This document shows, in pieces, positions 1-64,000 of a stretch of 64,000 nt of DNA. This DNA is from Oscillospiraceae bacterium (GTDB taxonomy: Bacteria > Bacillota > Clostridia > Oscillospirales > CAG-272). Under the pieces are notes generated by a model. It saw only the letters and a list, made by a program, of their open reading frames with translations. It did no database searches and had not been told where the DNA came from. How positions within the stretch are numbered: the stretch's first letter is position 1; the number at the start of each line of letters is the position of its first letter. Location: NCBI GenBank assembly GCA_015064255.1, contig SVSP01000002.1, positions 127,462 through 191,461 on the forward strand, given 5' to 3'. The position numbers and the translations under genes are program-made.

Positions 1-43
1 TGTACTCCTCTTGAGTATAGAAAAAAGTATTTGTGATTTTTTT

Positions 44-96
44 GGAACCCTTTTTTGTAAAAAGGGTTCCAAACCTCCCAAAAAACTTTACTTAAA
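44..96 (+). repeat. Modular hairpin element unit (hp2 palindrome + conserved box)
   Basis: Palindrome ggaaccc-ttttttgtaaaaa-gggttcc at 44-70, then tcccaaaaaactttacttaaa at 76-96. Same layout as the units at 3728, 20257, 28191, 38439 and 40559. Confidence 0.8.
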
Positions 97-138
97 TAGA
101 AGGACTAACTTGTTTCAGTAAAGCTTTTGAAAATTAAA

Positions 139-199
139 GAAACTTTTTTCAAAAAGGTTTCCCGAGACCCTTCCAAAAACTTTGCTTAAAGGGGGTCTC
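139..199 (+). repeat. Modular hairpin element unit (hp2 + box enclosed by gagaccc/gggtctc stem)
   Basis: gaaacttttttcaaaaaggtttc at 139-161. Box ttccaaaaactttgcttaaag lies inside the gagaccc...gggtctc stem at 164-199. Confidence 0.75.
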
Positions 200-317
200 T
201 ACAAACGTATTTTCTGTGTTAGCACAGCATAAATTCTTTTGTTTGTCTGAAAAACGGGATTTGATCTTTTCTGATCCCGTTTCACATACTTATTTTGCTT
301 CAAACAGGCTTTTTGCC

Positions 318-346
318 TTGACAAGCATAAAAATCTGTTATATAAT
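318..346 (+). promoter_or_regulatory. Consensus sigma-A type promoter for the ATP-grasp gene
   Basis: TTGACA at 318-323, 17-nt spacer, TATAAT at 341-346, about 70 nt upstream of the ATG at 414. Confidence 0.6.
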
Positions 347-413
347 CAATTTGTTATACAATAATATTATTGCGGAACGCGGAAGATGTTTCGCGGTAAG
401 GAGAAATTATAAT

Positions 414-1424
414 ATGTCAAAACTCGGATATGTTTTGCGCTGCGTGCGTAAAATGAACTATAAGAATATGCTGAATACGGTAAATACCGTGCATAAAAAG
501 TCGGGAAAGAACAGAGTAGGGCTTTTCTGCGATATGGTGTGGTGCGGATTTAAGTACGGAACGGGCCATAGAGATTATGACCTTAACGAGTGGTGGACGC
601 TGAATAAAGCGCAGAGAGCTACCTATATTACAAGAGGAATAAATAACTCTATCGTTACAAGACTCAACGATTCGTCGTATTACCATATTCTCGATAATAA
701 GATACATTTTAACGAGCATTTTTCCGATTGCCTCGGCAGAAAGTGGATAAATCTCGAAAACGCTTCGCTTGAAGAATTTGAGAGCTTTATGGAAAACACC
801 GAAAGCGTAATTGCAAAGCCGATAGACGCGACCTGCGGACAGGGCGTGGTGAAGCTTGTTAAGAGTAATTTCGAGTCGGTTGAAGCTATGTATAATCATA
901 TTAAAGAAGCGAGAGCGTTTCTTGTTGAAGAATACGTTGTTCAGCATAGCGAGATTTCAAAGCTTTATCCGCTGTCGGTAAACACTTTGCGTATCGTTAC
1001 CGTAACCTCGGACGACGGAACACCGCACGTCCTTTATGCGTTTATAAGAATGGGAAACGGCGGAAGAGTTGTGGATAATATAAACGCAGGCGGAATGGCT
1101 GCGCCTATCGACCTTGAAACAGGCAAAATCAGCGGAGTCGCTTTTGATAAGGATTACTCTTATTACGATACTCACCCATATACAGGCACACCGATAGTCG
1201 GACATCAGATACCGTTCTGGAAGGAGTCCTGCGATTTTGCGCTCGAAGCGTGTAAGCGCATTCCTCAGCTTCGTTATATCGGCTGGGACGTTGCGGTTAC
1301 AGAAAACGGACCGACCTTTATAGAGGGTAATCAGCACCCCGGACACGACTTCTTGCAGATGCCCCCGCACGTGCCCGATAAGATCGGAATACTTCCGAGA
1401 TTCAGACAGTTTGTGAATATATAA
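414..1424 (+). CDS. ATP-grasp fold protein (sugar-transfer-associated ATP-grasp-like)
   Basis: ORF 216..1424. The internal ATG at 414 is preceded by AAGGAGA. The C-terminal half resembles ATP-grasp ligases (KP.D...GQGV, NAGGMAAPID, WDVAVTENGP.FIEGN). Confidence 0.55.
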   Translation: MSKLGYVLRCVRKMNYKNMLNTVNTVHKKSGKNRVGLFCDMVWCGFKYGTGHRDYDLNEWWTLNKAQRATYITRGINNSIVTRLNDSSYYHILDNKIHFNEHFSDCLGRKWINLENASLEEFESFMENTESVIAKPIDATCGQGVVKLVKSNFESVEAMYNHIKEARAFLVEEYVVQHSEISKLYPLSVNTLRIVTVTSDDGTPHVLYAFIRMGNGGRVVDNINAGGMAAPIDLETGKISGVAFDKDYSYYDTHPYTGTPIVGHQIPFWKESCDFALEACKRIPQLRYIGWDVAVTENGPTFIEGNQHPGHDFLQMPPHVPDKIGILPRFRQFVNI

Positions 1425-1447
1425 ACTAAGTGAATGTGATTGTGCAT

Positions 1448-1897
1448 ATGAAATTTACAACAATTGAATCTAAAACATCTCCACAGGAGTTAAAAGCGAT
1501 TTTTGACAGAAAAGTGCCTAAAAAATTTTGGGAGATTGATAACGATCAAATTTACGGATATATGAATGATAACAGATTCATATTGGGTGTGAAACTGCAT
1601 TCGCGTAGCGTAAAACAACTGTTTAACGATGAATTGTCAGGATATGTTGAAGATGATGGTACTGTCCGTTATCGTTTTCAGCGCACATTTTTATCTGTGG
1701 CGGCAACTTGTATAGTTCCGCTATTGATTGTCGCTATATGCCTAGTTTTTGGGTGTCTGATATTGCAAACGTACGGAATGTTAATAGGTCTGCCGGCGGC
1801 TCTGCTATTATTTTCGTGTAACTTTGTCAGGTTATCACGCAATAGACGTGATTTAGAAAACTTTTTGATCAATCTTATTAAAAACGAAAAAATATAA
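1448..1897 (+). CDS. Hypothetical small membrane protein (two C-terminal TM segments)
   Basis: ORF 1430..1897; first ATG at 1448. Hydrophobic stretch VAATCIVPLLIVAICLVFGCLILQTYGMLIGLPAALLLF. AT-richer than its neighbours. Confidence 0.45.
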   Translation: MKFTTIESKTSPQELKAIFDRKVPKKFWEIDNDQIYGYMNDNRFILGVKLHSRSVKQLFNDELSGYVEDDGTVRYRFQRTFLSVAATCIVPLLIVAICLVFGCLILQTYGMLIGLPAALLLFSCNFVRLSRNRRDLENFLINLIKNEKI

Positions 1898-1925
1898 AAT
1901 ATCTAAATATAAGGAGAAAAACACA

Positions 1926-3698
1926 ATGAACAAATGGGATCTTTCCTATTTCTTCGCAAATGACGAAGAATTTGAAAAAGCACTTGAAGGCTTAAACGAT
2001 TACCTTCCCAAACTTTCGTCCTACAAGGGACAGCTTTCCGATGAGGCGAAACTCAAAGAATACCTTCTTCTCTCGGACGAGCTTGAAACAAAGCTTTACA
2101 AGGTGTATCAGTACGCTCATCTGAAGAGCGACCTCAACAAAAAGAACGTTGAAAACGCTTCGAAGATGAGTAAAGTAACGATGTTCCTCGCTCTTCTCGG
2201 ACAGACAACATCCTTTGAATCTCCCGAGATTCTTTCGCTCGGAAAGAAAAAGGTAACAGAGTTTATCGACAATAACCCCGAATTTGAAGCGTACCGCTTC
2301 CTTATGGAAAAGCTTTTCAGAGGAAACAAGCACGTTCTCAAAGAAAGAGAAGAAAAGCTTCTTTCTTACTATTCTCCCGTTATGCGTGAAGGCTCGGAGC
2401 TTTATTCCAAGCTTGCGGTAGCAGACGGCAAGGTCAAGACGGTCAAGCTTTCAAACGGCGAAAAGGTTGCAGTAACACAGGGCAACTGGAGATCTCTCAT
2501 CGCAGACGTTCCCACAGCGGCAGACAGAAAGAAAGTATTTGAAGCAATATTTGGCGCATACGAAGAAAATAAGAATACTTACGCCGAAATATACAACCTC
2601 GTAATGAAGAGCGAAATGGCGTCCGTTCAGGCAAGAAATTACTCTTCTATCCTTGAATCCCACCTTTTCGGCAACAATATTCCCACAACCGTGTTCACAA
2701 ATCTCGTAGACGTTGCAGGCAAGCATAATAAGTCTGTTAAGAAGTATTACAAGCTCAGAAAGAAGTATCTCGGACTTAAATCGCACTATTCTTACGACAG
2801 ATTCCTCCAGCTCGCTCACTCGGATAAGAAGTATTCCTACGAAGAAGGAAAGGAACTTTTCTTTAAGTCTATCGAAAATACTCCCGCAGACTTTCAGGCA
2901 AAGGCGCGCGAGGTTCTCAGAGACGGCTTCGTTGACGTTTACGAGCAGGACGGAAAGAGAAGCGGCGCATATTCTTCAAGCGTTTCCGATTCTCACCCCT
3001 TCATTCTTCTCAACTACACAGACACTCTTGACGACGTATTCACACTCGCTCACGAGGCGGGACACTCGATGCACTCGCTCTATTCGCAGGAAGCACAGCC
3101 CGCAAAGCTTCAGCATTATACAATTTTCGTAGCTGAGATCGCTTCTACGTTCAACGAGCATATGCTTCTCGATTACCTCATCAAATCGGGCAATACCACA
3201 AAGAGCGAAAAGATAATGCTTCTCCAAAAGGCAATCGATGAGATCCTCTCTACGTTCTACCGTCAGACACTCTTTGCAAACTATGAGTACACGGTAAGCA
3301 AGATGGTAGAAGAAAACAAGCCTATCAATCACGAGATCCTTTCGGGCATTATGGTAGATCTCTACAAGCAGTACTACGGCATTGATATTACAAAGGAAAA
3401 GGTAAAGCAGTACGTTTGGGCGTATATTCCCCATATGTTCTACACACCTTTCTACGTATATCAGTACGCAACAAGCTTCGCGGCAAGCTTTGCGCTCTAT
3501 TCTGCAGTTAAGGAAAACAAGCCTAACGCATTTGAGAATTATATAAACCTTCTCAAATCGGGCGGAAGCAAGTATCCTATGGAGCAGGCTCGCCTTGCAG
3601 GTATCGACTTCAACAAGAAGGAAACCTTTATGGCAGTTGTACGCAGACTCGACGAGCTTGTTAAGATTCTTGAAGAAACTTTGGCAGAAGAGGAGTAA
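1926..3698 (+). CDS. pepF: Oligoendopeptidase F (M3B zinc metallopeptidase)
   Basis: 590 aa with the HExxH motif TLAHEAGHSMH. Length and overall pattern are typical of PepF. RBS AGGAGAAA lies upstream. Confidence 0.85.
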   Translation: MNKWDLSYFFANDEEFEKALEGLNDYLPKLSSYKGQLSDEAKLKEYLLLSDELETKLYKVYQYAHLKSDLNKKNVENASKMSKVTMFLALLGQTTSFESPEILSLGKKKVTEFIDNNPEFEAYRFLMEKLFRGNKHVLKEREEKLLSYYSPVMREGSELYSKLAVADGKVKTVKLSNGEKVAVTQGNWRSLIADVPTAADRKKVFEAIFGAYEENKNTYAEIYNLVMKSEMASVQARNYSSILESHLFGNNIPTTVFTNLVDVAGKHNKSVKKYYKLRKKYLGLKSHYSYDRFLQLAHSDKKYSYEEGKELFFKSIENTPADFQAKAREVLRDGFVDVYEQDGKRSGAYSSSVSDSHPFILLNYTDTLDDVFTLAHEAGHSMHSLYSQEAQPAKLQHYTIFVAEIASTFNEHMLLDYLIKSGNTTKSEKIMLLQKAIDEILSTFYRQTLFANYEYTVSKMVEENKPINHEILSGIMVDLYKQYYGIDITKEKVKQYVWAYIPHMFYTPFYVYQYATSFAASFALYSAVKENKPNAFENYINLLKSGGSKYPMEQARLAGIDFNKKETFMAVVRRLDELVKILEETLAEEE

Positions 3699-3701
3699 TT
3701 T

Positions 3702-3780
3702 CTCGGGGCTTTGCCCCGAGCCCCCCACCAAACCCCTTTTTGAAAAAAGGGGTTGGATCCCCAAAAACTTTTCTGAAAAG
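3702..3780 (+). repeat. Modular hairpin element, forward unit (hp1 + hp2 + box)
   Basis: hp1 ctcggggctttgccccgag at 3702-3720; hp2 ccaaacccctttttgaaaaaaggggttgg at 3728-3756; box ccccaaaaacttttctgaaaag at 3759-3780. Starts 4 nt after the pepF stop. Confidence 0.85.
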
Positions 3781-3794
3781 GTAAGAATAAAAAT

Positions 3795-3830
3795 AACCCC
3801 GACAGATTTCTGTCGGGGTTATGTGTTTTT
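3795..3830. terminator. Bidirectional intrinsic terminator (pepF / TPR gene)
   Basis: aaccccgacagatttctgtcggggtt stem-loop with a T-run on the + strand and an A-run upstream. Lies between convergent genes. Confidence 0.7.
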
Positions 3831-4636
3831 TAAATATTTTCAAGCATTTTCTTTGCCTGCTCGACCATATAAAGCTTGTTTCCGTTTTCGACGATGAAAT
3901 CAAGCTTTTCCTTTGCTTTTTCTTTTTCACCGAGTCCGATATAGACCTTCGCATATACCATAGATGCGCAAACGCTGTCGAGTAGAGTTTTTCCTTTGAA
4001 GCTTTCAAGTGTTTCGAGTGCGGCTTTGAACTCTTTTTTTCTTAAATTTTCCAAAGCTTTTGCGAGAATTATCTCTTTGGAGTTTGACATACCCAGCTTT
4101 TTTGCGGAAATCATTGTTTTTTCGTGCCATAGAGACGCGTTTTCGAAGTCTCCGAGCTCGTCATACGCATCGGACATATTGTTGTAGTATATCATATTGA
4201 TAAATCCGCGGTAAGGTGAGAGAAACTTGTATTTGTCGGTGTCAAAAGTTTCAAGTGTTTCAATTACCCCGGAATATTCTCCCATATACCCGAGCGCGAC
4301 CGTGTAGTTGAGCAGAACGAGCTGATTTGCCACGCCGTGCTTTACGTACTTTAACTGCTCTTTTGTTTCGCTGAGCAGAGGAGTCGGGTCGCAGCCTTCG
4401 CTAAGTGCTTTTGACGCGGTCCGCATCAGCCTGTCCGAGGATGATTCTACAAAGCCGAATGATAAAACCGCAAAAAAGAGATAAAAGATAGCGTATATCC
4501 ACGCATCTGATCGTATTTTCCACAGAAAAGGTGAAATTGCCGCGCACAAAACGGCGGTTATTATTACAGTTGAAATGAGTTTGTGTTTTAGAAGTAACCG
4601 GTACATTTTAAGCCTCTGAATAACGTCTCTCGGCAA
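3830..4636 (-). CDS. Hypothetical membrane protein with TPR-like C-terminal repeats
   Basis: 268 aa with two N-terminal TM helices followed by helical-repeat-like sequence. No recognisable catalytic motif. Confidence 0.4.
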   Translation of the reverse strand: MPRDVIQRLKMYRLLLKHKLISTVIITAVLCAAISPFLWKIRSDAWIYAIFYLFFAVLSFGFVESSSDRLMRTASKALSEGCDPTPLLSETKEQLKYVKHGVANQLVLLNYTVALGYMGEYSGVIETLETFDTDKYKFLSPYRGFINMIYYNNMSDAYDELGDFENASLWHEKTMISAKKLGMSNSKEIILAKALENLRKKEFKAALETLESFKGKTLLDSVCASMVYAKVYIGLGEKEKAKEKLDFIVENGNKLYMVEQAKKMLENI

Positions 4637-4726
4637 CTGCCTTGCTGCCGAGCGAAAGTAAGATATATTTTAACACAAATCCGTGAAAAAATCAATAACA
4701 AATGTTACAGATATTGTTATTTGTCG

Positions 4727-4763
4727 AAAAAAACGGTTTCGAATTCCGAAACCGTTTTTTGTT
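4727..4763. terminator. Intrinsic terminator downstream of the GH2 gene
   Basis: aacggtttcgaattccgaaaccgtt at 4732-4756, flanked by an A-run and a T-run, immediately after the GH2 stop at 4764-4766. Confidence 0.75.
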
Positions 4764-7544
4764 TTACAGAATACTGAACGAAAACTCCTTTTCTCCGCCG
4801 TAAATACCTGCTTTTCCCGCATTTGCGCGGATAATAATAGTGATTTCAAAGCTGTCATCGCCGCAGGTGTCGAAATATATCTTTCGTCTTGTCGGCCAAG
4901 GATTCTGACTTCCCGTGTAATCTGACAGGTCGCTGTCAACAAGCCTTCCGTTTATCCAGACCTCATATTCGAGATAAACGATATGTCCGATACTGAGAAG
5001 TGCCTTTTTGTTTTCGCCCCTGATGGTCGGAATTTTCACCGTGTGACGGTAGAATTTCCAACCCTTGTCGAAATCCTGGAAGCTTCGAACCTCCATCTTC
5101 CACGAAACGAAGTTGTTCATATCGGTATCGGAAAGAACCATATTCGGGTCGGGCTTCTCGGGGAAGGTTACGTTTGAAACGGTTATCTCGTCTATCTTTC
5201 TTCCGTAGCTTTCGGGAAGATAAATATCCTGCTTCGCGTTTACAATGTCGAAGGTTATCGTTTCATCGGCGCATCCTTCACAGGAGATTACAACCGAAGC
5301 TTTCTCGGCACGGTCTTTTACCTGCATTATAGCCTGACATCTTCCTGCAAAAAGGTATCTTTCGCTTGCTTTTTCGGCTTCGTGGCTGTTTGGATTGCCG
5401 TTTCCGACGCCGATTATCTCACAGTCCCCTATAGCCTTGAATTTTATAAGATTGTCTGCATTGTGAACTACGCTTCCTGATGCATCGGTGAGGTAAACGT
5501 CTATGGCAGAAGCGTCCTTTCCGCTGTTGTCAAGCACTGCTTTGTGAGCCGTTGCAATAATTCTTGAGGGTGCGGACGGTGTTCTGAGTGTGTCCTCGCA
5601 GACTATTTCTCCGTCCTTGTATCCGATAGCGTTAAGTACGCCCGGAACAAATTCGATCTCCCAGTAGCACTGCGATGAGAGCTTGGACTCGCGTCTTCCG
5701 AGCGACTCCCCGTTGAGATAAAGCTCTACCTCGTCTGCGTTTGTTACGGTCATTATCTTGACCTTTTCGCCCTCTTTGTGATTCCAGTGGTGGAGTATTT
5801 TCATCATAGGCTCGTCTGTGAAGCAAGCGCGCATTACGTGTGCAGATGCTTTAGGGTATCCGCAGAGATCGAAAACTCCGAAAAGGGAAACAACCGTCGG
5901 GTACTTGAAGGGAGTGGGCTCTCCGCGGTAGTCAAATCCGGTCCAGATGAAGAGTCCTGCGATCCACTCACGCTCGGAAAGTACCTTCCACGCATCCTGC
6001 ATAGTGCAGCCCCACGGCACCGTATAGCTGTCAAAATCTTCGATGAGATTGTTGTCGAGATCTCTTGTCTGCTGTCCGCGGATCGCAAGTGCCGAAAGAT
6101 TTTCGCTTCCCGTTGTGGGTATGTTCGGATATTCGGCGCGGATCTTATCTACCGAAGCGTGGTTGTAATTTACGCCGAAAACGTCCATTTCGTATATTGC
6201 GCCCGTGCCTGTGTAGAAATTCGTGTTTTGCGCGGCAGTTGTCGGACGCGTAGGATCGAGCTTTTTTATCGCACTCTTGAGTCGTGCGTAAAGAGTACTC
6301 GATTCCTCGCTGCCCTGTATTGCCTCTTCGTTGAATATCGACCACATAATAACGCTCGGATGGTTGCGGTCGCGCTTTACCATAGTGCGGATGTTGAGAA
6401 GAGTATCGTCGTTTGCTTCAAATCGGCGGTTTTCGTCCATAACGAGTATTCCGTATTTGTCGCACGCGTCTAAAATTTCGCGCGCGGGAATATTGTGAGC
6501 ACATCTGTAGGCATTTACTCCCCACTCCTTGAGGATCTGTATTCTCATATCCTGAATGGAATCGGGGACGGCTACGCCGACACCCGCGTGGTCCTGATGA
6601 CAGCAAACGCCCTTGAGAAGAATATGTCTGCCGTTTAAGAAAAATCCCTTTTCGTTGTCAAAATAGAACGTTCTGAAGCCGAAATTCGTACTGTCCTCGT
6701 CAAGAAGCTCGTTTTCGCGGTAGATGCGGGCAAATGCCTTGTAGAGATTCGGCTCGTTAATATCCCAAATATCGGGGTCTTCGACGGTCATTTCAAGCTT
6801 TACAGTCTTTGTTTCGTCGAAATCCATAGAGTTGTTCTTTTTCGCTACGGCAACGCTTTCACCGTATCTGTCGAAAAGCTCTACCTCGACAGTAAACTCT
6901 CCGCTTGGCGTGTATGCGCTGTTTTCGACCTCAATTTCGGCAAATACACTCCATTTGTTGCCGTCGCCCTTGACAGGATTTATCCACAATCCGTTGTGCG
7001 CGATGTGGAGAAGCTCTTTCGCGTAGAGCTTTACGTGTCTGTAAATTCCCGTGCCTTCGTACCACCATCCTTCACAGCTTTTGCCGTCTACCTCTACAGA
7101 GATCAGGTTCGCGCTTTTGCCGAATTTGACACGGGGTGTGATGTCAAGAACGGTTTCGCTGTACGCGCTCGTAGAGCGTCCCGCGAGCGAACCGTTGAAA
7201 TATATATTGGAAAAAACCGAAATTCCTTCAAAAACGAGGGTAAAATGCTTGTTTATGTATTCAGTAGGCATTTCAAAGCTTTTTCTGTACCATACGTTTT
7301 CTCTTATCTTCGAGCCGTGAGAGGGCGGTGTGCTGTCATCGAATCCGACCTCGACTCTTCGGTCGTGAGGAAGATCAACTATGCGCCAATCGTCGTCGTT
7401 GTATTTGAAGCCCGCTTCGCCGTGTGCTGCACCCGTCTTAACGCTTGAATATATTTCGGCGTGGCTGTTCGCACCGTTTTCGATGTTGGTATCGTCCACA
7501 GCCTTGAATTTCCAGTTTTTATCTGCGTTAAATAAAGTTCTCAT
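4764..7544 (-). CDS. Glycoside hydrolase family 2 (beta-galactosidase/beta-glucuronidase-like)
   Basis: ORF 4764..7676; start set at the ATG at 7544 (MRTLFNADKNWKF) with GGAG upstream. Shows a GH2 sugar-binding/TIM-barrel pattern (NAYRCAHN, HPSVIMWSIFNE). Confidence 0.8.
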   Translation of the reverse strand: MRTLFNADKNWKFKAVDDTNIENGANSHAEIYSSVKTGAAHGEAGFKYNDDDWRIVDLPHDRRVEVGFDDSTPPSHGSKIRENVWYRKSFEMPTEYINKHFTLVFEGISVFSNIYFNGSLAGRSTSAYSETVLDITPRVKFGKSANLISVEVDGKSCEGWWYEGTGIYRHVKLYAKELLHIAHNGLWINPVKGDGNKWSVFAEIEVENSAYTPSGEFTVEVELFDRYGESVAVAKKNNSMDFDETKTVKLEMTVEDPDIWDINEPNLYKAFARIYRENELLDEDSTNFGFRTFYFDNEKGFFLNGRHILLKGVCCHQDHAGVGVAVPDSIQDMRIQILKEWGVNAYRCAHNIPAREILDACDKYGILVMDENRRFEANDDTLLNIRTMVKRDRNHPSVIMWSIFNEEAIQGSEESSTLYARLKSAIKKLDPTRPTTAAQNTNFYTGTGAIYEMDVFGVNYNHASVDKIRAEYPNIPTTGSENLSALAIRGQQTRDLDNNLIEDFDSYTVPWGCTMQDAWKVLSEREWIAGLFIWTGFDYRGEPTPFKYPTVVSLFGVFDLCGYPKASAHVMRACFTDEPMMKILHHWNHKEGEKVKIMTVTNADEVELYLNGESLGRRESKLSSQCYWEIEFVPGVLNAIGYKDGEIVCEDTLRTPSAPSRIIATAHKAVLDNSGKDASAIDVYLTDASGSVVHNADNLIKFKAIGDCEIIGVGNGNPNSHEAEKASERYLFAGRCQAIMQVKDRAEKASVVISCEGCADETITFDIVNAKQDIYLPESYGRKIDEITVSNVTFPEKPDPNMVLSDTDMNNFVSWKMEVRSFQDFDKGWKFYRHTVKIPTIRGENKKALLSIGHIVYLEYEVWINGRLVDSDLSDYTGSQNPWPTRRKIYFDTCGDDSFEITIIIRANAGKAGIYGGEKEFSFSIL

Positions 7545-7676
7545 AGTGTGAAAAATCTCCTTTACTTTATCGTTCCATCGATTGTAGCATATTTTGGGGG
7601 CTTTGTCAACAAGAAAGCAAGTGAAGGTATTAATTGATAAAAATGACAAAAATTCAAATAAATTTTCAAATCCCAC

Positions 7677-7704
7677 TTGTATTTTTTTGAAATTGTGGTA
7701 TAAT
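7677..7704 (+). promoter_or_regulatory. Extended -10 promoter for the decarboxylase cluster
   Basis: TTGTAT at 7677-7682, 16-nt spacer, TGgTATAAT ending at 7704. Followed by a leader of about 200 nt before the ATG at 7909. Confidence 0.5.
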
Positions 7705-7908
7705 CAATTTTAGAATGGGGTAGGATGTTGGTTTTGTGTAAAATATACCCGAGCAGAGCATCCGAAGTCTGTTCTGTGTGTATGAGAATTTCGGTAAAAA
7801 GATATTCTTATATACAAAAAAGTACTTATCAGCCTCGGGCTGAAACAATAAAAAGTGAGAAAGGGTTTTGTTCACTGAAAAAAGTGGACAGCAAGGTAAG
7901 TTGGTTCT

Positions 7909-9273
7909 ATGAGCAACACAAACAAAAGCATATCCCTGCTCTTCGACGAAGGTACGTTTGTTGAAACCGGAGCCTATATCACAGTAGGAAATGACGACTC
8001 CAAGAAGTCGGGCGCTACTTGTGGCTACGGTGCTATAAACGGTGCTCTGGTCTTTGCGTTTGCACAGGACTTTTCTGTCGAAAAGGGCGCGCTCGGAAGA
8101 GCACAGGCTGAAAAAATTTGCGCACTTTACGATATGGCACTTAAAAACGGAGCTCCCGTTATAGGAGTATTCAGCAGTGCCGGCGTAAGAGTTAAGGAAG
8201 GAAGCGCAGTTCTCGGAGCATACGGTAAGCTTCTCGCAAAGATAAACGCGGCTTCCGGAGTTATTCCGCAGATCGCAGTTGTTGATGAAGTTTGTTCCGG
8301 TCTTTCGGCAACAGCGGCATCTATGTTCGATATCGTTATAGCGGACAGCGCATCTAAATTCTACATTACACCTCCCGGTGTTGCAAAGGTAAACGGTGTT
8401 TCCGAAGCGGGAAGCGCGGCATATGCCTTTGAAAACGGAAATATTGATATAGTTTGCGAAGGTAAGGAAGATTCTCTCGCAAAGGCACGCGATATCGTAT
8501 CCGTGCTTCCTCAGAATTCTGCTCAGGGCTATGCGTATGCGGAAGCAGATGACGACGCTTGCAGAGTAACTGCAGAGCTTGAAAACGCAAAGGACGTACG
8601 CGAAGCGGCAGCAATTATTGCAGATAACGGTCATTATACCGAGCTTAAGGCTGATTTTGCACCGAACGCTCTTACGGCTATCGCATCTCTCGGTCAGATC
8701 ACAGTAGGTATCTGCGGTCTCGGCGGAGCACTCGGCGCACCTGAAGCGAAGAAGATCTCTTCTTTCATTTCCTTCTGCGATAACTTCTCTATGCCTGTAA
8801 TTACAGTTCTCGACAGCTGCGGTGCAGATCACGAATCGGGCGATGAAATTCTCCCCGGAGAATTTGCAAAGCTTGCTTCGGCTTATGCAGGCGCAAACTG
8901 TCCTAAGATCACATATATTCTCGGTAAGGCTTACGGTGCGGCATTCACTCTCGTTGGCTCGAAGGCACTCGGCGCAGATATGGTTTACGCTGCTCCCAAG
9001 GCTGAAATCAGTGTGCTTTCTCCCGAAGCTTCGGTACAGTTTATGTTTGCAGACGAGATAAAGGCTGCTGACGACAGTGCCGCAAAGCGTGCAGAGCTTC
9101 TTAAGAAGTGGAAGAGCGAAGAAGCGCTTCCCGAAAAGGCTGCAGCAAACGGCTCTATCGATGACGTTGTTGCGTACGCAGAAACAAGAGCAAGAATTAT
9201 CTCTGCTGTTGAAATGCTCTTTGCAAAAATCTCGGGAAATCCCGCAAAGAAGCATTCAAAGCTTCCTTTCTGA
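7909..9273 (+). CDS. Acyl-CoA carboxyltransferase (12S / MmdA / PccB-like), short and divergent
   Basis: 454 aa with a two-lobed carboxyltransferase pattern (LLFDEGTFVE, GYGAINGALVFAFAQDF, NGAPVIGVFSSAGVRVKEG). An in-frame stop 12 nt upstream fixes the N-terminus. Confidence 0.7.
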   Translation: MSNTNKSISLLFDEGTFVETGAYITVGNDDSKKSGATCGYGAINGALVFAFAQDFSVEKGALGRAQAEKICALYDMALKNGAPVIGVFSSAGVRVKEGSAVLGAYGKLLAKINAASGVIPQIAVVDEVCSGLSATAASMFDIVIADSASKFYITPPGVAKVNGVSEAGSAAYAFENGNIDIVCEGKEDSLAKARDIVSVLPQNSAQGYAYAEADDDACRVTAELENAKDVREAAAIIADNGHYTELKADFAPNALTAIASLGQITVGICGLGGALGAPEAKKISSFISFCDNFSMPVITVLDSCGADHESGDEILPGEFAKLASAYAGANCPKITYILGKAYGAAFTLVGSKALGADMVYAAPKAEISVLSPEASVQFMFADEIKAADDSAAKRAELLKKWKSEEALPEKAAANGSIDDVVAYAETRARIISAVEMLFAKISGNPAKKHSKLPF

Positions 9274-9328
9274 GTTTAAAACTCGGAAACTAAAATTAAA
9301 CTAATGATGAAAGGGGAAAATTTACGAT

Positions 9329-9745
9329 ATGTATATTCCCGTACTCGTAGATCTGACATCGGCGGACGTAACAAAGCCTATTGAAAATATGGCTGACCGT
9401 CTTTCGGCAGCAGGACAGACAATCGTTCTCGGAATGCTTGCGGTATTTTCGGTTCTTGCGATACTTTGGCTCGTTCTTTCTATTATGGGTAAGTTCTTTA
9501 CAACAGAAGTTAAAGCTCCCAAGGAAGAAAAGAAAGAAGAACCTGTAGCTCCGGCAGCACCCGCAGCACCCGCAGCTCCCGTGGCACAAGCACCTGCTCC
9601 CGTTGCAAACGATGAGGAGATCGTTGCCGCTATCACCGCGGCAATCTCGCTTATGCTTGATAAGCCGCAGACAGCTTTCCGCGTAGTTTCCTTCAGACAG
9701 GCATCGCGTGAGGCTTTCCGCAGAAACAATATTAACAGAAACTAA
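9329..9745 (+). CDS. OadG/MmdD-family small membrane subunit of Na+-translocating decarboxylase
   Basis: One TM helix (IVLGMLAVFSVLAILWLVLSI), an Ala/Pro linker, and the DEEIVAAITAAI motif typical of the OadG family. The start could instead be the internal Met. Confidence 0.65.
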   Translation: MYIPVLVDLTSADVTKPIENMADRLSAAGQTIVLGMLAVFSVLAILWLVLSIMGKFFTTEVKAPKEEKKEEPVAPAAPAAPAAPVAQAPAPVANDEEIVAAITAAISLMLDKPQTAFRVVSFRQASREAFRRNNINRN

Positions 9746-9786
9746 CCTTATTAATAAATAATCCAAGAAAGAGAAGGTTTTATACA

Positions 9787-10185
9787 ATGAGAAAATTCAG
9801 CGTTACAGTAAACGGTACAGTATATGAAGTTGAAGTAGAGGAAATCGGCGCAAACGAATCTGCTCCCGTAGCAGCTCCCAAGGCAGCTCCCGCACCCGCA
9901 GCGGCTCCTAAGGCAGCTCCCGCACCTGCAGCGGCTCCTGCAGCAGCTTCCAAGGCGGCAGCTCCCACATCGGGAACACCCGTTAAGGCTCCGATGCCCG
10001 GTACGATAGTTAAGGTAAAGGTATCCGAAGGTCAGGCAGTTAAGAACGGCGACGTTGTCTGCGTTATCGAGGCTATGAAGATGGAAAGCGATATTTGCGC
10101 TCCCTGCGACGGAACGGTTGGAACTATCGTTACCAAGAGCGGCGCATCGGTCAACACAGACGATCTTCTTCTCACTATTGCTTAA
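9787..10185 (+). CDS. Biotin carboxyl carrier protein (1.3S / MmdC-like)
   Basis: 132 aa with an Ala/Pro-rich linker and the biotinyl-lysine motif VIEAMKMES. Confidence 0.85.
   Translation: MRKFSVTVNGTVYEVEVEEIGANESAPVAAPKAAPAPAAAPKAAPAPAAAPAAASKAAAPTSGTPVKAPMPGTIVKVKVSEGQAVKNGDVVCVIEAMKMESDICAPCDGTVGTIVTKSGASVNTDDLLLTIA
9880..9939 (+). repeat. In-frame 30-nt tandem duplication in the BCCP linker
   Basis: aaggcagctcccgcacc[c/t]gcagcggctcct occurs twice (KAAPAPAAAP x2) with one mismatch. Confidence 0.8.
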
Positions 10186-10227
10186 ATCAGAGCACATCCT
10201 TAAACTTAACGAAAGGACTTTGCAAAA

Positions 10228-11427
10228 ATGCTTCAAAGTATCTTAAATTTTGTGGAAACAACGGGTATTGCAAGACTTTTTGAAACCGACGGTTGGTGGA
10301 AAACGCTTGTAATGATCGGTCTTTCCTTCGTGCTCATATATTTTGCAATAGTAAAAAAATACGAGCCGCTTCTTTTGCTTCCGATAGCTATCGGAATGCT
10401 TCTTACAAATCTTCCCGGTGCGGGTCTTTTCCACCTCGAAATGTGGATAGACGAAACCGGAACAATGAAAGTTGCCGAATCTATTAAGATGGTTCTCAAC
10501 AAGGGCGGATTCCTTGACCTCTTATACATAGGAGTTAAGCTCGGAATCTATCCCTGTATAATCTTTATGGGTATCGGTGCTATGACAGACTTTGCACCCC
10601 TTATCTCGAATCCGAAGAGCCTTCTTATCGGCGCGGGCGCACAGCTCGGTGTATTTGTTGCCTTTTCGGGTGCACTTATTTCGGGTGTGTTTTCTCTCGC
10701 AGAGGCTGCTTCTATCGGTATCATAGGCGGTGCGGACGGCCCTACTGCAATTCTTGTAACAAAAACACTTGCTCCTTCGCTTCTCGGAGCAATAGCAATA
10801 GCTGCATATAGCTATATGGCGCTTATCCCGATGATACAGCCGACATTTATGAGACTCCTTACCACAAAGAAGGAGCGAATGATAAGAATGTCAACACTGC
10901 GTCAGGTATCAAAGACAGAGAAGATACTCTTCCCGATAATCGTAACAGCAGTCGTAGGACTTATCATTCCCGATGCACTTGCACTTATCGGATGTCTTAT
11001 GTTCGGTAACCTTCTTAACGTTTGCGGAGTAACAGAACGTCTTTCCAAGACGGCGCAGAACGAGCTTATGAATATCGTTACGATATTCCTCGGTATCAGC
11101 GTAGGTGCTACCGCAAGTGCGGAAAACTTCCTGCGACTCGAAACACTTCTTATAATCGGTCTTGGACTCGTGGCATTCGCTATTTCGACCTGCGGCGGAC
11201 TTATTACCGCAAAGGTTATGAACTGGATCTCGGGCGGAAAGATCAACCCCCTTATCGGTTCGGCAGGCGTTTCCGCAGTTCCTATGGCGGCACGTGTTGC
11301 TCAGCTTGAGGGACAGAAGGCAGACCCCTCTAACTTCTTACTTATGCACGCAATGGGACCTAACGTTGCCGGAGTTATCGGCTCTGCGGTCGCAGCGGGT
11401 GTATTCCTCTCTATGTTCGTTCGATAA
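10228..11427 (+). CDS. Na+-translocating decarboxylase beta subunit (OadB/MmdB/GcdB family)
   Basis: 399 aa polytopic membrane protein with motifs typical of the family (GGADGPT, IGSAGVSAVPMAARV). Confidence 0.85.
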   Translation: MLQSILNFVETTGIARLFETDGWWKTLVMIGLSFVLIYFAIVKKYEPLLLLPIAIGMLLTNLPGAGLFHLEMWIDETGTMKVAESIKMVLNKGGFLDLLYIGVKLGIYPCIIFMGIGAMTDFAPLISNPKSLLIGAGAQLGVFVAFSGALISGVFSLAEAASIGIIGGADGPTAILVTKTLAPSLLGAIAIAAYSYMALIPMIQPTFMRLLTTKKERMIRMSTLRQVSKTEKILFPIIVTAVVGLIIPDALALIGCLMFGNLLNVCGVTERLSKTAQNELMNIVTIFLGISVGATASAENFLRLETLLIIGLGLVAFAISTCGGLITAKVMNWISGGKINPLIGSAGVSAVPMAARVAQLEGQKADPSNFLLMHAMGPNVAGVIGSAVAAGVFLSMFVR

Positions 11428-11467
11428 TTAGTCAGATTCAAATAAGAATCGGAAAGTGAGATAAAAA

Positions 11468-12865
11468 ATGGCAAAAGTAAAAATTTGTGAAACAGTTCTC
11501 CGTGACTCACACCAGTCCCTTGTTGCGACTCGTATGACCACAGAAGAAATGCTCCCTATACTCAAAGCGCTTGATGAAGTTGGATATCACTCTCTCGAAG
11601 CTTGGGGCGGCGCGACATTCGACTCCTGTCTCCGCTTCCTCAACGAAGACCCTTGGCAGCGCCTGCGAGTTATCCGCGATAACGTAAAGAATACAAAGCT
11701 TCAGATGCTTTTCAGAGGTCAGAATATCCTCGGATACCGCCACTACGCTGACGACGTTGTTGAATACTTCGTACAGAAGTCGATAGCAAACGGTATCGAT
11801 ATCATCCGTATTTTCGACGCTCTTAACGACGAAAGAAACCTTCGCACAGCTATAAACGCTACAAAGAAGGAAAAGGGACACGTTCAGGTTGCATTCTCCT
11901 ACACAACAGGTCCTTGCTACACAACAGAGTATTTCGTAGATTATACCAAGCGTCTTGTTGAAATGGGCGTTGACTCTATCTGTATCAAGGATATGGCAGG
12001 TCTTCTTAAGCCTTATGCGGCAGAAGAGCTCGTTAAGGCTCTCAAGACAGAGATCCCCAATCTCCCCGTAGAGCTTCACACACACTACACAGCAGGTCTT
12101 GCATCTATGACAGCTCTCAAGGCTATCGAAGCAGGATGCGACATCATCGACACGGCAATTTCTCCTCTCGCACTCGGAACCTCCCAGCCGCCTACAGAGC
12201 CTATCGTAGCGGCACTTCAGGGAACACCTTACGATACAGGTCTTGATCTTGAAAAGCTTAACGTAGTAGGAAAGCACTTCGAAACTCTCCGTGAAAAGTA
12301 TCTCGAAAACGGTCTTCTTAACCCGAAGGTACTCAAGGTTGACGTTAACGCGCTTCTTTACCAGGTTCCCGGCGGAATGCTCTCCAACCTTATTTCTCAG
12401 CTCAAGAACCTCGGCAAGAGCGATAAGCTCACAGAAGTTCTCGAGGAAGTACCGAGAGTTCGTGCAGATGCAGGATATCCTCCGCTCGTAACACCCTCTT
12501 CTCAGATCGTTGGTACACAGGCTGTGTTTAACGTAATCAACGGACGTTACAAGACTGTAACCAAGGAATTCAAGGGACTTATCAAGGGTGAATACGGTCA
12601 GGCTCCGATGGAGATCGATCCCGAATTCAGAAAGCAGATCATCGGAAACGAAGAGCCCATTACCTGCCGTCCCGCAGATAATATCGCTCCCGAGCTTGAA
12701 ACACTCAAGAAGAAGGCTGCTGATTACATTCAGCAGGAAGAAGACGTTCTTTCTTATGCACTCTTCGAACAGGTTGCAGAAAAGTTCTTCGAAAAGCGCC
12801 GCGAAACACAGCTCGCTCTCGACTCCGAGAATGCTGATCCCGACGCAAAGATTCACAGCGTATAA
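11468..12865 (+). CDS. Oxaloacetate decarboxylase alpha / transcarboxylase 5S-like carboxyltransferase (no biotinyl domain)
   Basis: 465 aa with the pattern TVLRDSHQSL...EAWGGATFD...KDMAGLL...HTHYTAGL, typical of OadA/PycB/5S. It ends before any AMKM biotin domain. Confidence 0.85.
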   Translation: MAKVKICETVLRDSHQSLVATRMTTEEMLPILKALDEVGYHSLEAWGGATFDSCLRFLNEDPWQRLRVIRDNVKNTKLQMLFRGQNILGYRHYADDVVEYFVQKSIANGIDIIRIFDALNDERNLRTAINATKKEKGHVQVAFSYTTGPCYTTEYFVDYTKRLVEMGVDSICIKDMAGLLKPYAAEELVKALKTEIPNLPVELHTHYTAGLASMTALKAIEAGCDIIDTAISPLALGTSQPPTEPIVAALQGTPYDTGLDLEKLNVVGKHFETLREKYLENGLLNPKVLKVDVNALLYQVPGGMLSNLISQLKNLGKSDKLTEVLEEVPRVRADAGYPPLVTPSSQIVGTQAVFNVINGRYKTVTKEFKGLIKGEYGQAPMEIDPEFRKQIIGNEEPITCRPADNIAPELETLKKKAADYIQQEEDVLSYALFEQVAEKFFEKRRETQLALDSENADPDAKIHSV

Positions 12866-12879
12866 CTTATAAAATAAAA

Positions 12880-12916
12880 ATACCAACGGATTTTTATAGT
12901 CCGTTGGTATTTTTTG
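12880..12916 (+). terminator. Intrinsic terminator after the decarboxylase cluster
   Basis: ataccaacgga-tttttatag-tccgttggtat followed by tttttt. Confidence 0.8.
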
Positions 12917-12920
12917 TTGT

Positions 12921-13005
12921 TCAGTAAAGTTTTTGCCTTAAGGGACGCTGTTCCTTAAGAAACCCTGCGGGCGTTTGAAAAAGCTCGACCAAAACTTTTA
13001 AAAAC
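12921..13005. repeat. Degenerate modular hairpin element copy
   Basis: Box-rc tcagtaaagtttttg at 12921-12935; hp1-like cttaagg...ccttaag at 12937-12959; linker-like aaccc; decayed hp2 (gtttgaaaaagc); decayed box accaaaacttttaaaaac. Confidence 0.55.
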
Positions 13006-13284
13006 AAATTGTTATTTTGGGTGCTGTGAGCAAAGGAAAGTAAGTTCCTAATGTATAAAAAAGGTTTTGTGCTGTGCGAACACATCTAAAACGCGATTGA
13101 GTGTCTTTTCGTTCATTTCTGTGTCGACAGAAACGAACCAAAGAACGATATAAGGAAGGGAGGAATCCCTTCCTTATAAATCCAACCCTCTTTTACCGCC
13201 GCGGGGAAACGCGGCGGCAGTATAGTTTACTTTGTACGGAATTTTCGAAGATGTGATAATACATAGAAAAATGTTTTTTATTTT

Positions 13285-13311
13285 CTTTTCAGAAAAGTTC
13301 TTGGCGGGTAC
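13285..13311 (-). repeat. Truncated modular hairpin element, minus orientation
   Basis: The minus strand reads gtacccgccaagaacttttctgaaaag (linker, hp2 left arm fused to box). It begins 2 nt after the stop of the minus-strand gene 13314..14141. Confidence 0.6.
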
Positions 13312-13313
13312 TC

Positions 13314-14141
13314 TTATAAAGCGATAACCTTGCAAGCTCTCTCGTAAGCGAGAGCGAGGAAAGCCTCGTGATCGAGTCCGTTGTAGATGTCGTGCGTAGT
13401 TTTGTTGGGCTTGTTGTGACGAGTAAGCTCAAAGGTGATTATTCCGTTGTAATTTTCACGCTCGATACGGCGCATAATACCTGCCCAATCGGCAATTCCG
13501 TCGAAAGGAAGAAGATGCGCATCGTCGTGCCAAGTTACGTTTTCGGGATCGGTGATACCGAGATTGTCATTGAAATGTGTGCAAATAAGCTTGCCGTGGA
13601 AGCGTCCGGGGATGTCCTTGTGGAAGTTGTAGCACATTTCGTGACCGGTATCCCAGCAAAGACCAACAGACGAAGAATTTCCGAGACCTTCAAAAATTTT
13701 GTCAAGATATTCGAGATTTTCTACGTTTTCGAAAGCGAGCTTGACGTCCGTTTTTTCGGCGGCTTCAACAAGGCGGGCAAAACGCTTGATTCCGAGATCG
13801 TTCGGAGTGTGCCTGTCCATTCCGATGATCGGATGCACTATCATGATCGGAACGCCTGCGCTCTGACAAGCGTTTACACAGCTTATGAGAAGGTCGGTCT
13901 GATGCTCGCCTTCGTCGCCTTCCTCCCAAATATGATGAACCTTTCCGAACGGAGAGTGGACGGACTGATAAATAAGACCGTTTTTGGCGATGATCTCTGC
14001 TTTTTCGAGAATATCGGAGCCGTTTTCGGTGCATCCGGTAAAGCAGCCGTCAAATCCGACCGATTTTGTGAGTTTCACGGTATCTTCAAAAGAATCCTGA
14101 TATCCGAGACCGATGTTGATTGCAAGCTTGCGACTGTTCAT
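13314..14141 (-). CDS. Sugar phosphate isomerase/epimerase (xylose-isomerase-like TIM barrel)
   Basis: 275 aa with an AP_endonuc_2/TIM-barrel-like pattern (VHSPF, IMIVHP, LAFEN, CWDTGHE). Confidence 0.65.
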   Translation of the reverse strand: MNSRKLAINIGLGYQDSFEDTVKLTKSVGFDGCFTGCTENGSDILEKAEIIAKNGLIYQSVHSPFGKVHHIWEEGDEGEHQTDLLISCVNACQSAGVPIMIVHPIIGMDRHTPNDLGIKRFARLVEAAEKTDVKLAFENVENLEYLDKIFEGLGNSSSVGLCWDTGHEMCYNFHKDIPGRFHGKLICTHFNDNLGITDPENVTWHDDAHLLPFDGIADWAGIMRRIERENYNGIITFELTRHNKPNKTTHDIYNGLDHEAFLALAYERACKVIAL

Positions 14142-14219
14142 ATTTTCTGTTTCCTTTCTTAAAAAAGATTTTTTCGTGTAAAAAAATCTTTGAACTGTTT
14201 ATTTAAAGCGTGCGGCTTT

Positions 14220-14714
14220 TTATTCCGCAGAGTCGGGAAGAACCTCAAGCCCTTCGGATGCGCGGTATGCAGTTGCCGAAAGATAGAGCATCCATACGTG
14301 CGCGAAGATGTTTATTATAAAAAACGCCTGAAATCCACTAATAAGAGTACCGGAAATGCCGATATAAATGAGCATTATCATATCGATCGATGCAGTTGCC
14401 GTGACGATATTCATAAGCTTGTAATTCTTGCGGGCAAAAATAAGTGAGAATACAAGAAGAATAAGAACTGCAAAGGAAAGTACCGTCAAAAAATAAATTA
14501 GTGTGCGGCTATTTTCTGCTGTCGATGAAAAATTTGCGTAATATGCGAAAAACTGCGGAAGATAGAAGGAAACGGGCAGAACAAGCTGAGGGAGTATAAG
14601 CTCGGCAACACAGTTGAATGCAGTTATAATCCAAACGGCGTAAAGCTGTATCATACTTGTTCTGAAGCGCTTTTTCAGTAATTTCCGTCTTTGTGTGAGA
14701 AGTTCGTTTGTCAT
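14220..14714 (-). CDS. Hypothetical polytopic membrane protein
   Basis: 164 aa with about 4 TM helices, 20 nt downstream of the CPBP gene on the same strand. Confidence 0.4.
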   Translation of the reverse strand: MTNELLTQRRKLLKKRFRTSMIQLYAVWIITAFNCVAELILPQLVLPVSFYLPQFFAYYANFSSTAENSRTLIYFLTVLSFAVLILLVFSLIFARKNYKLMNIVTATASIDMIMLIYIGISGTLISGFQAFFIINIFAHVWMLYLSATAYRASEGLEVLPDSAE

Positions 14715-14734
14715 AAAAGACTCCCTTTCGTGCG

Positions 14735-15616
14735 TTATTCTTCGTTAAAGCCGACGGGCATTCTGCTTGACGTGTCGGCGGTTTCGTGAAAGAGGATAAT
14801 TATAAATGCTATCGAAATCGGTACGGATAAGCTGTAACAGAGAGAAAGAAGCGTCTGATATAACATCTGATATGTTTGCGGCATAGACTCAATATCGATA
14901 TAAGAAAGAAGGGATACCAGATTGAATCCGAAATGGGTTATTATACTTGCTTTTACAGAGCGTGTGCGTACGAATACCGTTCCGAGAAAAGCACCGAGAA
15001 CGAAAGCGTAGGTCGACCATACGATATGCCCATGAACGACACCGAAAATGACGGAAGAAAGTATAATTGCAATAACGTTTCCGGTGGCTGTGGAAATGCG
15101 CGAAAGCATCATCGCACGGAAAATGACTTCTTCAAGTATGGGCGCCATAATGACGGCAGCAAAAATGTACCACACAGTATGACCTTGCATCGCACCTGAA
15201 GAAGCGTCGCTGTAGGATTCAAGCAGACTTTCGGGAAGATATGAAATTATGAGCGTGGTCATAAAGTTAAGGAATATTCCCGTGAAAAAGCAGATAAGAG
15301 CCGTCGAAGCGCGTGTTTTGTTAAGATAAAAGGCTTGTGAAAGCTTTTTCTTGCGAAAAGAGAAAAATACGGCGAGAAATGCGAGAATGATTATTCCGGA
15401 AAGGAAAGCGATCATATTTGCGCTTTCGTAGTACATTTCTGCGGCTGCTTCAATGTTTCCTGCATTTGCCGAAAGAAAATAAATATACGCGCATCTGTAA
15501 ATGAGAGTTCTTACAAGATAATAGAAAAGAAAATAGCAGAGAGCATACAGAAGTGCGGGCAAAAGCGGAGCCTTCGGATAATAATATTTGTCTACGTCAA
15601 AACGGTTTGGTGTCAT
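14735..15616 (-). CDS. CPBP family intramembrane glutamic endopeptidase (CAAX protease-like)
   Basis: Motifs PILEEVIFRAMM, FGVVHG and THFGFN in a polytopic membrane protein. Confidence 0.8.
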   Translation of the reverse strand: MTPNRFDVDKYYYPKAPLLPALLYALCYFLFYYLVRTLIYRCAYIYFLSANAGNIEAAAEMYYESANMIAFLSGIIILAFLAVFFSFRKKKLSQAFYLNKTRASTALICFFTGIFLNFMTTLIISYLPESLLESYSDASSGAMQGHTVWYIFAAVIMAPILEEVIFRAMMLSRISTATGNVIAIILSSVIFGVVHGHIVWSTYAFVLGAFLGTVFVRTRSVKASIITHFGFNLVSLLSYIDIESMPQTYQMLYQTLLSLCYSLSVPISIAFIIILFHETADTSSRMPVGFNEE

Positions 15617-15788
15617 ATAGTTCTCCGGGTGATTTTATATAAATAACTGAGTATATATTACCTCTTGTGTATGAACGGCATATTAACAATTTTGAGTGTT
15701 TTTCGCAATTTTTATTATATTTTTTCAATAAATAAACAGCTTTGGCGTAAAACGAATGAAAAAAAGAAAATATTTGTTAAAATTATAT

Positions 15789-15817
15789 TTGACAAAAGCT
15801 GTATAGTGAGTTATAAT
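15789..15817 (+). promoter_or_regulatory. Consensus promoter of rnpB
   Basis: TTGACA at 15789-15794, 17-nt spacer, TATAAT at 15812-15817, about 8 nt upstream of the RNA start. Confidence 0.7.
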
Positions 15818-15824
15818 GTAAGAT

Positions 15825-16215
15825 GGAACCGAGCTGTGCTGTCGCGCGGTATGTCGCCGAAAGGTATTACCGTGAGGAAAGTCCGGGCACCGTAGTGCAG
15901 GATAACGGATAACGTCCGCCGAGGGTGACCTCAGGGAAAGTGCAACAGAAATAAACCGCCCGCCCGTTTTCGGGAAGGTAAGGATGGAAAGGCGAGGTAA
16001 GAGCTCACCGGCACATTGGTAACTTTGTGCGTCACTGTAAACCCTATCCGGTGCAACACCTATGCAAACCGGCAGAAATGCCGATGCCTGCACGGCATTT
16101 GTTTTGTCAGGTGGCACAGAGCCGTACGGCAACGTACGGACAAGATAGATGACAGCTCAAGGTCGGCAAAGCTTCCGCCGACCCCGACAGAACCCGGCTT
16201 ACAGGCTCGGTTTCG
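15825..16215 (+). ncRNA. rnpB: RNase P RNA, bacterial type A
   Basis: P4 signature GAGGAAAGTCCGGGC near the 5' end and ACAGAACCCGGCTTAC near the 3' end. P1 pairing is aaccgagc (15827-15834) with gctcggtt (16205-16212). Confidence 0.9.
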
Positions 16216-16249
16216 GACATTTTATTAAATTGTTTGTGGAGGCATAGAT

Positions 16250-18307
16250 ATGCTTGATTTTTCACAAAATGGTATCAATTTAATATTTGAAACCAAAGAA
16301 GATAAAACGGTCGTTTTGTGGGAATTTTCCAAAAACGCTTGCGAAAATGAAGTTAAAAAGGAAGGTCCGCATTTTTCGCCCGTACAGCTTCAGCTTACGG
16401 GAGTGAACAACTGCGACCATAGCTACGGAAAGCATAACGGTACGTCGGGAAGTCGCGATCTCAAGTACGTTTCACATAACTACTTCGAAAACGAAAACGG
16501 AAACAAGCTCGAAATGCTTCTTTCGGACGGAATTGTAAACGTTACGCTTCATTATCAGTTCTATACGGGCGTTTGTGCTGTAAGAGCTTGGACTACGGTC
16601 GAGAATATTTCGGACGAGGTTGTTGGACTTGAATACGTTTCTTCCTTTGTTTATAACGGATTTGATAACGGAGTTAAGCCGCTTGACGAAAAGATCAGCG
16701 TTATGATGGCTCATAATGCGTGGTGCAAAGAGGTCAACTGGAAGACCTACACACTCTCCGAGCTTGGCTATGAGAGATGCGGCGGTATATCCTGGAAAAA
16801 GATATCGGTATCGAATGCGGGCACGTGGTCGGCAAAGGACGTTATCCCGATGGGAGCCGTTTCTAACAGCGAAACGAAAAACACATTCCTTTGGCAGATA
16901 GAAAGCAACGGCTCGTGGCAGTGGGAAATAAGTGACGCAGTAAATATGATGTATTTCTGCCTTAACGGACCGACAGAGCAGGAGCATCAGTGGTATAAAA
17001 AGCTCGAAAAGGGTGAAAGCTTCGAAAGCGTAAAGGTGTGCGTAGCTCTCGGCGAGGATTTTGACGCGGCACTTGAAGAGCTTACAAAATACCGCAGAAA
17101 AATAATAAATAAGAGCGAAACCGATAAAAAGCTTCCCATAATATTCAACGACTATATGAACTGCCTTATGGGAGATCCTACCGAGGAAAATGAGATCCCG
17201 ATAATAGATCTTGCAGCCGAAATGGGTGCGGAATACTACTGCATAGATGCCGGATGGTATGCAGACGGAGCGTGGTGGGATTCGGTAGGCGAGTGGGAAG
17301 AAAGTAAAAAGCGTTTCCCGAACGGACTTAAAAAGATCTTCGATTATATCCGCGAGAAGGGAATGATCCCCGGAATATGGCTCGAAATTGAGGTTATGGG
17401 TATAAACTGTCCGCTTGCAAAGGTCTTTGAAGACGATTACTTCTTTATGCGCCACGGAAAGAGAGTCATCGACAGCGGAAGATATCAGCTCGATTTCAGA
17501 AATCCCAAGGTAAGAGATTACGCAACCAAAGTGCTCGACCGAATCGTACGCGATTACGGCGCACAGTATATAAAGAACGACTACAATATAGAGGCGGGAC
17601 TCGGAACCGAGCTTTATGCGGACAGTTTCGGAGACGGACTTCTCGGACATAACCGCGCATACAGAGCGTGGATAGAAGAAATGAAGACACGCCATCCCTC
17701 TCTCGTATGGGAAAACTGCTCAAGCGGCGGTATGAGAATGGATTACTGCCAGCTTTCGATCGCAGATATACAGTCTACGAGCGACCAGCAGGATTATAAG
17801 ATCACATCCCACGTTGCATCGGCAGCGGCGACGGCTGTGCTTCCCGAGCAGGCGGCTGTCTGGGCTTATCCCGTGCTTTCCAATGATAACAATACCTTTG
17901 TTGTCAATATGGTAAACGCGCTTCCTCTCAGAATACATCTTTCGGGGCAGATTCAAGGATGGTCAGATGAGCAGAAGGCTCTTGTAAAAGAAGCTGTTGA
18001 GTGCTATAAGGCAACGCGCGACGGTATAGACGAAGCGATACCCTTCTATCCACTCGGCATACCGCAGTATTCGGATAAAAACTTCTGCTGCGCATACCGT
18101 ATAGGCGATATTATAAGAATAGCCGTCTGGAGAATAGATTCGGACAAGGCAGAGCTTGATATACCGATCGCAAACGCGGATAAGATGAGCCTTAAAGTGC
18201 TCTATCCGTCAAATACAAAGGCAACTGCCGAAATAACAGACGGCGCTGTAAAAGTTGTCCTCCCCGAAAATAACAGCGCAGTTTATCTTGAACTCAGATA
18301 TATCTGA
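16250..18307 (+). CDS. Alpha-galactosidase, glycoside hydrolase family 36
   Basis: 685 aa with KNDYN and WENCSSGGMRMD catalytic-region motifs typical of GH36. GGAGG RBS. Confidence 0.85.
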   Translation: MLDFSQNGINLIFETKEDKTVVLWEFSKNACENEVKKEGPHFSPVQLQLTGVNNCDHSYGKHNGTSGSRDLKYVSHNYFENENGNKLEMLLSDGIVNVTLHYQFYTGVCAVRAWTTVENISDEVVGLEYVSSFVYNGFDNGVKPLDEKISVMMAHNAWCKEVNWKTYTLSELGYERCGGISWKKISVSNAGTWSAKDVIPMGAVSNSETKNTFLWQIESNGSWQWEISDAVNMMYFCLNGPTEQEHQWYKKLEKGESFESVKVCVALGEDFDAALEELTKYRRKIINKSETDKKLPIIFNDYMNCLMGDPTEENEIPIIDLAAEMGAEYYCIDAGWYADGAWWDSVGEWEESKKRFPNGLKKIFDYIREKGMIPGIWLEIEVMGINCPLAKVFEDDYFFMRHGKRVIDSGRYQLDFRNPKVRDYATKVLDRIVRDYGAQYIKNDYNIEAGLGTELYADSFGDGLLGHNRAYRAWIEEMKTRHPSLVWENCSSGGMRMDYCQLSIADIQSTSDQQDYKITSHVASAAATAVLPEQAAVWAYPVLSNDNNTFVVNMVNALPLRIHLSGQIQGWSDEQKALVKEAVECYKATRDGIDEAIPFYPLGIPQYSDKNFCCAYRIGDIIRIAVWRIDSDKAELDIPIANADKMSLKVLYPSNTKATAEITDGAVKVVLPENNSAVYLELRYI

Positions 18308-18343
18308 TTCTTATATTACTTTTTTGAAAGGAATAAAATAAAA

Positions 18344-19189
18344 ATGAAAAAATTCGTTTTAAGTGCATTTGCAGATGAAGCAAGCGAGCTTCTTCACGAG
18401 CAGATTGACGCGATGAATGAAAACGGCGTTGAAATGCTTGAAATAAGAGGTGTAAACGGAAGAAATATCTCCGATATGACAAAGGGCGAGGTCAAAGCCG
18501 CAAAATATCTGCTCGATAAAGGCGGAATAAAGGTATGGTCGATCGGCTCTCCGATAGGAAAAGTGAAGATCACAGACGATTTCGATAAGCATTTCGATAA
18601 ATTCAAGAAAACGATGGAATATGCGGACATTCTCGAGGCAAAATCCTTCAGACTTTTCAGCTTCTTCGAGGTTGATACGGAAGAAAAGGAAAACGAAGCT
18701 ATTGAACGCCTCGGAAAATTCTGCGAATATGCAAAGGGTTCGGGCGTAGCCATCTGCCACGAAAACGAAAAGGGAATTTTCGGAGATACTGCACCGCGCT
18801 GTCTTAAGATACACAAGGCTCTTCCCGAGCTTCCCGCAATATTTGACCCCGCAAACTTCGTTCAGGTTGGTCAGGACACACTTGAAGCGTGGGAAATGCT
18901 CGGAAAATACGTTAAGTATATGCACATAAAGGACGCTCTTGAAAACGGAAGCATCGTTCCTGCAGGCAAGGGAACAGGACATATTCCCGAAATACTCGGA
19001 ATGTTTGCAAGTGAGAGCGAAACAAAGGTGCTCACACTTGAGCCTCACCTCAAGGTCTTCTCCGGTCTTGCGGGACTTGAGGGCAAGCAGGAAGGGCTTT
19101 CCGAGCATTACGAATACGGATATCCCGATAACCGTACCGCATTTTCCGCGGCTGTAAGCGCACTCAAAGACGTAATAAATAATATTTAA
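18344..19189 (+). CDS. Sugar phosphate isomerase/epimerase family TIM-barrel protein
   Basis: 281 aa with a TIM-barrel AP_endonuc_2-like pattern (CHENEKGIFG, HIKDA, LEPHL). Confidence 0.6.
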   Translation: MKKFVLSAFADEASELLHEQIDAMNENGVEMLEIRGVNGRNISDMTKGEVKAAKYLLDKGGIKVWSIGSPIGKVKITDDFDKHFDKFKKTMEYADILEAKSFRLFSFFEVDTEEKENEAIERLGKFCEYAKGSGVAICHENEKGIFGDTAPRCLKIHKALPELPAIFDPANFVQVGQDTLEAWEMLGKYVKYMHIKDALENGSIVPAGKGTGHIPEILGMFASESETKVLTLEPHLKVFSGLAGLEGKQEGLSEHYEYGYPDNRTAFSAAVSALKDVINNI

Positions 19190-19223
19190 AAATAAATTAT
19201 CTGAAACGAAAGGAATAAACAAA

Positions 19224-20222
19224 ATGAAAATTCTTGTAACAGGCGGAACCGGATATATCGGTTCTCACACAGTCGTAGAGCTTGTAAAAAACGGATACGA
19301 GCCCATTATCGTTGACAACCTTATCAACTCCAAGGAAAGCGTACTCGGAAAGATCGAAGAGATCTGCGGAGTATATCCGAAATTCTACAACGCAGACGTT
19401 TGCGATGAAGAAGCACTCGAAAAGATCTTCAGCGAAAACGAGATCGAAGCAGTTATCCATTTCGCAGGACTCAAGGCAGTTGGCGAAAGCGTATCAAAGC
19501 CTCTCGAATATTACTCCAACAACATTTTCGGAACGCTCATTCTCTGCAAGGTTATGAAGAAGTACGGATGCAATAAGATCGTATTCTCTTCTTCCGCAAC
19601 AGTTTACGGAATGAACAACACAGCTCCTTACACCGAAGAAATGCCCACATCTGCAACAAACCCTTACGGACAGACCAAGTTTATGCAGGAAATTATGCTT
19701 AAGGATATTGCGTTTGCAAATCCCGAAATGTCTGTAGCACTTCTTCGTTACTTCAACCCGATCGGTGCGCACGAAAGCGGACTTCTCGGCGAAGACCCCA
19801 ACGGAATCCCGAACAACCTCATGCCCTACATCTGCCGCGTTGCAGACGGACGTCTTGCTTGCCTCACGGTTTACGGAAGTGACTATGACACTCCCGACGG
19901 AACAGGCGTACGCGACTACATCCACGTAGTTGACCTTGCAGAAGGACACATTTCCGCGCTCAAGTATCTCGAAGCAAACAAGGGCGTTCTCACAGTCAAC
20001 CTCGGAACAGGTAAGGGAAGCAGCGTTCTTGACGTTGTAAACGCATTCGAGCGTGTAAACGGTGTTAAGGTAAATCACAAGATCGGCGACCGCCGTCCCG
20101 GTGACATCGCTACCTGCTACGCTTCTACCGACAAGGCAAAGGAAGTTCTCGGCTGGGAAGCAAAGCTTGACCTCGACGAAATGTGCCGCGACAGCTGGAA
20201 TTTTATCGTTAAGAACAGATAA
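19224..20222 (+). CDS. galE: UDP-glucose 4-epimerase
   Basis: MKILVTGGTGYIGSHT Rossmann motif and YGQTK active-site region; 332 aa. Confidence 0.9.
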   Translation: MKILVTGGTGYIGSHTVVELVKNGYEPIIVDNLINSKESVLGKIEEICGVYPKFYNADVCDEEALEKIFSENEIEAVIHFAGLKAVGESVSKPLEYYSNNIFGTLILCKVMKKYGCNKIVFSSSATVYGMNNTAPYTEEMPTSATNPYGQTKFMQEIMLKDIAFANPEMSVALLRYFNPIGAHESGLLGEDPNGIPNNLMPYICRVADGRLACLTVYGSDYDTPDGTGVRDYIHVVDLAEGHISALKYLEANKGVLTVNLGTGKGSSVLDVVNAFERVNGVKVNHKIGDRRPGDIATCYASTDKAKEVLGWEAKLDLDEMCRDSWNFIVKNR

Positions 20223-20231
20223 GAAGGTTTG

Positions 20232-20306
20232 CCAAGGACTCTGTCCTTGGATCCTGCTTAAACCCTTTTTGAAAAAAGGGTTTAAGAATCCCAAAAACTT
20301 TTCTGG
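20232..20306 (+). repeat. Modular hairpin element, forward unit (hp1 + hp2 + box)
   Basis: hp1 ccaaggactctgtccttgg at 20232-20250; hp2 cttaaaccctttttgaaaaaagggtttaag at 20257-20286; box cccaaaaacttttctg at 20290-20305. Starts 10 nt after the galE stop. Confidence 0.85.
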
Positions 20307-20356
20307 GAATATACAAAATTCAACTGTAAAATCACTACAAACGGAGGAGGATAACT

Positions 20357-20809
20357 ATGCGTAAGAAAGTAATAAAGAATATTCTACTAATATTTTTACT
20401 TTTGCTTTTGTGTGTTCTTTCTCTGCTTGTTCTCGTCAAAATGATGGACGATCTGACTTTTAGCTCCAAATACAGAGACGCCGAAAGAATCCAAGAGCGT
20501 CTTGAAGACGGTAAGACATATACCAAAGAAGATATTTTTAAAAAGTTTGGAACTCCGCATGATTATTATGACGATACTGAACATTATTCTCGGTATTATA
20601 TCTATAAAGGTGATCCGAATTTGGGTAATCGAGAAGGTCGATACACTCAAGAAGAATATGACGAGATGGCATATCGAAAAGACGTAACAAGTTGGCATTA
20701 TAGTATTTACAGATATTCAGATGGAAGCGATCCGCACTCTATTTCCATTAAGTTTAACGAAGACGGAAAAGTTGTAAGCTTTAAAATGGAACGCATGGGT
20801 GGCGGTTAA
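20357..20809 (+). CDS. Hypothetical membrane-anchored/secreted protein
   Basis: 150 aa with an N-terminal hydrophobic anchor and a Tyr/Asp-rich body. AT-rich codon usage unlike its neighbours. Confidence 0.4.
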   Translation: MRKKVIKNILLIFLLLLLCVLSLLVLVKMMDDLTFSSKYRDAERIQERLEDGKTYTKEDIFKKFGTPHDYYDDTEHYSRYYIYKGDPNLGNREGRYTQEEYDEMAYRKDVTSWHYSIYRYSDGSDPHSISIKFNEDGKVVSFKMERMGGG

Positions 20810-20825
20810 AACAAAATTATAATTG

Positions 20826-20867
20826 AAAATCGGCAGAGAAACAATTTCTCTGCCGATTTTGTGTTTT
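20826..20867. terminator. Bidirectional intrinsic terminator (hypothetical gene / rnj)
   Basis: aaaatcggcagagaa-acaa-tttctctgccgatttt followed by a T-run. Lies between convergent genes. Confidence 0.75.
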
Positions 20868-22541
20868 TTAAACATCTAAAATTATGGGAAGGATCATTGG
20901 GCGGCGCTTGGTCCTTGAGTAAATGTAACGCGCAAGGTCGTCCTTGATGGCGTTTTTGAGCTGTGCCCAATCGATGTAATCGCGGTCGAGCCCGTCGTAG
21001 ATGGATTCGTACGCGATGCGTCGGAGCTCGGTTATAAGCTCTTCCGATTCGCGCATATATACAAATCCGCGGGTAATAACTTCGGGTCCGGATATGAGAA
21101 GACCTTCGTCAAGCGAAACCGATGCAACAACGACGATAATACCTTCTTCGGAAAGGTGCTTTCTGTCGCGCAGAACGATGTTTCCTACGTCGCCGACACC
21201 TGCACCGTCAACAAAGAGCACTCCGCTGGGAATAGTTCCGTTGAATTTCGCACTCTTTGAGGATATTTCGAGAACTTTTCCGTTTTCTCCGATGAAGATC
21301 GTTGACGGATCCTGCCCCATGGATTTTGCAATATCGCGGTTTGCGGCAAGATGCTTGTGCTCACCGTGTACGGGCATAAAATACTTCGGCTTTACAAGAG
21401 CCTGAAGAAGCTTTATCTCGCCTTGACAAGCGTGTCCCGAAACGTGAATTTCAACCGAAGAATCGCGGAAAACGGTGACGTTGTTTTTGGTAAATTCGTT
21501 TATGAGTCTGTCAACAAGCTTTTCGTTGCCAGGAATCGGGTTTGCGCTGATTACGACAAGGTCATCGTTGCCGAGGTTTAATTTTGCGTGATCGGAAAAC
21601 GCCATACGGTAGAGCGCGGACATAGGCTCACCCTGACTTCCCGTGGTTATGACGGTTACGTTTTCGGGATTGTAATTTTTGATGTCGCCGATATCAATGA
21701 TCGCGCCTTCGGGCACGTGCATATATCCGAGCTCGATAGCGGCGCTGACGATGTTCTGCATACTTCTTCCGATAACGGCAACCTTTCTCTTGTGAGCAAC
21801 GCTTATGTCGATTATCTGCTGTACGCGGTGAACGTTAGAGGAAAAGGTCGTTATTACAATACGCTTTTTGGGGTGGCGCATAAATACCGATTTGAGAGAG
21901 TCGCCGACGGTCTTTTCGGACGGCGTAAATCCGGGACGCTCTGCGTTTGTCGATTCGCACATAAGAAGGAGCACGCCTTCTTTTCCGAGTTCGCCGAAGC
22001 GGGTGAGGTCCATTACCTCGCCGTCGATAGGAGTAAGGTCGATCTTGAAGTCGCCTGTGTGAATAACAGTTCCGAGCGGTGTGAATATCGCAAGCGCACA
22101 GGCGTCTGCAATAGAGTGGTTGACGTGTATAAATTCAACGAACATTTCGCCCGCTTCGATAACGTCGCCTGCTTCCACCGAGAAAAGGCGGGGCTTGAAG
22201 GGAATCTTGTGCTCTTCGAGCTTGTATTTTATTATTCCTATGGTGAGTCTTGTTCCGTATATCGGTACGTCGATCTCGCTGAGAAGATAGGGAATAGATC
22301 CGATGTGGTCCTCGTGACCGTGAGTCAGGAAAACACCGCGAATGCGGTCAACGTTCTTTTTAAGGTATGAAAAATCGGGGATAACGAGGTCAACACCGAG
22401 CATATCGTCATCGGGAAAGCCCATACCGCAGTCTATTATGATTATGTCTTCGTCGTATTCAAGCACGGTGAGATTCTTTCCGATCTCGCCGAGACCGCCA
22501 AGACATGCAACCTTGAGTTTTTTTGCAGCTTTTTTTGCCAT
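20868..22541 (-). CDS. rnj: Ribonuclease J
   Basis: ORF 20868..22634; start set at the ATG at 22541 (MAKKAAKKLKV). Has the metallo-beta-lactamase motif HGHEDHIG and a beta-CASP layout. Confidence 0.9.
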   Translation of the reverse strand: MAKKAAKKLKVACLGGLGEIGKNLTVLEYDEDIIIIDCGMGFPDDDMLGVDLVIPDFSYLKKNVDRIRGVFLTHGHEDHIGSIPYLLSEIDVPIYGTRLTIGIIKYKLEEHKIPFKPRLFSVEAGDVIEAGEMFVEFIHVNHSIADACALAIFTPLGTVIHTGDFKIDLTPIDGEVMDLTRFGELGKEGVLLLMCESTNAERPGFTPSEKTVGDSLKSVFMRHPKKRIVITTFSSNVHRVQQIIDISVAHKRKVAVIGRSMQNIVSAAIELGYMHVPEGAIIDIGDIKNYNPENVTVITTGSQGEPMSALYRMAFSDHAKLNLGNDDLVVISANPIPGNEKLVDRLINEFTKNNVTVFRDSSVEIHVSGHACQGEIKLLQALVKPKYFMPVHGEHKHLAANRDIAKSMGQDPSTIFIGENGKVLEISSKSAKFNGTIPSGVLFVDGAGVGDVGNIVLRDRKHLSEEGIIVVVASVSLDEGLLISGPEVITRGFVYMRESEELITELRRIAYESIYDGLDRDYIDWAQLKNAIKDDLARYIYSRTKRRPMILPIILDV

Positions 22542-22882
22542 ATAATATCCTTTCTTTAATATAAAATTTGAAAACAGAGTTCGCAAAACGCGTCTGTCGG
22601 CACCAAAAAAGACCGTGCAGACAGACTTGTACACGGGAAAAAGAGAGAAAGCGTAAAATTTAACGTATTTTCGGATAAAACCCCATCTTCTACCCGAGAA
22701 ATACCGAAAAGTTACGGCTTAATAAAAATATGTATTTGACAGGCGCGAGAATCATACACAAAACGTCCCGTGTATGTCGGCACCCGTCTTTTTACACGTA
22801 CAAAATATATCACTTTATATTACCATTTATTAATGAACAATAAAATGATTGATTTTTGCTTATCTGTAAACATTTTCTCTGC

Positions 22883-23140
22883 TTATGAGAAAAATATTAC
22901 GATAACGGTGAAAAGCACCGAGCATATCGCGCATCCGAGGGAAAATGAGAAAAAACGCTTAAGCGATGCGGGACACTCGTCCTCGGCTGTCTTTTCTCTT
23001 ATGATTTTCGATGCCTCTTTTATCATATCGCGTATGCTGTGTTTGTCGGTATTTTCGCGTAAGACGAAATACGCACTTTCGAAAAGAGAACTTTTTGTGT
23101 CGCGTATAACCACCACTCTGCGTCTGTAACCCTTGTACAT
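22883..23140 (-). CDS. Hypothetical small protein with C-terminal TM anchor
   Basis: 85 aa with the C-terminal segment LGCAICSVLFTVIVIFF. No recognisable family. Confidence 0.35.
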   Translation of the reverse strand: MYKGYRRRVVVIRDTKSSLFESAYFVLRENTDKHSIRDMIKEASKIIREKTAEDECPASLKRFFSFSLGCAICSVLFTVIVIFFS

Positions 23141-23185
23141 TTTATTCGGCTCCTCCCTTTAAAATTATAGGTTTGTAATTTTTTC

Positions 23186-23404
23186 TTAATTTTCGAATAC
23201 GCTTATAATTTCTTCGGCTATTTTACTTGATATTTCGCTGTCTTCTTCGTCTGTGCCTGTCATTTCGTATATTTGCGAAGCTGAAAACGATATGCCCGAT
23301 GCTTCGCTGCTGTGCGCGAGAAAACAGAGCGAGAGTGTTATGATGAGCAGGGAAAGAAGTACGGCATACATACACCGTGAATACTGCTTTATAATTTTTA
23401 TCAT
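23186..23404 (-). CDS. Hypothetical small secreted protein
   Basis: 72 aa with a signal-peptide-like N-terminus (AVLLSLLIITLSLCFLAHS) and an acidic tail. Confidence 0.3.
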   Translation of the reverse strand: MIKIIKQYSRCMYAVLLSLLIITLSLCFLAHSSEASGISFSASQIYEMTGTDEEDSEISSKIAEEIISVFEN

Positions 23405-23543
23405 TTTGAAATATCCTTTCTGTTTGTGAATCGTATTTGTGTGCTGATATATTTTTACCGTTAAAACAGAGTATTATGCGAATTTTGGGAAATAAGATAC
23501 AAAAAGAATTTAAAAGAAATCTTATGATAGTACATATTTAGCA

Positions 23544-23572
23544 TTGACATATTGAAAAAAAAGTGGTATAAT
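23544..23572 (+). promoter_or_regulatory. Consensus extended -10 promoter of the pyr operon
   Basis: TTGACA at 23544-23549, 17-nt spacer, TGgTATAAT ending at 23572. Confidence 0.65.
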
Positions 23573-23623
23573 TTTTGGAAGAAAAAAACAGAAGACAATA
23601 TGTGCAAAAAGGAGTGGGAAAAA

Positions 23624-24901
23624 GTGCGCTGCAAACTTGAAAAAGCATATATATACGGACTTAAAGAAAACAATTATACAGATATTCTCATTTCATCTGA
23701 CGTGATCGGTCAGGCACGTATTTCCGATAATTCTGCAGACTTCTCCTCTATGGGAGAAGAGTTTTCCGTTTTAAAAAATTGTGCTGTATTTCCCGGTTTC
23801 GTTGATGTGCATACACACCTCAGAGAGCCGGGTTTTTCTTATAAAGAAACGGTAAAAAGCGGAACTGCGGCGGCTGCAGCAGGCGGATGTACGGTGATTT
23901 GCTCGATGCCTAACCTTGTTCCTTCGCCGTTCAGCAGGGAAAATCTCGACAGACAGCTTGAGATAATAGAACGCGATGCGAAAATAAAGGTAATACCCTA
24001 CGGAAGAATAACAAAAGACGGTGAAGATCTCGCCGATATGGAAGATATGGCAGACAGCGTTATAGCTTTTTCGGACGACGGCATCGGAGTTCAGATCGAA
24101 GAGGTTATGAGAAAGGCTATGACAGAGGCGGCAAGACTCGGAAAGATAATCGCCGCACACTGCGAGGACGATCTGCTGAGAGCAGGTGGAGCTATTCACG
24201 CAGGAAAGTTTGCAAAAGAGCATAATATTCCCGGAATTTCGTCCGAATCCGAATGGAAACAGATAGAAAGAGATATAAAGCTTGCAGAAGAAACAGGATG
24301 TGCTTATCACGTTTGTCATATATCGACAAAGGAGAGCGTACAGCTTATACGCGAGGCAAAAGCAAGAGGCGTAAACATCACCTGCGAAACGGGACCGCAC
24401 TATCTCGTAATGGACGAGGGTGACCTTGTCGACCACGGAAACTATAAGATGAATCCTCCGCTTCGTTCAAAAGAAGACAGAGAGGCGCTCATAGAAGGCG
24501 TGCGCGACGGAACTGTTGATATGATAGCGACAGACCACGCACCTCACAGCGAGGAAGAAAAATCAAAGGGACTTGAAAAGAGCCTTATGGGTATAGTCGG
24601 ACTTGAAACGGCTTTCCCGATACTCTACACAGAGCTTGTTAAAAAGGGTGTTATCACGCTGGAGAGGCTTGTCGATATGATGAGTACTATTCCGAATGAA
24701 AGATTTTCGGCGGGCAGAGGTGATATGTTTGGAGAAAAGGGAAGCTTCACGGTATTTTCTCTTGACAGCGAGTACGAAATAGACCCCGAAAAATTCCTCT
24801 CGATGGGAAGAAATACTCCGTTTGGCGGAAGAAAAGTGTTCGGAAAATGCCTTATGACGGTATGCGACGGAAAAATCGTATATAATTCAATTGAAAAATA
24901 A
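23624..24901 (+). CDS. pyrC: Dihydroorotase
   Basis: DVHTHLREPG metal-binding motif, HVCHIST and ATDHAPH. The GTG at 23624 has GGAG 9 nt upstream. Alternative starts are the ATG at 23600 and the ORF-track start at 23552. Confidence 0.85.
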   Translation: MRCKLEKAYIYGLKENNYTDILISSDVIGQARISDNSADFSSMGEEFSVLKNCAVFPGFVDVHTHLREPGFSYKETVKSGTAAAAAGGCTVICSMPNLVPSPFSRENLDRQLEIIERDAKIKVIPYGRITKDGEDLADMEDMADSVIAFSDDGIGVQIEEVMRKAMTEAARLGKIIAAHCEDDLLRAGGAIHAGKFAKEHNIPGISSESEWKQIERDIKLAEETGCAYHVCHISTKESVQLIREAKARGVNITCETGPHYLVMDEGDLVDHGNYKMNPPLRSKEDREALIEGVRDGTVDMIATDHAPHSEEEKSKGLEKSLMGIVGLETAFPILYTELVKKGVITLERLVDMMSTIPNERFSAGRGDMFGEKGSFTVFSLDSEYEIDPEKFLSMGRNTPFGGRKVFGKCLMTVCDGKIVYNSIEK

Positions 24902-24991
24902 GTTAATAATAAGAAAATCAATATAGATAAAGGACAAAACGCTCGCGCTCGCTCGTTGAGTCGTTTGTAACAGAAAGGAAATTAAACAGCT

Positions 24992-27900
24992 ATGCCGAAG
25001 AGAACAGACATTCACAAGATAATGATAATTGGCTCCGGTCCGATAGTAATCGGTCAGGCTGCCGAATTCGACTATGCAGGTACACAGGCTTGTATCGCGC
25101 TTAAAGAAGAAGGCTACGAGGTAGTTCTTGCAAACTCCAACCCCGCAACGATAATGACAGATACATCTATTGCAGATAAGGTGTATATGGAGCCGCTTAC
25201 TCTTGAGTATGTGTCACGAATCATTAGATACGAGCGACCCGACGCAATTATCCCCGGTATCGGCGGTCAGACAGGTCTTAACCTCGCGATGCAGCTCGAA
25301 AAGAAGGGAATACTCGCAGAATGCGGAGTAGAGCTTCTCGGAACGTCGGGCGAAAGTATCGAAAGAGCAGAAGACAGAGAGCTTTTCAAGGAGCTTTGTA
25401 CATCTATCGGCGAGCCTGTAATTCCCTCGGAAATAACATACTCGGTTGAAGAAGCAAAAAAGGCGGCTGAAAGAATAGGATATCCCGTAGTACTTCGTCC
25501 CGCATTTACACTCGGCGGTACAGGCGGCGGATTTGCAGGTGACGAAAAGGAGCTTGAAGAGGTTGCTATCAACGCTTTCAGACTCTCTCCCGTTCATCAG
25601 GTTCTTATCGAAAAGAGCGTTAAGGGATACAAAGAAATTGAATTTGAAGTTATGCGCGACGGCACCGGACACGCTATCACCATCTGCGGTATGGAAAACG
25701 TTGACCCTGTCGGCGTTCATACGGGCGACTCGGTCGTTGTTGCTCCGATTATGAGCCTTTCAAAGGAAGACGAAAAGATGCTCAACGATAGTGCAATCAA
25801 GCTTATCAAGGAGCTTAAGATAGAAGGCGGATGCAACGTACAGTTTGCACTTCACCCTACAACTTCTCAGTATTATCTTATCGAGGTAAACCCGAGAGTT
25901 TCCCGTTCTTCTGCGCTCGCATCCAAGGCAAGCGGATATCCGATAGCAAGAGTTACGGCAAAGATCGCTGTCGGTATGACTCTTGAAGATATCAAGCTCG
26001 GAAATACTACCGCGGCATACGAGCCCTCTCTTGACTATATAATCGCGAAGCTTCCGAGATTCCCGTTTGATAAATTTGCGGCAGCTACGAACAAGCTCGG
26101 CACACAGATGAAGGCAACAGGTGAGGTTATGGGTATCGGCTCAAACCTTGAAGAATGTCTTCTCAAATCGGTACGTTCACTTGAGATCGGAGTTTGCCAC
26201 TTCCATATGCCTAAGTTCGATAATATGGCTACCGAAGAAATAATTGAGTATATGTCTGATTTCAGAGATGATACTCTCTTTACGGTATGCGAGCTTCTCC
26301 GCCGCGGAGTTACGATCGAAAAGCTTCACGAGATCACGATGATAACTCCCCTTTTCCTCGAAGCTCTTAAGCGTATAACCGACTGCGAAGCAGTACTCAA
26401 GGATAACGTTATGAACGAGGAAGTGCTTAAAGAAGCAAAGAAGCTCGGTTTCTCGGATAAATATATCGCAAAGCTCTGGAACACACGCGAAATTGACGTA
26501 TGGAAGTTCCGTACAGGCAAGAATATTTATCCTATCTACAAAATGGTAGATACAGCGCACACGGGACACTATATTCCTTACTTCTATTCGAGCTATACAG
26601 GCGAAAACAAGTCGATAGTTACGGATAAGGAAAAGAAGCTGGTTCTCGGTGCAGGTCCTATCCGTATCGGTCAGGGCGTGGAATTTGACTACTCATCGGT
26701 TCACGCAGTTCAGACGATACGTAGCGCAGGATACGAGGCTATTATAATAAACAACAACCCCGAAACAGTTTCGACAGACTATACAACTGCCGATAAGCTC
26801 TATTTCGAGCCTCTCACAGTAGAGGACGTTATGAACATCGTCCACTTTGAAAATCCCGACGGAGTTATCGCATCTCTTGGCGGACAGACGGCAATCAATC
26901 TTGCACAGCCCCTACACGATCTCGGAGTCAAGCTCATCGGTACAGACTGCGAGGCAATCGATAAGGCAGAGGACAGAAACGCATTTGAAAATCTTCTCAA
27001 CGACCTTAATATCCCGAGAGCAAAGGGAAAGGCTGTTACAAATATTGAGGACGGAATTAAAGCGGCAGCAGAGATCGGATACCCCGTGCTCGTTCGTCCG
27101 AGCTTCGTTCTTGGCGGACGCGCTATGCAGATCGTAGGTAACGAGGAGCAGCTCCGTCAGTACCTTAAAACCGCCGTTGAGATCGACGAGGACAAGCCCG
27201 TTCTCGTAGATAAGTATATTATCGGTAAAGAGGTCGAGGTCGATGCTATTTGCGACGGTCGCGACGTGTTCGTGCCCGGTATAATGGAGCTTGTTGAGCG
27301 TACAGGTGTACACTCGGGAGACTCTATCAGCGTATATCCCACCTTCAGCATTTCCAACAAAGTAAAGGGAACGATCCTTCAGTACGCAAAGAAGCTCGGT
27401 CTTGGAATCGGCATCAAGGGACTTTACAACATTCAGTTTATCGTCGATAAGGACGAGAACGTATATATCATCGAGGTAAACCCCCGTTCTTCCAGAACGG
27501 TACCCTTCCTCTCTAAAGCAACAGGCTACAGCCTTGCTGACATCGCAACAGAGGTAATTCTCGGTAAGAGCCTCAAGGAACAGGGAATTTTTGATATTTA
27601 CCCCGAGGAAAAGAAGCGTTATTACGTTAAGGTGCCGGTATTCTCCTTCAATAAGATAAGCGGACTTGACGCATATCTCTCCCCTGAGATGAAGTCAACA
27701 GGTGAGGCTATCGGTTACGATGACAAGCTCTCCCGCGCAATGCAAAAGGCACTTATTGCAGGAGGAGTAACCCTTCAAAACTACGGAACTATTATAGTAA
27801 CCCTCGCAGACGAGGACAAGGAGGAGGCGCTCCCCTTGGTTCGCCGCTTCTACGATATGGGATTCAATATTGAAGCAACGATAGGTACTGCGAACTTCTT

Positions 27901-28165
27901 AAAGGAGCACGGAATCCGTACAAGAGTGCGCAAGAAGCTTCTTGAGGGCAGTGAGGAGATATTTGACTCTATTCGTGCAGGATACGTAAGCTACGTTATC
28001 AACACCCGCGCGATCTTGTCGGGCATACATTACAATGACGGTATTGAGATACGCCGCTGCGCGGTTGAGAACGGTGTAACACTTTTCTCGAGTCTTGATA
28101 CTGTGAGAATCGTTCTTGACGTTCTTGACGAAATCACCAACAGAGTATCTACCATAGATTCGTAA
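24992..28165 (+). CDS. carB: Carbamoyl-phosphate synthase large subunit
   Basis: 1057 aa with duplicated ATP-grasp halves (IMIIGSGPIVIGQAAEFDYAGTQA and LVLGAGPIRIGQGVEFDYSSV) and an MGS-like C-terminus. Confidence 0.95.
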   Translation: MPKRTDIHKIMIIGSGPIVIGQAAEFDYAGTQACIALKEEGYEVVLANSNPATIMTDTSIADKVYMEPLTLEYVSRIIRYERPDAIIPGIGGQTGLNLAMQLEKKGILAECGVELLGTSGESIERAEDRELFKELCTSIGEPVIPSEITYSVEEAKKAAERIGYPVVLRPAFTLGGTGGGFAGDEKELEEVAINAFRLSPVHQVLIEKSVKGYKEIEFEVMRDGTGHAITICGMENVDPVGVHTGDSVVVAPIMSLSKEDEKMLNDSAIKLIKELKIEGGCNVQFALHPTTSQYYLIEVNPRVSRSSALASKASGYPIARVTAKIAVGMTLEDIKLGNTTAAYEPSLDYIIAKLPRFPFDKFAAATNKLGTQMKATGEVMGIGSNLEECLLKSVRSLEIGVCHFHMPKFDNMATEEIIEYMSDFRDDTLFTVCELLRRGVTIEKLHEITMITPLFLEALKRITDCEAVLKDNVMNEEVLKEAKKLGFSDKYIAKLWNTREIDVWKFRTGKNIYPIYKMVDTAHTGHYIPYFYSSYTGENKSIVTDKEKKLVLGAGPIRIGQGVEFDYSSVHAVQTIRSAGYEAIIINNNPETVSTDYTTADKLYFEPLTVEDVMNIVHFENPDGVIASLGGQTAINLAQPLHDLGVKLIGTDCEAIDKAEDRNAFENLLNDLNIPRAKGKAVTNIEDGIKAAAEIGYPVLVRPSFVLGGRAMQIVGNEEQLRQYLKTAVEIDEDKPVLVDKYIIGKEVEVDAICDGRDVFVPGIMELVERTGVHSGDSISVYPTFSISNKVKGTILQYAKKLGLGIGIKGLYNIQFIVDKDENVYIIEVNPRSSRTVPFLSKATGYSLADIATEVILGKSLKEQGIFDIYPEEKKRYYVKVPVFSFNKISGLDAYLSPEMKSTGEAIGYDDKLSRAMQKALIAGGVTLQNYGTIIVTLADEDKEEALPLVRRFYDMGFNIEATIGTANFLKEHGIRTRVRKKLLEGSEEIFDSIRAGYVSYVINTRAILSGIHYNDGIEIRRCAVENGVTLFSSLDTVRIVLDVLDEITNRVSTIDS

Positions 28166-28590
28166 CCAAGGGCGTTGCCCTTGGAACCCGCTTAGAAACT
28201 TTTTGAAAAAAGTTTCTAAGAACTTCAAAAACTTTGCTGAAAAAGAGCAAGATTCGGAGGAGGCAGTTTTTGCGTCAGCAAAACTGCCAAGCGATGACGA
28301 AGTCATCGGTTTTCCCTTATGGAAACCCTGCCAAAACCCTTTTTGAAAAAAGGTTTTGGATTCCCAAAAACTTTACTGAAAAGAAAAAATAATAGTCGAA
28401 GCGACACGAAGTGTCGGTTTGGGCGCGTAATTTGCGGTTTTTGCTTACTCATAGTTTATCAGGGGTACGGACCGTCGAGGACGCCGGTCCCTACAATGGA
28501 TTTAATATTATAAACTAAAACAAATTCCTTCCCCCTTTAAGAAAAGTTTTTGGGAAGGTGCGGAAACCCTTTTTTCAAAAAGGGTTTCTG
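28166..28590. repeat. Array of modular hairpin element units and accessory hairpins
   Basis: Forward unit 28166-28245; hairpins 28262-28288 and 28292-28308; forward unit 28331-28383; hairpin 28402-28416; hp4 28469-28495; reverse unit 28527-28590. Fills the carB-pyrK spacer. Confidence 0.85.
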
Positions 28591-28610
28591 AGTAAAAGAA
28601 AGGCAGAGAA

Positions 28611-29354
28611 ATGAAGCAATCTATTTTTATTGTGATTTCCAACCGAAAGGTTGCAAAAAACACATTTGAAATGAAGCTTTCGGGCGATATTTCACATATT
28701 ACTGCACCCGGTCAGTTTGTCAATATTCAGCTTGACGGATTCTATCTCCGCAGACCTATTTCGGTTTGCGATGCAGAAAACGGAGTGCTGACACTTGTAT
28801 ATAAAGTGGTCGGCAAGGGAACGGAAAAGATGGCTGAAATGACAGGCGGAGAAGAGCTTGATATACTTACAGGCCTTGGTAACGGATATGACCTCACAAA
28901 ATGCGGAGATAACCCTCTGCTTGTGGGCGGCGGCGTAGGACTTCCTCCGATGTTTCTGCTCGCAAAAGAGCTTGTAAAAGCGGGTAAAAAGGTTAAGGTC
29001 ATAGCAGGATTCGGAAGCGCAGACGAGGTTTTCTATAAAGAAGAGTTCGAAAATATAGGCGCAGAGTTTACCGTAACCACCGTTGACGGAAGCTGCGGAA
29101 TCAAGGGTTTTGTAACAAACGCTCTTGAAACTGTCGGAGAATATTCCTCAATATGCTCGTGCGGTCCCGAGCCGATGCTCAAAGCGCTTTACAGCGCAAC
29201 AAGCGCTCCCGCGCAGTTCAGCTTTGAGGAACGTATGGGCTGCGGATTCGGCGCTTGTATGGGTTGCTCGTGCAAGACAGTTACAGGATATAAACGTATT
29301 TGCAAGGACGGCCCCGTTCTTTGCAGAGAGGAGATATTATGGGAAAAGCAGTAG
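28611..29354 (+). CDS. pyrK: Dihydroorotate dehydrogenase electron-transfer subunit
   Basis: 247 aa with an FAD/NAD-binding pattern and the C-terminal 2Fe-2S cysteines CGFGACMGCSC. Confidence 0.85.
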   Translation: MKQSIFIVISNRKVAKNTFEMKLSGDISHITAPGQFVNIQLDGFYLRRPISVCDAENGVLTLVYKVVGKGTEKMAEMTGGEELDILTGLGNGYDLTKCGDNPLLVGGGVGLPPMFLLAKELVKAGKKVKVIAGFGSADEVFYKEEFENIGAEFTVTTVDGSCGIKGFVTNALETVGEYSSICSCGPEPMLKALYSATSAPAQFSFEERMGCGFGACMGCSCKTVTGYKRICKDGPVLCREEILWEKQ

Positions 29355-30259
29355 AAACTAAAGTAACGCTTTGCGGAATAGAGCTTGATAATCCCGTGAT
29401 CCCCGCAAGCGGAACGTATGGATTCGGATATGAATTTGCAGAGCTTTACGATATAAATATCCTCGGAACATTCTCGTTCAAGGGAACGACAAAGGATCCG
29501 AGATTCGGAAATCCCACTCCGAGAATCGCAGAATGCCCGATGGGAATGATAAATTCGGTCGGACTTCAGAATCCGGGTGTTGAAAAGGTTATTTCCGAAG
29601 AGCTTCCGAAGCTCAAAAAGTGCTTTAATAAGCCCGTAATGGCTAACGTTTCTGGATTTTCGGTTGAAGAATACGTTTACACCTGCGAAAAGCTCGATAA
29701 ATGCGATCAGGTTGGCTGGCTTGAAGTAAACGTAAGCTGTCCTAACGTTCACGGAGGCGGTATGTCCTTCGGTACGTCACCCGAAGCTGCCGCAGAGGTA
29801 ACACGCGCGGTAAAGGCAGTTACGACGAAGCCTGTTATAATAAAGCTTTCGCCAAACGTCACAGATATTGTTTCGATAGCAAAGGCTTGTGAAGAAGCGG
29901 GTGCGGACGGTATCAGCCTTATAAATACTCTTCTCGGAATGAGGATCGACCTTCGTACCAAAAAGCCTGTAATCGCCAATAAAATGGGCGGATTTTCGGG
30001 AAGCGCGATATTCCCCGTAGCCGTCAGAATGGTTTATCAGGTGGCGGGCGCTGTTAAAATTCCTGTTGTAGGAATGGGCGGTGTTTCGAGTGCCGAGGAC
30101 GTTGTGGAAATGATGCTCGCAGGGGCAACCGCAGTAGAGGTCGGTGCGGCAAACCTTATAAATCCTTACGCTTGCCGCGATATTATAAACGATCTGCCGA
30201 GAGTAATGGAAAAATACGGAATAAAAAATTTAAATGAAATTATAGGAGGAGCACACTAA
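29339..30259 (+). CDS. pyrD: Dihydroorotate dehydrogenase catalytic subunit (class 1B)
   Basis: ORF 29300..30259; the ATG at 29339 (MGKAVETKVTLCGIELDNPVIPASGT) has GAGAGGAG upstream. Overlaps the pyrK end by 16 nt. Confidence 0.9.
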   Translation: MGKAVETKVTLCGIELDNPVIPASGTYGFGYEFAELYDINILGTFSFKGTTKDPRFGNPTPRIAECPMGMINSVGLQNPGVEKVISEELPKLKKCFNKPVMANVSGFSVEEYVYTCEKLDKCDQVGWLEVNVSCPNVHGGGMSFGTSPEAAAEVTRAVKAVTTKPVIIKLSPNVTDIVSIAKACEEAGADGISLINTLLGMRIDLRTKKPVIANKMGGFSGSAIFPVAVRMVYQVAGAVKIPVVGMGGVSSAEDVVEMMLAGATAVEVGAANLINPYACRDIINDLPRVMEKYGIKNLNEIIGGAH

Positions 30260-30957
30260 TGGGAAAGGACGTAATTATTGCGTGCGATTTTGACAGCGCA
30301 GAAAAAACATTCGCATTCCTTGACAAGTTTACAGGCAGAAAGCCTTTTGTTAAGATAGGAATGGAACTTTACTATGCAGAAGGACCTTCGATAGTAAAGG
30401 AAATAAAGAAGAGAGGACACAAGATATTTCTTGACCTCAAGCTTCACGATATTCCCAACACAGTTAAGAAGTCAATGGCTGTTCTTTCAAGACTCGACGT
30501 TGATATGACAAACCTTCACGCAGGCGGAACCATCCGTATGATGGAGGCTGCAATCGAGGGTCTTACAAGAGAAGACGGCACAAGACCGATGCTTATCGCT
30601 GTAACACAGCTCACATCTACCGATCAGGAAAGTATGGAAAATGACCTTCTGATCAAAGAGCCTATCGATAAGGTAGTTATGCACTATGCTCACAATGCAA
30701 AAGTGGCAGGACTTGACGGCGTTGTATGCTCACCCCTTGAAGCAGGCAAGGTACACGATACCTGCGGTAAGGATTTCGTTACGGTTACTCCCGGTGTAAG
30801 ATTTGCAGACGGAGATATCGGCGACCAGAAGAGAGTTATGACTCCCGCAGAAGCTAAGAAGATCGGATCTGACTACATCGTTGTAGGCCGTCCGATAACT
30901 GCTGCCGCTGATCCCGTTGCCGCATACGAAAGATGTATTGCAGAGTTTGTTGACTGA
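30259..30957 (+). CDS. pyrF: Orotidine 5'-phosphate decarboxylase
   Basis: DLKLHDIPNT motif; TAATG overlap with the pyrD stop. Confidence 0.9.
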   Translation: MGKDVIIACDFDSAEKTFAFLDKFTGRKPFVKIGMELYYAEGPSIVKEIKKRGHKIFLDLKLHDIPNTVKKSMAVLSRLDVDMTNLHAGGTIRMMEAAIEGLTREDGTRPMLIAVTQLTSTDQESMENDLLIKEPIDKVVMHYAHNAKVAGLDGVVCSPLEAGKVHDTCGKDFVTVTPGVRFADGDIGDQKRVMTPAEAKKIGSDYIVVGRPITAAADPVAAYERCIAEFVD

Positions 30958-30986
30958 TATAAATTTATATAAAACGTGAGGTTCAT

Positions 30987-31790
30987 ATGAGATATACGTT
31001 TGACCACGACTATCATATTCACTCAAGGCTTTCGACCTGCTCAAGAGTCGAAGCGCAAAATAAGGAGCGCATACTTAAATATGCCCTCGATAACGGACTT
31101 AAGAGAATCTGTGTTACCGATCATTTCTGGGACAGAACTGTTCCGGGAGCGATAGATTGGTACAAACCGCAGGATTTCGAGTGGATATCGCAGATACTTC
31201 CTCTTCCACAGGCGGAAAACGTTGAGTTTATGTTCGGTGCGGAAACCGAAATGACAAAGGATTTCGTAGTCGGAATGGAAAGAGCGACTTACGATAAGCT
31301 TGACTTTATCATTATCCCAACAACGCACCTCAATAATAAGGGCTTCGGACTTTCCGAAAAGGATGCCGAAAGCGTAGAGGGAAGAGCAAAGGTCTGGCTT
31401 GAAAAATTCGACGCGCTTCTTCATATGGATATTCCTTATCACAAGGTAGGCGCGGCTCATCTTGCGTGCGGTCTTATTGCACCCGGCAAGAGAAACGATT
31501 ATCTTGCAATTCTCGATATGCTGCCCGAAAAAGAGCTTACAACACTCTTTACAAGAGCCGCTGATGTCGGAATCGGAATCGAGCTTAACTCAAGCGATAT
31601 GAATTTCAAGGACGAAGAAGCCAAAACCGTGCTTCGTATGTTTGAAATAGCGAAAAAATGCGGATGCAAGTTCTATATGGGAAGTGATGCACACAGCCCT
31701 GCTGACCTTGACCGTGCAAAAGCTATTTTTGAGCGCGCGATAGATTATCTCGAGCTTAAAGAAACAGATAAATTTTATATAGAAAAATAA
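30987..31790 (+). CDS. PHP-domain metal-dependent phosphoesterase (function unknown)
   Basis: N-terminal DYHIHS and C-terminal GSDAHS, typical of the PHP/histidinol-phosphatase superfamily. Embedded between pyrF and pyrE. Confidence 0.6.
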   Translation: MRYTFDHDYHIHSRLSTCSRVEAQNKERILKYALDNGLKRICVTDHFWDRTVPGAIDWYKPQDFEWISQILPLPQAENVEFMFGAETEMTKDFVVGMERATYDKLDFIIIPTTHLNNKGFGLSEKDAESVEGRAKVWLEKFDALLHMDIPYHKVGAAHLACGLIAPGKRNDYLAILDMLPEKELTTLFTRAADVGIGIELNSSDMNFKDEEAKTVLRMFEIAKKCGCKFYMGSDAHSPADLDRAKAIFERAIDYLELKETDKFYIEK

Positions 31791-31818
31791 CAAGATAAAG
31801 AAAGGTTTATTTACAGAT

Positions 31819-32472
31819 ATGGAAAGCTATAAGAGAGAGTTTATACAGTTCCTGCAGGGCGCAGGCGTACTTAAATTCGGTGATTTCACCGCAAAAAGCG
31901 GAAGAAAGATTCCCTATTTTATCAATGCGGGAATGATAAAGACAGGCGACGATATCGCAAAGCTCGGCGAGTTCTATGCGAAGGCATATTTTGAAAAGCT
32001 CGGAGCAAAGAAGGCAGTTCTTTACGGACCTGCATACAAGGGAATATCCCTTGCGGTATCTGCGGCAGTAGCACTTTCAAAGAAAGAGCTTAACGTTCCT
32101 TTCTTCTTCAACCGTAAAGAAGTCAAGGACCACGGCGAAGGCGGCGTATTCGTAGGATACGTTCCCACAGCAGGTGAAGAAGTTGTTATTATCGAAGACG
32201 TTATCACAGCAGGAACAGCTATCCGTGAAAGTATGGAGATCCTTTCGCATCTTGAAGACGTAAAGGTTGCCGCTACCTTCATTATGGTTGACCGTAAAGA
32301 AAAGGGTCAGACCGAAAAGGGCGCTATGCAGGAGATAGAAGAGCAGTTCGGCTTCCCCGTATATTCTATCGTTGACGTTTACGACATTATCGAGTATCTC
32401 GAAGAGGACGAAGCTAACAGAGAGAACGTTGAGAGAATCAAGAACTATCTTGCTGTAAATGGCGCCAAGTAA
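31819..32472 (+). CDS. pyrE: Orotate phosphoribosyltransferase
   Basis: 217 aa with the PRPP-binding motif VVIIEDVITAGTA. Confidence 0.9.
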   Translation: MESYKREFIQFLQGAGVLKFGDFTAKSGRKIPYFINAGMIKTGDDIAKLGEFYAKAYFEKLGAKKAVLYGPAYKGISLAVSAAVALSKKELNVPFFFNRKEVKDHGEGGVFVGYVPTAGEEVVIIEDVITAGTAIRESMEILSHLEDVKVAATFIMVDRKEKGQTEKGAMQEIEEQFGFPVYSIVDVYDIIEYLEEDEANRENVERIKNYLAVNGAK

Positions 32473-32671
32473 GCGCATAAAATAAGCACAAACACAGAAG
32501 GCGCTTACTCACGATTTTGGCTGTGCCAAAATCTCAAAATAAGAATATACGATATTTTTTGCACCTTTTTGCATTTTTTGCTAAGGTGCAAAAGGCGTAT
32601 ATATAAGGAAATGAAAAATATATTTTAATTTGCTTATTTGTGCCGTTTTGGCACGGAAATGGGAGAATAAA

Positions 32672-33595
32672 ATGAGAAGTCTTATTGATATAAAAGATTT
32701 GTCACTTGCCGAGATCGACGAGCTTATCGCGACTGCAGAGGACATAATGGCAAATCCCGAAAAATATGCGGAGGCGTGCAAGGGTAAAAGACTTGCAACA
32801 CTCTTCTTTGAGCCGTCCACGAGAACAAGACTGAGCTTTGAGTCTGCGATGTATCAGCTCGGCGGAAGCGTTCTCGGCTTTTCGGAAGCGCAGAGCAGCT
32901 CAACGGCAAAGGGTGAAAGCCTTTCCGATACCATAAGAACTGTTTCAAATTACGTTAATATAATCGCGATGCGTCATCCCAAGGAGGGTGCGGCTCTTGC
33001 GGCTACGATGCGTTCTGAGGTGCCGATCATAAACGCGGGTGACGGCGGTCATAACCACCCGACACAGACTCTTACCGACCTTATTACGATAAAGCTTGAA
33101 AAGGGCGGCTTCGACGGACTTACCGTCGGTCTTTGCGGCGACCTTAAATTCGGACGTACCGTTCATTCGCTTATTTCGGCGATGTCAAGATACAAGAATG
33201 TAAAATTCGTGCTTATTTCTCCCGAAGAGCTTAAAGTTCCCGACTATATCAGAGATGAAGTTATCATTCCGTCGGGCGCACAGTTTGAGGAAACGACCGA
33301 CCTCGTCGGTTCTATCGACAAGCTTGACATACTCTATATGACGAGAGTTCAGAAGGAGCGTTTCTTTAACGAGGCGGACTATATAAGACTTAAAGATATA
33401 TACATTCTTAATCCCGATAAGCTCGCGAATGCTAAGAAGGATCTTGCTATTCTTCATCCGCTTCCGAGAGTTAACGAAATTTCGGTCGCAGTTGATGATG
33501 ACTCCCGTGCCTGCTATTTCAAGCAGGTAAAATACAGCGTATATATCCGTATGGCTCTTATTCTTATGCTGCTAAAGGAGGCTGAAAGCAAATGA
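32672..33595 (+). CDS. pyrB: Aspartate carbamoyltransferase catalytic subunit
   Basis: ORF 32630..33595; the ATG at 32672 has GGGAG upstream. Motifs STRTR, HPTQ and HPLP. Confidence 0.9.
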
Positions 33596-34020
33596 TTATA
33601 GGACAGATCAAAAACGGAATAGTTATTGACCATATAAGCGCGGGAAAGGGAATGTATATCTACAACGTTCTCGGTCTTGATAAGCTTGATTGCACGGTTG
33701 CTATGATAAAAAATGCGGACAGTACAAAAATGGGCAAGAAGGATATAATCAAGATAGGTGAAGTGATCGATCTTGATTTTGATCTGCTCGGATTTATCGA
33801 TCCCGGTATTACCGTCAATATGATCGAGAACGGCAGACTTGCAAAGAGGGAAAGACTCACTCTTCCCGAAAGAGTTTCCGGTATTATAAGATGCAAGAAT
33901 CCTCGATGTATTACGTCGGTTGAACCCGAGCTGAAACAGGAATTCAGACTCAGTGACAGCGAAAAAAGAATCTATCGCTGCATCTACTGCGAGCACGCGG
34001 CACAGATAGAAAATATCTGA
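33592..34020 (+). CDS. pyrI: Aspartate carbamoyltransferase regulatory subunit
   Basis: 142 aa with zinc cysteines CKNPRC...YRCIYC. ATGA overlap with pyrB. Confidence 0.85.
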
Positions 34021-34084
34021 ATTTGATTTGCTGTTTTATAACAGTTGACCATATAAATATTAAAATTTTTGTGCAATATCTCTA

Positions 34085-34113
34085 TTGACTTTAGCACTTT
34101 AAAGTGGTAAAAT
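34085..34113 (+). promoter_or_regulatory. Promoter of the his operon
   Basis: TTGACT at 34085-34090, 17-nt spacer, TAAAAT at 34108-34113. Leader of about 35 nt to the hisZ ATG. Confidence 0.55.
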
Positions 34114-34150
34114 CATATCTATCGATCCTACCAGAAAGGCAGAAACAAAT

Positions 34151-35278
34151 ATGAACGGCGGTTTTGCTGCAGATAAGAATATATTTAAAACAGAAGAAAG
34201 AGTGACCTTTGCTCTGCGCGGACTTTACCGTGCATTCGGCTATAAGCCGTATAAAATGAGCAAATTCGAGGAATACGACCTTTACGTGCGCAATAAGGAC
34301 TTCCTTATAAGTGACAGAGTTATCACGTTCACAGGGGAAAGCGGCAAGCTTCTTGCGCTTAAACCCGACGTAACTCTTTCGATAATAAAAAATACTCCCG
34401 AATCTTCCTCGGGTATAAACAAAATATACTATAACGAAACCGTTTACCGTTCATCGGGCGCAAGCGGCTCGAAGGAGTTTTCCGAAATAATGCAGACAGG
34501 TCTTGAATGCTTCGGAAAGCTTGACAGCTACAACGTTTGCGAGGTGATTATGCTTGCCATTCGCAGTCTTGCGACCGTAAGCGACAAATACATACTTGAT
34601 ATTTCTCATATGGGAATACTTTCCGCGCTTCTTGATGAGGCAGGTCTTTCGGGCGAGCTCAGACAGAAGATGCTTCTTTGCATAAGCGAAAAGAACCGTT
34701 CGGGCGTAGCTATCGTATGCGACGAAGCAGGACTCAACGGTGAAATGAGCGAATGCTTTGCAAAGCTCGTTTCGGCATACGGCAAGATAGACGAAGTTGT
34801 TTCGCTCCTCGGAGAGATATGCCGCACACCCAAGGCGCGTGAGGCTCTTGACGAGCTTGTTCTCGTTTGCGAAATGACGAAGAAATGCGGAGTATCCGAA
34901 CACGTTTGGATAGATTTCTCGGTAGTGAACGATATGCGCTATTACAGCGGTATAGTTTTCAGAGGATTTATCGACAATATTCCGACGGGCGTTCTTTCGG
35001 GCGGAAGATATGACAATCTTCTTTCGAAAATGGGACGCGAGGGCGGAGCTATCGGCTTTGCGGTATATCTTGATCTGCTTGAGCGTCTTGACAGAAGCTC
35101 GGCAGACTGCGATGCGGATATTTTCCTTATTTACGGCGAAAATAACTCTCCCGCAGACGTGTTTGCTATGACCGAAAAGCTTACTGCAAACGGCGAAAGT
35201 CTTATGTCGGGCAGAGAAGTTCCCGAAAATATGACGTTTAAGAAGATCGTTGATATGAGAAATGGCGGTGAGGTCTGA
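34151..35278 (+). CDS. hisZ: ATP phosphoribosyltransferase regulatory subunit
   Basis: 375 aa HisRS-like paralog located directly upstream of a short-form hisG. Confidence 0.85.
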   Translation: MNGGFAADKNIFKTEERVTFALRGLYRAFGYKPYKMSKFEEYDLYVRNKDFLISDRVITFTGESGKLLALKPDVTLSIIKNTPESSSGINKIYYNETVYRSSGASGSKEFSEIMQTGLECFGKLDSYNVCEVIMLAIRSLATVSDKYILDISHMGILSALLDEAGLSGELRQKMLLCISEKNRSGVAIVCDEAGLNGEMSECFAKLVSAYGKIDEVVSLLGEICRTPKAREALDELVLVCEMTKKCGVSEHVWIDFSVVNDMRYYSGIVFRGFIDNIPTGVLSGGRYDNLLSKMGREGGAIGFAVYLDLLERLDRSSADCDADIFLIYGENNSPADVFAMTEKLTANGESLMSGREVPENMTFKKIVDMRNGGEV

Positions 35279-35280
35279 TT

Positions 35281-35910
35281 ATGGCTGATTTTGTAAATAT
35301 TGCGCTTCCCAAAGGAAGACTTGGAGAAAAGGTCTATTCTATGTTCGAAGCGGCAGGTTATCCTTGTCCTTCGATCAAAGAAAACAACAGAAAGCTCATA
35401 TACGAAAATCCCGAGGTCGGAGTCAGATATTTTTGGGTAAAGCCGTCCGACGTATCGATATACGTTGAAAGAGGTGCGGCTGATATCGGAGTTGCGGGCA
35501 AGGATATTCTTCTTGAATATACGCCCGACGTTTACGAGCTTCTCGATCTCAAAACAGGCGTGTGCCGTATGATGGTTGCCGCTATGCAGGACTACCGAAG
35601 CGATCCCGATAAAACGCTCCGCGTGGCAACGAAATTCCCGAATATTGCGCGCAGTTACTACGACAGACAGCGCAGAGAGATAGATATTATCACTCTTAAC
35701 GGCTCAATAGAGCTTGCTCCCATTCTCGGACTTTCGGACGTTATCGTTGATATAGTGGAAACGGGAAAAACACTTTATGAAAACAATCTTGCACCGTTTG
35801 AAAAGATAGTTGATATAAGTGCTCGCCTTATTGCAAACAAGGCAAGCTTTAAATTCAAAAATGCGGCGATAGAAGAGATATATTCTTCGCTTGCAAAAAT
35901 CGTAGAGTGA
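35281..35910 (+). CDS. hisG: ATP phosphoribosyltransferase (short form)
   Basis: 209 aa; ALPKGRL N-terminus and DIVETGKTL motif. Confidence 0.9.
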   Translation: MADFVNIALPKGRLGEKVYSMFEAAGYPCPSIKENNRKLIYENPEVGVRYFWVKPSDVSIYVERGAADIGVAGKDILLEYTPDVYELLDLKTGVCRMMVAAMQDYRSDPDKTLRVATKFPNIARSYYDRQRREIDIITLNGSIELAPILGLSDVIVDIVETGKTLYENNLAPFEKIVDISARLIANKASFKFKNAAIEEIYSSLAKIVE

Positions 35911-35922
35911 GAGGGAATATAA

Positions 35923-37197
35923 ATGATAAAAATATTTGAAGATATAAAAAATATAGATAAAACTCTCCTTTTTAACCGTTCGCTTTCGGCATCGGGTGTT
36001 GAGGATATCGTAAGTGATATAATTTCAAACGTGCGCAGCCGCGGCGACGAGGCACTTTTTGAATACACAGAGCGTTTCGACAGAGCAAAGCTGACATCTC
36101 TTGAGGTATCAAAGGAAGAAATCGAAAAGGCTGTCAGCGAGATCGGCGAAGAATTTATGGGAGTTTTGCGCCGTGCGGCTGAAAATATTGAAGCATTCCA
36201 CAAAAGACAGGTAAGAAACAGCTTTATTATAAACGAGAAAAACGGCGTGGTTACCGGACAAAAGGTGATTCCTCTTGCCAAGGTCGGAATTTACGTTCCG
36301 GGTGGCACGGCGGCTTATCCGTCCTCCGTGCTTATGAATGCAATTCCCGCGAAGCTCGCAGGAGTAGGCGAGATCATTATGGTTTCACCCGCAAGCGGAG
36401 GAAAGATTGCTCCCGCTATTCTTGCGGCGGCATACGTGGCAGGAGTTGACCGCGTGTTCGCTCTCGGCGGAGCGCAGGCTGTTGCAGCACTCGCATACGG
36501 AACAAAGAGTGTTCCTATGGTTGACAAGATAGTCGGACCGGGTAACGCGTTTGTTGCAGAGGCGAAGCGTCAGGTTTACGGTCAGGTTGCGATAGATATG
36601 ATCGCAGGGCCGAGCGAAATTCTCGTAATTGCAGATAAAAATTCAAATCCCTCTTACGTTGCCGCCGATATGCTTTCGCAGGCAGAGCACGACAAAAATT
36701 CGACCGCGGTTCTTATTACCGACAGCATTGAGCTTGCTGAAAAGGTTTCGGACGAGCTTGAACGTATGATCCCTCTTCTTCCGAGAGCCGAGATCGCCCG
36801 CGCTTCTGTCGATAACAACGGAAAGATCATCGTTACCGACGATCTCCTCGAAGCGATTGAGCTTTCAAACGATATCGCTCCCGAGCATCTTGAGCTTTGT
36901 CTTGACGATCCTTTTGCTGTTCTTGACCGTGTGAAGAATGCAGGATCGGTATTTATGGGAAGATATTGTCCCGAAGCTCTCGGCGACTACTTCGCAGGAC
37001 CCAATCACACACTTCCCACCAGCGGAACTGCAAGATTCTCAAGCCCTCTTTCTGTTGACGACTTCGTTAAGAAAATGCAGTACACCTACTTCACCAAGGA
37101 AGCGCTCGGCGAGGTTGCAGACGACGTTATGGCTTTTGCCGAAAAAGAAGGTCTCTCCGCACACGCACGCAGCGTAGGAGTACGCAAAGGGACTTAG
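35923..37197 (+). CDS. hisD: Histidinol dehydrogenase
   Basis: 424 aa; QAEHD motif and GDYFAGPNHTLPT. The stop TAG lies inside repeat hairpin 37193-37211. Confidence 0.95.
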   Translation: MIKIFEDIKNIDKTLLFNRSLSASGVEDIVSDIISNVRSRGDEALFEYTERFDRAKLTSLEVSKEEIEKAVSEIGEEFMGVLRRAAENIEAFHKRQVRNSFIINEKNGVVTGQKVIPLAKVGIYVPGGTAAYPSSVLMNAIPAKLAGVGEIIMVSPASGGKIAPAILAAAYVAGVDRVFALGGAQAVAALAYGTKSVPMVDKIVGPGNAFVAEAKRQVYGQVAIDMIAGPSEILVIADKNSNPSYVAADMLSQAEHDKNSTAVLITDSIELAEKVSDELERMIPLLPRAEIARASVDNNGKIIVTDDLLEAIELSNDIAPEHLELCLDDPFAVLDRVKNAGSVFMGRYCPEALGDYFAGPNHTLPTSGTARFSSPLSVDDFVKKMQYTYFTKEALGEVADDVMAFAEKEGLSAHARSVGVRKGT

Positions 37198-37336
37198 GGT
37201 TCTGCCCTAAGAACCCGCCAAAACCCTTTTTGTAAAGAAGGTTAAAACGATTTGCGCGCAAATCGTTTAAGAATTCCCAAAAACTTTACTAAAAGGGGGA
37301 ATTATAATTGTAGGGACAGGCGTCCTCGACTGTCCG
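37193..37336 (+). repeat. Modular hairpin element copy (hp1 + interrupted hp2 + box + hp4)
   Basis: hp1 cttagggttctgccctaag at 37193-37211. hp2 is interrupted by the perfect 24-nt palindrome aaacgatttgcgcgcaaatcgttt at 37245-37268. Box at 37275-37295; hp4 tgtagggacaggcgtcctcgactgtcc at 37309-37335. Confidence 0.85.
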
Positions 37337-37360
37337 CTTGAAGAAATACAGGTTAATATT

Positions 37361-38440
37361 ATGAGTAAATATATGAACAAAAAATACGCCGAGCTTACGG
37401 CGTACACACCCGGCGAACAACCGCTTGGTGTCAAATACATAAAGCTTAATACAAACGAGTCCCCCTTTCCGCCCTCTCCCGACGTGCTCGTGTCGATAGG
37501 CTACGGCGAGCTTTCCGATCTTCGTCTTTACTCCGACCCCGATTGCCGCGGACTTCGCAAGGCGCTCGGAGAGTTCTACGGACGCGAAACCGACGAGATT
37601 TTCGTTTCAAACGGCTCGGACGACATTCTGAACTTCGCATTTATGGCGTTTTCCGAAAGGGGCGTTGTCTTTCCCGATATAACCTACGGTTTTTACGAGG
37701 TCTATGCGAAGCTGCACGGTGTAAATTACGAAAAAAAGCCTCTTTGCGATGATTTCACCATAAAAACCGAAGATTATCTTAACGAAAACGGCAAACTTAT
37801 AGTTATCGCAAATCCAAATGCACCGACCGGAATTTTTAAACCGCTTGGCGAAATCGAGCGTATACTTAAGGCAAATCCCGACAGCGTTGTGCTTGTCGAT
37901 GAAGCGTACATTGATTTCGGCGGCGAAAGCGCCCTGAAACTGCTTGACAGCTACAAAAATCTGCTTGTCGTACGTACTTATTCCAAGTCAAGAAGCCTTG
38001 CGGGAGCGCGTCTTGGATTCGCTTTCGCGGATAAAGAAATTATTGCCGATCTTAATAAGCTGAAATTCTCGACCAATCCGTACAGCATCAACCGACTTAC
38101 ATTAATTGCGGGCGAAGCGGCTCTTCGGAACGGAAAATATTATGAGGACAACGCGAAAAAGATCATCGAAACACGAGAATACGTTACAGAAAAACTACGC
38201 GAAATGGGCTTTGAGGTTATAGAGTCTGCGGCAAATTTCGTTCTTGCAGGACACGACGCGATTTCCGGCTCGCTTTTTGCTGAAGAAATGAAAAAACGCG
38301 GTATTCTGATAAGACATTTCTCGGGCGTACGTCTTGAAAAATATAACCGCATAACGATAGGAACTCGCGCCGAAATGGACGCTTTCCTCTTCGCCGCTGA
38401 GAAGATTATAGCCAAGGGCGCTGCCCTTGGAACCCGCTAA
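37361..38440 (+). CDS. hisC: Histidinol-phosphate aminotransferase
   Basis: 359 aa class-II aminotransferase with the PLP lysine region RTYSKSRSLAG. The last 9 codons are encoded by repeat hp1 and linker. Confidence 0.9.
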   Translation: MSKYMNKKYAELTAYTPGEQPLGVKYIKLNTNESPFPPSPDVLVSIGYGELSDLRLYSDPDCRGLRKALGEFYGRETDEIFVSNGSDDILNFAFMAFSERGVVFPDITYGFYEVYAKLHGVNYEKKPLCDDFTIKTEDYLNENGKLIVIANPNAPTGIFKPLGEIERILKANPDSVVLVDEAYIDFGGESALKLLDSYKNLLVVRTYSKSRSLAGARLGFAFADKEIIADLNKLKFSTNPYSINRLTLIAGEAALRNGKYYEDNAKKIIETREYVTEKLREMGFEVIESAANFVLAGHDAISGSLFAEEMKKRGILIRHFSGVRLEKYNRITIGTRAEMDAFLFAAEKIIAKGAALGTR

Positions 38441-38567
38441 AGAACTTTTTGAAAAAAGTTCTTTGGAATCTCAAAAACTTTGCTGAAAAAATTAGTAAGA
38501 ATCCAACCCCTTTTAAGAAAAGTTTTTGAAAGGGCTTGTGGAAACTTTTTTCAAAAAGTTTCCACAA
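38412..38567. repeat. Composite modular hairpin element (forward + reverse units, inverted-repeat structure)
   Basis: hp1 at 38412-38430; hp2 at 38439-38464; box at 38469-38490; box-rc at 38507-38534; hp2 ttgtggaaacttttttcaaaaagtttccacaa at 38536-38567. Confidence 0.9.
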
Positions 38568-38586
38568 AGAGAAAGGAAATAAAATA

Positions 38587-39174
38587 ATGAGAAACAGTGA
38601 AATTTTGCGCAAAACCGCAGAAACAGATATTGAACTGAAGCTTGACCTTGACGGCAAGGGCGAGAGCGATATTGATACGTCCTGTCCGTTTCTTGACCAT
38701 ATGCTGACACTCTTTGCAAAGCACTCAAGATGTATGCTCTACGTAAGATGCAAGGGCGATACAGAGGTTGATTATCATCACACGGTCGAGGATATCGGAA
38801 TTTGCCTCGGCGACGCGATAAAGGAATCACTCGGTAATAAAATGGGAATCGCACGTTACGGAAATGCGATAATTCCGATGGACGAGGCACTTCTTCTCGT
38901 GTCTATCGATCTTTCGGGCAGAGCAACGCTTGCATTTTCGACCGAAGGACTCACCGAAAAGGTGGGAGATTTCGATACAGAGCTTGTTAAGGAATTTTTC
39001 GCGGCGCTTGTCAGAAAATCGGAAATGACACTCCATATAAGACAGCTTGCAGGTGAAAATACACACCATATCATCGAAGGCATTTTCAAGGCATTCGCGG
39101 CGGCTCTCCGCGCGGCAGTAGCACTTGACTCGGCAAGAGCAGGTGAGATTCCTTCTACAAAGGGCGTGCTCTGA
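38587..39174 (+). CDS. hisB: Imidazoleglycerol-phosphate dehydratase
   Basis: ORF 38536..39174 starts inside the repeat, so the ATG at 38587 (MRNSEILRKTAETDIEL) is used. Motifs HHTVED and HHIIEG. Confidence 0.9.
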   Translation: MRNSEILRKTAETDIELKLDLDGKGESDIDTSCPFLDHMLTLFAKHSRCMLYVRCKGDTEVDYHHTVEDIGICLGDAIKESLGNKMGIARYGNAIIPMDEALLLVSIDLSGRATLAFSTEGLTEKVGDFDTELVKEFFAALVRKSEMTLHIRQLAGENTHHIIEGIFKAFAAALRAAVALDSARAGEIPSTKGVL

Positions 39175-39791
39175 TGATAGCGATAATTGACTACGGAGTG
39201 GGAAATCTTTTCTCGCTCGGCTCGTCGCTTGCCGCACTCGGCATAGATTCGGTAGTTACGGATGACGAAGCAGTAATAAGAAACGCGGATAAAATAATTT
39301 TGCCCGGAGTCGGCGCGTTCAGAGATGCGTCCGAAAAGCTCGCCGAGCGCGGATTTGATAAGCTTCTCAAAGAGCTCGCGGCGCGGGGCAAGCCGATTAT
39401 GGGAATTTGCCTCGGTATGCAGCTTCTTTTCGATGAAAGCTATGAGTTCGGCAGATATAAAGGTCTCGGACTTATAAAAGGCAGCGTTAAGCCGATAGCG
39501 GACATTATTCCCGCAGACCTTAAAATCCCTCATATCGGTTGGAACGGACTGATTTTCCCCGAAAATAAGGATAAAAACGAGATATTTAAATACATTAACG
39601 AGGGCGACTGCGTTTATTTCGTTCACTCATACTACGCAACCGATTGCGATGATGCGGTAATTGCAAACACCTCGTACGGTGCGCCCCTTACAGCCGCAGT
39701 TGCTTCGGGAAATGTTTACGGCTGTCAGTTCCACCCCGAAAAAAGCGGAAACGTGGGACTTTCGATAATAAAGGCATTTGCCGAGCTTTAA
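39174..39791 (+). CDS. hisH: Imidazole glycerol phosphate synthase, glutamine amidotransferase subunit
   Basis: 205 aa with the catalytic GICLGMQ motif and C-terminal QFHPEKS. Confidence 0.9.
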   Translation: MIAIIDYGVGNLFSLGSSLAALGIDSVVTDDEAVIRNADKIILPGVGAFRDASEKLAERGFDKLLKELAARGKPIMGICLGMQLLFDESYEFGRYKGLGLIKGSVKPIADIIPADLKIPHIGWNGLIFPENKDKNEIFKYINEGDCVYFVHSYYATDCDDAVIANTSYGAPLTAAVASGNVYGCQFHPEKSGNVGLSIIKAFAEL

Positions 39792-39812
39792 TTACATTAA
39801 AAGGACAAAACT

Positions 39813-40526
39813 ATGATAATTTTTCCTGCAATAGATCTTTACGAGGGCAAGGCGGTGCGTCTTTACAAGGGCGACTATGCACAGCTCACGGTTTATGATG
39901 AAAATCCGATAAATACGGCAAAAAAATTTGTAGCAGAAGGCGCGACACATATCCATATGGTTGACCTTGAGGGCGCGCGTGACGGCAACACCCCGAATTT
40001 CGAAACAGTAAAACAGATAGTTACTTCGACCGATCTTTTTGTTGAGATCGGAGGCGGAATACGCGATATGGAAACTATCGACAAATATCTTTCTATCGGT
40101 GTTGGACGTGTTATTCTCGGTACGGCGGCTGTTTCAAGCGAGGGATTTGTAGAGCGTGCCGTAGCTAAATATGGCGACAAAATAGCAGTCGGGGCAGATA
40201 TAAAGGACGGCGAGATAGCCGTTAAAGGCTGGGTAGAAAAAAGCGGTGTCAAGAGCGACGATTTCTTTGAAAAAATGCAGAAGATCGGCGTAAAAACTGT
40301 TATTTGCACCGATATCTCGCGCGACGGAGCTATGCGCGGTACAAATCTTGAGCTTTACAAGTCGCTTTCTGAAAAATATGATATGAACATAATTGCTTCG
40401 GGCGGTGTTTCTTCGATGGACGACGTTATCGCACTTCGCAAAATGAACGTTTACGGCGCGATAATCGGCAAGGCTTATTACACCGGCGCTATCAAGCTCT
40501 CGGATGCGCTTAGGGCTCTGCCCTAA
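39813..40526 (+). CDS. hisA: ProFAR isomerase
   Basis: 237 aa; MIIFPAIDL N-terminus and (beta/alpha)8 HisA pattern. The last codons and the stop lie in repeat hairpin 40509-40527. Confidence 0.9.
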   Translation: MIIFPAIDLYEGKAVRLYKGDYAQLTVYDENPINTAKKFVAEGATHIHMVDLEGARDGNTPNFETVKQIVTSTDLFVEIGGGIRDMETIDKYLSIGVGRVILGTAAVSSEGFVERAVAKYGDKIAVGADIKDGEIAVKGWVEKSGVKSDDFFEKMQKIGVKTVICTDISRDGAMRGTNLELYKSLSEKYDMNIIASGGVSSMDDVIALRKMNVYGAIIGKAYYTGAIKLSDALRALP

Positions 40527-40732
40527 GAACCCGCCAAGGGCGCTGCCCTTGGAACTCGCCAAAGAACTTTTTGTAAAAAGTTCTTTGGAATCTCAAAAAC
40601 TTTACTGAAGGAAATATTATTATTTCTTTTTAAGAAAAGTTTTTGAATGGGTTTGGGAAAACTTTTTTCAAAAAGTTTTCCCAAGAGAACGTTTTAGAAA
40701 GGCATGGAAAACCTTTTATTAAAAGGTTTTCC
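40509..40732. repeat. Composite modular hairpin element (two hp1, forward unit, reverse unit, extra hp2)
   Basis: hp1a at 40509-40527; hp1b at 40534-40552; hp2 at 40559-40588; box at 40591-40610; box-rc at 40627-40650; hp2 at 40653-40684; hp2-like ggaaaaccttttattaaaaggttttcc at 40706-40732. Confidence 0.9.
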
Positions 40733-40740
40733 GATTAATT

Positions 40741-41499
40741 ATGATAACAAAAAGAATAATACCGTGTCTTGACGTAAGGGACGGGCGAGTAGTAAAGGGA
40801 GTAAACTTTCTCGGACTTTCGGACGTATCATCTCCGGTCGAGCTTGCGCAGTTTTATAGCGAAAACGGAGCAGACGAGCTTGTTTTTTATGATATAACGG
40901 CATCGGCGGAAGGACGTGCGCTTTTTACGGACATTCTCTGCGAAACGGCACGAAAGGTATTCATACCGCTGACGGTAGGCGGGGGGATAAACACACTTGC
41001 AGACTTTGACCGCGTGCTCAAATGCGGTGCGGATAAGGTCAGCGTCAATTCGGGCGCAATAAGAAACCCGATGCTGATAAAAGAAGGCGCAGAAAAATAC
41101 GGAAGCCAGTGCGTAGTGCTTTCGGTTGATATAAAAAGAGTCGACGGAGTTTTCTGCGTTTTTGCCAAAGGCGGCAGAGAAAACACAGGAATCGAGGCTA
41201 TTTCGTGGATAAAGCGCGGAGTTGAGCTCGGTGCGGGCGAAATCGTTGTAAACTCGATTGACACGGACGGAGTCAAAGGCGGATTCGATATCGAAATGCT
41301 CGACGCTGTTTGCGAGGCGGTAAACGTTCCCGTTATTGCATCGGGCGGTGCGGGTTCGCGTGAGGACTTTGCGACTCTGTTCGAAACGCTTCCCAAGATC
41401 GATGCAGGACTTGCCGCATCTGTTTTCCATTTCGGACAGATAAAAATTCCCGAGCTGAAAAAATATCTCGCGGATAAAGGCATAAGTATGCGACTTTAA
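40741..41499 (+). CDS. hisF: Imidazole glycerol phosphate synthase cyclase subunit
   Basis: 252 aa; KRIIPCLDV N-terminus, typical HisF. Confidence 0.95.
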   Translation: MITKRIIPCLDVRDGRVVKGVNFLGLSDVSSPVELAQFYSENGADELVFYDITASAEGRALFTDILCETARKVFIPLTVGGGINTLADFDRVLKCGADKVSVNSGAIRNPMLIKEGAEKYGSQCVVLSVDIKRVDGVFCVFAKGGRENTGIEAISWIKRGVELGAGEIVVNSIDTDGVKGGFDIEMLDAVCEAVNVPVIASGGAGSREDFATLFETLPKIDAGLAASVFHFGQIKIPELKKYLADKGISMRL

Positions 41500-41527
41500 A
41501 ACTTAAGATAAGAAAGGTGAAAATAAA

Positions 41528-42193
41528 ATGCTTGATATAAATAAACTTAAATTTGATGAAAAGGGACTCATTCCCGCGATAGTTATCGATGCCGAAACAA
41601 AAAAACTGCTCACCCTTGCATATATGTCAAAGGAAAGCCTTCAGATATCTATGGAAAAGGGACTCACCTGCTTTTACAGCCGTTCACGTCAGGAGCTTTG
41701 GCTTAAAGGTGAAACATCGGGAAATTATCAGCATATTGTGAGCATTACAGCAGACTGCGACGGAGATGCACTTGAGGTGCTCGTTCTTAAGGACGGACCC
41801 GCTTGTCATACGGGAAGCGAATCCTGCTTCAACGATAAGGTTTACGAAAACGAAGAAAATCTTGCAGAGCTTGAGAGCAAATTCTCGTATACCGGTCTTA
41901 TGAAGCTTATCGAGGGCAGAAAGATAGAGAAAAAAGAAGGCTCTTATACAACCTATCTCTTTGAAAAGGGAATTGATAAGATACTCAAAAAGGTCGGCGA
42001 GGAGTGTACAGAGGTAATTATCGCAGGCAAGGCAAACGATAAAAAGGAAACAATATACGAAATTTCCGACCTTGTTTATCACGTTATGGTAATGATGATA
42101 GAAATGGGAATTTCTCTTGACGATATTCACGACGAGCTTGCTTCGCGTCACGTTATAGACAAAAAAGTCAAGCAGGAAAAAATGACAAAGTAA
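41528..42193 (+). CDS. hisIE: Bifunctional phosphoribosyl-AMP cyclohydrolase / phosphoribosyl-ATP pyrophosphatase
   Basis: 221 aa; HisI region ([16 protein letters not shown]...CDGDAL) fused to a HisE region (EECTEVIIA). Confidence 0.9.
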
Positions 42194-42217
42194 GGTATAT
42201 CTTAAGGAAAAACGTGT

Positions 42218-43003
42218 ATGAGAAACGAAATAAAAAAGCTGCTTGACGATTTTTCATCAAGCGGCAAACAGAAATTTGACCTTCATATGCACACGACCTT
42301 TTGCGACGGTAAAAATACGCCCGAGGAAATGGTGCTTTCTGCGATAGAAAAAGGACTCACCACGGTCGGAATTTCAGGTCACGCACTTACCTGTTTTGAT
42401 AAAAGCTACTGTATGAGCGATGAAAGACTTTCGGAATATTTTGCGGAGGTTGAAAGGGTCAAAGAAAAGTATTCTGATAAGATAAAGGTCCTTTGCGGAC
42501 TTGAGGTCGATTATTATTCCAAAGTACCCGAAGAATATCTCAAAAGAGCAGACTATATAATAGGCTCGGTACACTACATCTGCAAAGACGGAGAATATGC
42601 GGTTGTGGACAGCAGCGCGAAAAAGATAAGAGATGCCGCAGAGCGTCTTTGGGGCGGTGACGTTTACGCTATGATAGAAGACTATTATAAAACGGTTGCG
42701 GACGTTGTGAACAAGCTTGATCCCGACGTAATAGGTCATATTGACCTCATCACGAAATTTATTGAGGTCGATGATTATTTTGATACTTTGAACCCGAGAT
42801 ATATCGAAGCCTCTCGCAACGCCGTAAAAGCTCTCATTCCGTACGCAGTTCCTTTTGAAATAAATTACGGAGCTATCTCGCGCGGATACCGAACTCTGCC
42901 GTATCCCGAAAAATCGCTTCTTGATTTTATAATCGAAAACGGCGGAAGAACTGTAAAATCGAGCGACGCGCATTCGAAAGAGAATATCTTGACAGCTGAA
43001 TAA
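42218..43003 (+). CDS. hisK: Histidinol-phosphatase, PHP family
   Basis: 261 aa; DLHMHT N-terminus and SDAHS C-terminus. Last gene of the his operon. Confidence 0.8.
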   Translation: MRNEIKKLLDDFSSSGKQKFDLHMHTTFCDGKNTPEEMVLSAIEKGLTTVGISGHALTCFDKSYCMSDERLSEYFAEVERVKEKYSDKIKVLCGLEVDYYSKVPEEYLKRADYIIGSVHYICKDGEYAVVDSSAKKIRDAAERLWGGDVYAMIEDYYKTVADVVNKLDPDVIGHIDLITKFIEVDDYFDTLNPRYIEASRNAVKALIPYAVPFEINYGAISRGYRTLPYPEKSLLDFIIENGGRTVKSSDAHSKENILTAE

Positions 43004-43058
43004 ACACGCGAGAGCGCGAGGCTTACGGCAAGTAGAACGATAGTTTGGAGATGATTTA

Positions 43059-43403
43059 TTGAACCCGGCAATATATATACCGATAATTGTGCTGTGGATT
43101 ATAATATTTACGACGCACAATCATAAGCGAAAAGTTGCAACTATAAGAAAAATTATCGGAAAAAGGAAAACGGAAGGAAATGCCGAAATGAAAGAACTTG
43201 CAGAAAAATTTATTGAGAAAGAATGTGTAGCATCCTCTTTTGACGGAAACCAATACGTAGGCATCATCAAGGAAGTTACAGACAGAGCGATTCTGTTTGA
43301 AAAGGACGGAAAGCTTGAAGTAATAAATCTTGACTTTATCATCCGCATCAGAGAATATCCGCGAAATAAAAAGGGAAAGAAAAAATCCGTACTGTTTGAC
43401 TAA
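43059..43403 (+). CDS. Hypothetical small membrane-anchored protein
   Basis: 114 aa with a non-ATG start in the ORF track, an N-terminal TM helix and a Lys-rich tail. Confidence 0.3.
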   Translation: MNPAIYIPIIVLWIIIFTTHNHKRKVATIRKIIGKRKTEGNAEMKELAEKFIEKECVASSFDGNQYVGIIKEVTDRAILFEKDGKLEVINLDFIIRIREYPRNKKGKKKSVLFD

Positions 43404-43431
43404 TAAAATCAAGATTACAACCACAACAAAA

Positions 43432-43475
43432 CACCCCGACAGATTTCAAAATCTGTCGGGGTGAATTTTTGTTTT
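43432..43475 (+). terminator. Intrinsic terminator ending the his region
   Basis: caccccgacagat-ttcaaa-atctgtcggggtg followed by aatttttgtttt. Confidence 0.8.
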
Positions 43476-43576
43476 ATGTGAAGTAATTATGTGTGCGGGT
43501 CACCGAGAACGCAGACACCAACGTTTTTATGAGAAAAAGCTTTTCTTCTTGCGCGTTTTGTTATATATTAAATGAT

Positions 43577-44299
43577 TCATAGTAATGTATACTCTTTTTT
43601 TACAATCACAGGATATATAAGTGCGGCTAACATACTGCCTATAATAGGTCCTGCGAAGAATACCCACACAGTTTTGATGTACTCACCACCTGCAAATATT
43701 GCCGGACCAAGACTGCGAGCGGGATTGACAGAGGTGCCTGTCAATGCAATTCCTAAAATGTGTACAAGTGTCAAAGACAAGCCAAGTAAGATATGTGACG
43801 CAAATCCGAGAGATGGATTTGCTGTTATTTTAAGTACTGCCATAACAAAGACAAAAGTCAGTAAAACTTCTACTATGATTGCAACCCAAGGATTGTTTGA
43901 AAGATTAGATATACTGTTTGCACCCAAAGCAGATGTTCCTTCAAGATAATCACCTGAAAGATCAGCGACTCCTCCGGCTTCAACTATGAGGAATAGAATT
44001 GCACCTCCCAAAATACCACCGAGATACTGTGAAACTGTGTATCCGATGAAAGTGGTAAATTTTATTCTTCCGTCAATCAGCATTGCAAGTGATATTACAG
44101 GATTTATGTGACATCCCGAAATGTCAATTAAAATATACGAGAGAACGGTAAGTGTCAAACCGAATGCCAAAGCAGTAATAAGATATCCGCTTCCGATTGA
44201 ACTGTTATATCCGACAGAAATTGCTGTTCCGCAACCGAAAACTACGAAAAAAGCAGTTCCTAAAAACTCACAGATGTATTTTACAATGTTTTTTTGCAT
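43577..44299 (-). CDS. MIP/aquaporin family channel
   Basis: 240 aa with six TM helices and two half-helix motifs, HINPVISL (NPV variant) and SVNPARSLGP. AT-rich codon usage. Confidence 0.85.
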   Translation of the reverse strand: MQKNIVKYICEFLGTAFFVVFGCGTAISVGYNSSIGSGYLITALAFGLTLTVLSYILIDISGCHINPVISLAMLIDGRIKFTTFIGYTVSQYLGGILGGAILFLIVEAGGVADLSGDYLEGTSALGANSISNLSNNPWVAIIVEVLLTFVFVMAVLKITANPSLGFASHILLGLSLTLVHILGIALTGTSVNPARSLGPAIFAGGEYIKTVWVFFAGPIIGSMLAALIYPVIVKKEYTLL

Positions 44300-44443
44300 A
44301 AAAATGTCCTTTCAAATTAAATTTCTATTTTAAGTAATAAATTTAACAACTATAAATATAATTATAACATACTTCTAAATGATATTCAAGACAATTTAGG
44401 ATTTTTATATAAAATATTGTAAAAGTTTAAATCGGAGTAAAAT

Positions 44444-44938
44444 ATGCGAAAAATTATAATACTGTTTTTGATCTGTACACTTCTTTTTTTATCGTGCGAG
44501 AAAGAAACAAAATATATACCGCTTCCCGGTGAATACACGTTAAAATGCCAAATATCCGATGTTGAATACGACGTGAAGATCACACTTGACGAGGCTCTTT
44601 CGGGAAAGCTTACCTTTTCGTCTGCGAGTGAAATGTGTGACTGGGAATTTTACTACTCATCGGAGGATAAGAGCATAAAATATTTTACCTCGCTCGGAGA
44701 GGTGAGCGAGGCGAAATTGGCGAAAAACGAAAACGTAAAATATCTTTTCAAATTTGTTCTCTGTGATTTTGACAATATCTCCGACGTTTCGCATAATAAG
44801 ATAAGCGGTATAGACGTGAGCGTCCTCAAAACGACAGATGGGGTTACGGTATATACAGACTCGGCAAGCGGAAGACCCCTACGCATTGAAACAGAGCGAA
44901 TGACAGCCGATATTATTTCGCACCCTCAAGGTCAGTAG
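44444..44938 (+). CDS. Hypothetical lipoprotein
   Basis: Signal peptide with lipobox LFLSC. The 3' end overlaps the convergent MFS gene by 26 nt. Confidence 0.45.
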   Translation: MRKIIILFLICTLLFLSCEKETKYIPLPGEYTLKCQISDVEYDVKITLDEALSGKLTFSSASEMCDWEFYYSSEDKSIKYFTSLGEVSEAKLAKNENVKYLFKFVLCDFDNISDVSHNKISGIDVSVLKTTDGVTVYTDSASGRPLRIETERMTADIISHPQGQ

Positions 44939-46172
44939 CCTTGCCTTTTGTGAAGAAGACTTTTGATATTCTTATAAGCGTGAATATCATAATCACGGAA
45001 AATACCGAAGTTATGGCAAATCCGAGGCGGAGCGCTGCCTGATCGGGTGAAATATTAAGAATATCAGCGAAAAATTCGGTAATCGGAGTGCCTGTCAGCA
45101 TATCTGAAATAAGACCGTTTGCACTCGGACCGAGTGTACAGCCAATATCTCCCGCGAGTGAGAGAAGCGAAAATGCCGTTGTACCGCATACGAATGCCGA
45201 CGAAGCAAGATCAAGAGATGCGGGCCACATTATGCTTACGGCAAAGCCCGAAAGTGCGCACGCGGCAAGCGAAAGGAACGGAGAGGGAAGAAAAGCAATT
45301 GCAAGATAGCATACGCTTGATAAAACTGCGGAAACTGTGAGGATTTTTTGCAAATTTATCTTGTTTCCCATAATTCCCATAAGTGTTCGCCCAATTGCCA
45401 TAAAAAATGCGAACAGACAAGGTCCGAGCAGATTTCCGAGAAGCTTTGCCGAGCCGAGACCCTTTTCGGCAAAGTAAGATGCCCACTGCGCGACACCCTG
45501 CTCGGCTGCACCCGCACATATCATAACTACGATGAAGAGAAGGAAACCCCTGCCGAGCCTTTTGTGCTTTGGATTTTCATCGGCGCTTACAGTGTTTTCC
45601 GAAACATTTTCGGGAATGGGAAGAAAGAAAAAGAGGATCATAAGTGCGGTCGGAAGTACTGCCCAGCATATCGGAATAAATTTCCAAGCTCCGTTTGAGA
45701 TCGCGAGGAGCAGGGAGCTTATCAGAATTACGCCCATCTGACCCCAACAGTAAAACGAGTGTGCAAAAACGAAGCCGACTCCGTCTTTTTTCGGAAGGCG
45801 GTCGAATATCGGGTTTATAACGACCTCAAGAAGTGCGCTTCCTACCGAATAAAGTACGACCGAGACAATTATTCCGGAAAAAGGATCGATCATACCGGGA
45901 AGGAGTCCGAGAGATATAAGTCCTGCGGCAGAGGTCGCGTGCGAAAGAATTATAATAAAACGGAGATTGACTCTTTCGCCTAAGTAAGCGATAAAAGAGT
46001 CTATTGCTATCTGCAAAAAGAATGTAATAAATATTATTGCGGAAAGCTTTGTCGTGGAAATTTCGTAATCGTTTTGGAAAATAACGAAAAACAGAGGAAT
46101 AAGATTCAAATTAATTGCCTGCGTCACATAACTGAGATAGCAGGCAATTTCGGTATATTGAGTTTTTTTCAT
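44913..46172 (-). CDS. MFS transporter
   Basis: 419 aa with about 12 TM helices in a typical MFS arrangement. Confidence 0.7.
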   Translation of the reverse strand: MKKTQYTEIACYLSYVTQAINLNLIPLFFVIFQNDYEISTTKLSAIIFITFFLQIAIDSFIAYLGERVNLRFIIILSHATSAAGLISLGLLPGMIDPFSGIIVSVVLYSVGSALLEVVINPIFDRLPKKDGVGFVFAHSFYCWGQMGVILISSLLLAISNGAWKFIPICWAVLPTALMILFFFLPIPENVSENTVSADENPKHKRLGRGFLLFIVVMICAGAAEQGVAQWASYFAEKGLGSAKLLGNLLGPCLFAFFMAIGRTLMGIMGNKINLQKILTVSAVLSSVCYLAIAFLPSPFLSLAACALSGFAVSIMWPASLDLASSAFVCGTTAFSLLSLAGDIGCTLGPSANGLISDMLTGTPITEFFADILNISPDQAALRLGFAITSVFSVIMIFTLIRISKVFFTKGKATDLEGAK

Positions 46173-46190
46173 AGATACTATAAAACCGTC

Positions 46191-47231
46191 TTATTTTGCG
46201 AGTTCAACGAGCGAGGTTATGAGCTCTGTGAATGACATGCCCTCGTGCATCATAAGCTTGGGGTACATACTTATAGAGGTGAATCCGGGGAGTGTGTTGA
46301 TCTCGTTGAAGAATATCTCTTCGCTGTCGGTTACGAAGAAGTCAACGCGCGAAAGACCTCTGCAACCGAGAGTTTTGTAAATTTTTTCAGCATATGTACG
46401 GATCTTTTCAGAAGTTTCTGCCGAAAGTCTTGCGGGAATGTAGTAGGATGCGGTGTCGTTTTTGTATTTTGTGTCGTAATCGTAGAATTCAAATCCGGGA
46501 TCGATCTCTCCGCACGCAGATACCGTAAGATCATCGTTTCCGAGGACAGCGACCTCGATCTCACGGCCCTTGATGTATTCCTCTATAAGTGCTTTTCCGC
46601 CGTAAACGAGTGCGTTGTCAAGTGCTGTAGCAAGTTCTTCCTTCGAAGAAACCTTTGCACTTCCGACCGACGAGCCTGCTGATGTAGGCTTTACAAATAT
46701 CGGATATCCGACCTTTTCCGCCCATACGAAAGCGTCTTTGTAGCCGTTTTCCCTACTAAAATCGTTTACTACGATAGCTTTTGCCTGCGGAATGTTTATT
46801 TCGTTGAGAATTGATTTTGTTACGCTTTTGTCCATACAAACAGCGGATGCAAGGCTGCCCGGACCTACGAAGGGGATTCCGACAAGCTCGAAAAGCCCCT
46901 GAAGTCTGCCATCTTCGCAGTTTTCACCGTGAACGGCGGGGTACATAACGTCAACGGCTATCTTTCTTCCGTCTGCAAGAATGAGAGCTTTTTCTCCGAA
47001 AGCGGGCGAAAGGGTTGCTTTTGTAAGGTTTTCGCTGTCGTATATCCAGCTTCCGTCTTTTATTTTTGCGGGATCACCCTCGTAAACGTACCATTTTCCG
47101 TCCTTGGTGATTCCGAGAAGTACGGTTTCATATTTTGCAGTGTCTATTCCACTGAGAATTGCACTCGCGCTTCTGAGCGAAACCTCGTGTTCGGATGATT
47201 TTCCGCCGAAAATAAGGCATATTTTTTTCAT
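46191..47231 (-). CDS. ddl: D-alanine--D-alanine ligase
   Basis: 346 aa; GGKSSEHEVSL N-terminus and an ATP-grasp C-terminus (EINTLPGFT). Confidence 0.9.
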   Translation of the reverse strand: MKKICLIFGGKSSEHEVSLRSASAILSGIDTAKYETVLLGITKDGKWYVYEGDPAKIKDGSWIYDSENLTKATLSPAFGEKALILADGRKIAVDVMYPAVHGENCEDGRLQGLFELVGIPFVGPGSLASAVCMDKSVTKSILNEINIPQAKAIVVNDFSRENGYKDAFVWAEKVGYPIFVKPTSAGSSVGSAKVSSKEELATALDNALVYGGKALIEEYIKGREIEVAVLGNDDLTVSACGEIDPGFEFYDYDTKYKNDTASYYIPARLSAETSEKIRTYAEKIYKTLGCRGLSRVDFFVTDSEEIFFNEINTLPGFTSISMYPKLMMHEGMSFTELITSLVELAK

Positions 47232-47258
47232 TTATTATATTTCCTTTCCTGAGATGAT

Positions 47259-47987
47259 TTATTTGATTTTGAGGAGGGCGGCGCGGTCGTTTCCGCCGTA
47301 ATCCTTGGTTATTTTACATTCAAAGCCGCAGCTTTTTGCAAGATCTTCGATTTCAGAGGCTTGGTCGAAGCCGATTTCGAATATAAACGGTGCGCTCTCG
47401 GCAAGATTTTTTGAAAACTTTGACACGAAATGCCTGTAAAAGACAAGCCCGTCCTCGCCTCCGTCGAGCGCGATGTGCGGCTCGTATGAAAGGTCGGGAT
47501 AATCGGATATCACGTCGGTGCGTATATAAGGCGGATTTGAAACTATCGCGCCGAAAAGCCTTCCGCCGAGAGAGCTTTCTTTTAACAAATCGCAGCAGGT
47601 AAACTCTATTCTGTCCGAAACGCCGATGGCTTTCGCGTTTTCTTTTGCCGCTTCGAGCGCTTCTTCGGATATATCGTAGGCGACGGCACGAAGATCGGGA
47701 CGCTCGCCGAGGATAGAGAGTGCAATACAGCCGCTGCCCGTGCAAAGATCGGCAAAGACCGAATTTTTCGGTATCTCGCTGATAGCTTTTTCCACTATAA
47801 TTTCCGTGTCGGGACGGGGAATAAGACAGCTTTTGTTAAGCTTAAAGGTGTATCGCCAAAAATACCACTCGCCTATTATGTATGCGGCAGGCTCTCCCGA
47901 ATCAAGACGGCTGAGCGCTTCCGAGATCAGCTTTTCGCTGTTTTTTTCGTTTTTGTAAAAATCTTTTATAATATCTTTGTCATTCAT
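47259..47987 (-). CDS. prmC: Release factor glutamine N5-methyltransferase
   Basis: LIPRPDTE, DLCTGSGCIA SAM motif and NPPY motif (VSNPPYI). Short, at 242 aa. Confidence 0.8.
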   Translation of the reverse strand: MNDKDIIKDFYKNEKNSEKLISEALSRLDSGEPAAYIIGEWYFWRYTFKLNKSCLIPRPDTEIIVEKAISEIPKNSVFADLCTGSGCIALSILGERPDLRAVAYDISEEALEAAKENAKAIGVSDRIEFTCCDLLKESSLGGRLFGAIVSNPPYIRTDVISDYPDLSYEPHIALDGGEDGLVFYRHFVSKFSKNLAESAPFIFEIGFDQASEIEDLAKSCGFECKITKDYGGNDRAALLKIK

Positions 47988-48541
47988 ATCTCGTTTACTT
48001 TGTCGGTGGCAAGATTTATTATACCGAGTCCCGAAGACTTTGCATAGTTCATAGTATAATATGATCCGCCGCTGTTTTGTGTTACGTAACAGATGCAGTA
48101 CGCGCTGTTATCTACCATATATCTGTTTCTTTTGAACATACAGTCGGATGTGTATTTTTCGCTTATAAGCACCACTTCGTCCGCGGATTTAAGGATGCTG
48201 TTGTACATAGTTTTGTTTGCAAAAGACCATTGACTGCTTTGCGTAGGGCAGGGCACGGCGACCGTGAGCGTGATATCTGCCTCTTTTCCGTTACCGTCTG
48301 TAAGCCTGTCGTTGTCGCGCATATTTATTACCGTTGCGGCGGCAACCGTGTCAAATCCGAGCGCACCACCGGTGATAAAGTGGCGCACCCCCTTTTTAAC
48401 AAGTGCCCGTACGGTAACACGAATGTCTGCGGAAGCTTTGTTTTTTTCTTCGTACGACATTGTTCTGTGACCTGTGAAGCAACAGGTTGCAGATCTTGGA
48501 TTGTCTGTTTCTTTCTCAAACGTATCGGTCATCTTTAACAC
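47984..48541 (-). CDS. DUF1273/SLOG-family protein
   Basis: 185 aa; CCFTGHR and ITGGALGFD motifs resemble the DUF1273 (YpsA-like) family. 4-nt overlap with prmC. Confidence 0.5.
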   Translation of the reverse strand: MLKMTDTFEKETDNPRSATCCFTGHRTMSYEEKNKASADIRVTVRALVKKGVRHFITGGALGFDTVAAATVINMRDNDRLTDGNGKEADITLTVAVPCPTQSSQWSFANKTMYNSILKSADEVVLISEKYTSDCMFKRNRYMVDNSAYCICYVTQNSGGSYYTMNYAKSSGLGIINLATDKVNEI

Positions 48542-48657
48542 CCAAATCCAAACAAGCTATACTTGCGGCGGAAAATCAATAATGTATTTTAATAAAAATC
48601 AATTTTACAAACTCTATCTACTTATTATATCAAATACTTTTCGTTTATGCAAGAGGC

Positions 48658-48686
48658 TTGACAAATATATTATCTTGTGATATTAT
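48658..48686 (+). promoter_or_regulatory. Promoter of recG
   Basis: TTGACA at 48658-48663, 17-nt spacer, TATTAT at 48681-48686. AGGAGG RBS before the ATG at 48745. Confidence 0.55.
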
Positions 48687-48744
48687 TTTTTTACGGTTTA
48701 ATGCTGTTTTGATATCGTTTTGATAAAAGGAAGGAGGAAAATAT

Positions 48745-50829
48745 ATGTCCGATAAGATAAAAAACAAAACTGTCACTATGACTTCGCCTATCACGGTGCT
48801 TGCGGGCGTGGGTGAAAAAAGAGCAGAGCTTTTCGCAAATCTCGGAGTTTTCACCGTAAGCGATCTTCTCAGATATTTTCCGAGAGCCTATCAGAACAGA
48901 GGAGATATAAAAACGCTCTGCGAGGCGGCTTTGTCGGGTGAAACCTCTTCGATGATACTGACGGTTGGGTGTGAGCCGAAATCTGTTACCGTAAAGCGCG
49001 GAATGAACCTCACAAAATTCACGGCTTTTGACGAAAGCGGCAAATGTCAGATCACTTTCTTTAACCAGCCGTACGTGAAACAGCTTTTCCACGAGGGCGA
49101 GATATACCGTTTTTACGGAAAGGTTATGCGCAGTAAAAATCTTTGGACGATGGCATCTCCGGATTTTGAGCCTACCGTTATAGCGCGCTCGCTCCCCGAT
49201 TTTTATGCAGTTTACAGTCTTACTGCGGGACTTTCTCAAAAGATCATAAGAAATACGGTATCTCTTGCGCTTGCAAGCGTGGTTATAGACGACGAGCCGA
49301 TTCCTGAATATATAAGGAGGGAGAACTCGCTTATCAGCTTTGCCGAAGCGGTAAATATTATACACAATCCGCAAAATCTCAAAAGGCTCGACGATGCAAG
49401 ACGGTATTTCGTGTTCGAGGAGCTTTTCGCGTTTGCGCTTAAGATAACAAAGGACGCAAAAGAACGCGAAGGAATTCCGGGAATACCGCTTAATATCAGC
49501 GATGCGGACAAACGTGATTTCGTAAAAGCACTTCCGTTTACTCTTACAGAGGCGCAGGCAAGGGTAATAAGAGAAATATACGCCGATATGTCATCGGGCA
49601 GAGCTATGAGCAGGCTTGTTTCGGGTGACGTTGGCAGCGGTAAGACGGTCTGCGCGGCGGCTTCCCTTTACCTCGCGGCAAAAACGGGACATCAAGGTGC
49701 GCTTATGGCACCCACCGAAATTCTTGCCGTACAGCATTTTCACGATCTTTCGGAGCTTTTTAAGAATCTCGAAGTAAAATGTACTCTCCTTGTCGGAAGT
49801 ATGAAAAGATCCGATAAAATCAAAGCACTTTCCGAAATTGCCTCGGGTGAAAGCGATATTGTCATCGGAACTCACGCGCTTCTTTCCGAAAACGTTAAAT
49901 TTGCCGATCTCGTGCTTGCAGTTACAGATGAACAGCACCGTTTCGGCGTAAATCAGAGAGACGCACTTGCATCAAAAGGCAAAAATATGCACGTTCTCGT
50001 GATGAGCGCGACTCCTATCCCGCGTACGCTTGCGATGTCTATGTACGGTGATCTTGATCATTCTGCTGTCGATATGCTTCCGCCGGGTAGACAAAAGGTA
50101 TCTACCTTCCTTGTGGATGAGGGCTACAGAGAAAGACTTAACGGCTTTGTTTATAAGCAGGCACTCGAAGGACATCAGGTTTATATAGTTTGCCCGTCAA
50201 TAGAAGGCAGTGCTTACGATATCAGGGACGACGAAACAGACACAAGCGGACTTGTTGACTTCTTCGGAAACAAGATAGAAATATCGTCTTCGCGTCTGAA
50301 AAACGCCGTTGAGTATGCAGAGAAGCTTTCCGCAAAGTTTCCCGATATAAACGTCGGATGTCTTCACGGAAAGCTGCCGGCGAGTGAAAAGGAAGCCGTT
50401 ATGGCAGACTTCGTTTCGGGTAAAATAAACGTGCTTGTTTCGACGACCGTAATAGAGGTCGGCGTGAACGTGCCGAACGCGACTCTTATGGTCATAGAAA
50501 ATGCCGAAAGATTCGGACTTTCTCAGCTTCATCAGCTGAGAGGTCGTGTCGGAAGAGGCAAAGATAAATCCTGGTGCATACTCGTGGGCGATAATATCGG
50601 TGAACACTCGAAAAAGCGGCTTGATTCGTTTTGCGCAACTACCGACGGATATCGCATAGCAGAAGCAGATCTTGCTATACGCGGTCCGGGAGATTTTCTT
50701 TCATCGTCGGGCAGAGATCTACGTCAGCACGGCGCGCTTGAATTCAGAATGGCTGATCTTTGTGATGATATGGATCTGCTTTATAGGGCGTTCGATGCGG
50801 CGCGGCACGAGCTTGAAAAAGAAAAGTAA
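48745..50829 (+). CDS. recG: ATP-dependent DNA helicase RecG
   Basis: 694 aa with a wedge domain and SF2 helicase motifs (GDVGSGKT, DEQHRFG, SATPIPRT, QLRGRVGRG). Confidence 0.95.
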   Translation: MSDKIKNKTVTMTSPITVLAGVGEKRAELFANLGVFTVSDLLRYFPRAYQNRGDIKTLCEAALSGETSSMILTVGCEPKSVTVKRGMNLTKFTAFDESGKCQITFFNQPYVKQLFHEGEIYRFYGKVMRSKNLWTMASPDFEPTVIARSLPDFYAVYSLTAGLSQKIIRNTVSLALASVVIDDEPIPEYIRRENSLISFAEAVNIIHNPQNLKRLDDARRYFVFEELFAFALKITKDAKEREGIPGIPLNISDADKRDFVKALPFTLTEAQARVIREIYADMSSGRAMSRLVSGDVGSGKTVCAAASLYLAAKTGHQGALMAPTEILAVQHFHDLSELFKNLEVKCTLLVGSMKRSDKIKALSEIASGESDIVIGTHALLSENVKFADLVLAVTDEQHRFGVNQRDALASKGKNMHVLVMSATPIPRTLAMSMYGDLDHSAVDMLPPGRQKVSTFLVDEGYRERLNGFVYKQALEGHQVYIVCPSIEGSAYDIRDDETDTSGLVDFFGNKIEISSSRLKNAVEYAEKLSAKFPDINVGCLHGKLPASEKEAVMADFVSGKINVLVSTTVIEVGVNVPNATLMVIENAERFGLSQLHQLRGRVGRGKDKSWCILVGDNIGEHSKKRLDSFCATTDGYRIAEADLAIRGPGDFLSSSGRDLRQHGALEFRMADLCDDMDLLYRAFDAARHELEKEK

Positions 50830-50938
50830 TTTTTCGTTTTGCATAAAAAGCGCTCTTGCTTTTTGTGCAAAATAGAGATAGAATGTTTGCATCTTGTGTG
50901 ATATACTGAAATAAACTTAACAGAACCTAAAGAAAGGA

Positions 50939-51730
50939 ATGGACATAATTATGAGAATAGGACGAATAAATAAGTATTCGCAGGAAAATTTTGACCGTAC
51001 AAAGGAAAGCGGACTCAGCTTTATTGAGATCTGCTGCAATAATGCTGAGGAGGCAGAGCAGTTTATAAACGCTAAAGACGAGGTAAAAAAGCAGGTACTC
51101 CGTACGGGAATCGATATTTCGAGTGTTGGCAGATGGAATCACGATCTTAACGAAAACGGAAAGGTCAACGAAGAAAAAGCGGCGCAGTATTTCGCGCTTA
51201 TGGACGTAGCTGTCGAGCTTGGCGCAAAGACATTTGTCTGCGGAATCAACAGAGATAACAGCATCAGTCTGTACAGAAACTATATAAACGCAGTGGAATT
51301 CTTCGGAAAGCTTATTGAACACGCGGACGGAAGAATAAAGGTTGCCATTCAGAACTGCAACTGGAATAACTTCGTTGTATCTCCCGAAGAATGGAAGGTG
51401 GTTTTGGGTGAATTGCCCGATCTTTATATAAAGTACGATCCGTCGCACGCATATAACAGAAACGCAGACTATCTTGCAGAACTTTCGGATTGGGGCGACC
51501 GTATTGCACACTTTCACGTCAAGGGAACAACGCACGCGGGAAGCCGCGGAGTTGATGATCCGCCTGCAGGAATGGACGATATTAAGTGGGGCTCGGTATT
51601 TGCTATACTGTATGCAAGAAAATATAACGGTGACCTCAGTATAGAGCCGCATTCGGGTACTTGGCTTGGCGAACTCGGTAATTTCGGTGTTGAGTTCACA
51701 CGCGATTATATTAAAAAGTTCGTTTTTTGA
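50939..51730 (+). CDS. Sugar phosphate isomerase/epimerase family TIM-barrel protein
   Basis: 263 aa; third paralog-like TIM-barrel protein in the window (HFHVKG, SIEPH). Confidence 0.55.
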   Translation: MDIIMRIGRINKYSQENFDRTKESGLSFIEICCNNAEEAEQFINAKDEVKKQVLRTGIDISSVGRWNHDLNENGKVNEEKAAQYFALMDVAVELGAKTFVCGINRDNSISLYRNYINAVEFFGKLIEHADGRIKVAIQNCNWNNFVVSPEEWKVVLGELPDLYIKYDPSHAYNRNADYLAELSDWGDRIAHFHVKGTTHAGSRGVDDPPAGMDDIKWGSVFAILYARKYNGDLSIEPHSGTWLGELGNFGVEFTRDYIKKFVF

Positions 51731-51759
51731 TTTAAACTGAATAATTTCTGACAAAAATA

Positions 51760-51795
51760 AAGCGTATCGGTTACCCCGATACGCTTGTTTTATCA
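51760..51795. terminator. Bidirectional terminator hairpin
   Basis: aagcgtatcgg-ttacc-ccgatacgctt followed by gttttat. Lies between convergent genes. Confidence 0.6.
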
Positions 51796-52581
51796 TTTTA
51801 CGGTAAATTCGCCTTCCTCGTATTCGCTTGCCGAATAGGGAGCGTCGAGTGCGAAATAGTTTCCGGGATTTACAACCTCGTATGCGAACGATATTGTTTC
51901 TGTTGTTTCCACGCCCGAAACTGTACCCGTCGTTGTAAAGAGTGCCGTGCAAGTTGATATAAATCCGTCGTTTGTGGATTTGACAGCTACGTCCAAATCA
52001 CCGTAAGTGTAATTTCCGCCATCGTATTTGACTTCGCTGTAAAGATTTATTATTTGGTCGAGCTGCTCTTTAAGGTCGTCGGTTATGTTTTTGGAAGAAA
52101 CGGTCAGCTCAAAGCTGCTTACCTTCTTCTTGGTTTCGACTTTGACATCGGTAAGAAGCTCGGAAGGAAGCTTCAGTATAAGGGTTTCGGCGTTATTGTT
52201 GCCTTCCCAAAGCTTTTCTGCGGAAAGCTCGTGCTTCATTTTTACGTCGCCTGCCGACTGATAGAGGATACCGTCCTTGTAATAATGCTGAAGAGTTACA
52301 CGCGCCATTTTATCTTCTATCATAAAACGTAAGGCAGAGGTTGAAAGGTAGGTTATTTTTCCGTCTTGATTTATGATTTTGATTTCGGAGTCGGTGGGGA
52401 TAGTCAAAGTGCTGTTTTCAGAGGTGACTGTCGATTTTACCGAGAGATTGAATTTGATGTACTCAAGCGCAAGTGTGTTTTTGGCGATTTCGGAGTATAA
52501 ACTGTCTGCGCCCACTTTTTTGCAGGAAACAAGTCCCGGGAGCATAAGAAGAATGAGAAATATAATAAGTATCTTTTTCAT
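51793..52581 (-). CDS. Hypothetical lipoprotein
   Basis: ORF 51793..52602; start set at MKKILIIFLILLMLPGLVSC (lipobox LVSC). Confidence 0.45.
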   Translation of the reverse strand: MKKILIIFLILLMLPGLVSCKKVGADSLYSEIAKNTLALEYIKFNLSVKSTVTSENSTLTIPTDSEIKIINQDGKITYLSTSALRFMIEDKMARVTLQHYYKDGILYQSAGDVKMKHELSAEKLWEGNNNAETLILKLPSELLTDVKVETKKKVSSFELTVSSKNITDDLKEQLDQIINLYSEVKYDGGNYTYGDLDVAVKSTNDGFISTCTALFTTTGTVSGVETTETISFAYEVVNPGNYFALDAPYSASEYEEGEFTVK

Positions 52582-52814
52582 ATGAAAAAAAGTTCCTTTC
52601 AAACGAGGGTGTTTTATATAGATTTGACACTATATTACCACTTTGCGTGTCAAAAGTCAACAGAAAAACCGCATCTGAATAAGATTTAACATTTAGATAA
52701 TACGTCAAATATGTATAAGATGTTACAAAATCACCTATATTTTTTTGTTTTCGGGTGATTTGCTGTATAAATTGCCGTTTTTTTATATAAAAACTCGTAA
52801 TTTTCAAAAATATC

Positions 52815-52843
52815 TTGATTTTTTAGATGTTTTCCTGTATAAT
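52815..52843 (+). promoter_or_regulatory. Promoter of xpt
   Basis: TTGATT at 52815-52820, 17-nt spacer, TATAAT at 52838-52843, only about 25 nt before the start codon. Confidence 0.5.
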
Positions 52844-52866
52844 AACTATATATTTTTGAAAGATGG

Positions 52867-53448
52867 GTGACTTTTTTGGAACTTCTCGAAAAAAGAATTC
52901 TTGCCGACGGAAAAACAGCCGCGGGTGATATTCTTAAGGTTGATAATTTTGTAAATCATCTGATAGACGTTGAATTTATAAATGAATGCGGCAAAGAGTT
53001 TTACCGTCTTTTCGGCGACTGTAACGTTACTAAAATACTTACTATCGAAGCATCGGGTATCGGTATCGCCTGTGTTACCGCACTTAGCTTCGGTGTGCCT
53101 GTCCTTTTTGCGAAAAAAGCCAAATCGGCTAACGTTACCGGTCGTGTTTATTCTTCAAACGTACATTCCTATACACACGGCACGGATAATAACGTTTTCG
53201 TTTCACAGGATTATCTTCTTCCTACCGACAGAGTTCTTATAATAGACGATTTTCTTGCAAAGGGAAGCGCACTTGAAGGACTTATTGATATTGTCAGTCA
53301 GTCGGGCGCTGCTCTCGTCGGCGCGGGTATCCTTATCGAAAAGGAATATCAGGGAGGCGGAAATATAATCAGAGAGCGCGGCATCAGAGTCGAATCTCTT
53401 GCCAAGATCGCTTCTCTCGACGAAAACGGAATCACTTTTTGCAGATGA
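52867..53448 (+). CDS. xpt: Xanthine phosphoribosyltransferase
   Basis: 193 aa; LLEKRILADG...LKVDNFVNH N-terminus and the PRPP motif VLIIDDFLAKGSA. GTG start in the ORF track. Confidence 0.85.
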   Translation: MTFLELLEKRILADGKTAAGDILKVDNFVNHLIDVEFINECGKEFYRLFGDCNVTKILTIEASGIGIACVTALSFGVPVLFAKKAKSANVTGRVYSSNVHSYTHGTDNNVFVSQDYLLPTDRVLIIDDFLAKGSALEGLIDIVSQSGAALVGAGILIEKEYQGGGNIIRERGIRVESLAKIASLDENGITFCR

Positions 53449-53531
53449 TTTCTGTGAAAAGCCAAACTAATTGAAATTAACGGAAAATTTCCGCTGATTT
53501 AATAAAAAATATTTTTTGGAGGAACAGAAAA

Positions 53532-54737
53532 ATGTTCAAGAAAGCTTTGTCTCTTGTTCTCGCAGCAGTTATGGTCCTTTCTCTCGGACTTGTTTTCACA
53601 TCCTGCTCTGACAGCAAAGACGATTTTAAACTCGGTGTAATTCTTCTCCACGACGAATTCTCCACCTACGACCTCAACTTTATGAACGGTATCAATGCCG
53701 CTGCTGAAGCTCTCGGTCTCGACGAAACACAGGTTATCTACAAGAAGGGTATTCCCGAATCCAACGCTTGCTACGAAGCAGCTTGCGACCTCGTTGACGA
53801 AGGATGCGACGTTATCTTCGCTGACTCTTTCGGCCACGAAACCTACCTCATCAAGGCAGCCAAGGAATTCAAGGACGTTCAGTTCTGCCACGCTACAGGT
53901 ACAATGGCTCACACAGAAGGTCTTGACAACTACCACAACGCTTTCGCTTCTATCTACGAAGGTAGATTCCTTGCAGGTGTTGCTGCAGGTATGAAGCTCA
54001 ACGAGCTCATCGCTAACGGAACTATTCCCGAAGGCACAACTCCTAAGATGGGTTATGTTGGTGCGTTCACATACGCAGAAGTTATCTCCGGTTACACATC
54101 TTTCTACCTCGGCGCAAAGTCTGTTTGCCCCGACGTAATTATGGACGTTCAGTTCACAGGCTCTTGGTATGACGAAACTGCTGAAAAGAACACAGCTCTC
54201 GCTCTTATCAACAGCGGATGCCACCTCATCAGCCAGCACGCTGACTCTATGGGTGCTCCCACAGTTTGCGAAGAAAAGGGTATTCCCAACGTTTCCTACA
54301 ACGGAAGCACAGTTTCCACATGCCCCAACACATTCATCGTTTCTTCCAGAATTGACTGGGCTCCTTATATCAAGTATATCTGCGAGCAGACAATGAACGG
54401 CGAAAAGATCGACGTTGACTGGACAGGTACTATCAGCACAGGCTCTGTTGTACTCACAGACGTTAACACAAAGGCAGCAGCTCCCGGAACAGTTGAAAAG
54501 ATCGCTGACGTTAAGGCTAAGCTTCTCGACGGTACTCTCCACGTATTCGACACAGACACATTCACAGTAGGCGGCGCTAAGCTCGACTCCTACAAGGCTG
54601 ACGTTGATACAGATAAGGACTACACACCTGATACAGAAGTTATTAAGGACGGCTACTTCCACGAATCCGAATTCCGTAGCGCTCCTTACTTCGATCTCAG
54701 AATCGACGGAATTAAACTCGTAAACGAAGAGTACTAA
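53532..54737 (+). CDS. BMP-family ABC transporter substrate-binding lipoprotein (nucleoside-type)
   Basis: Lipobox VFTSC; 401 aa with a Bmp/PnrA-like pattern. Followed by its own ATPase and two permease genes. Confidence 0.75.
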   Translation: MFKKALSLVLAAVMVLSLGLVFTSCSDSKDDFKLGVILLHDEFSTYDLNFMNGINAAAEALGLDETQVIYKKGIPESNACYEAACDLVDEGCDVIFADSFGHETYLIKAAKEFKDVQFCHATGTMAHTEGLDNYHNAFASIYEGRFLAGVAAGMKLNELIANGTIPEGTTPKMGYVGAFTYAEVISGYTSFYLGAKSVCPDVIMDVQFTGSWYDETAEKNTALALINSGCHLISQHADSMGAPTVCEEKGIPNVSYNGSTVSTCPNTFIVSSRIDWAPYIKYICEQTMNGEKIDVDWTGTISTGSVVLTDVNTKAAAPGTVEKIADVKAKLLDGTLHVFDTDTFTVGGAKLDSYKADVDTDKDYTPDTEVIKDGYFHESEFRSAPYFDLRIDGIKLVNEEY

Positions 54738-54762
54738 TATAGTTAAATTTTAAATTCTACGC

Positions 54763-54791
54763 TTTTGGGCGGAGCATCGCTCCGCCCAAAA
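54763..54791 (+). terminator. Intra-operon GC-rich hairpin after the binding-protein gene
   Basis: ttttgggcggagc-atc-gctccgcccaaaa. No strong T-run, so it is more likely an attenuating or stabilising hairpin than a full terminator. Confidence 0.5.
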
Positions 54792-54841
54792 TGCACTTTT
54801 CGGGATAAAAGACCCGAATATTAAAAATCGGAGGAAACACG

Positions 54842-56422
54842 GTGAAAACACAGCTTGCACTTGAACTGCATAAGGTTACAAAAACCTTTGGAAGCGTCGT
54901 TGCAAACAAGGACGTAGATCTTTCCCTTAGAAAAGGCGAAATTTTGGCTCTGCTCGGCGAAAACGGAAGCGGAAAAACCACACTTATGAATATGATCGCA
55001 GGTATATACTATCCGGACGAGGGAGAAATACGCGTAAACGGAGAAGTTGCACACATCAGATCTCCCAAAGACGCGTTTGAATACGGTATCGGAATGATAC
55101 ATCAGCACTTCAAGCTCGTCGATGTTTTCTCTGCAAGTGAAAATATCATACTCGGTATGAAGGACAGCGGAAGATATAAGCTTTCCGAGGTTCACAAGAA
55201 AGTTTCGGAAATAACCGAGCTTTACGGATTCCATCTTGATCCTAAAAAGAAGATACACGAAATGGCGGTTTCTGAAAAGCAGACCGTTGAAATAATAAAG
55301 GTGCTCTACCGCGGAGCAGATATACTTATTCTTGACGAGCCGACAGCAGTTCTTGCTCCTCAGGAAACAGAAAGACTCTTCAGCGTCCTGCGACGTATGA
55401 GAGACAGCGGAAAATCTATCATTATTATCACTCACAAAATGAACGAGGTGCTCTCAATTTCGGACAGAGTCGCCGTTCTCAGAAAGGGTGAGCATATCGC
55501 TACGGTAAATACAGCCGAAACAAACGAGGGCGAGCTTACCGAAATGATGATAGGTAAAAAAGTAACTTTGAACATAAAACGCTCAGATCCGCAGAACGTA
55601 TGCGACCGTCTTTGCGTTTCAAATATAAACAGCACGAATGCCGACGGTGTCAAGGTGCTCGATAATATTTCATTTACTGCGCGTGCGGGCGAAATACTCG
55701 GTATCGCGGGTATCGCGGGAAGCGGTCAAAGAGAGCTTCTCGAATCTATCGCGGGACTTCATCACCTTGATAGCGGCGAGATCGTTTATCACGACCCGAA
55801 AAACGGAAAAGAAGAAAATCTCCGCGATAAAAATCCTCTTCAGATAAGAGATCTCGGTGTAAGGCTTTCCTTTGTCCCCGAGGACAGACTCGGAATGGGA
55901 CTTGTAGGTAATATGGATATTACCGATAATATGATGCTCAGAAGCTATGGTAAAGGTCATTCGGCTTTCGTTGACAGAAAGAAGCCGAGAGACCTTGCAA
56001 AACGTATAATAGAAGACCTTGAAGTCGTTACTCCGGGCGTTGATACTCCTGTAAGACGTCTTTCGGGCGGTAACGTGCAGAAGGTACTTGTAGGACGTGA
56101 AATTTCGACGGCTCCGACCGTTCTTATGGCGGCATATCCGGTAAGAGGACTTGATATTAACTCGTCTTATACGATATACAATCTTCTCAATAAGCAAAAA
56201 GAAAACGGAGTTTCCGTAATATTCGTAGGTGAAGACCTTGACGTACTTATCGAGCTTTGCGACAGAATTATCGTTATGAACTCGGGTAAGATCACGGGTG
56301 AGGTTGACGGACGTCTTGCTAAGCGCGAAGAGATAGGAATAATGATGACAAAGGATACGTCGGTTTCCGAGGATAAAAACACAGAAATAAACAAGGATAC
56401 GGAGGAAAAGGACAGTGAATAA
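54842..56422 (+). CDS. ABC transporter ATP-binding protein (duplicated ATPase)
   Basis: 526 aa; Walker A GENGSGKTT and two LSGG-type signature regions (VSEKQ / LSGGNVQK). GTG start after GGAGGA. Confidence 0.85.
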   Translation: MKTQLALELHKVTKTFGSVVANKDVDLSLRKGEILALLGENGSGKTTLMNMIAGIYYPDEGEIRVNGEVAHIRSPKDAFEYGIGMIHQHFKLVDVFSASENIILGMKDSGRYKLSEVHKKVSEITELYGFHLDPKKKIHEMAVSEKQTVEIIKVLYRGADILILDEPTAVLAPQETERLFSVLRRMRDSGKSIIIITHKMNEVLSISDRVAVLRKGEHIATVNTAETNEGELTEMMIGKKVTLNIKRSDPQNVCDRLCVSNINSTNADGVKVLDNISFTARAGEILGIAGIAGSGQRELLESIAGLHHLDSGEIVYHDPKNGKEENLRDKNPLQIRDLGVRLSFVPEDRLGMGLVGNMDITDNMMLRSYGKGHSAFVDRKKPRDLAKRIIEDLEVVTPGVDTPVRRLSGGNVQKVLVGREISTAPTVLMAAYPVRGLDINSSYTIYNLLNKQKENGVSVIFVGEDLDVLIELCDRIIVMNSGKITGEVDGRLAKREEIGIMMTKDTSVSEDKNTEINKDTEEKDSE

Positions 56423-57503
56423 AGCGGAAAAACATATAAAAGAGCCTTTTATGCGTGTTATTAAGCGCGACTCCATATCGTGGCAGAAAGCAATTCTTGT
56501 CCGCGCTCTCGCTATAATCGGATCACTGCTTTTCAGCGGAATAATATGCTATCTTCTCATAGGTGCAAATCCTCTGAAGCTGTATATCACACTTTTTGAG
56601 GGTGCTTTCGGAACCAAAAGAAGAATATGGAAGCTTGCCAAAGACCTTGCGCTTCTTCTTTGTATTTCACTTGCGATAACCCCTGCGTTTAAAATGCGAT
56701 TCTGGAATATAGGTGCAGAGGGACAGACGCTTATCGGATGTCTTGCAAGCGTTGCTTGTATATATTATCTCGGTAAGGGTATGCCTAACTGGCTGCTCAT
56801 TATCCTGATGTTTGTTGCGGCACTTGTTGCAAGTGCTCTTTGGGCGGTTATTCCCGCAATATTCAAGGCAAAGTGGAATACAAACGAAACGCTGTTTACA
56901 CTTATGATGAACTACGTTGCGATAAATCTCGTTGCGTATTATCTTCTCAAGTGGACTCCAAGCGGATCGAGCACGCTCGGTATGCTCTCCGAGGGACATC
57001 TGCCCAAGCTTATGAATAACGAATATCTTCTCCTTATACTCGTCGTACTCGCGCTTACCGTGGCTATGTATATCTATCTTAAATACAGTAAGCACGGCTA
57101 TGAAATAGCGGTCGTCGGCGAAAGTGAAAATACTGCAAAGTATATCGGTATAAACGTAAAGAAGGTTATTATAAGAACGATGGTGCTTTCGGGCGCTCTT
57201 TGCGGACTTGCGGGATTTTTGATAGTCGGTGCGCTTGACCATTCGGTTACAACGGCGAGTGCGGGCGGACTCGGATTTACTGCGATAATGGTTTCCTGGC
57301 TCGGAAAGTTCAATCCCTTTACGATGATACTTACATCTCTTCTCGTAGTTTTCCTCGAAAACGGTGCGGACAGAATAGTAACGGTTTTTAATATCAATGA
57401 CGCTTTCCCGAGTATCGTTACGGGAATAGTGCTTTTCTTCATTATAGGATGCGAATTCTTTATCAACTATAAGGTAATATTCCGTAAAAAGGAGGCTAAA
57501 TAA
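56415..57503 (+). CDS. ABC transporter permease
   Basis: 362 aa polytopic protein; overlaps the ATPase gene by 8 nt. Confidence 0.8.
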   Translation: MNKAEKHIKEPFMRVIKRDSISWQKAILVRALAIIGSLLFSGIICYLLIGANPLKLYITLFEGAFGTKRRIWKLAKDLALLLCISLAITPAFKMRFWNIGAEGQTLIGCLASVACIYYLGKGMPNWLLIILMFVAALVASALWAVIPAIFKAKWNTNETLFTLMMNYVAINLVAYYLLKWTPSGSSTLGMLSEGHLPKLMNNEYLLLILVVLALTVAMYIYLKYSKHGYEIAVVGESENTAKYIGINVKKVIIRTMVLSGALCGLAGFLIVGALDHSVTTASAGGLGFTAIMVSWLGKFNPFTMILTSLLVVFLENGADRIVTVFNINDAFPSIVTGIVLFFIIGCEFFINYKVIFRKKEAK

Positions 57504-58468
57504 TGATTATTTTAGAATATCTGCTCAGTGCGATAGCACTTGGAATGACCTTCCTTTACGGCTCGACAGGTGAAATAATCACCGAAAAAACGGGACACCT
57601 TAACCTCGGTATTCCCGGAATTATGTGTGTTGGTGCGGCAAGCGGCTGTCTTGCACTTCACCATATGATAATGGCAAATATAACAAACGGATTTTTGCTC
57701 GTGCTTGTCGGAATTATTGCCGCTTTCATAGGCTCGGCGCTTATGGGACTTATATACAGCTTCCTCGCCGTGACCCTCCACGCAAATCAGAACGTTACTG
57801 GACTTGCTCTTACGACCTTTGGCGTGGGTGTTATGAAGTTCATAATATTCGGACTCAGAGTAGGCAACGACGTTCCGTATCTCAAAGCACTCAATGCTTT
57901 TCGTTTTCCGTTCGCTTCGCAGGATAATGCGCTTAAATATTGCGGAGTTATGGTATTTTTGGCAATTATAATCGCACTTCTCACATCGTGGGTGCTTTTC
58001 GGTACAAAGGTTGGACTTAACCTTCGTGCAGTCGGTGAAAACCCCGCTACAGCAGATGCGGTCGGTATAAACGTTACGGCATATAAATACTTTGCAACCT
58101 GCATAGGAAGCGGAATTGCCGGTCTTGGCGGACTTTGCTACGTTATGGACTATGCCGGCTCACAGGAGGCTTATCTCAGCGTAGAGGCGCTTGGATGGCT
58201 TGCGATCGCGCTTGTAATATTTGCTCTTTGGAGACCGCATATCAGTATATTCGGTTCGGTAGTTTTCGGAGCACTCTTTATCGCAGGTGCATTCATTCCG
58301 ACTATTATACCACTTCCTTTCCTTCAAAAGATGCAGACGGTACCGCTGCTCAAGATGCTTCCTTACGTTGTTACGATAATCGTACTTATAGTTACGAGTA
58401 TCCGCGATAAAAAGGAAAATCAGCCGCCCGCGGCACTCGGACTCCCTTACTTCAGAGAAGAAAGATAA
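57503..58468 (+). CDS. ABC transporter permease
   Basis: 321 aa polytopic protein; TAATG junction with the preceding permease. Confidence 0.8.
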   Translation: MIILEYLLSAIALGMTFLYGSTGEIITEKTGHLNLGIPGIMCVGAASGCLALHHMIMANITNGFLLVLVGIIAAFIGSALMGLIYSFLAVTLHANQNVTGLALTTFGVGVMKFIIFGLRVGNDVPYLKALNAFRFPFASQDNALKYCGVMVFLAIIIALLTSWVLFGTKVGLNLRAVGENPATADAVGINVTAYKYFATCIGSGIAGLGGLCYVMDYAGSQEAYLSVEALGWLAIALVIFALWRPHISIFGSVVFGALFIAGAFIPTIIPLPFLQKMQTVPLLKMLPYVVTIIVLIVTSIRDKKENQPPAALGLPYFREER

Positions 58469-58486
58469 TCCCGAAAAACAAAAACA

Positions 58487-58529
58487 CGGCGTGATGCTTA
58501 TAAGTAAGTATCACGCCGATTTTGTTTTG
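58487..58529 (+). terminator. Intrinsic terminator after the ABC transporter operon
   Basis: cggcgtgat...atcacgccg stem followed by attttgtttt. Confidence 0.7.
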
Positions 58530-58534
58530 CCGTG

Positions 58535-58562
58535 TTGACAAATCATTTTTATTTGGTATAAT
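58535..58562 (+). promoter_or_regulatory. Extended -10 promoter
   Basis: TTGACA at 58535-58540, 16-nt spacer, TGgTATAAT ending at 58562. Confidence 0.55.
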
Positions 58563-58589
58563 AAATTTGTATAAACGGTAAAAAGGAAG

Positions 58590-59837
58590 GTGACAGATTT
58601 GAAAAACACAAGACTGACTCTTGATGAACTTATGCACTCCGTAAATTCTCAAAGATGGCCGAAGCGCTGGGAAGAATTTTACGATAGGGTAATGGATGAA
58701 TACGAAAAAAACGGATGTCCTTTTGCGGATCCGAATTATTACAGTGCGCTGAACGATAAATACGATATGTTTCCGAATTTTCTTGAGGATTATAAGGCTG
58801 CGGCGAAGGCTGTGTCGGAAGATGATGCGCTCTGCCGTGTGCTGATGCTCATTTGCGAGTCGGTAAAGGACAGGAAAAATATTGCACAGGACATAAAAGA
58901 GCTTGAGCTTCCGCACAGTGCCGACGGAACGTATCAGATAAAATACGATATGCTTACCGCGCTCGTAATGGCTTCTGCCGCCGAATATCAGCATTCTCTT
59001 TATGCGGCGAGAAATCTTCCCGATGATCATATAAAGTACGGTATGCGGCATATGGAAGGAATGGTGCGAAATTATAAATCGCGAAACAACGGCCGCACGG
59101 GAGCTATGTCGTGGGAATGGTATCAGCTCAGCATTGATGCAAGGCTCTACAGAATCGGACGCCTCGAAATAGAGATCTTCGCAAAATTTACACCTAATGC
59201 TACCGTTTTTGAGAGTGAAAACGGGGAAATTATCGCTCTTGCAAACAACGTCACTTTACATAAATCCGGCTATATGCTCGGATGCGCGAGCTACAAGGAC
59301 GAGGAAAGTTCATTCAGGGCCGAGATCGAGGAGAATGAGCTTTCATATATCGGATATCCGTATATCCGCCGCGGAGTCGTCGGAAATGACAAAATAAAGC
59401 TACCGAAAAGCTCCTGGAAGAAAATAATCGAGCCGGGAGATCCTGTTGTGTCGCTGCATATTCCCGCAGGAAGCGGTTTTAATGACGAAGCAATAAACAA
59501 GTGCTTCGCGGATTCAAAGGAATTTCTCGCGAAATACTTCCCCGATTTTGATTATAAGGCATTCGTTTGCAGCAGCTGGCTTATGGACGATATGCTGATC
59601 GATCTGCTCGGAGAGGAAAAGAATATTTCGAAATTCTGCGGAAGATTTTTGAAGATCGGGCAGAGAAGTGCGGGAAGGGCGGTATTTTCGTTTGTGTTTC
59701 TGCAACCCGACGTAAATAACGTCGACTACAGCACGCTCCCTGAAAATACGACGCTTGAAAAACTTCTGAAAAAGCATTATATCGACGGTAACGCGATATA
59801 TGAATGTTACGGATACATTCCTAAGAGTAAAATATAA
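58590..59837 (+). CDS. Hypothetical protein, possibly acyltransferase-domain (DUF5596/GNAT-C-like) family
   Basis: 415 aa. The C-terminal pattern (VSLHIPAG...FVCSSWLMD) recalls an uncharacterised clostridial acyltransferase-like family; this assignment is from memory only. The start may be the TTG at 58599. Confidence 0.35.
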   Translation: MTDLKNTRLTLDELMHSVNSQRWPKRWEEFYDRVMDEYEKNGCPFADPNYYSALNDKYDMFPNFLEDYKAAAKAVSEDDALCRVLMLICESVKDRKNIAQDIKELELPHSADGTYQIKYDMLTALVMASAAEYQHSLYAARNLPDDHIKYGMRHMEGMVRNYKSRNNGRTGAMSWEWYQLSIDARLYRIGRLEIEIFAKFTPNATVFESENGEIIALANNVTLHKSGYMLGCASYKDEESSFRAEIEENELSYIGYPYIRRGVVGNDKIKLPKSSWKKIIEPGDPVVSLHIPAGSGFNDEAINKCFADSKEFLAKYFPDFDYKAFVCSSWLMDDMLIDLLGEEKNISKFCGRFLKIGQRSAGRAVFSFVFLQPDVNNVDYSTLPENTTLEKLLKKHYIDGNAIYECYGYIPKSKI

Positions 59838-59840
59838 TAT

Positions 59841-59872
59841 AAAAAGAGTAGGATTTTCACCCTACTCTTTTT
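59841..59872. terminator. Bidirectional intrinsic terminator
   Basis: aaaaagagtagg-attttcac-cctactcttttt between convergent genes. Confidence 0.75.
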
Positions 59873-59886
59873 ATGTACAATATTAT

Positions 59887-60828
59887 TTATTTTTGACTCA
59901 GCAGAGTTCCATAGTCGATAATTTCCTTGTCGCCGTATTCTTCAAGATAGCTTTCATTCATAAAAGCACCAAATGTTTTGATGGCGCGCACACCGAGTGA
60001 GGAGTAAAAATCAAAATCGGCGGAAAGCACGTTTTCGTGGTAGGGCACTTTTATGAGAGGCAGGCGTCCCCATTTGGTATAAAAGGAAACGTCGAGCCAA
60101 TATTCGAGAATTTCGGCATTCTTTGGGTCGAAAACCTCAAGCAGCTTCTCAATATTTTCCGCGTGTGTTTGGTTTTCGCCTTCGGTAACAGGTGTGAACA
60201 TATCTCTGTGAATAGGCGCGTACTCGACGAAAATTCCTTCCGTAATGGGTTCTGTGGGCGGTGTGACAGTGTTGTGATATGCGAGATATGAAAGCTCGGC
60301 TTCGGGATCGTAGCGGCGAAGTCCCTTAAGAATACTCTTGACTATACGAAGATTCTGGTCGGACGGGGAGATATCCTTGCACTTTTCGCAGTGACACCAA
60401 GCGTCAATCGCATCGTCCGTCCAAAGATAGTAGCGGTGTCCCGACTGTCTGAATTCCTTTGCAAGACCGTAGGCACGCTCACTGATTATGGAGAGCGCTT
60501 CTTCGGACTGAACGCAAAGATTATGGTCGCCCGAGCGCTTTCCGTTCGTGTTTACGCGGAAATATTCGGGATGCTCGTCGAAAAGATTTCTCGGAAGAAG
60601 GTATCTCAGCGCGTGAAGCTCATGTTCGACCTCTATTCCTGCATCCTCGACCTTTTTTATCATTTCGCGGCCGCCGTTATTCAGCCAATCGATATAATCT
60701 TCGACCGTGTTTTTGGTAGTTATAAAATGTAGCCCAAGGGTAGTAAATTTGCCTTGCTTTAAAATGTCTATCCATTTGTCACAGAGATCTATATTTCGTA
60801 TGACGATACTTCTTTTAAGAGAACTCAT
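59887..60828 (-). CDS. Putative glycan-active protein, DUF4838-like
   Basis: 313 aa with the WCHCEKC cysteine motif and a TIM-barrel-like pattern. Family recalled from memory, not verified. Confidence 0.4.
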   Translation of the reverse strand: MSSLKRSIVIRNIDLCDKWIDILKQGKFTTLGLHFITTKNTVEDYIDWLNNGGREMIKKVEDAGIEVEHELHALRYLLPRNLFDEHPEYFRVNTNGKRSGDHNLCVQSEEALSIISERAYGLAKEFRQSGHRYYLWTDDAIDAWCHCEKCKDISPSDQNLRIVKSILKGLRRYDPEAELSYLAYHNTVTPPTEPITEGIFVEYAPIHRDMFTPVTEGENQTHAENIEKLLEVFDPKNAEILEYWLDVSFYTKWGRLPLIKVPYHENVLSADFDFYSSLGVRAIKTFGAFMNESYLEEYGDKEIIDYGTLLSQK

Positions 60829-60857
60829 AGCTTTTCTCCTTTGTGATTTTTAAGCTC

Positions 60858-61664
60858 TCAGAGCCCTTTTATCCAATCGACAGAAAGTGATACCCAAGAG
60901 GATACACGTGACTCTATGTTTGGGTTTCCGTGGCTTGTGGCACGATTTGCGAGTGCAAGTCCGTGGGGTCCTTGCGGGAAAACGTGAAGCTCAAAGGGAA
61001 GTCCCGCTTTTGCATATGCAAGCGCGAGAAGAAGAGGACTTGCAACGGGAACTACGGGGTCTGTGGCTGTATGGAAGGCGAACATAGGAGCAGCTGTTTC
61101 GGCTTTTACGTGGTTTTCGAGAGAATAGAGCTCAAGCTCTTCGTCGGTCGGGTCGTTTTTGCCGAGCAGGCGCTGGAATGAACCGAGATGAGTTGCGCAT
61201 CTCTTTCCTGAAACAACGGGATAACCGAGGACAACACCGTTTGGCTTGTTCGAACCAGGCTCGATTCCCGTGATCTCACAGATCTCCGGGATGTCCCACA
61301 TTACGCCGAGTGAGCCTGCGAGGTGTCCGCCTGCTGAAAATCCTACGACGAAGATTCGGTCGGGATTGATGTTGAATTCTTCTGCGTGAGCGCGTATATA
61401 GCTGAGTGCGAGAGATGCATCACAAAGCGAGCGCGGGAAAACGGCTTTTTCTTTTACCGAATAGTGGAGAACGAAAGCGTTGAATCCTGCGGTCATATAT
61501 GCGAGTGCGATAGGCTCGCCTTCGCGATCTGCGCAAACGTCATAGTATCCGCCACCGGGGATCACGAGCATAGCATCATACGGTGTGCTTTTAAGCTCGG
61601 AAAGGTAGGTAGTCATATAAATATCGGGATCGTCTTCTCTGAGATTAATTTTTTTCTGTATCAT
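60858..61664 (-). CDS. Alpha/beta hydrolase (esterase)
   Basis: ORF 60858..61682; start set at MIQKKINL. Nucleophile elbow GFSAGGH and VIPGGGY oxyanion region. Confidence 0.75.
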   Translation of the reverse strand: MIQKKINLREDDPDIYMTTYLSELKSTPYDAMLVIPGGGYYDVCADREGEPIALAYMTAGFNAFVLHYSVKEKAVFPRSLCDASLALSYIRAHAEEFNINPDRIFVVGFSAGGHLAGSLGVMWDIPEICEITGIEPGSNKPNGVVLGYPVVSGKRCATHLGSFQRLLGKNDPTDEELELYSLENHVKAETAAPMFAFHTATDPVVPVASPLLLALAYAKAGLPFELHVFPQGPHGLALANRATSHGNPNIESRVSSWVSLSVDWIKGL

Positions 61665-61747
61665 AGCATAAATTCCTTTCAAATAGGTTCTCTTAAATTC
61701 ATTATAACACTTAATTTTTTCAAAATCAATAATTTTTGAAATAAAAT

Positions 61748-61775
61748 AAAAAACTGCTGTGCAAACGCATAGCAG
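61748..61775 (-). terminator. Intrinsic terminator of secG
   Basis: ctgctgtgc-aaac-gcatagcag hairpin. The A-run on the + strand is a T-run on the transcript strand. Confidence 0.65.
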
Positions 61776-61797
61776 TTTTCGGTTTTAAGATTAAATT

Positions 61798-62169
61798 TTA
61801 TTCTTTAGCAGAATCTTCGTGATCGTGCTCGTCTTCTTCCTCTTCCTCGGTAACGGTAACTGTGATAGAGCCGTCTTCTACACCTGCGATGTAGTCCTTA
61901 AGAGCGTCATAATCGTACGTGATCTTTGCCTTACCGGGCTGGATAGCGTAGATGGCGAGAATAACGATAGTGAAAACGATACTTACAATGATTGTGAACT
62001 TGTTAAGCTTCTTGTCGATCGTCTTGCCCTTGGACTTGCCGAAGAAGGTTTCAGCACTGCCGGCAATAGCACCCGAAAGACGAGCGTTTTTGCTGCTCTG
62101 GAAAAGAACTGCAACGATAAGAAAGATAGAAACGAGAATAAGTAAAACTCCGATAATAATTTCAAGCAT
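61798..62169 (-). CDS. secG: Preprotein translocase subunit SecG with extended acidic C-terminus
   Basis: The N-terminal about 75 aa match the SecG pattern (LLILVSIFLIVAVLFQSSK...GSAETFFG). An extra TM helix and the tail EEEEEDEHDHED follow. Confidence 0.75.
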   Translation of the reverse strand: MLEIIIGVLLILVSIFLIVAVLFQSSKNARLSGAIAGSAETFFGKSKGKTIDKKLNKFTIIVSIVFTIVILAIYAIQPGKAKITYDYDALKDYIAGVEDGSITVTVTEEEEEDEHDHEDSAKE

Positions 62170-62275
62170 TTTATAAGTCCTCCGTAAACACCCTGTGCAA
62201 GGGCTTTATAACTTTTGATACGAGATTTAAGTAATTACACAATGACCGCTTGCGTGTTGCAAGCGGTCATTGTAA

Positions 62276-62349
62276 TGGGCCATCAGGGATTCGAACCCCG
62301 GACCAACCGGTTATGAGCCGGTAGCTCTGACCAACTGAGCTAATGGCCC
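62276..62349 (-). tRNA. tRNA with CAT anticodon (elongator Met or lysidine-modified Ile2); no encoded CCA
   Basis: The reverse complement folds as a cloverleaf: acceptor GGGCCAT/ATGGCCC, D stem GCTC/GAGC, anticodon stem ACCGG/CCGGT with loop CTCATAA, and T arm CGGGG-TTCGAAT-CCCTG. Confidence 0.9.
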
Positions 62350-62379
62350 TTTTAAAGGGAATATTTCCGCGCGCTTCAT

Positions 62380-62408
62380 AGTATAACATACTTTTACTGT
62401 TTTGTCAA
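62380..62408 (-). promoter_or_regulatory. Consensus promoter of the tRNA gene
   Basis: The minus strand reads TTGACA (62408-62403), a 17-nt spacer and TATACT (62385-62380), about 30 nt upstream of the tRNA 5' end. Confidence 0.6.
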
Positions 62409-62511
62409 TATGTAAAATGCAATTTTATTAAATTTTTCCGTAAAAATATTGAAGTTTTTGAAGCCTTATTCTTGATATGCGCAAATATCCGATTTATGAG
62501 CTGATTTTTTA

Positions 62512-63309
62512 TCAACCGAAAAGCTTTCTGAAATTGTTGTAAAGCACGTCCTCAAGGTCTTGTCCCGAAAGGTCAAGCTTCATAAAGCGCGCAAGCTCTT
62601 CTTCGGCGTCCCACATAGGGAAGTCTGTGCCGAACATAAACTTGTCCGGCCCGAAATGATGAAGGATGCGGTTTGCCTCGTCTATGGGCAGAAAATCAAG
62701 CGAGCTGGATGTGTCAAAGAATATGCGGCCATTTACGGGCAGACATTTGAACTCGTGCCATCTGCGGTATCCGCCGAAGTGCGAAACGATAACCTTAAGA
62801 TCGGGCACCTGCCTCATCAGATTTGCGACTCTTTGCGGCGAAGAATAGTCGTAGCGGTTGTCACCCACGTGGAAAAGTACGGGCATACCGCGTTTTGCTA
62901 TTTCGCGATACATAGAAATGGTGTGCTCATCGTCGATATCGAATTTCTGAAAATCGTTGTGGAATTTAACTCCCACGAGCCCGAGCTCTTTTGCGCGGTC
63001 AAGCTCTTCGGCAATGCCTGTAAACTCGGGATGCATAGCGGCAAATCCGACAAGGATAAGACCGCCGCGCTTTTTAGCATCGGCACAGCTTGAGGAAATA
63101 AAATCGTTTATACTTGTGACCTGCGCGGCAGTAACTGCGGCAGAGCAGACAAGACAGCGCTCCGTTCCTATCTTTTTCTCGTTTTCACGGAGAATTTCAA
63201 TATCTGCGGGGTAAGACATACCGATCTCATAGAAATCACCTATGGATTTCGAAGCTTTTGCCGATATCTTTGAAGGAAATATGTGAGTGTGTGCGTCTGC
63301 AATCTTCAT
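62512..63309 (-). CDS. Amidohydrolase-family metal-dependent hydrolase (TIM barrel)
   Basis: 265 aa; DAHTHIF N-terminus, VKFH, FHVGD and FGTDFP motifs. Confidence 0.7.
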   Translation of the reverse strand: MKIADAHTHIFPSKISAKASKSIGDFYEIGMSYPADIEILRENEKKIGTERCLVCSAAVTAAQVTSINDFISSSCADAKKRGGLILVGFAAMHPEFTGIAEELDRAKELGLVGVKFHNDFQKFDIDDEHTISMYREIAKRGMPVLFHVGDNRYDYSSPQRVANLMRQVPDLKVIVSHFGGYRRWHEFKCLPVNGRIFFDTSSSLDFLPIDEANRILHHFGPDKFMFGTDFPMWDAEEELARFMKLDLSGQDLEDVLYNNFRKLFG

Positions 63310-63444
63310 TGTGTTTTGCCTTTCTGAAATAAACGATAGGTATATAATATCACAAAAAATTTGATTTGTAAAGTATAAAAAGAAAACAGCTTATAAATAA
63401 TATTATTCTTTTTATAAAAGTCTTCCTCGCTCCGTGATTTTTTG

Positions 63445-63476
63445 AAAAAACAATCGGCAGACTGACGTCTGCCGAT
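63445..63476 (-). terminator. Intrinsic terminator of the ACP gene
   Basis: atcggcagac-tgac-gtctgccgat hairpin with an A-run on the + strand (T-run on the transcript). Confidence 0.7.
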
Positions 63477-63484
63477 CATTTGGT

Positions 63485-63715
63485 TTAAGTATTGTTTTCA
63501 ATATAGTCGCACAAATCGCTTACTGTACGGAGATTCGGAAATTCTTCTTCGGGAATTGCAAGACCGAACTGCTCTTCAACTGTCATAAGAATTTCAACGA
63601 CATCGAGAGAGTCTGCACCGAGGTCTTCCATAATATCAGCAGACTTGTCGATTTTTTCGACATCTACGCGCAGCTGTCTTGAAAGTATCTGCGTGAGTTC
63701 TTCGAAAATATTCAT
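63485..63715 (-). CDS. Acyl carrier protein
   Basis: ORF 63485..63775; start set at MNIFEEL. Phosphopantetheine attachment motif DLGADSLD. Confidence 0.85.
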   Translation of the reverse strand: MNIFEELTQILSRQLRVDVEKIDKSADIMEDLGADSLDVVEILMTVEEQFGLAIPEEEFPNLRTVSDLCDYIENNT

Positions 63716-63904
63716 AAATATAACGTATCCTTCCGATTGTTTATTTGAGTCACACGTTTGGTATCTGCATAACATACAGACCTGTATATTATATATGAAG
63801 TTGATCTAAAAATCAATAGTAAATTCACGGAAAATCTCTAATATTAACACAATATTCACAATTTTGCTGAATAACTCAAAGGTTTTACGTCAAAAATACT
63901 TGAT

Positions 63905-64000
63905 TTAATCCAAAACGAGGTCAAACTGCGAGTTGTAGAGAGCTGCGTAGTTGCCGTTTTTAGCGATAAGCTCGTCGTGACTGCCCTCTTCAAGAATTCT
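63905..64000 (-). CDS. C-terminal fragment of an ABC transporter ATP-binding (exporter-type) protein, truncated by the window edge
   Basis: The reverse strand translates to RILEEGSHDELIAKNGNYAALYNSQFDLVLD-stop, a typical MsbA-like ABC exporter C-terminus. Absent from the ORF track because it is under 60 aa. Confidence 0.65.
   Translation of the reverse strand, partial: RILEEGSHDELIAKNGNYAALYNSQFDLVLD

Follow-up and report, generated by a model that had tools for sequence, protein, structure and literature searches.

A hairpin array between carB and pyrK, probably assembled from dispersed repeats that carry a candidate triple-helix signature

What are 445 bases of hairpins (positions 28166–28610) doing between carB and pyrK, two neighbouring genes of a pyrimidine operon? 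We consider this question within the whole stretch of DNA analysed (the window), which comprises 64 kb of a metagenome contig. The initial annotation had described an array of nine or more hairpins filling the spacer, and had offered as possible readings an insertion hot spot, a processed intercistronic region, and a structured non-coding RNA. The description itself was borne out: every hairpin named there was found in place, DNA folding gave a count of nine, and the RNA fold of the spacer reaches −156.1 kcal/mol as compared with −112.3 ± 5.7 kcal/mol for 100 dinucleotide shuffles (z = −7.7, with none of the 100 as good). Mis-assembly of repeat arrays is possible in a metagenome contig, and a 95%-related contig breaks within the same array. 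The gene calls also include a spurious small ORF of 47 aa within the array.

Three blocks of the spacer (units A, B, and C in Table 1) are copies of a dispersed unit of approximately 55–80 nt, which nhmmer finds in 13 copies at seven intergenic sites of the window (E ≤ 2e-8). The unit consists of a GC-rich hairpin (hp1), a second hairpin (hp2) in which a variable outer stem surrounds the invariant core CTTTTTGAAAAAAG, a pyrimidine linker, and the invariant tail CAAAAACTTT; the hp2 core pattern alone has seven matches in the window versus none expected. Thus, the forward and reverse units first noticed in the spacer are present as described, but they are members of a dispersed family and not specific to this locus. 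The two small hairpins noted as sharing a stem-GAA-stem design do both have a C-GAA-G triloop, and neither has a further copy in the window; the hp2 centre, which they were said to echo, resembles them only loosely. The tail and hp2 of unit C are inverted repeats of those of unit B. Beyond pyrK, the operon continues with pyrD, pyrF, a PHP-domain gene, pyrE, pyrB, and pyrI.

Table 1. Features of the carB–pyrK spacer, its flanking genes, and other copies of the repeat unit
Feature	Position	Strand	Details
carB (carbamoyl-phosphate synthase large subunit)	24992–28165	+	ORF; CPSase_L, ATP-grasp, and MGS Pfam matches on the identical JGI gene call
Unit A module 1, hp1: CCAAGGGC-GTT-GCCCTTGG, then AACCCG	28166–28190 (hairpin 28166–28184)	+	8 bp; DNA dG −8.0, z = −3.8
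Unit A module 2, hp2: CTTAGAAA-CTTTTTGAAAAAAG-TTTCTAAG	28191–28220	+	13–14 bp; 14-nt arms 100% complementary; DNA dG −10.6, z = −5.3
Unit A linker AACTT and tail CAAAAACTTTGCTGAAAAAG	28221–28245	+	Linker is the candidate third strand; mirror rule at 4/5 positions
Unique hairpin GGCAGTTTTTGC-GTCA-GCAAAACTGCC	28262–28288	+	DNA dG −9.6; no second copy in the window
Mini-hairpin CGATGAC-GAA-GTCATCG (C-GAA-G triloop), then GTTTTCCCTT	28292–28308	+	DNA dG −5.2
Weak hairpin TTTCC-CTTAT-GGAAA (28311–28325)	28309–28328	+	dG −2.6; by alignment, occupies the hp1 place of full units
Unit B, without hp1: hp2 28331–28359, linker ATTCC, tail CAAAAACTTTACTGAAAAG	28331–28383	+	nhmmer E = 3.8e-18
Mini-hairpin CGACAC-GAA-GTGTCG (C-GAA-G triloop)	28402–28416	+	DNA dG −4.4
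hp4, REP-like element TTGTAGGGACCGGCGTCCTCGACGGTCCGTACC (− strand reading), hairpin 28465–28494	28464–28497	−	Second copy 37309–37336; exact copies elsewhere
Unit C, reverse, without hp1: hp2 28562–28589 (dG −10.5), linker CGCACCTTCC, tail CAAAAACTTTTCTTAAAGGGGG	28527–28592	−	nhmmer E = 6.6e-19
Remnant of original short spacer with pyrK ribosome-binding region (AGTAAAAGAAAGGCAGAGAA before ATG)	28593–28610	+	Resembles the entire 8-bp spacer GAGAAAAA of relative L006
pyrK (dihydroorotate dehydrogenase electron-transfer subunit)	28611–29354	+	ORF; DHODB_Fe-S_bind domain
Cluster of three hp2-plus-tail units without hp1; one hp2 tailed on both sides	44–196		nhmmer
Solo full unit between convergent genes	3698–3786	+	nhmmer E = 3e-21
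Solo full unit after epimerase gene	20229–20311	+	nhmmer E = 4.5e-22
hisD–hisC cluster: full unit with nested extra palindrome AAACGATTTGCGCGCAAATCGTTT inside hp2, then hp4	37190–37336	+	
hisC–hisB cluster: forward and reverse unit, tail to tail	38409–38571	+	
hisA–hisF cluster: two tandem hp1 modules, forward unit, reverse unit, hp2-like hairpin	40508–40735	+	
Unit copy in locus L016: TTGAGGGGAA-CTTTTTGAAAAAAG-TTCCCCTCAA-ACTCCCCT-CAAAAACTTTT			

All unit copies in the window lie between genes or overlap only their last codons. The carB stop codon TAA (28163–28165) immediately adjoins the first unit, and in the his operon the repeats reach into the genes themselves: the hisD stop TAG (37195–37197) sits within an hp1 stem, the last residues of HisC are encoded by hp1 with the stop TAA (38438–38440) falling between hp1 and hp2, and the hisA stop TAA (40524–40526) lies in an hp1 3′ arm. 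At the level of sequence, these comparisons demonstrate a unit that is abundant in the genome, placed at gene ends and between cistrons, sometimes itself the source of the stop codon, and belonging to a family present in several phyla. We also considered whether the unit could be coding, as one frame reads FLKK...KNF, and rejected this because copies occur in both orientations and their stems vary yet stay complementary.

Comparison with related genomes shows how the junction itself behaves. The array differs or is absent among relatives, with six junction states: 8 bp without repeats at 74% PyrK identity (L006), 357 bp with an unrelated large inverted repeat at 75%, 130 bp at 81%, 18 bp without repeats at 85% (L127), 243 bp with two reverse units at 89%, and 375 bp with a different middle part at 95%. 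The four longer junctions among these (L130, L005, L003, and L129) hold repeat mosaics that are all different, and the hot-spot reading of the annotation is supported by these together with the 8-bp and 18-bp junctions. At hisD/hisC, the genes overlap (ATGA) with no insert in L005, and a 163-bp insert separates them here; copies of the family are few in L005 overall and all but missing from L006. Comparing filled with empty junctions (L006 and L127, and hisD/hisC in L005), we see no target-site duplication, and the pyrE–pyrB spacer has no unit and hence offers no insertion boundaries. Because the junction in relatives is either repeat-free at 8 or 18 bp or a different mosaic, the carB–pyrK array is, on this comparison, a recent and fast-changing pile-up at an insertion hot spot, like a BIME cluster of E. 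coli, and the same genomes demonstrate quick gain and loss of the unit between close relatives. We thus consider it likely that the spacer is a BIME-like mosaic, formed as short dispersed intergenic repeats colonised a carB–pyrK junction that was originally 8–18 bp long.

The position of the array inside the pyr operon and its high degree of structure might instead point to a dedicated cis-regulatory RNA or sRNA of the operon, such as an attenuator, a PyrR-type site, or a riboswitch. However, there is no positional conservation at the junction in relatives, the same blocks recur in the his operon and at other, unrelated loci in both orientations, and Rfam has no match in the spacer for any family, PyrR included: at gathering score, the whole window yields only RNase P and a tRNA, both outside the spacer, and at E ≤ 10, the spacer yields nothing credible. 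We therefore regard a dedicated pyrimidine RNA as highly improbable, and the annotation's structured non-coding RNA as unsupported for this locus; by these comparisons, the array is not a pyrimidine regulator dedicated to it. Nor is there any sequence sign that the array splits the operon in two, as had been suggested, since a promoter scan of the spacer's + strand gives no promoter-like site, and terminator-like sites do not exceed chance (one weak site, at 28292–28308, versus 1.0 expected in shuffles). In addition, hp1 and hp2 are followed by AACCC-type sequence with no T runs and do not have the form of intrinsic terminators.

A more general effect on RNA deserves separate consideration. 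The array could serve as REP-like punctuation, its hairpins or triple helices shielding the carB message from 3′ exonucleases or making RNase sites, and so uncoupling carB from pyrK-D-F-E. REP/BIME elements of E. coli are established as stabilising upstream mRNA, and the very stable fold and the placement of units directly after stop codons fit such a role. Across the loci collected, 3′ gene ends are likewise favoured (37 convergent contexts versus 17 divergent), and the hp2 core most often lies 35–49 nt from the stop codon, which places the start of hp1 at the stop codon; in about 40% of cases a unit has a stop codon next to it. Set against this, units lie sense to their genes in 33 cases and antisense in 41, with no orientation preference, close relatives do without any array in the spacer (8 bp and 18 bp), and terminator-like features are not enriched. 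Overall, RNA punctuation appears to us a somewhat unlikely account of the array. Within the window, the six units that start with an hp1 module all lie in sense orientation after + strand genes, a possible hint of an effect at the level of RNA or of the replication strand, one that the pooled data do not show.

Outside the window, many Clostridia MAGs contain the core CTTTTTGAAAAAAG and the tail CAAAAACTTT, as do Alphaproteobacteria, Desulfobacterota, Acidobacteriota, Verrucomicrobia, and others. A 24-base pattern matches more than 120 genome stretches, including those of the isolates Acidocella facilis ATCC 35904 and Halodesulfovibrio spirochaetisodalis, and in a second scan that did not require the tail, a C-A(4–7)-C motif, mostly CAAAAACTTT, was still present in 91 of 99 instances. 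A full-text literature search turned up no paper with the core, and for the tail only lists of unrelated primers, and the literature on REP/RAYT in Clostridia and on mirror repeats yielded no description of an hp1–hp2–tail element. Resemblances to the serine-invertase hix site (TCAAAAAC) and to sigma-54, IHF, and attC sites were dropped for misfits of spacing and consensus.

An invariant sequence shared across phyla would fit a protein recognition site spread by horizontal transfer, and this raises the possibility that the units are ordinary MITEs. On this view, a non-autonomous transposon of 260 bp (28331–28590) would carry cargo and have units B and C as its terminal inverted repeats, solo units would be half-elements, and a transposase encoded elsewhere would recognise the core and tail. 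The inverted repeats are indeed long, pairing 28334–28357 with 28564–28587 (24 nt, 96%) and 28361–28381 with 28536–28556 (21 nt, 90%), and forward/reverse pairs appear again at 38409–38571 and 40533–40688. The units further resemble MITEs such as Correia/NEMIS of Neisseria, RUP and BOX of Streptococcus pneumoniae, and ERIC in their range of size (50–300 bp), in being inverted-repeat composites that fold into long hairpins, and in inserting beside genes or over gene ends, where they sometimes supply stop codons; BOX is also modular, as the unit is. Against this, tails point inward in the window and outward in Acidocella and solo units are common, which speaks against a fixed terminal-repeat geometry, and the filled and empty junctions give no target-site duplication. 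Nor did we find a parent insertion sequence: among 120 loci, no transposase lies beside or between units and all-against-all blastp of ORFs reveals no neighbour gene recurring in more than five loci (except one unannotated cluster in 10), a Pfam search of 20 window ORFs that are small or unassigned finds neither a transposase nor an HUH domain, a RAYT is likewise unseen in the 64 kb, and plasmid and phage records match the units by blastn only at chance level. In the IMG/VR scan, only 11 stretches matched, two of them from the source sample, which argues that the unit is not a phage element. The cross-phylum distribution also sets the unit apart from known MITEs. Together with the covariation described below, which a MITE leaves unexplained, the negative results make a conventional MITE a less likely, although still plausible, reading.

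The most informative property of the unit emerges from the variation among its copies. In 127 hp2 instances, we find 108 distinct 8-nt arms, with stem positions 1–6 paired in 92%–96% of cases and with the 5′ arm nearly always purine at positions 2–6. When the linker is compared with the parallel complement of the 5′ arm, agreement reaches 70.6% versus 41% after permutation, in a single register (z = 18, or z = 16 under GC-stratified permutation, values that are inflated by the common ancestry of the copies). The rule is simple: in parallel register, the trailing mirror segment has T where the purine arm has A, and C where it has G. For each of seven purine 4-mers, the predicted third segment is also the commonest (AGAA with TCTT, GGGA with CCCT, GAAA with CTTT, GGAA with CCTT, AGGA with TCCT, and AAAA with TTTT, among them). 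The first hairpin obeys the same mirror rule across taxa (GGGGC with CCCCG, GGGGT with CCCCA, and GGAC with CCTG; z = 6.1), and in unit A, the CCCG that follows hp1 is the mirror of the inner part of its 3′ arm. This parallel covariation suggests the code of an intrastrand triple helix, and hence that the main repeat folds into a three-stranded structure; what the invariant core and tail contribute to such a fold is a matter of conjecture, as neither is able to covary.

Could the mirror covariation be a by-product of subfamily structure and base composition, with the units being plain hairpin repeats that have no third strand? Such a reading draws on the relatedness of the copies by descent, by which permutation z-scores overstate independence, on the low complexity of arms and linkers, and on the direct (unreversed) comparison of arm and linker, which is itself somewhat above the null (z = 5.4). 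On the other hand, the signal is confined to one parallel register, with neighbouring parallel registers at z = 7.6 or less and the best antiparallel register at 5.4–5.5, with or without G-T wobble; it survives GC stratification, persists in the 102 arms that are not mirror-symmetric (z = 13.5), and is replicated in a second, metagenome collection (68% versus 48%, z = 9.8). The agreement of all seven purine 4-mers with prediction, and the strict purine/pyrimidine asymmetry at stem positions 2–6, which a plain hairpin would not explain, point the same way. We consider a by-product unlikely. The third-strand code also has its exceptions: arms with C-G pairs adjoining the core have C in the linker where the mirror rule predicts G, units B and C follow the rule at only 2–3 of 5 positions, and the covarying levels number only 4–5. 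A G-quadruplex or i-motif was rejected as a general rule, as AT-rich copies without C or G runs keep the covariation.

The closest known relative of the unit is the PIT/TMECO intrastrand-triplex motif of E. coli and other Proteobacteria, CCCTCNCCC-N3-6-GGGNGAGGG-N3-GGGNGAGGG (Holder et al. 2015, PMC4666352), which was reported only in 262 proteobacterial genomes (PMC4666352). Both are built of three segments, in which a purine arm and a pyrimidine arm are joined, across a short loop, by a segment that mirrors one of them; both are strictly intergenic, with no strand bias and no link to transposons, phages, or plasmids, and reside at loci that are unusually variable among close strains, as the six states of the carB–pyrK junction illustrate. 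The differences are equally clear. The sequences are unrelated, and the unit does not match the TMECO consensus; its third segment comes after the pyrimidine arm and not the purine arm; the “loop” of its hairpin forms a mini-stem of its own (T5/A6, 14 nt, conserved); it has the invariant CAAAAACTTT tail and two modules per unit; its triplex part is only about five levels long; and its range covers Clostridia and at least six further groups, in contrast to the proteobacterial reports of TMECO. The limits of the ITxF search (stems 6–15, loops 1–6) exclude both hp1 stems shorter than 6 nt and the 14-nt “loop” of hp2.

Taken at face value, the covariation would make each module a hairpin whose 5′ arm is homopurine, with its pyrimidine 3′ arm repeated in mirror form behind it. 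Wherever the DNA or its transcript is single-stranded (the lagging-strand template, a transcription bubble, or the transcript itself), the trailing segment could lie in the major groove and form T.A-T and C+.G-C triples with the stem, giving an intrastrand triplex; C+.G-C triples require protonation. A purine motif would be the equivalent on the complementary strand. By analogy with E. coli PIT/TMECO and REP, such folds may stall replication and lead to slippage or recombination, which would make their sites hypervariable and allow units to accumulate side by side. Within the polycistronic pyr mRNA, again by analogy, the array is most likely read through and would be at most a 3′-exonuclease barrier or processing site. 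The predicted fold also recalls the ENE of KSHV PAN RNA and the 3′ end of MALAT1, in which a third strand occupies the major groove of a hairpin with U.A-U and C+.G-C triples, stacked about five or more deep, as predicted for the unit; the reverse strand of the unit likewise has two U-runs flanking an A-run, as in the ENE. However, these elements are eukaryotic or viral, strand-specific, and clamp a 3′ A-rich tail, whereas the orientation of the unit relative to genes is random and an RNA role for it is putative.

We tentatively propose, as a real but less than even possibility, that the hp1–hp2–tail unit represents a family of modules, not described before, that fold on themselves into triple helices, each from a hairpin and a Hoogsteen strand, with members in Clostridia, Alphaproteobacteria, Desulfobacterota, Acidobacteriota, Verrucomicrobia, and others. 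The family may be a new class of structured selfish DNA whose intrastrand triplex serves both to spread it and to destabilise intergenic sites; alternatively, it may be the first bacterial element of wide occurrence to parallel the eukaryotic and viral triple-helix RNA elements. Its CTTTTTGAAAAAAG and CAAAAACTTT would perhaps be recognised by a conserved protein. For the locus, our analysis removes a false lead: what fills the spacer appears to be repeat litter at a hot spot, where assemblies break and small ORFs are called spuriously. The unit is of wider interest than the array, combining a cross-phylum sequence, stems that vary freely yet remain paired, and an apparent third-strand code in parallel register. 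It is a candidate natural intrastrand triplex outside Enterobacteria and Cyanobacteria that would be cheap to test, and it offers a handle on the hypervariability of some intercistronic junctions in gut Clostridia; since two carrier species are in culture (Acidocella facilis ATCC 35904 and Halodesulfovibrio spirochaetisodalis JC271), experiments are possible.

The remaining comparison is with the REP/BIME clusters of E. coli and other Proteobacteria, which are mobilised by RAYT, a Y1 transposase. The likeness lies in short, extragenic, high-copy palindromes (here, 13 unit copies and two hp4 copies per 64 kb), in sites at 3′ gene ends and between cistrons within operons, and in clusters of alternating orientation with short linker motifs that vary among close relatives. 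Unlike REP, the main unit is built of two hairpins and an invariant tail and lacks GTAG (GT[AG]G), and its invariant parts are common to several phyla, whereas REP sequences are species- or genus-specific. GTAG occurs only in hp4, which had been counted as part of the array; the hairpin is indeed present there, but it belongs to a second, different repeat family. On the − strand, hp4 starts TTGTAGGGACC and shares the form of REP, GTAG followed by an imperfect palindrome. Its copy in the hisD–hisC cluster (+ strand) carries a compensatory stem change, from CCGG/CGG to CAGG/CTG, and exact copies are found in two loci (L057 and L063) of other Oscillospiraceae MAGs.

The carB-pyrK spacer, which the initial annotation described as an array of nine or more hairpins, is indeed built of them: self-complementarity covers nearly all of its 445 bases, from the carB stop codon to the pyrK start codon, and nine local hairpins fold where they had been proposed. 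As RNA, the spacer folds to -156.1 kcal/mol, compared with -112.3 ± 5.7 for shuffles (z = -7.7). As DNA, six of its hairpins beat same-base shuffles by 2.7 to 5.3 SD, while the hp2 hairpin of unit B (z = -1.4) and the REP-like hairpin hp4 (z = -1.65) are not distinctive. Between them, the second forward unit and the reverse one make up a long inverted repeat, whose arms measure 24 nt (96%) and 21 nt (90%). The two small hairpins are of the C-GAA-G triloop type. The hairpin at 28262-28288 occurs only once within the window. Gene identities rest on Pfam matches to the identical gene calls of the source contig, a JGI metagenome contig (187,849 bp, sample 3300031555). The source annotation also places a 47-aa gene at 28203-28346 (9593-9736 of L001, the source contig), wholly within the array; its TTG start and its position inside units A and B make it almost certainly spurious.

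Features of the window and state of the carB-pyrK junction in relatives
Feature	Position	Remarks
carB	24992-28165	Pfam match on identical gene call of source contig
Unit A (+)	28166-28245	full
Unit B (+)	28331-28383	without hp1
Unit C (-)	28527-28592	without hp1
pyrK	28611-29354	Pfam match on identical gene call of source contig
his-operon unit clusters (three)	37190, 38409, 40508	
hisD stop TAG	37195-37197	within hp1 5' arm
24-nt perfect palindrome AAACGATTTGCGCGCAAATCGTTT	37239-37262; L003 208-231; L002 33-56	nested in hp2
hisC stop	38438-38440	HisC terminal residues AKGAALGTR encoded by hp1
hisA stop TAA	40524-40526	within hp1 3' arm
Junction, L006		PyrK identity 74%; spacer 8 bp (GAGAAAAA)
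Junction, L129		PyrK identity 75%; spacer 357 bp, unrelated large inverted repeat
Junction, L130		PyrK identity 81%; spacer ~130 bp: hp1 + tail, then reverse unit
Junction, L127		PyrK identity 85%; spacer 18 bp
Junction, L005		PyrK identity 89%; spacer 243 bp: two reverse units in tandem
Junction, L003 and L002		PyrK identity 95%; spacer 375 bp: forward unit with nested palindrome, different middle part, reverse unit, extra hp2

The forward and reverse units of the spacer belong to a dispersed repeat whose layout, as seen in an alignment of eight copies, is hp1 (for example, CCAAGGGC-GYT-GCCCTTGG), AACCCGC, hp2 (CTTTTTGAAAAAAG flanked by 6-10 variable pairs), a short pyrimidine-rich linker, and then CAAAAACTTT-N-CTGAAAAG. 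A profile seeded with these aligned copies finds 13 copies in the window (E ≤ 2e-8; 5 of the 13 outside the seed) at seven intergenic sites. Three his genes, hisD, hisC and hisA, terminate within repeat units, and the insertions replaced their original C-termini and stop codons. The palindrome AAACGATTTGCGCGCAAATCGTTT takes the place of the hp2 3' arm at an identical point in two different units, and has the look of another small mobile element, a palindrome that prefers a target site within the unit. Two long intergenic gaps of the window, 12866-13313 (448 bp) and 23130-23551 (422 bp), hold no significant unit copies; the former shows a weak tail-like match only, at 13284-13306.

Contigs of relatives were fetched via PyrK homologues, the closest named of which (68-70% identical) are from Ruminococcaceae and Clostridia MAGs. 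Across these relatives the carB-pyrK junction ranges from 8 bp up to varied mosaics, in keeping with the insertion hot spot that had been suggested from the sequence; it follows that the junction was short in the ancestor and was filled independently in several lineages. In the his operon, hisD and hisC overlap (ATGA) in L005, the relative with 89% PyrK identity, where the window has a 163-bp insert, and the window's new hisD stop codon sits in the insert's hp1 stem. Together, the junction and his comparisons favor a hot spot and disfavor a locus-specific RNA gene. Copies of the unit are few in 20 kb of L005, and a 20-kb stretch of L006 (74%) has practically none, so the family has expanded recently in the window's lineage. 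The array is thus very probably a pile-up of repeats at a hot spot. Two other proposals, a structured non-coding RNA specific to the locus and a division of the pyrimidine operon in two, find no support: the junction differs among relatives, no Rfam family matched the spacer at the gathering score or at E ≤ 10, no promoter-like site was found on the + strand of the spacer, and its one weak terminator-like site equals the chance expectation of 1.0. Contig ends often fall in units (L002, which starts in one at position 1, the loci L008, L012, L049 and L071, and others); since repeats break short-read assemblies, array lengths in metagenome contigs, the window included, need caution.

In a collection with one genome per species, the pattern CTTTTTGAAAAAAG-N10-18-CAAAAACTTT (24 fixed bases) matches at least 120 stretches. 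Among the matches listed, the majority are Clostridia MAGs of gut or rumen; the others include Acidocella facilis ATCC 35904 (several copies, on large GC-rich scaffolds), Halodesulfovibrio spirochaetisodalis, Desulfovibrionaceae, Thermodesulfobacteriota, Acidobacteriota, Aminicenantes, Omnitrophota, Verrucomicrobia and Selenomonadaceae, and in every case the hp2 outer stem varies in sequence and keeps its complementarity. A second scan, of metagenomes, queried hp1 and the hp2 core without requiring the tail; C-A(4-7)-C, mostly CAAAAACTTT, nevertheless lies 8-30 nt downstream in 91 of 99 distinct instances, so that the tail belongs to the conserved parts of the unit. IMG/VR yielded only 11 matching stretches. 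Two of its contigs from the window's own metagenome sample, L131 and L138, carry the unit; they are perhaps prophage regions, or else host DNA from the window's organism that was misclassified. Plasmid and phage records gave no significant match to the units, no neighboring gene recurs among 120 loci, and no transposase domain occurs in 20 small or unassigned ORFs of the window. By crude ORF calls, antisense and sense units are about equally frequent in tandem gene contexts (41 and 33), with 37 units between convergent and 17 between divergent gene pairs. Measured from an upstream same-strand stop, the hp2 core most often lies 35-49 nt away (57 of 143), which puts the first base of hp1 at or directly past the stop codon.

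The 127 distinct instances carry 108 different 8-nt arms. Stem positions 1-6 are paired in 92-96%, and positions 2-6 nearly always have a purine on the 5' arm opposite a pyrimidine on the 3' arm. Pyrimidines make up 76% of the linker (the stretch from the 3' arm to CAAAAAC), which tends to mirror the 3' arm, as in TTCCCCTCAA|ACTCCCCT and TTTTCCAA|ACCTTT. Anchoring on the invariant tail, we compared linker base k before the tail with arm base k+1 before the core, and scored a parallel complement (T for A, C for G) at purine positions. It matches at 70.6% of these, compared with 41% for permuted linkers (z = 18, although this and the following z-scores overstate independence because copies share ancestry). 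The signal persists under GC-stratified permutation (z = 16), in the 102 arms without mirror symmetry (z = 13.5) and in an independent metagenome set (68% vs 48%, z = 9.8), compared with z ≤ 7.6 in neighboring registers and z ≤ 5.4 in antiparallel, Watson-Crick registers (≤ 5.5 with G-T wobble). Arm 4-mers and their commonest linker 4-mers include AGAA/TCTT, GGGA/CCCT, GAAA/CTTT, GGAA/CCTT, AGGA/TCCT and AAAA/TTTT. The same design is seen in hp1 (GGGGC-loop-GCCCC then CCCCG; GGGGT followed by CCCCA, GGAC by CCTG; z = 6.1). Only four to five levels covary; at C-G pairs next to the core the linker shows C where the mirror rule predicts G, and the rule fits four of five positions in unit A and two to three of five in units B and C.

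To our knowledge, a sequence that is reversed but not complemented is not the product of any copying mechanism. In established triplex chemistry, the third strand of a pyrimidine-motif triple helix (T.A-T and C+.G-C) runs parallel to the purine strand, and its code is the mirror repeat of the pyrimidine arm; the complementary strand gives the purine motif. The linker may accordingly be a third strand lying on the hairpin stem as an intrastrand triplex. The tail, CAAAAAC-TTTT, mirrors the hp2 core G-AAAAAA-G/CTTTTT and could extend that strand via A.A-T triples, a conjecture because the tail never varies. Judged by sequence, the unit seems to represent a new and widespread variant of intrastrand-triplex repeats, the fold itself having slightly better than even chances; we consider the combined explanation, a hot-spot pile-up of a triplex-type unit, likely.

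Among known systems, an E. coli BIME cluster is comparable to the array in its behavior. GTAG, the defining feature of REP elements, is missing from the main unit, which, unlike them, is conserved across phyla. Nor does the unit fit a MITE: neither a target-site duplication nor a parent IS was found, and its terminal geometry is not fixed. The nearest described system is the PIT/TMECO intrastrand-triplex repeat, which is intergenic, without strand bias, unlinked to mobile elements, associated with local variability between strains, and reported (as TMECO) in 262 proteobacterial genomes (Holder et al. 2015, PMC4666352). Its sequence is unrelated to the unit's, and the limits of the TMECO search tool (stems of 6-15 nt, loops of 1-6 nt; PMC4666352) are such that hp1, with core stems of 5 nt, and hp2, with a "loop" of 14 nt, would both escape it. 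In the literature searched, neither the core sequence nor a description of the unit was found.

A separate family includes the hairpin hp4, whose minus-strand sequence is TTGTAGGGACCGGCGTCCTCGACGGTCC, GTAG plus a palindrome, the form of classical REP elements. A second window copy (37309-37336) has a compensatory stem change, and two other Oscillospiraceae MAGs contain identical copies. A further class of repeat in this clade may consist of small GAA-triloop hairpins; the hisC-hisB spacer of L005 (19262-19345) has four in tandem (such as GCGAT-GAA-ATCGC and CGGAT-GAA-ATCCG), reminiscent of the window's two C-GAA-G hairpins. Repeats of other types occupy the carB-pyrK junction too: the spacer of L129 (75%) holds a ~230-bp long inverted repeat at 3380-3610, with motifs such as CCTTCTCCTCAAGGAGAAGG abundant, and in L003 (95%) a GC-rich segment at 260-370 (CCTCTCACTTCGGGAGGGG...) separates forward and reverse units. 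L016, from Thermodesulfobacteriota (1-8000), and the locus L097 carry a conserved block, T(A/G)GCTATTATCCC, and a long hairpin after the tail, which suggests lineage-specific extra modules; the three units within 8 kb of L016 are all on one strand. Elsewhere in the window lie a tRNA at 62276-62349 (-) and a class A RNase P RNA at 15826-16217 (+; 261.8 bits), and the 135-aa ORF at 15725-16132 (-) that overlaps the latter is probably not real.

Follow-up and report, generated by a model that had tools for sequence, protein, structure and literature searches.

The 64,000-nt window analysed here (Oscillospiraceae bacterium, GCA_015064255.1 SVSP01000002.1:127462-191461) encodes carB followed by pyrK, and the histidine genes hisD, hisC, hisB, hisA and hisF. 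Small repeats make up almost the whole of the spacers between these genes, which overlap in relatives. Each unit consists of a GC hairpin (A), then a hairpin of the form N6-9-CTTTTTGAAAAAAG-N6-9 (B), then a CAAAAACTTT tail. An nhmmer search detected 12 full units in 41 kb of the window, 8 of them forward and 4 reverse; the hairpin motif has 5 matches in the window vs. 0 in 100 shuffles. Only RNase P RNA and one tRNA passed an Rfam scan of the window, with no match for the repeats, and a permissive scan of 28100-40800 gave chance-level matches only. The hairpins that precede pyrK, hisB and hisF are copies of this widespread, fast-changing mosaic family of small DNA repeats.

At the carB-pyrK junction, forward unit 1 (28166-28244, + strand, nhmmer E 4e-13) begins directly after the carB stop codon (TAA, 28163-28165) with GC hairpin A (28166-28184). 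The third block (aacccg) follows, then hairpin B (28191-28220, loop 28200-28211) and the mirrored block plus tail (CAAAAACTTTGCTGAAAAA, 28221-28244). Forward unit 2 (28331-28383, + strand, E 5.6e-14) comprises hairpin B (28331-28359) and a tail (28360-28383). The unit next to pyrK is reversed (28535-28590, - strand, nhmmer E 9.5e-11), with its tail at 28535-28556, a purine block (gggaagg) and a hairpin (cggaaaccc..gggtttctg, 28561-28590) predicted at -15.9 kcal/mol (z -5.2 vs. shuffled sequence). The pyrK ribosome-binding site (28598-28613, + strand) lies outside this hairpin and has GAAAGG at 28598-28603, 7 nt before the ATG at 28611.

The hisD-hisC spacer (37193-37336, + strand) opens with GC hairpin A (37193-37211), which contains the hisD stop codon (TAG, 37195-37197). 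It continues with a forward unit (37217-37296) interrupted by a nested hairpin (37236-37268), and with an unrelated repeat hairpin (37307-37336). The forward unit after hisC (38412-38490, + strand, nhmmer E 1.3e-13) encodes the final hisC residues (AKGAALGTR*) in its GC hairpin A (38412-38430); the stop codon (TAA, 38438-38440), hairpin B (38437-38466) and tail (38467-38490) follow. Before hisB there is a reverse unit (38511-38567, - strand, nhmmer E 7.8e-11) with a tail (38511-38530), a purine block (gaaaggg) and a hairpin (ttgtggaaac..gtttccacaa, 38536-38567) of -16.0 kcal/mol (z -5.6 vs. shuffled). The hisB ribosome-binding site (38571-38589, + strand) is GAAAGG at 38571-38576, then 10 nt, then the ATG at 38587.

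The forward unit after hisA (40509-40612, + strand, nhmmer E 1.7e-12) has a GC hairpin (40509-40527) that encodes ..LRALP* and contains the stop codon (TAA, 40524-40526), a second GC hairpin (40534-40552), hairpin B (40559-40588) and a tail (40589-40612). Reverse unit 1 before hisF (40628-40684, - strand, E 9e-9) has its tail at 40628-40647 and its hairpin at 40653-40684. A diverged second reverse unit adjoins the start codon (40690-40743, + strand). Its order is cgtttt, an SD-like AGAAAGG (40696-40702), cat, a 12-bp hairpin (40706-40732) with AAAAGG inside it (40721-40726), gattaatt and the hisF ATG at 40741. This hairpin (ggaaaacctttt-att-aaaaggttttcc) has a predicted energy of -12.8 kcal/mol (z -4.0 vs. 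shuffled). The last hairpins were initially annotated as ending 20, 19 and 8 nt before the ATGs of pyrK, hisB and hisF, and these distances are confirmed (hairpin ends at 28590, 38567 and 40732).

Units also occur at other sites in the window. At its edge (49-192) are a forward (49-96), a reverse (113-164) and a forward unit (137-192), the last two of which have one hairpin in common, with tails on both its sides. Solo forward units on the + strand follow the + strand genes 1926-3698 (3701-3779, in a convergent spacer; GC hairpin 3703-3720, hairpin B and tail 3728-3779) and 19224-20222 (20231-20307). The latter is unaccompanied by a reverse unit, and the following gene (20357) carries a GGAGG of its own.

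In this clade the arrangement across junctions and genomes is polar. GC-hairpin units always face the upstream stop codon, and forward units start at or over the stops of carB, hisC and hisA. Reverse units always face the downstream start codon (pyrK, hisC, hisB, hisF, ddl and two further genes), with either a GAAAGG SD just 3' of the hairpin or a module of SD, hairpin and ATG. Because the repeats fill the spacer, the last unit must end near the ATG, so proximity to the start codon is only partly informative. Similarly, an imperfect palindrome such as the composite automatically reads forward and then reverse. Searches inside the composites gave no convincing terminator or promoter and no excess over background; thus, they would be transcribed within the operon.

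Comparison with relatives indicates how these spacers arose. In 80 family-level relatives (HisD 62-68% identical) we identified no units; the median gap at hisD/C, hisC/B and hisA/F is -4 nt, and GGAGG lies inside the upstream gene. A relative that is 83% identical (L209) is also compact, with the same junctions as 4-nt overlaps and no units. Insert sites and lengths vary among the 89-98% relatives: at 89% identity different junctions are occupied, and at 92-98% the inserts measure 111-288 nt. The carB-pyrK gap is 8 nt in L215 vs. 243-445 nt in occupied genomes. Residues encoded by the repeats have replaced the C-termini of hisD, hisC and hisA. The ancestral SDs, GGAGG within the upstream gene, have been lost; those now in place therefore came with or after the inserts. 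Overlaps in the 62-83% relatives, together with variable inserts at 89-98%, point to recent mobile insertions rather than an old regulatory device. Judged from these genome comparisons, the units were recently inserted into formerly overlapping gene junctions. We infer mobility solely from their presence or absence among relatives; the compared junctions and unit loci yielded no transposase, no target-site duplication and no exact insertion boundary. The initial annotation had proposed that a forward unit caps the upstream 3' end and a reverse unit the downstream 5' end. That layout is real, polar and recurrent, but a dedicated, conserved intercistronic module does not fit junctions that are 4-nt overlaps in the 80 relatives and the 83% relative, inserts that differ among close relatives, and units that elsewhere are mostly solo.

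The reading we prefer, with a probability of roughly 55%, is that these are mosaic small interspersed repeats, similar in kind to REP/BIME and BoxC/PIT, that were recently inserted at operon junctions. In a lineage of uncultured ruminant-gut Clostridia, repeats have recently entered junctions that were previously 4-nt stop/start overlaps, and transcription of the operon would continue through the inserts. The first GC hairpin now contains the end of the upstream gene, and the downstream gene, having lost translational coupling, would have to initiate by itself. Reverse units may adjoin starts for two reasons: the imperfect palindrome, with tails inward and hairpins outward, fills the entire spacer, and only inserts that left or supplied a working ribosome-binding site would have survived. 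Two such arrangements are observed: at pyrK and hisB, a GAAAGG SD directly past the last hairpin; at hisF, GAAAGG, 3 nt, a 12-bp hairpin, 7-11 nt and the ATG. Family membership, polarity, stem covariation and the recency of insertion are established by the sequence comparisons; the mobility mechanism, the survival filter, use of the split site and any effect on mRNA decay are the inferred parts of this reading.

It is possible, although rather unlikely, that the composites are an adaptive processing and stability module. The operon mRNA would be cleaved between forward and reverse units, within the A/U-rich region of the tails; forward hairpins would then shield the upstream fragment from 3'-5' exonucleases, and the reverse hairpin plus SD-like GAAAGG would shield the downstream fragment from 5'-3' decay by RNase J. 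The polar layout recurs at seven or more junctions, the hairpins are stable, the linker between units is A/U-rich with no terminator, and in every reverse unit a stem-loop is joined to an SD-like purine block. In Bacillus, stem-loops (ermC and aprE leaders) and SD-like sites (cryIIIA STAB-SD) make up the two known types of 5' stabiliser, and E. coli REP hairpins protect upstream mRNA. The units resemble the Bacillus elements in having a stem-loop and/or SD-like GAAAGG(AGG) upstream of a cistron. However, Bacillus 5' stabilisers work only when placed at the 5' end of the RNA or a few nt from it, so a cleavage would be needed here; the units are internal to the operon transcript, with no promoter signal above background between them. 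Also against processing, the junctions overlap in relatives, with recent and variable inserts, and elsewhere units also occur solo, in both orientations and in convergent spacers. The stems are almost without G.U pairs, and in two of the three composites the predicted folds pair forward sequence with reverse sequence (tails at hisA-hisF, whole units at carB-pyrK), which would then not stay single-stranded.

The start of hisF differs from those of pyrK and hisB. AAAAGG does lie in the 3' arm of the hairpin, as annotated, although at 40721-40726 rather than 40720-40725. It is not the only purine-rich SD-like sequence for hisF, as the annotation had it: AGAAAGG (40696-40702) lies 3 nt 5' of the hairpin and fits GAAAGG, the usual SD of this genome. 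This GAAAGG ends at 40702, and its spacing to the ATG is 38 nt in the linear sequence, too distant, and 11 nt, a predicted working distance, with the hairpin looped out. The in-arm AAAAGG is 14 nt from the ATG; where window genes have an AAGG-type SD, its distance to the ATG is mostly 7-13 nt. Most likely, the folded hairpin brings the upstream GAAAGG to a normal 11-nt spacing, as a candidate split ribosome-binding site; alternatively, the ribosome may use the sequestered AAAAGG at 14 nt. Against the split site, the looped-out spacing in L214 would be 17 nt. In T4 genes 25 and 38 a hairpin shortens the SD-AUG spacing (in gene 25, which starts at an intercistronic junction, 27 nt become 11; PMC3014915). 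The putative hisF site has the same order of SD, stable hairpin and start codon, with 38 nt reduced to 11. It differs from T4 in that the hairpin is a repeat module found before several genes and carries a second SD-like sequence in its 3' arm. The complete module (GAAAGG, 3 nt, 12-bp hairpin, 7-11 nt, ATG) was seen only before start codons, at five genes (hisF, hisC, hisB and two unrelated genes).

A translational gate at hisF, in which the hairpin hides the true SD (AAAAGG) and lowers translation or makes it conditional on temperature, a factor or upstream translation, is in our view highly improbable. AAAAGG is enclosed in a 12-bp stem (-12.8 kcal/mol) that stops 8 nt short of the ATG, and the window shares a conserved hairpin and spacer with L203, L204 and L207. 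In addition, AAGG at 13 nt is used elsewhere in the genome, so 14 nt is just out of range. Against gating, a free GAAAGG lies immediately 5' of the hairpin, and free GAAAGGA serves hisF in sister lineages (L201, L202, L205, L210). The module also stands in front of hisC, hisB and two unrelated genes, so there is no tie to histidine. The amount of HisF must match that of HisH, which speaks against strong repression, and an out-of-frame ATG (40704) whose translation might open the hairpin is ACG in L207. With the module before unrelated genes and a free SD in sister lineages, hisF-specific gating is unlikely.

Looking at the family more widely, the same CTTTTTGAAAAAAG loop and CAAAAACTTT tail occur in many ruminant-gut Clostridia, Acidocella, Aminicenantes, Omnitrophota and Maridesulfovibrio. 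An exact 23-base pattern matched at least 119 loci in 596 Gb searched (including Acidocella facilis ATCC 35904, Aminicenantes, Acidobacteriota, Omnitrophota and Maridesulfovibrio), where by our own estimate, rather than a tool output, fewer than 1 would be expected by chance. No recurring protein family was found near units in 119 loci. A census based on crude ORF maps as gene calls indicates that outside this lineage most units are solo, in either orientation, and often between convergent genes. Stems covary (98.5% paired, 125 double-change cells; 0/500 shuffles as high), and G.U pairs are nearly absent (3/590 cells), which suggests that the constraint falls on DNA, or on both strands, and not on a single RNA strand. 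In an alignment of 59 units, invariant columns are confined to the loop and tail, and bases 5' of the stem are variable; the conserved parts are thus the loop and 10-nt tail, not the stem.

The third block mirrors the pyrimidine arm, which is the three-block layout of known intrastrand-triplex repeats (BoxC/PIT), and the stems may be triplex-forming. For hairpin B the mirror rule predicts 182/225 positions vs. 125 +/- 5.9 in permutations (0/5000 as high), with z 6.1 for mirror and 0.3 for Watson-Crick; for GC hairpin A the values are 6.5 and -2.5. A direct-repeat reading does nearly as well (z 5.4 for hairpin A, and 5.2 for hairpin B when G is likewise converted to C), but the asymmetric stems favour the mirror reading. 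BoxC/PIT/TMECO (Hoyne and Maher 2000; Holder et al. 2015, PMC4666352) are likewise intergenic, multi-copy and sometimes in inverted pairs. Shared features also include consecutive purine, pyrimidine and mirrored third blocks with short loops between, absence from phages and plasmids, and loci that vary between close strains (PMC4666352). In their terms, the forward strand of our units is class III and the reverse strand class I. The TMECO consensus, CCCTCNCCC-N3-6-GGGNGAGGG-N3-GGGNGAGGG, is unrelated to the unit consensus, so the units are of the same kind but a different family. Unlike TMECO, they chain two triplex-type modules and have an A/T-rich inner stem and a fixed tail. Whereas TMECO has no preferred gene distance, the units abut stop and start codons. 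A G beside the A run is answered by C, a non-canonical triple.

Intergenic intrastrand-triplex repeats have been linked to genome rearrangement (PMC4666352). The units might be neutral junk at the DNA level: triplex- or cruciform-forming repeats that spread and rearrange, with SDs that are native or newly evolved and no effect on expression. The three-block mirror rule, the lack of G.U pairs and the quick turnover among relatives agree with this, as does the work of Holder et al. 2015, who associate triplex repeats with instability of the genome and observed no regulatory pattern (PMC4666352). We nevertheless consider it very unlikely. Zero effect is hard to reconcile with a 12-16-bp hairpin 8-20 nt from the start in newly uncoupled mRNA, the start-adjacent module was never seen away from a start codon, and loss of the ancestral GGAGG means that the present SDs arrived with or after the inserts.

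REP elements affect decay of upstream mRNA. As in REP/BIME/REPIN of Enterobacteria and Pseudomonas, the units are short, extragenic, multi-copy hairpin repeats (imperfect palindromes of 20-40 nt), often in inverted pairs and mosaics, and frequent just past stop codons and inside operons. Several overlap the last codons of genes, and in overlapping the ends of coding sequences the units differ from REPs. They also lack the conserved GTAG/GTGG head at the stem (59-unit alignment) and have no RAYT (Y1 transposase) gene nearby (119 loci). REPs are species-specific, whereas the loop and tail of the units are common to several phyla. Correia elements of Neisseria, ERIC/IRU of Yersinia and pneumococcal BOX/RUP are co-transcribed with their neighbours, can alter mRNA processing and stability, and can extend or truncate reading frames. 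The units resemble such MITE-type repeats in being small, non-autonomous, inverted in symmetry and co-transcribed with neighbours. Empty and occupied orthologous sites exist, but boundaries are blurred; it was not possible to delimit terminal inverted repeats flanked by a target-site duplication at the compared sites, and no parent insertion sequence is known. The units also differ from MITEs in being about 50 nt and freely combining. For the REPIN concept and for RU elements that carry ORFs, see PMC3116915 and PMC2759123, respectively.

Two features go beyond what insertion plus a survival filter explains. A module that occurs solely before start codons is not predicted by selfish insertion with a filter, and it could have a selected function. 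Moreover, loop and tail invariance across phyla implies a constraint that this explanation leaves unnamed. A speculative and quite unlikely reading is that this cross-phylum intrastrand-triplex family forms portable intercistronic cassettes that uncouple genes, with some widely conserved protein binding the invariant CTTTTTGAAAAAAG loop and CAAAAACTTT tail. If so, a composite would supply the upstream gene with a stop codon and a 3' decay barrier and the downstream gene with a 5' hairpin and split ribosome-binding site, and coupled genes would become independently expressed cistrons.

Small hairpin repeats are usually regarded as species-specific clutter. This family is distinct: ruminant Clostridia share an identical loop and tail with Acidocella and Aminicenantes, the stems follow a three-strand rule, and in one lineage the repeats have opened up biosynthetic genes that overlapped and were translationally coupled, while leaving the operon intact. 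Junctions in related genomes may be empty, occupied in the same way or occupied differently, and together these genomes provide a natural experiment on how operons tolerate loss of coupling, how ribosome-binding sites are re-created and what conserves such repeats. For annotation, the repeats produce false small ORFs and false extensions of real genes.

The hairpins ahead of pyrK, hisB and hisF were read directly at the three junctions, and the distances of 20, 19 and 8 nt to the ATGs reported in the initial annotation are correct. The hairpin before pyrK (28561-28590; ATG at 28611) has an energy of -15.9 kcal/mol (z -5.2 vs shuffles), that before hisB (38536-38567; ATG at 38587) -16.0 kcal/mol (z -5.6), and that before hisF (40706-40732; ATG at 40741) -12.8 kcal/mol (z -4.0). 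The hairpin motif occurs five times in the window and not once in 100 shuffles. An SD (Shine-Dalgarno)-like AAAAGG is present in the 3' arm of the hisF hairpin as described, one base away from where it had been placed (at 40721-40726). However, it is not the sole SD-like sequence for this gene, as had been thought: AGAAAGG at 40696-40702 precedes the hairpin by 3 nt. Among the SDs of the window GAAAGG is the most frequent form, and the last G of AAGG-type SDs is usually 7-13 nt from the ATG. The same annotation saw in these spacers an intercistronic module, with forward units capping the upstream gene and reverse units the downstream one. This polar layout is real and recurrent, but comparison with other genomes argues that its source is recent invasion by a widespread repeat family and not a conserved regulatory device.

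The units were defined by repeat finding and a profile search of the window. A forward unit consists of a GC hairpin (hairpin A, e.g., CCAAGGGCGCTGCCCTTGG), a short C-rich block (AACCCGC), a second hairpin (hairpin B, N6-9-CTTTTTGAAAAAAG-N6-9), and a 5-6-nt block followed by the tail CAAAAACTTTRCTGAAAA. Eight full forward and four full reverse units, besides degenerate ones, are present, all within the first 41 kb. The hisF-proximal hairpin is a diverged second reverse unit (repeat family D6). No Rfam family was identified for the units in either a gathering or a permissive scan. The only two above-threshold Rfam matches in the window are a class A bacterial RNase P RNA (15826-16217, + strand, 261.8 bits) and a tRNA (62276-62349, - strand). 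String searches of the published literature for the loop and tail returned no relevant match, nor did one by keyword for hairpin repeats of Clostridia. The tail end specific to this clade, ACTTTTCTGAAAAG (3766-3779 and in other tails), resembles the CodY box, AATTTTCWGAAAATT; this tail end is not conserved across phyla.

Other repeats accompany the units. An unrelated second GC-rich hairpin repeat, GGGTACGGACCGTCGAGGACGCCGGTCCCTACAA, was found in the carB-pyrK (28468-28497) and hisD-hisC (37307-37336) spacers as inverted copies that are 93% complementary (I9). A nested hairpin, AAAACGATTTGCGCGCAAATCGTTT, interrupts the loop of a hairpin-B unit at 37236-37268. The same insert is present in the hisD-hisC spacer of L203, a close relative, and at another junction (carB-pyrK) in L211 and L212, indicating that one module can insert into another. 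At 9538-9963, tandem coding repeats of 9 nt and 30 nt (families D5 and D9) with many GCA, CCC and GCT codons suggest that a gene there has a low-complexity stretch rich in Ala and Pro.

No units occur in 80 metagenome loci (about 0.9 Mb) that encode HisD 62-68% identical to that of the window. In these loci the median gap at hisD-hisC, hisC-hisB and hisA-hisF is -4 nt (ATGA overlaps), and a GGAGG SD lies inside the upstream gene, whereas the gaps in the window are 163, 146 and 214 nt. A relative at 83% identity (L209) is fully compact. One at 89% (L208) has inserts, most of another repeat family, at hisC-hisB, hisH-hisA, hisA-hisF and hisF-hisIE, and none at hisD-hisC. Genomes at 92-98% carry inserts of 111-288 nt at hisD-hisC, hisC-hisB and hisA-hisF, and only two 98% relatives (L201 and L202) have a hisG-hisD insert, which comprises 115 nt of other hairpins. 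Similarly, the carB-pyrK spacer is 8 nt in a 74% relative vs 243-445 nt in occupied genomes. An orthologous forward unit differs between the window and L203 (97% HisF identity) in its left arm, right arm and third block (the stretch between stem and tail) together, a triple change that looks like copy replacement and not point mutation. When empty and occupied sites were compared, no exact insertion boundaries or target duplications were definable. From the graded series of empty and occupied junctions and these signs of turnover, we infer that the inserts are recent, lineage-specific and in flux.

The other family in L208 (89% HisF identity) consists of GGAACG-rich runs followed by CGCAAAACTTTGCTGACGAAAAAG in the hisH-hisA, hisF-hisIE and hisA-hisF spacers, and fills junctions that in the window are compact. 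Each L208 insert ends in an SD-like sequence directly ahead of the ATG (GAAAGGA; AAGGAGA at hisF-hisIE). In L201 and L202 the hisG-hisD spacer is 127 nt vs 12 nt in the window (35911-35922); the native SD stays upstream of the insert, and a new AAGAAAGGA is present at its downstream end.

We scanned one genome per species (596 Gb) for an exact 23-base pattern, loop plus tail, for which we estimate fewer than one chance match in a search of this size. The pattern matches at least 119 loci, and flanking sequences confirm genuine units with stems adapted to each genome. The matches listed are mostly from metagenome-assembled genomes (MAGs) of ruminant-gut Clostridia, Eubacteriales and Oscillospiraceae. 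They include four copies on three scaffolds of an isolate, Acidocella facilis ATCC 35904, as well as copies from other Proteobacteria, Maridesulfovibrio, Acidobacteriota, Aminicenantes, Omnitrophota and Selenomonadaceae. Among the Maridesulfovibrio sequences with the pattern is the complete genome OZ223526. IMG/VR viral contigs lack the pattern, and PLSDB plasmids lack the composite (a spacer with both orientations). All-against-all comparison of 689 ORFs neighbouring the 119 matches listed revealed no recurrent mobilising gene, only generic families (e.g., ABC ATPases). In a Eubacteriales MAG (L004, 4200-5900), units are parts of a repeat of ~260 nt with four copies in 1.7 kb; this repeat includes several more hairpin modules, and also a forward and a reverse unit whose tails face each other, as they do in the window. 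A GCCTCCGGCGGC module in Aminicenantes and Desulfovibrio copies was considered as a portable GGAGG SD and is not convincing; an ORF starts within 90 nt of 18 of 26 such copies vs 45 of 97 other units in a permissive test.

An alignment of 59 distinct units shows an invariant loop and tail. All five variable stem pairs have compensatory double changes; stem cells are paired in 98.5% of cases, and both sides change in 125 cells, levels that none of 500 shuffles reaches. G.U pairs occupy only 3 of 590 cells. This scarcity argues that the constraint acts on DNA or both strands, or that copying was very recent, and it speaks against selection on one RNA strand. The third block covaries with the stem, though not by Watson-Crick rules: pairing with either arm gave no signal (z 0.3 for complementarity in hairpin B), and the block instead mirrors the pyrimidine arm, C answering G (e.g., GGAAAC/GTTTCC then CCTTC; GGGAAC/GTTCCC then CCCTC). 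A simple mirror rule predicts 182 of 225 positions vs 125 +/- 5.9 with permuted partners (0 of 5000 as high). The mirror z is 6.1 for hairpin B and 6.5 for the GC hairpin and its following block, which behave in the same way. Reading the block as a direct repeat scores nearly as well (z 5.2 for hairpin B, with the same G-to-C conversion, and 5.4 for hairpin A) which reflects the symmetry of many pyrimidine tracts; where stems are asymmetric, the mirror fits better.

Purine arm, pyrimidine arm and mirrored pyrimidine block have the layout expected of an intrastrand triplex. Bacteria are known to carry repeats of this type, named BoxC, PIT or TMECO elements, which are intergenic and multi-copy, sometimes occur as inverted pairs, are not on mobile elements, and have been linked to rearrangement between strains (PMC4666352). 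The present family has the kind in common with them, but not the sequence. Overall, its features place it, as judged from sequence, with known kinds of repeat, namely REP/BIME-like mosaics and intrastrand-triplex repeats. Two unusual traits are the invariance of loop and tail across phyla and the three-block covariation in two chained modules.

Among the matches listed, most units across all taxa stand alone, and between tandem genes both orientations are found. With 17 forward-only vs 23 reverse-only tandem spacers, a fixed orientation to transcription in all taxa is rejected; convergent spacers are preferred over divergent ones (33 vs 9). The order forward then reverse is automatic, because the composite is an imperfect palindrome. 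Despite this effect, a true asymmetry exists within the clade of the window, where GC-hairpin units always face the upstream stop and reverse units always face the downstream start. As the initial annotation proposed, the operon mRNA may be processed between the units and the products protected by the hairpins. In every reverse unit a stem-loop adjoins an SD-like block, and these are two known kinds of Bacillus 5' stabiliser. However, the proposal would require a cleavage, and predicted folds pair forward with reverse sequence in two of three composites (tails at hisA-hisF, whole units at carB-pyrK) instead of leaving it single-stranded.

Start-proximal units take two forms. In the first, a reverse hairpin is followed by (A/G)AGAAAGGA, 7-18 nt and the ATG; it precedes pyrK and hisB in the window, hisB in L201-L204, and hisF in L201, L202, L205 and L210. 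A reverse unit in L210, a 93% relative (about 12601-12660, minus strand), resembles this form, but the hairpin is 12 nt from the ddl start codon with just AAGAAAG between. The ddl-methyltransferase spacer of the window (47232-47258) is 27 nt and holds no unit, a presence/absence polymorphism. The second form (T module) comprises GAAAGG or GGAGG, 3 nt, a 10-13-bp hairpin with AAAAG(G), 7-11 nt and the ATG. It was identified before hisF (window, L203, L204, L207), hisC (L203-L206, L210), hisB (L205, L207, L210) and two other genes in another locus (L053). All close copies recognised stand directly ahead of a long ORF; a diverged copy before pyrK (L211-L213) is separated from the ATG by 23 nt that include a free GAAAGG. 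This start-adjacent module, which looks like a portable split ribosome-binding site, is a third unusual trait of the family.

Internal promoters and terminators in the composites show no excess over shuffles and none is convincing; thus, the composites are probably read through within the operon. The hisF hairpin was flagged as terminator-like, but has only 4 GC pairs and lacks a real U tract. With coupling and the ancestral SD lost, the downstream genes would have to start translation independently. Just past the hairpin, pyrK and hisB have a normal, free GAAAGG. At hisF, a distance of 14 nt to the ATG places the in-arm AAAAGG slightly outside the usual range, and a 12-bp stem sequesters it. 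Between the free GAAAGG and the ATG the spacing is 38 nt in linear sequence and 11 nt with the hairpin folded, the latter inside the usual 7-13 nt. The split ribosome-binding sites of T4 genes 25 and 38, where a hairpin has been proven to cut the SD spacing from 27 to 11 nt and from 22 to 5 nt (PMC3014915), have the same arrangement. Given the folded spacing, the sequestered in-arm motif and the T4 precedent, we tentatively favour a split site over the gate on initiation suggested earlier. An out-of-frame ATG (40704-40706), 1 nt past GAAAGG and immediately ahead of the hisF hairpin, would begin a 22-codon ORF that crosses the hisF start. Translation of this ORF was considered as a means of opening the hairpin and rejected; the ORF lies in another frame, and its ATG is probably incidental, as it is ACG in L207, another genome with the module before hisF.

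The GC hairpin also encodes the final 3-9 residues of HisD, HisC and HisA, replacing the C-termini of relatives, and supplies the stop codon. The resulting ends are KGT-stop in HisD (37193-37197), AKGAALGTR-stop in HisC (38412-38440) and LRALP-stop in HisA (40509-40526). Repeats generate false genes as well, including a 64-aa ORF in the carB-pyrK spacer (28319-28513, + strand) and a 53-aa gene called in the hisA-hisF spacer on the opposite strand (2783-2944, - strand, of locus L001). A protein labelled PyrK in a public collection (P0123) is 373 aa vs 247 aa here, and may have been extended through repeats.

Follow-up and report, generated by a model that had tools for sequence, protein, structure and literature searches.

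Introduction

REP, BIME, and REPIN sequences of Enterobacteria and Pseudomonas are extragenic and often sit at a cistron's 3' end within an operon (e.g., malE-malF and hisJ-hisQ), where they are co-transcribed and are not terminators. REP reportedly stabilises upstream mRNA. BOX, RUP, and SPRITE of Streptococcus pneumoniae and the Correia elements of Neisseria are non-coding sequences of 100-250 nt with inverted halves, and they are co-transcribed and strongly folded. Rickettsia palindromic elements (RPE) insert in frame within genes and add residues to proteins. In operons of cellulolytic Clostridia, upstream cistrons have stable stem-loops at their 3' ends, the folding energy of which sets transcript ratios (PMC4423207; PMC9045158). 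The present study concerns a modular palindromic element at three junctions of a hisZGDCBHAF(IE)J operon of a gut bacterium (an uncultured Ruminococcaceae-like Clostridia MAG). The window is the whole 64-kb stretch of DNA that was analysed.

Results

The his gene identities were confirmed by NCBIfam. A single strong promoter-like site lies before hisZ, and a single strong terminator lies past the end of the operon.

34085-34113, + strand: top promoter-like site ahead of hisZ (TTGACT, 17 nt, TAAAAT, with TG; consensus match only), probably the operon promoter
34151-35278: hisZ
35281-35910: hisG
35923-37197: hisD
37361-38440: hisC (TIGR01141 match stops at residue 348/359)
38587-39174: hisB
39174-39791: hisH
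39813-40526: hisA
40741-41499: hisF
41528-42193: hisIE
42218-43003: hisJ-type phosphatase
43432-43463, bidirectional: canonical terminator beyond the final co-oriented ORF, with a 14-bp stem and a T-run on each strand

The terminator at 43432-43463 is an example of the true terminator form in this genome. The tight packing of most his genes described in the initial annotation was borne out by measurement: the spacings are 2 nt for Z/G, 12 nt for G/D, 21 nt for H/A, 28 nt for F/IE, and 24 nt for IE/J, and hisB and hisH overlap by 1 nt. The hisD-hisC (D-C), hisC-hisB (C-B), and hisA-hisF (A-F) junctions are expanded to 163, 146, and 214 nt, respectively. The expansion itself is real; the range of 160-215 nt originally quoted was slightly high, the C-B junction being 146 nt.

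The expanded junctions consist of copies of an element, as proposed, and its modules recur elsewhere in the window. The element is made up of hp1, a GC hairpin; hp2, hp3, and hp4, perfect palindromes around CTTTTTGAAAAAAG; and inverted arms CAAAAACTTTnCTGAAAA. A full copy has the order hp1 (one or two GC hairpins), hp2, arm, AT-rich centre, inverted arm, hp3, and optional hp4. Four loci besides the his junctions carry copies (16-191, 3703-3779, 20232-20309, and 28166-28591), which gives seven loci and approximately 20 hairpin units in 64 kb. Covariance-model matches in the window were restricted to these seven loci, and direct-repeat families D1-D13 were found. The arm motif CAAAAACTTTNCT occurred 16 times in the window with one mismatch allowed, against 0.93 expected, and none of 100 shuffles contained as many. 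A single model, R1, describes both the left unit (hp2 and arm) and, in inverted form, the right unit (arm and hp3); it matched opposite strands at 38436-38489 versus 38511-38567 and at 40558-40611 versus 40628-40684. Over 19 nt, the internal arms pair with 89% complementarity. In the window hp1 is found on the left side only; the ends match on both sides in some metagenome copies (L103, L208, and L127).

Both hairpin types are real, as judged from strong compensatory variation between copies. Pairing was found in 92.5% of hp2/hp3 cells versus 77% in shuffles, with 69 double-change cells versus 25 (0/500 shuffles matched either value), and in 94.7% of hp1 cells versus 79.8%, with 26 double-change cells versus 8. 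The stems are Watson-Crick in 940 of 994 pairs (94.6%). On the sense strand, 17 G-T mismatches stand against 9 A-C mismatches, an unconvincing excess, with non-independent copies. Such pairing is that of a DNA palindrome, and nothing in the sequences favours RNA-level over DNA-level constraint. The eight hp1 copies of the window are all on the G-rich strand, a bias inseparable here from gene orientation.

The D-C copy is partial, with a degenerate hp2 and without the right half:

37193-37219, + strand: hp1 CTTAGGGTTCTGCCCTAAG with tail AACCCGCC (family D8; hp1 covariation)
37220-37243, + strand: degenerate hp2 AAAACCCTTTTTGTAAAGAAGGTT (family D2, 75% to the reference)
37245-37268, + strand: extra perfect 12+12 palindrome AAACGATTTGCG/CGCAAATCGTTT (100% complementary; outside the family consensus)
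37278-37295, + strand: left arm CAAAAACTTTACTAAAAG (arm-motif match)
37310-37335, + strand: GTAG-headed REP-like hairpin GTAGGGACAGGCGTCCTCGACTGTCC, which replaces the right half

R1 matched weakly at 37241-37295 (41.8 bits). The GTAG-headed unit has a second copy in the window (28465-28494, minus strand), is present in eight copies in L025, and also occurs in L021, L009, and L161. The statement that the element fills the junctions holds with the qualification that at D-C the partial copy shares the space with the unrelated palindrome and the REP-like hairpin.

The C-B copy comprises the following:

38412-38437, + strand: hp1 CCAAGGGCGCTGCCCTTGG with tail AACCCGC, within the hisC reading frame (repeat family, covariation)
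38439-38464, + strand: hp2, perfect palindrome AAAGAACTTTTTGAAAAAAGTTCTTT (R1 match 38436-38489, 70.7 bits)
38472-38489, + strand: left arm CAAAAACTTTGCTGAAAA (pairs with 38511-38529, 89% complementary)
38511-38528, + strand: right arm TTTTAAGAAAAGTTTTTG, which is the left-arm motif in reverse complement
38538-38565, + strand: hp3 palindrome GTGGAAACTTTTTTCAAAAAGTTTCCAC (R1 match 38511-38567, minus strand, 76.3 bits)

This hp3 is followed by the hisB Shine-Dalgarno sequence AGAAAGG and the ATG at 38587. The A-F copy has these parts:

40509-40533, + strand: first hp1 CTTAGGGCTCTGCCCTAAG with AACCCG (D8, 97% to the 37193 copy)
40534-40560, + strand: second, tandem hp1 CCAAGGGCGCTGCCCTTGG with AACTCGCC (repeat family, covariation)
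40561-40586, + strand: hp2 AAAGAACTTTTTGTAAAAAGTTCTTT (family D1; R1 match, 67.6 bits)
40594-40645, + strand: left arm CAAAAACTTTACTGAAGG, AT hairpin in the centre (40608-40629), and right arm TTTTAAGAAAAGTTTTTG, predicted to fold jointly as a single long stem
40655-40682, + strand: hp3 GGGAAAACTTTTTTCAAAAAGTTTTCCC (R1 match 40628-40684, minus strand, 75.9 bits)
40696-40743, + strand: hp4 module, with AGAAAGG (Shine-Dalgarno-like), CAT, hairpin GGAAAACCTTTTATTAAAAGGTTTTCC (40706-40732), GATTAATT, and the hisF ATG

Its left unit (40533-40619, 87 nt) and 38411-38497 of C-B share 91% identity. The element had been regarded as intergenic; however, hp1 runs into the 3' ends of hisD, hisC, and hisA. 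The hisD stop codon TAG (37195-37197) lies inside the 5' arm of the D-C hp1, the C-B hp1 codes a non-homologous HisC tail, AKGAALGTR, with the stop TAA at 38438-38440, and the first A-F hp1 codes the HisA tail LRALP and contains the stop TAA (40524-40526). Each upstream cistron has a predicted stable stem-loop at its 3' end, hp1 beginning 0-12 nt from the stop codon or overlapping it. The predicted RNA folds of D-C, C-B, and A-F had minimum free energies of -49, -63, and -98 kcal/mol, with z-scores against shuffles of -3.0, -7.6, and -9.7, respectively.

A terminator scan of 33500-44500 made 13 calls versus 12.6 expected from shuffles. It called none of hp1, hp2, and hp3, and hp4 was a weak call with a poor tail, ATTAATTATG, in agreement with the earlier remark that no T-run follows the stems. 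No strong internal promoters were found in the junctions. Since one promoter-like site precedes hisZ and one terminator ends the operon, and the junctions have no intrinsic-terminator features, co-transcription with read-through, as first suggested, is the most likely state, and transcription likely passes through the junctions. In R. cellulolyticum, transcription continued past a stem-loop deprived of its U-rich tail (PMC9045158).

Six relatives (L005, L006, L007, L221, L222, and L223; HisB 86-92% identical) carry the element at all three junctions, and L225 (HisB 79%) carries it at A-F alone; its short C-B and D-C spacers look like decayed remnants. The same junctions are occupied in at least seven species, the 4-fold sites of which are only 0.44-0.64 identical. 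In approximately 70 relatives at approximately 65% identity, D-C is approximately 14 nt, C-B is near 0, and A-F is a 4-nt overlap; the element model matched in only 3 of 77 relatives. Because relatives without the insertions exist, his operons with and without the element may be compared. These results show that the elements entered the his operon in the ancestor of a genus-level clade and were inherited at the same junctions.

The comparison also shows continual remodelling: modules are gained and lost, and copies exchange sequence with, or are converted by, other copies. Module content at one junction varies freely between species. The two left units of L005 are identical to each other and different from those of the window. 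The 52-nt right half of A-F is identical in L005, L221, and L222, the 4-fold sites of which are 0.44-0.51 identical, and its distribution does not follow the tree. Loops and arms are perfectly conserved across lineages near synonymous saturation, and some whole modules are 100% conserved. This long occupancy with perfect loops and arms could equally reflect purifying selection for a host function. The element unit was found on more than 120 metagenome contigs, the G+C content of which ranges from 37 to 66%. Across many metagenome contigs it occupies all kinds of intergenic region and shows no gene-strand bias (22 versus 23).

Discussion

The element resembles REP/BIME in that short palindromic extragenic repeats form inverted pairs mixed with other motifs in a mosaic structure. 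However, a GTAG or CGTC head is missing from hp1, hp2, hp3, and hp4; the unit at 37310-37335 (GTAGGGAC...) is the only part with the classical REP head, GTAG. Furthermore, the stems diverge strongly between copies, far more than in typical REP or MITE populations, whereas the loop and flanking arm are conserved. Similar to MITE/BOX-type elements, it is intergenic and modular with a variable number of sub-units (cf. boxA-boxB(n)-boxC) and has two inverted halves; no target-site duplication was visible around the his copies, whose borders are uncertain, no parent insertion sequence was identified in the window, and the copies are far more diverged than in a recent MITE burst. BOX, RUP, SPRITE, and Correia elements are likened to it by architecture, and no sequence relationship was seen. 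The protein tails coded by hp1 in HisC and HisA (LRALP also in HisD of L221) recall RPE; however, only the extreme 3' ends of genes are replaced here and most of the element is intergenic. Clostridia SRPS (selective RNA processing and stabilisation) likewise involves stable stem-loops at cistron 3' ends within an operon, but those hairpins are locus-specific and end-mapping and reporters established what they do, whereas the present hairpins belong to a dispersed repeat family. Internal terminators of cellulolytic Clostridia need U-rich tails, which the present hairpins do not have.

Rfam 15 identified only RNase P and one tRNA in the window, with no match to the element at the gathering score, and nothing for thirteen metagenome loci. 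Junction matches in Rfam at E up to 10 were chance-level miRNA and plastid hairpins. A literature search found no description of the element, which is apparently an unnamed relative of the REP/MITE-type repeats of other bacteria.

We consider it probable that the three expanded junctions are copies of a lineage-specific, modular, non-coding palindromic repeat family, REP/BIME-like in architecture and MITE-like in its inverted halves, and that this is primarily tolerated, self-maintaining repeat DNA with a secondary effect on expression. The units behave as a repeat family, with subfamilies, homogenisation within genomes, modules that come and go, and what look like decayed remnants in one relative. 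Neither a transposase nor a RAYT was seen among the ORFs of the window, and those of L001 gave no RAYT either; no direct repeat flanking the three his copies was visible by eye, with uncertain borders, and close relatives yielded no empty site that could be set cleanly against a filled one; because of this, we infer mobility from family structure only. BLAST against plasmid and phage collections gave no match.

In the reading of the initial annotation, these would be adaptive intercistronic RNA elements: selection would keep the hairpins as processing sites and as protectors of upstream 3' ends, and the hisZGD, hisC, hisBHA, and hisF-IE-J mRNA segments would differ in half-life, as for REP in malEFG. 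The likeness to REP and to the processing stem-loops of Clostridia is apt as an analogy, and the latter are a precedent (PMC4423207). The very stable folds right at upstream stop codons, the absence of terminators from the junctions, the retention of the same junctions with fully conserved loops, arms, and some whole modules, and compensatory changes in orthologous hairpins (e.g., at D-C, GAGAAAAC/GTTTTCTC in L005 versus GAGACAAC/GTTGTCTC in L007) are consistent with this proposal. However, the stems have no RNA-specific signature, G-T being not clearly above A-C, and conversion from a conserved multi-copy subfamily could explain the conservation (similar units lie at 28535-28591 of the window and at C-B of L006). 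Free variation of module content, two of three junction copies seemingly left to decay in L225, and segments that do not match known protein complexes (HisH apart from HisF) also argue against it, and we regard it as a tentative alternative with a minor chance of being correct.

The near-perfect Watson-Crick palindromes, which show no wobble preference, would also fit recognition at the DNA level, in which the conserved palindromic cores (TTTTTGAAAAA and AAAAACTTTT) and perfect stems would be bound as cruciforms or single-strand hairpins by a dedicated recombinase, transposase, nucleoid, or topology factor, with RNA effects incidental. Conserved loops and arms beside variable stems are the pattern expected of a protein recognising a hairpin, and the spread of units over all intergenic types on many metagenome contigs, free of gene-strand bias, and the uniform hp1 strand fit as well. 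We nevertheless consider such recognition unlikely: the ORFs of the window and L001 yielded no candidate protein, the strand bias is confounded with gene orientation, and repair within the palindrome could keep the arms perfect without a binding protein.

It is rather doubtful that hp4-type hairpins are translation modules placed between the Shine-Dalgarno sequence and AUG, such that hisF translation would need folding to bring both together. An arrangement of SD, 3 nt, hairpin (21-29 nt), 8-11 nt, and ATG is repeated before hisF (window, L006, and L007), hisC (L006 and L221-L223), and hisB (L007 and L221-L223), with stems that differ yet stay complementary. No other SD lies within 12 nt of the window hisF ATG, and the hp4 hairpin is identical at 29/29 positions between the window and L006, with one change in L007. 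However, initiation could instead rely on AAAGG in the 3' arm or on the A-rich spacer, GAAAGG is the usual SD of this genome, hp4 is absent at A-F in L005, L221, L222, and L223 and at D-C in L005, and one module would be explained rather than the whole element.

Leaky internal terminators or attenuators, at which some hairpins stop part of the RNA polymerases and expression steps down the operon as at the poor-U-tract terminators of ABC-importer operons in cellulolytic Clostridia, are very improbable: R. cellulolyticum stem-loops with few U residues ended 20-50% of transcripts (PMC9045158), the A/U-rich lower stem of hp2 (AAAGAAC...GUUCUUU) recalls the paired U-rich tracts of that study, and hp4 received its weak call, but the GC stem of hp1 is followed by AACCCGC with zero U, the hp2/hp3 stems are A/U-rich beside the loop with no U-run after them, the tail-less stem-loop did not terminate, and strong termination would starve the pathway, since hisF, hisIE, and the phosphatase gene come after the last of the three junctions and lack their own promoter.

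As tolerated repeat DNA, the terminator-free elements would be part of the polycistronic his transcript, in which they would form very stable stem-loops. The segments between them, ZGD, C, BHA, and F-IE-J, have no obvious stoichiometric logic, and the enzyme partners HisH and HisF are separated. We regard the structural consequence as certain: the last codons of hisD, hisC, and hisA are replaced, and the tight spacing or overlap of relatives is abolished, which leads to a loss of translational coupling at these junctions. A probable side-effect would be that 3'-to-5' exonucleases are blocked at the hairpins, or that double-strand RNases cut them, and these segments would then differ in half-life. 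A role for the element in segmental mRNA stability in this his operon is plausible.

Results

Layout and transcription signals of the histidine operon
The window derives from an uncultured Clostridia MAG of the ruminant gut. A complete histidine operon, hisZ-G-D-C-B-H-A-F-IE with a gene for a HisJ-type phosphatase (NCBIfam), was located on the + strand at 34151-43003. Its junctions were spaced as follows.

Junction spacing in the histidine operon
Tight junctions: Z/G 2 nt, G/D 12 nt, B/H 1-nt overlap, H/A 21 nt, F/IE 28 nt, IE/J 24 nt
Long junctions: D/C 163 nt, C/B 146 nt, A/F 214 nt

The initial annotation had described this alternation of tight and expanded spacing. Its values for Z/G, B/H and H/A were reproduced, but the C/B junction is shorter than the range of 160-215 nt that it gave.

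The best promoter-like site lies upstream of hisZ (34085-34113). No convincing promoter was found in the his junctions, and an outward promoter carried by the element was rejected because the junctions contain no convincing -35/-10 pairs. The sole convincing terminator in the terminator scan was a 14-bp stem that has a T-run on either strand (43432-43463); in the same scan, no T-run followed the element hairpins hp1, hp2 or hp3, as had been proposed from their contrast with true terminators. Terminator-like sites numbered 13, against 12.6 expected from shuffles. In Ruminiclostridium cellulolyticum, a stem-loop without a U-rich tail failed to stop transcription, and poor tails led to partial termination (PMC9045158). 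Since hp1-hp3 similarly lack a T-run, transcriptional read-through across the his junctions is likely, with a small termination leak at the junction hairpins being possible. RNase J, which would matter if mRNA segments bounded by the hairpins were processed, is encoded at 20868-22634 (minus strand), and the RNase P RNA is nearby (15826-16217).

Anatomy of the element
The hisD-hisC (D-C), hisC-hisB (C-B) and hisA-hisF (A-F) junctions were all assembled from one common set of modules.

Modules of the element
hp1: GC hairpin, e.g. CCAAGGGCGCTGCCCTTGG or CTTAGGGCTCTGCCCTAAG, then AACCCGCC; the 25-nt unit may occur in tandem (twice at A-F)
hp2: perfect palindrome xxxxCTTTTTGAAAAAAGxxxx
Left arm: CAAAAACTTTnCTGAAAA
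Centre: AT-rich segment
Right arm: TTTTAAGAAAAGTTTTTG, the reverse complement of the left arm
hp3: xxxxCTTTTTTCAAAAAGxxxx
hp4: extra hairpin at 40706-40732, directly before the hisF start; in the window, at A-F only

The segment formed by hp2 and its arm and that formed by the other arm and hp3 represent one unit in opposite orientations; R1, a covariance model of one hairpin-plus-arm unit, matched them on opposite strands with 60-79 bits. The suggestion that element copies fill the junctions entirely holds for C-B and A-F, which carry complete copies, but not for D-C. The D-C copy is partial: hp1 and the left arm are present, hp2 is degenerate, and a 24-nt palindrome unrelated to the element is included. 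A GTAG-headed REP-like hairpin (37310-37335) occupies the expected place of the right half. The predicted RNA folds of D-C, C-B and A-F reached -49, -63 and -98 kcal/mol (z-scores -3.0, -7.6 and -9.7), respectively.

Family in the window and covariation of stems
The window contained 16 occurrences of the arm motif where 0.93 were expected, and none of 100 shuffles reached this count. R1 units were found in the window search only at 16-191, 3727-3779, 20256-20309, 28190-28591 and all three long his junctions; three of the seven element loci are therefore in the his operon. Element units were absent from 41-64 kb. The fourth large locus separates carB from the next gene of the pyrimidine operon. 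This operon, too, is punctuated by the element: the 445 nt separating carB (24992-28165) from the following pyr gene (28611) form a composite.

Composite locus at 28166-28610
hp1, hp2, two left arms, a number of further small hairpins, a GTAG REP-like unit (28465-28494, minus strand), a right arm and hp3

The stems vary among copies yet remain complementary. In hp2/hp3, 92.5% of cells were paired versus 77.0% in shuffles, double-change cells numbered 69 versus 25, and 8 of the 13 pairs showed compensatory changes; the corresponding values for hp1 were 94.7% versus 79.8% and 26 versus 8. A coding origin of the conserved core was rejected, as covariation in the stems follows base pairs and not codons. 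Watson-Crick pairs accounted for 940 of the 994 stem pairs. Sense-strand G-T mismatches (17, several of them non-independent) showed no clear excess over A-C mismatches (9), and stem pairing alone fits either RNA or DNA as the selected form. All eight hp1 copies in the window are on the + strand and GC skew is positive throughout (0.005-0.096), gene orientation confounding any replication-strand bias here.

Effects on gene ends and translation starts
The element certainly removed tight spacing or overlap at the three his junctions and certainly rewrote three C-termini. The hisD stop codon lies within the 5' arm of hp1 (37193-37197), the hisC frame runs through hp1 (38412-38440) and gains the tail AKGAALGTR, and hisA ends inside hp1 (40509-40526) with LRALP, a tail that also closes HisD of the relative L221. 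Each species has its own HisC tail (AKGAALGTR, KGAAL, KK, LG and others). Within this essential pathway, the element also introduces direct repeats of 91% identity separated by 2.1 kb. Furthermore, it generates false gene calls: the public annotation contains a 53-aa ORF wholly within the A-F element (window 40523-40684, minus strand; 11350-11511 of L001, an identical JGI contig). Used as a probe for taxonomic spread, this ORF matched only itself in the protein database, and it is therefore almost certainly spurious.

The layout 'SD, 3 nt, hairpin, 8-11 nt, ATG', with an hp4-type hairpin, recurred directly before hisF, hisC or hisB, namely at 40696-40743 and at junctions of the relatives L006, L007 and L221-L223 (alignment A7), and its stems co-vary. 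We speculate from this layout that the downstream gene may require the folded hairpin to join the SD and AUG. AGAAAGG after hp3 is the usual Shine-Dalgarno sequence of this genome. The element as its supplier was rejected because GAAAGG precedes many genes without an adjoining element.

Distribution among relatives
A HisB-based scan with one genome per species yielded 80 loci, and five intermediates were added by targeted look-ups. All three junctions were filled in L005, L006, L007, L221, L222 and L223 (HisB 86-92% identical). L225 (HisB 79%) carried the element at A-F only. Its short D-C and C-B spacers (1226-1261 and 2325-2376) contained hp1- and arm-like fragments (GCCCTAAAAC...GAAGAAGTTTTCTG) and look like decayed remnants, which suggests that element copies are dispensable. 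In L224 (HisB 76%), another repeat family whose arm is similar (CCGCAAAACTTTTCTGACGAAAAAG) occupied pyrI-hisZ, H-A, A-F and F-IE; its repeat, GGGAACGGTCGC...AAAAGCTCCGCAAAACTTTTCTGACGAAAAAG (1160-1790, 7185-7510, 8200-8410 and 9140-9425), has the arm motif in common but not the hairpins. Approximately 70 relatives (approximately 65% identity) had the same gene order with compact junctions (D-C approximately 14 nt, C-B approximately 0, A-F a 4-nt overlap). R1 matches were found in only 3 of the 77 distant loci (L021, L025 and L030), each with one in an expanded hisD-hisC junction; L021 had two further matches near its contig end, and L025 also carried GTAG units. The contrast between filled close relatives and compact distant ones shows punctuation of the his operon to be a derived trait, at about the genus level. 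Element-free his operons thus exist among relatives and may serve as the comparators that the initial annotation called for.

Sporadic expansion of his intercistronic spacers was common in this order, most frequently at D-C (10/73). Hairpin arrays or inserts of other kinds occupied further his junctions (H-A, F-IE, D-C and B-H) in L009, L010 (11196-11322), L012, L013, L015, L039, L062, L065 and L070.

Evolution of copies
Four-fold degenerate sites were 0.57-0.64 identical within the group of the window, L005 and L006 and 0.44-0.54 identical between subclades, near saturation, and loops and arms were invariant at orthologous sites. The 52-nt A-F right half was identical in L005, L221 and L222 with one change in L223, and the hp4 allele was identical in the window and L006 with one change in L007; the distributions of both alleles conflict with the species tree. 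Left units were more alike within a genome than between orthologues (91% identical in the window), and those of L005 were mutually identical, yet of another subtype than those of the window. The CTTAGAAAC subtype recurred at unrelated loci (window 28191, L006 D-C and L006 approximately 20190). An in-place compensatory change was observed at D-C, from GAGAAAAC/GTTTTCTC to GAGACAAC/GTTGTCTC. The copies behave as a repeat population with unit replacement and gene conversion, plus some pairing constraint.

A wider family of units
The pattern CTTTTTGWAAAAAG N(10-20) CAAAAACTTT had matches in 16 contigs of viral origin and in over 120 from metagenomes (a lower bound), at 37-66% G+C. Several features not imposed by the pattern were present among the matches listed: the bases flanking the core were perfectly complementary in nearly all, while differing from match to match; a GC hairpin was directly 5' of the unit in many; and a mirrored half was downstream in many, with matching outer ends in some. 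Among these matches, 45 units were in co-directional, 16 in convergent and 12 in divergent spacers, no gene-strand polarity was apparent (22 versus 23), and a co-oriented ORF preceded 15 of the 54 hp1-bearing units. The 120 metagenome loci shared no recurrent or transposase-like (REPtron-like) neighbour gene, with one subfamily alone being syntenic. This subfamily, TGCAACCTGCAAGCAGGTTTTGCG...GGCGGCTTTTTGTAAAAAGCC...CGCAAAAACTTTA (L095, L102, L107, L118, L147, L170, L195 and L205; contigs with 37-41% G+C, including one 96-kb viral contig), has a conserved gene neighbourhood and is not dispersed.

No Rfam family was detected in gathering searches of the window and 13 metagenome loci or in a search of the junctions with E values up to 10, and the full C-B copy had no BLAST match in plasmid and phage collections. 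Full-text literature searches with the core motifs returned primers and unrelated sequences only, and nothing relevant was found on repeat families of Ruminococcaceae or Oscillospiraceae. Wide occurrence in metagenomes with neither an Rfam match nor a description in the literature searches suggests a common repeat class of uncultured Clostridia that is so far uncatalogued.

Discussion

The best-supported interpretation is that the element is a palindromic repeat of REP/BIME or MITE type that maintains itself and is tolerated by the host. On this reading, it entered the his operon in an ancestor of the clade and is transcribed together with the his genes. The GTAG head motif, a feature of REPs, is absent from hp1-hp4, which places the element outside the classical GTAG-REP family. 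Neither a target-site duplication nor a parent element was found for the his copies, in the 64-kb window or by plasmid/phage BLAST; therefore, the element is not filed as a MITE. An analogy to integron attC sites (variable stem, conserved ends and post-ORF position) was rejected, since the genes on either side are core members of the operon and not cassettes. The T5-G-A5 core is a poor match to CodY-box and IHF sites, and contigs of very different G+C also carry the units.

A survey of GTAG/CGTC REPs does not mention Clostridia or Firmicutes (PMC3733652). The GTAG-headed palindrome GTAGGGACnGGCGTCCTCGACnGTCC, of the classical REP type, was present in the window (37310-37335 and 28465-28494) and in L025 (8 copies), L021, L009 and L161, and was dense in some related MAGs; GTAGGGGCG...CGCCC variants occurred in L019, L064, L045 and L159. 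These palindromes suggest that REP/RAYT-type systems may be present in these Clostridia.

As originally proposed, the element may also have a secondary role in the protection or processing of mRNA segments. A more far-reaching joint reading, which we regard as unlikely, is that the his element belongs, as one branch, to a superfamily of intergenic hairpin units that would be very widespread yet so far undescribed. In each unit, an invariant CTTTTTGAAAAAAG core would be enclosed by a perfectly paired stem of variable sequence, with CAAAAACTTTT coming next. The core and arm would be recognition sites of a dedicated protein (a domesticated recombinase or an RNA-binding/RNase factor), and for the host the units would serve to punctuate the intervals between cistrons, with 3'-end protection upstream and a hairpin-dependent translation start downstream. 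If true, Clostridia would possess a new REP-like system that has a regulatory function.

Repeats inside operons provide a cheap and evolvable means of uncoupling and tuning adjacent genes. The relatives form a natural series in one conserved biosynthetic operon, with no element, the element at one junction, at three junctions, or a different family at four, and this series could reveal whether such repeats are only tolerated or put to use.
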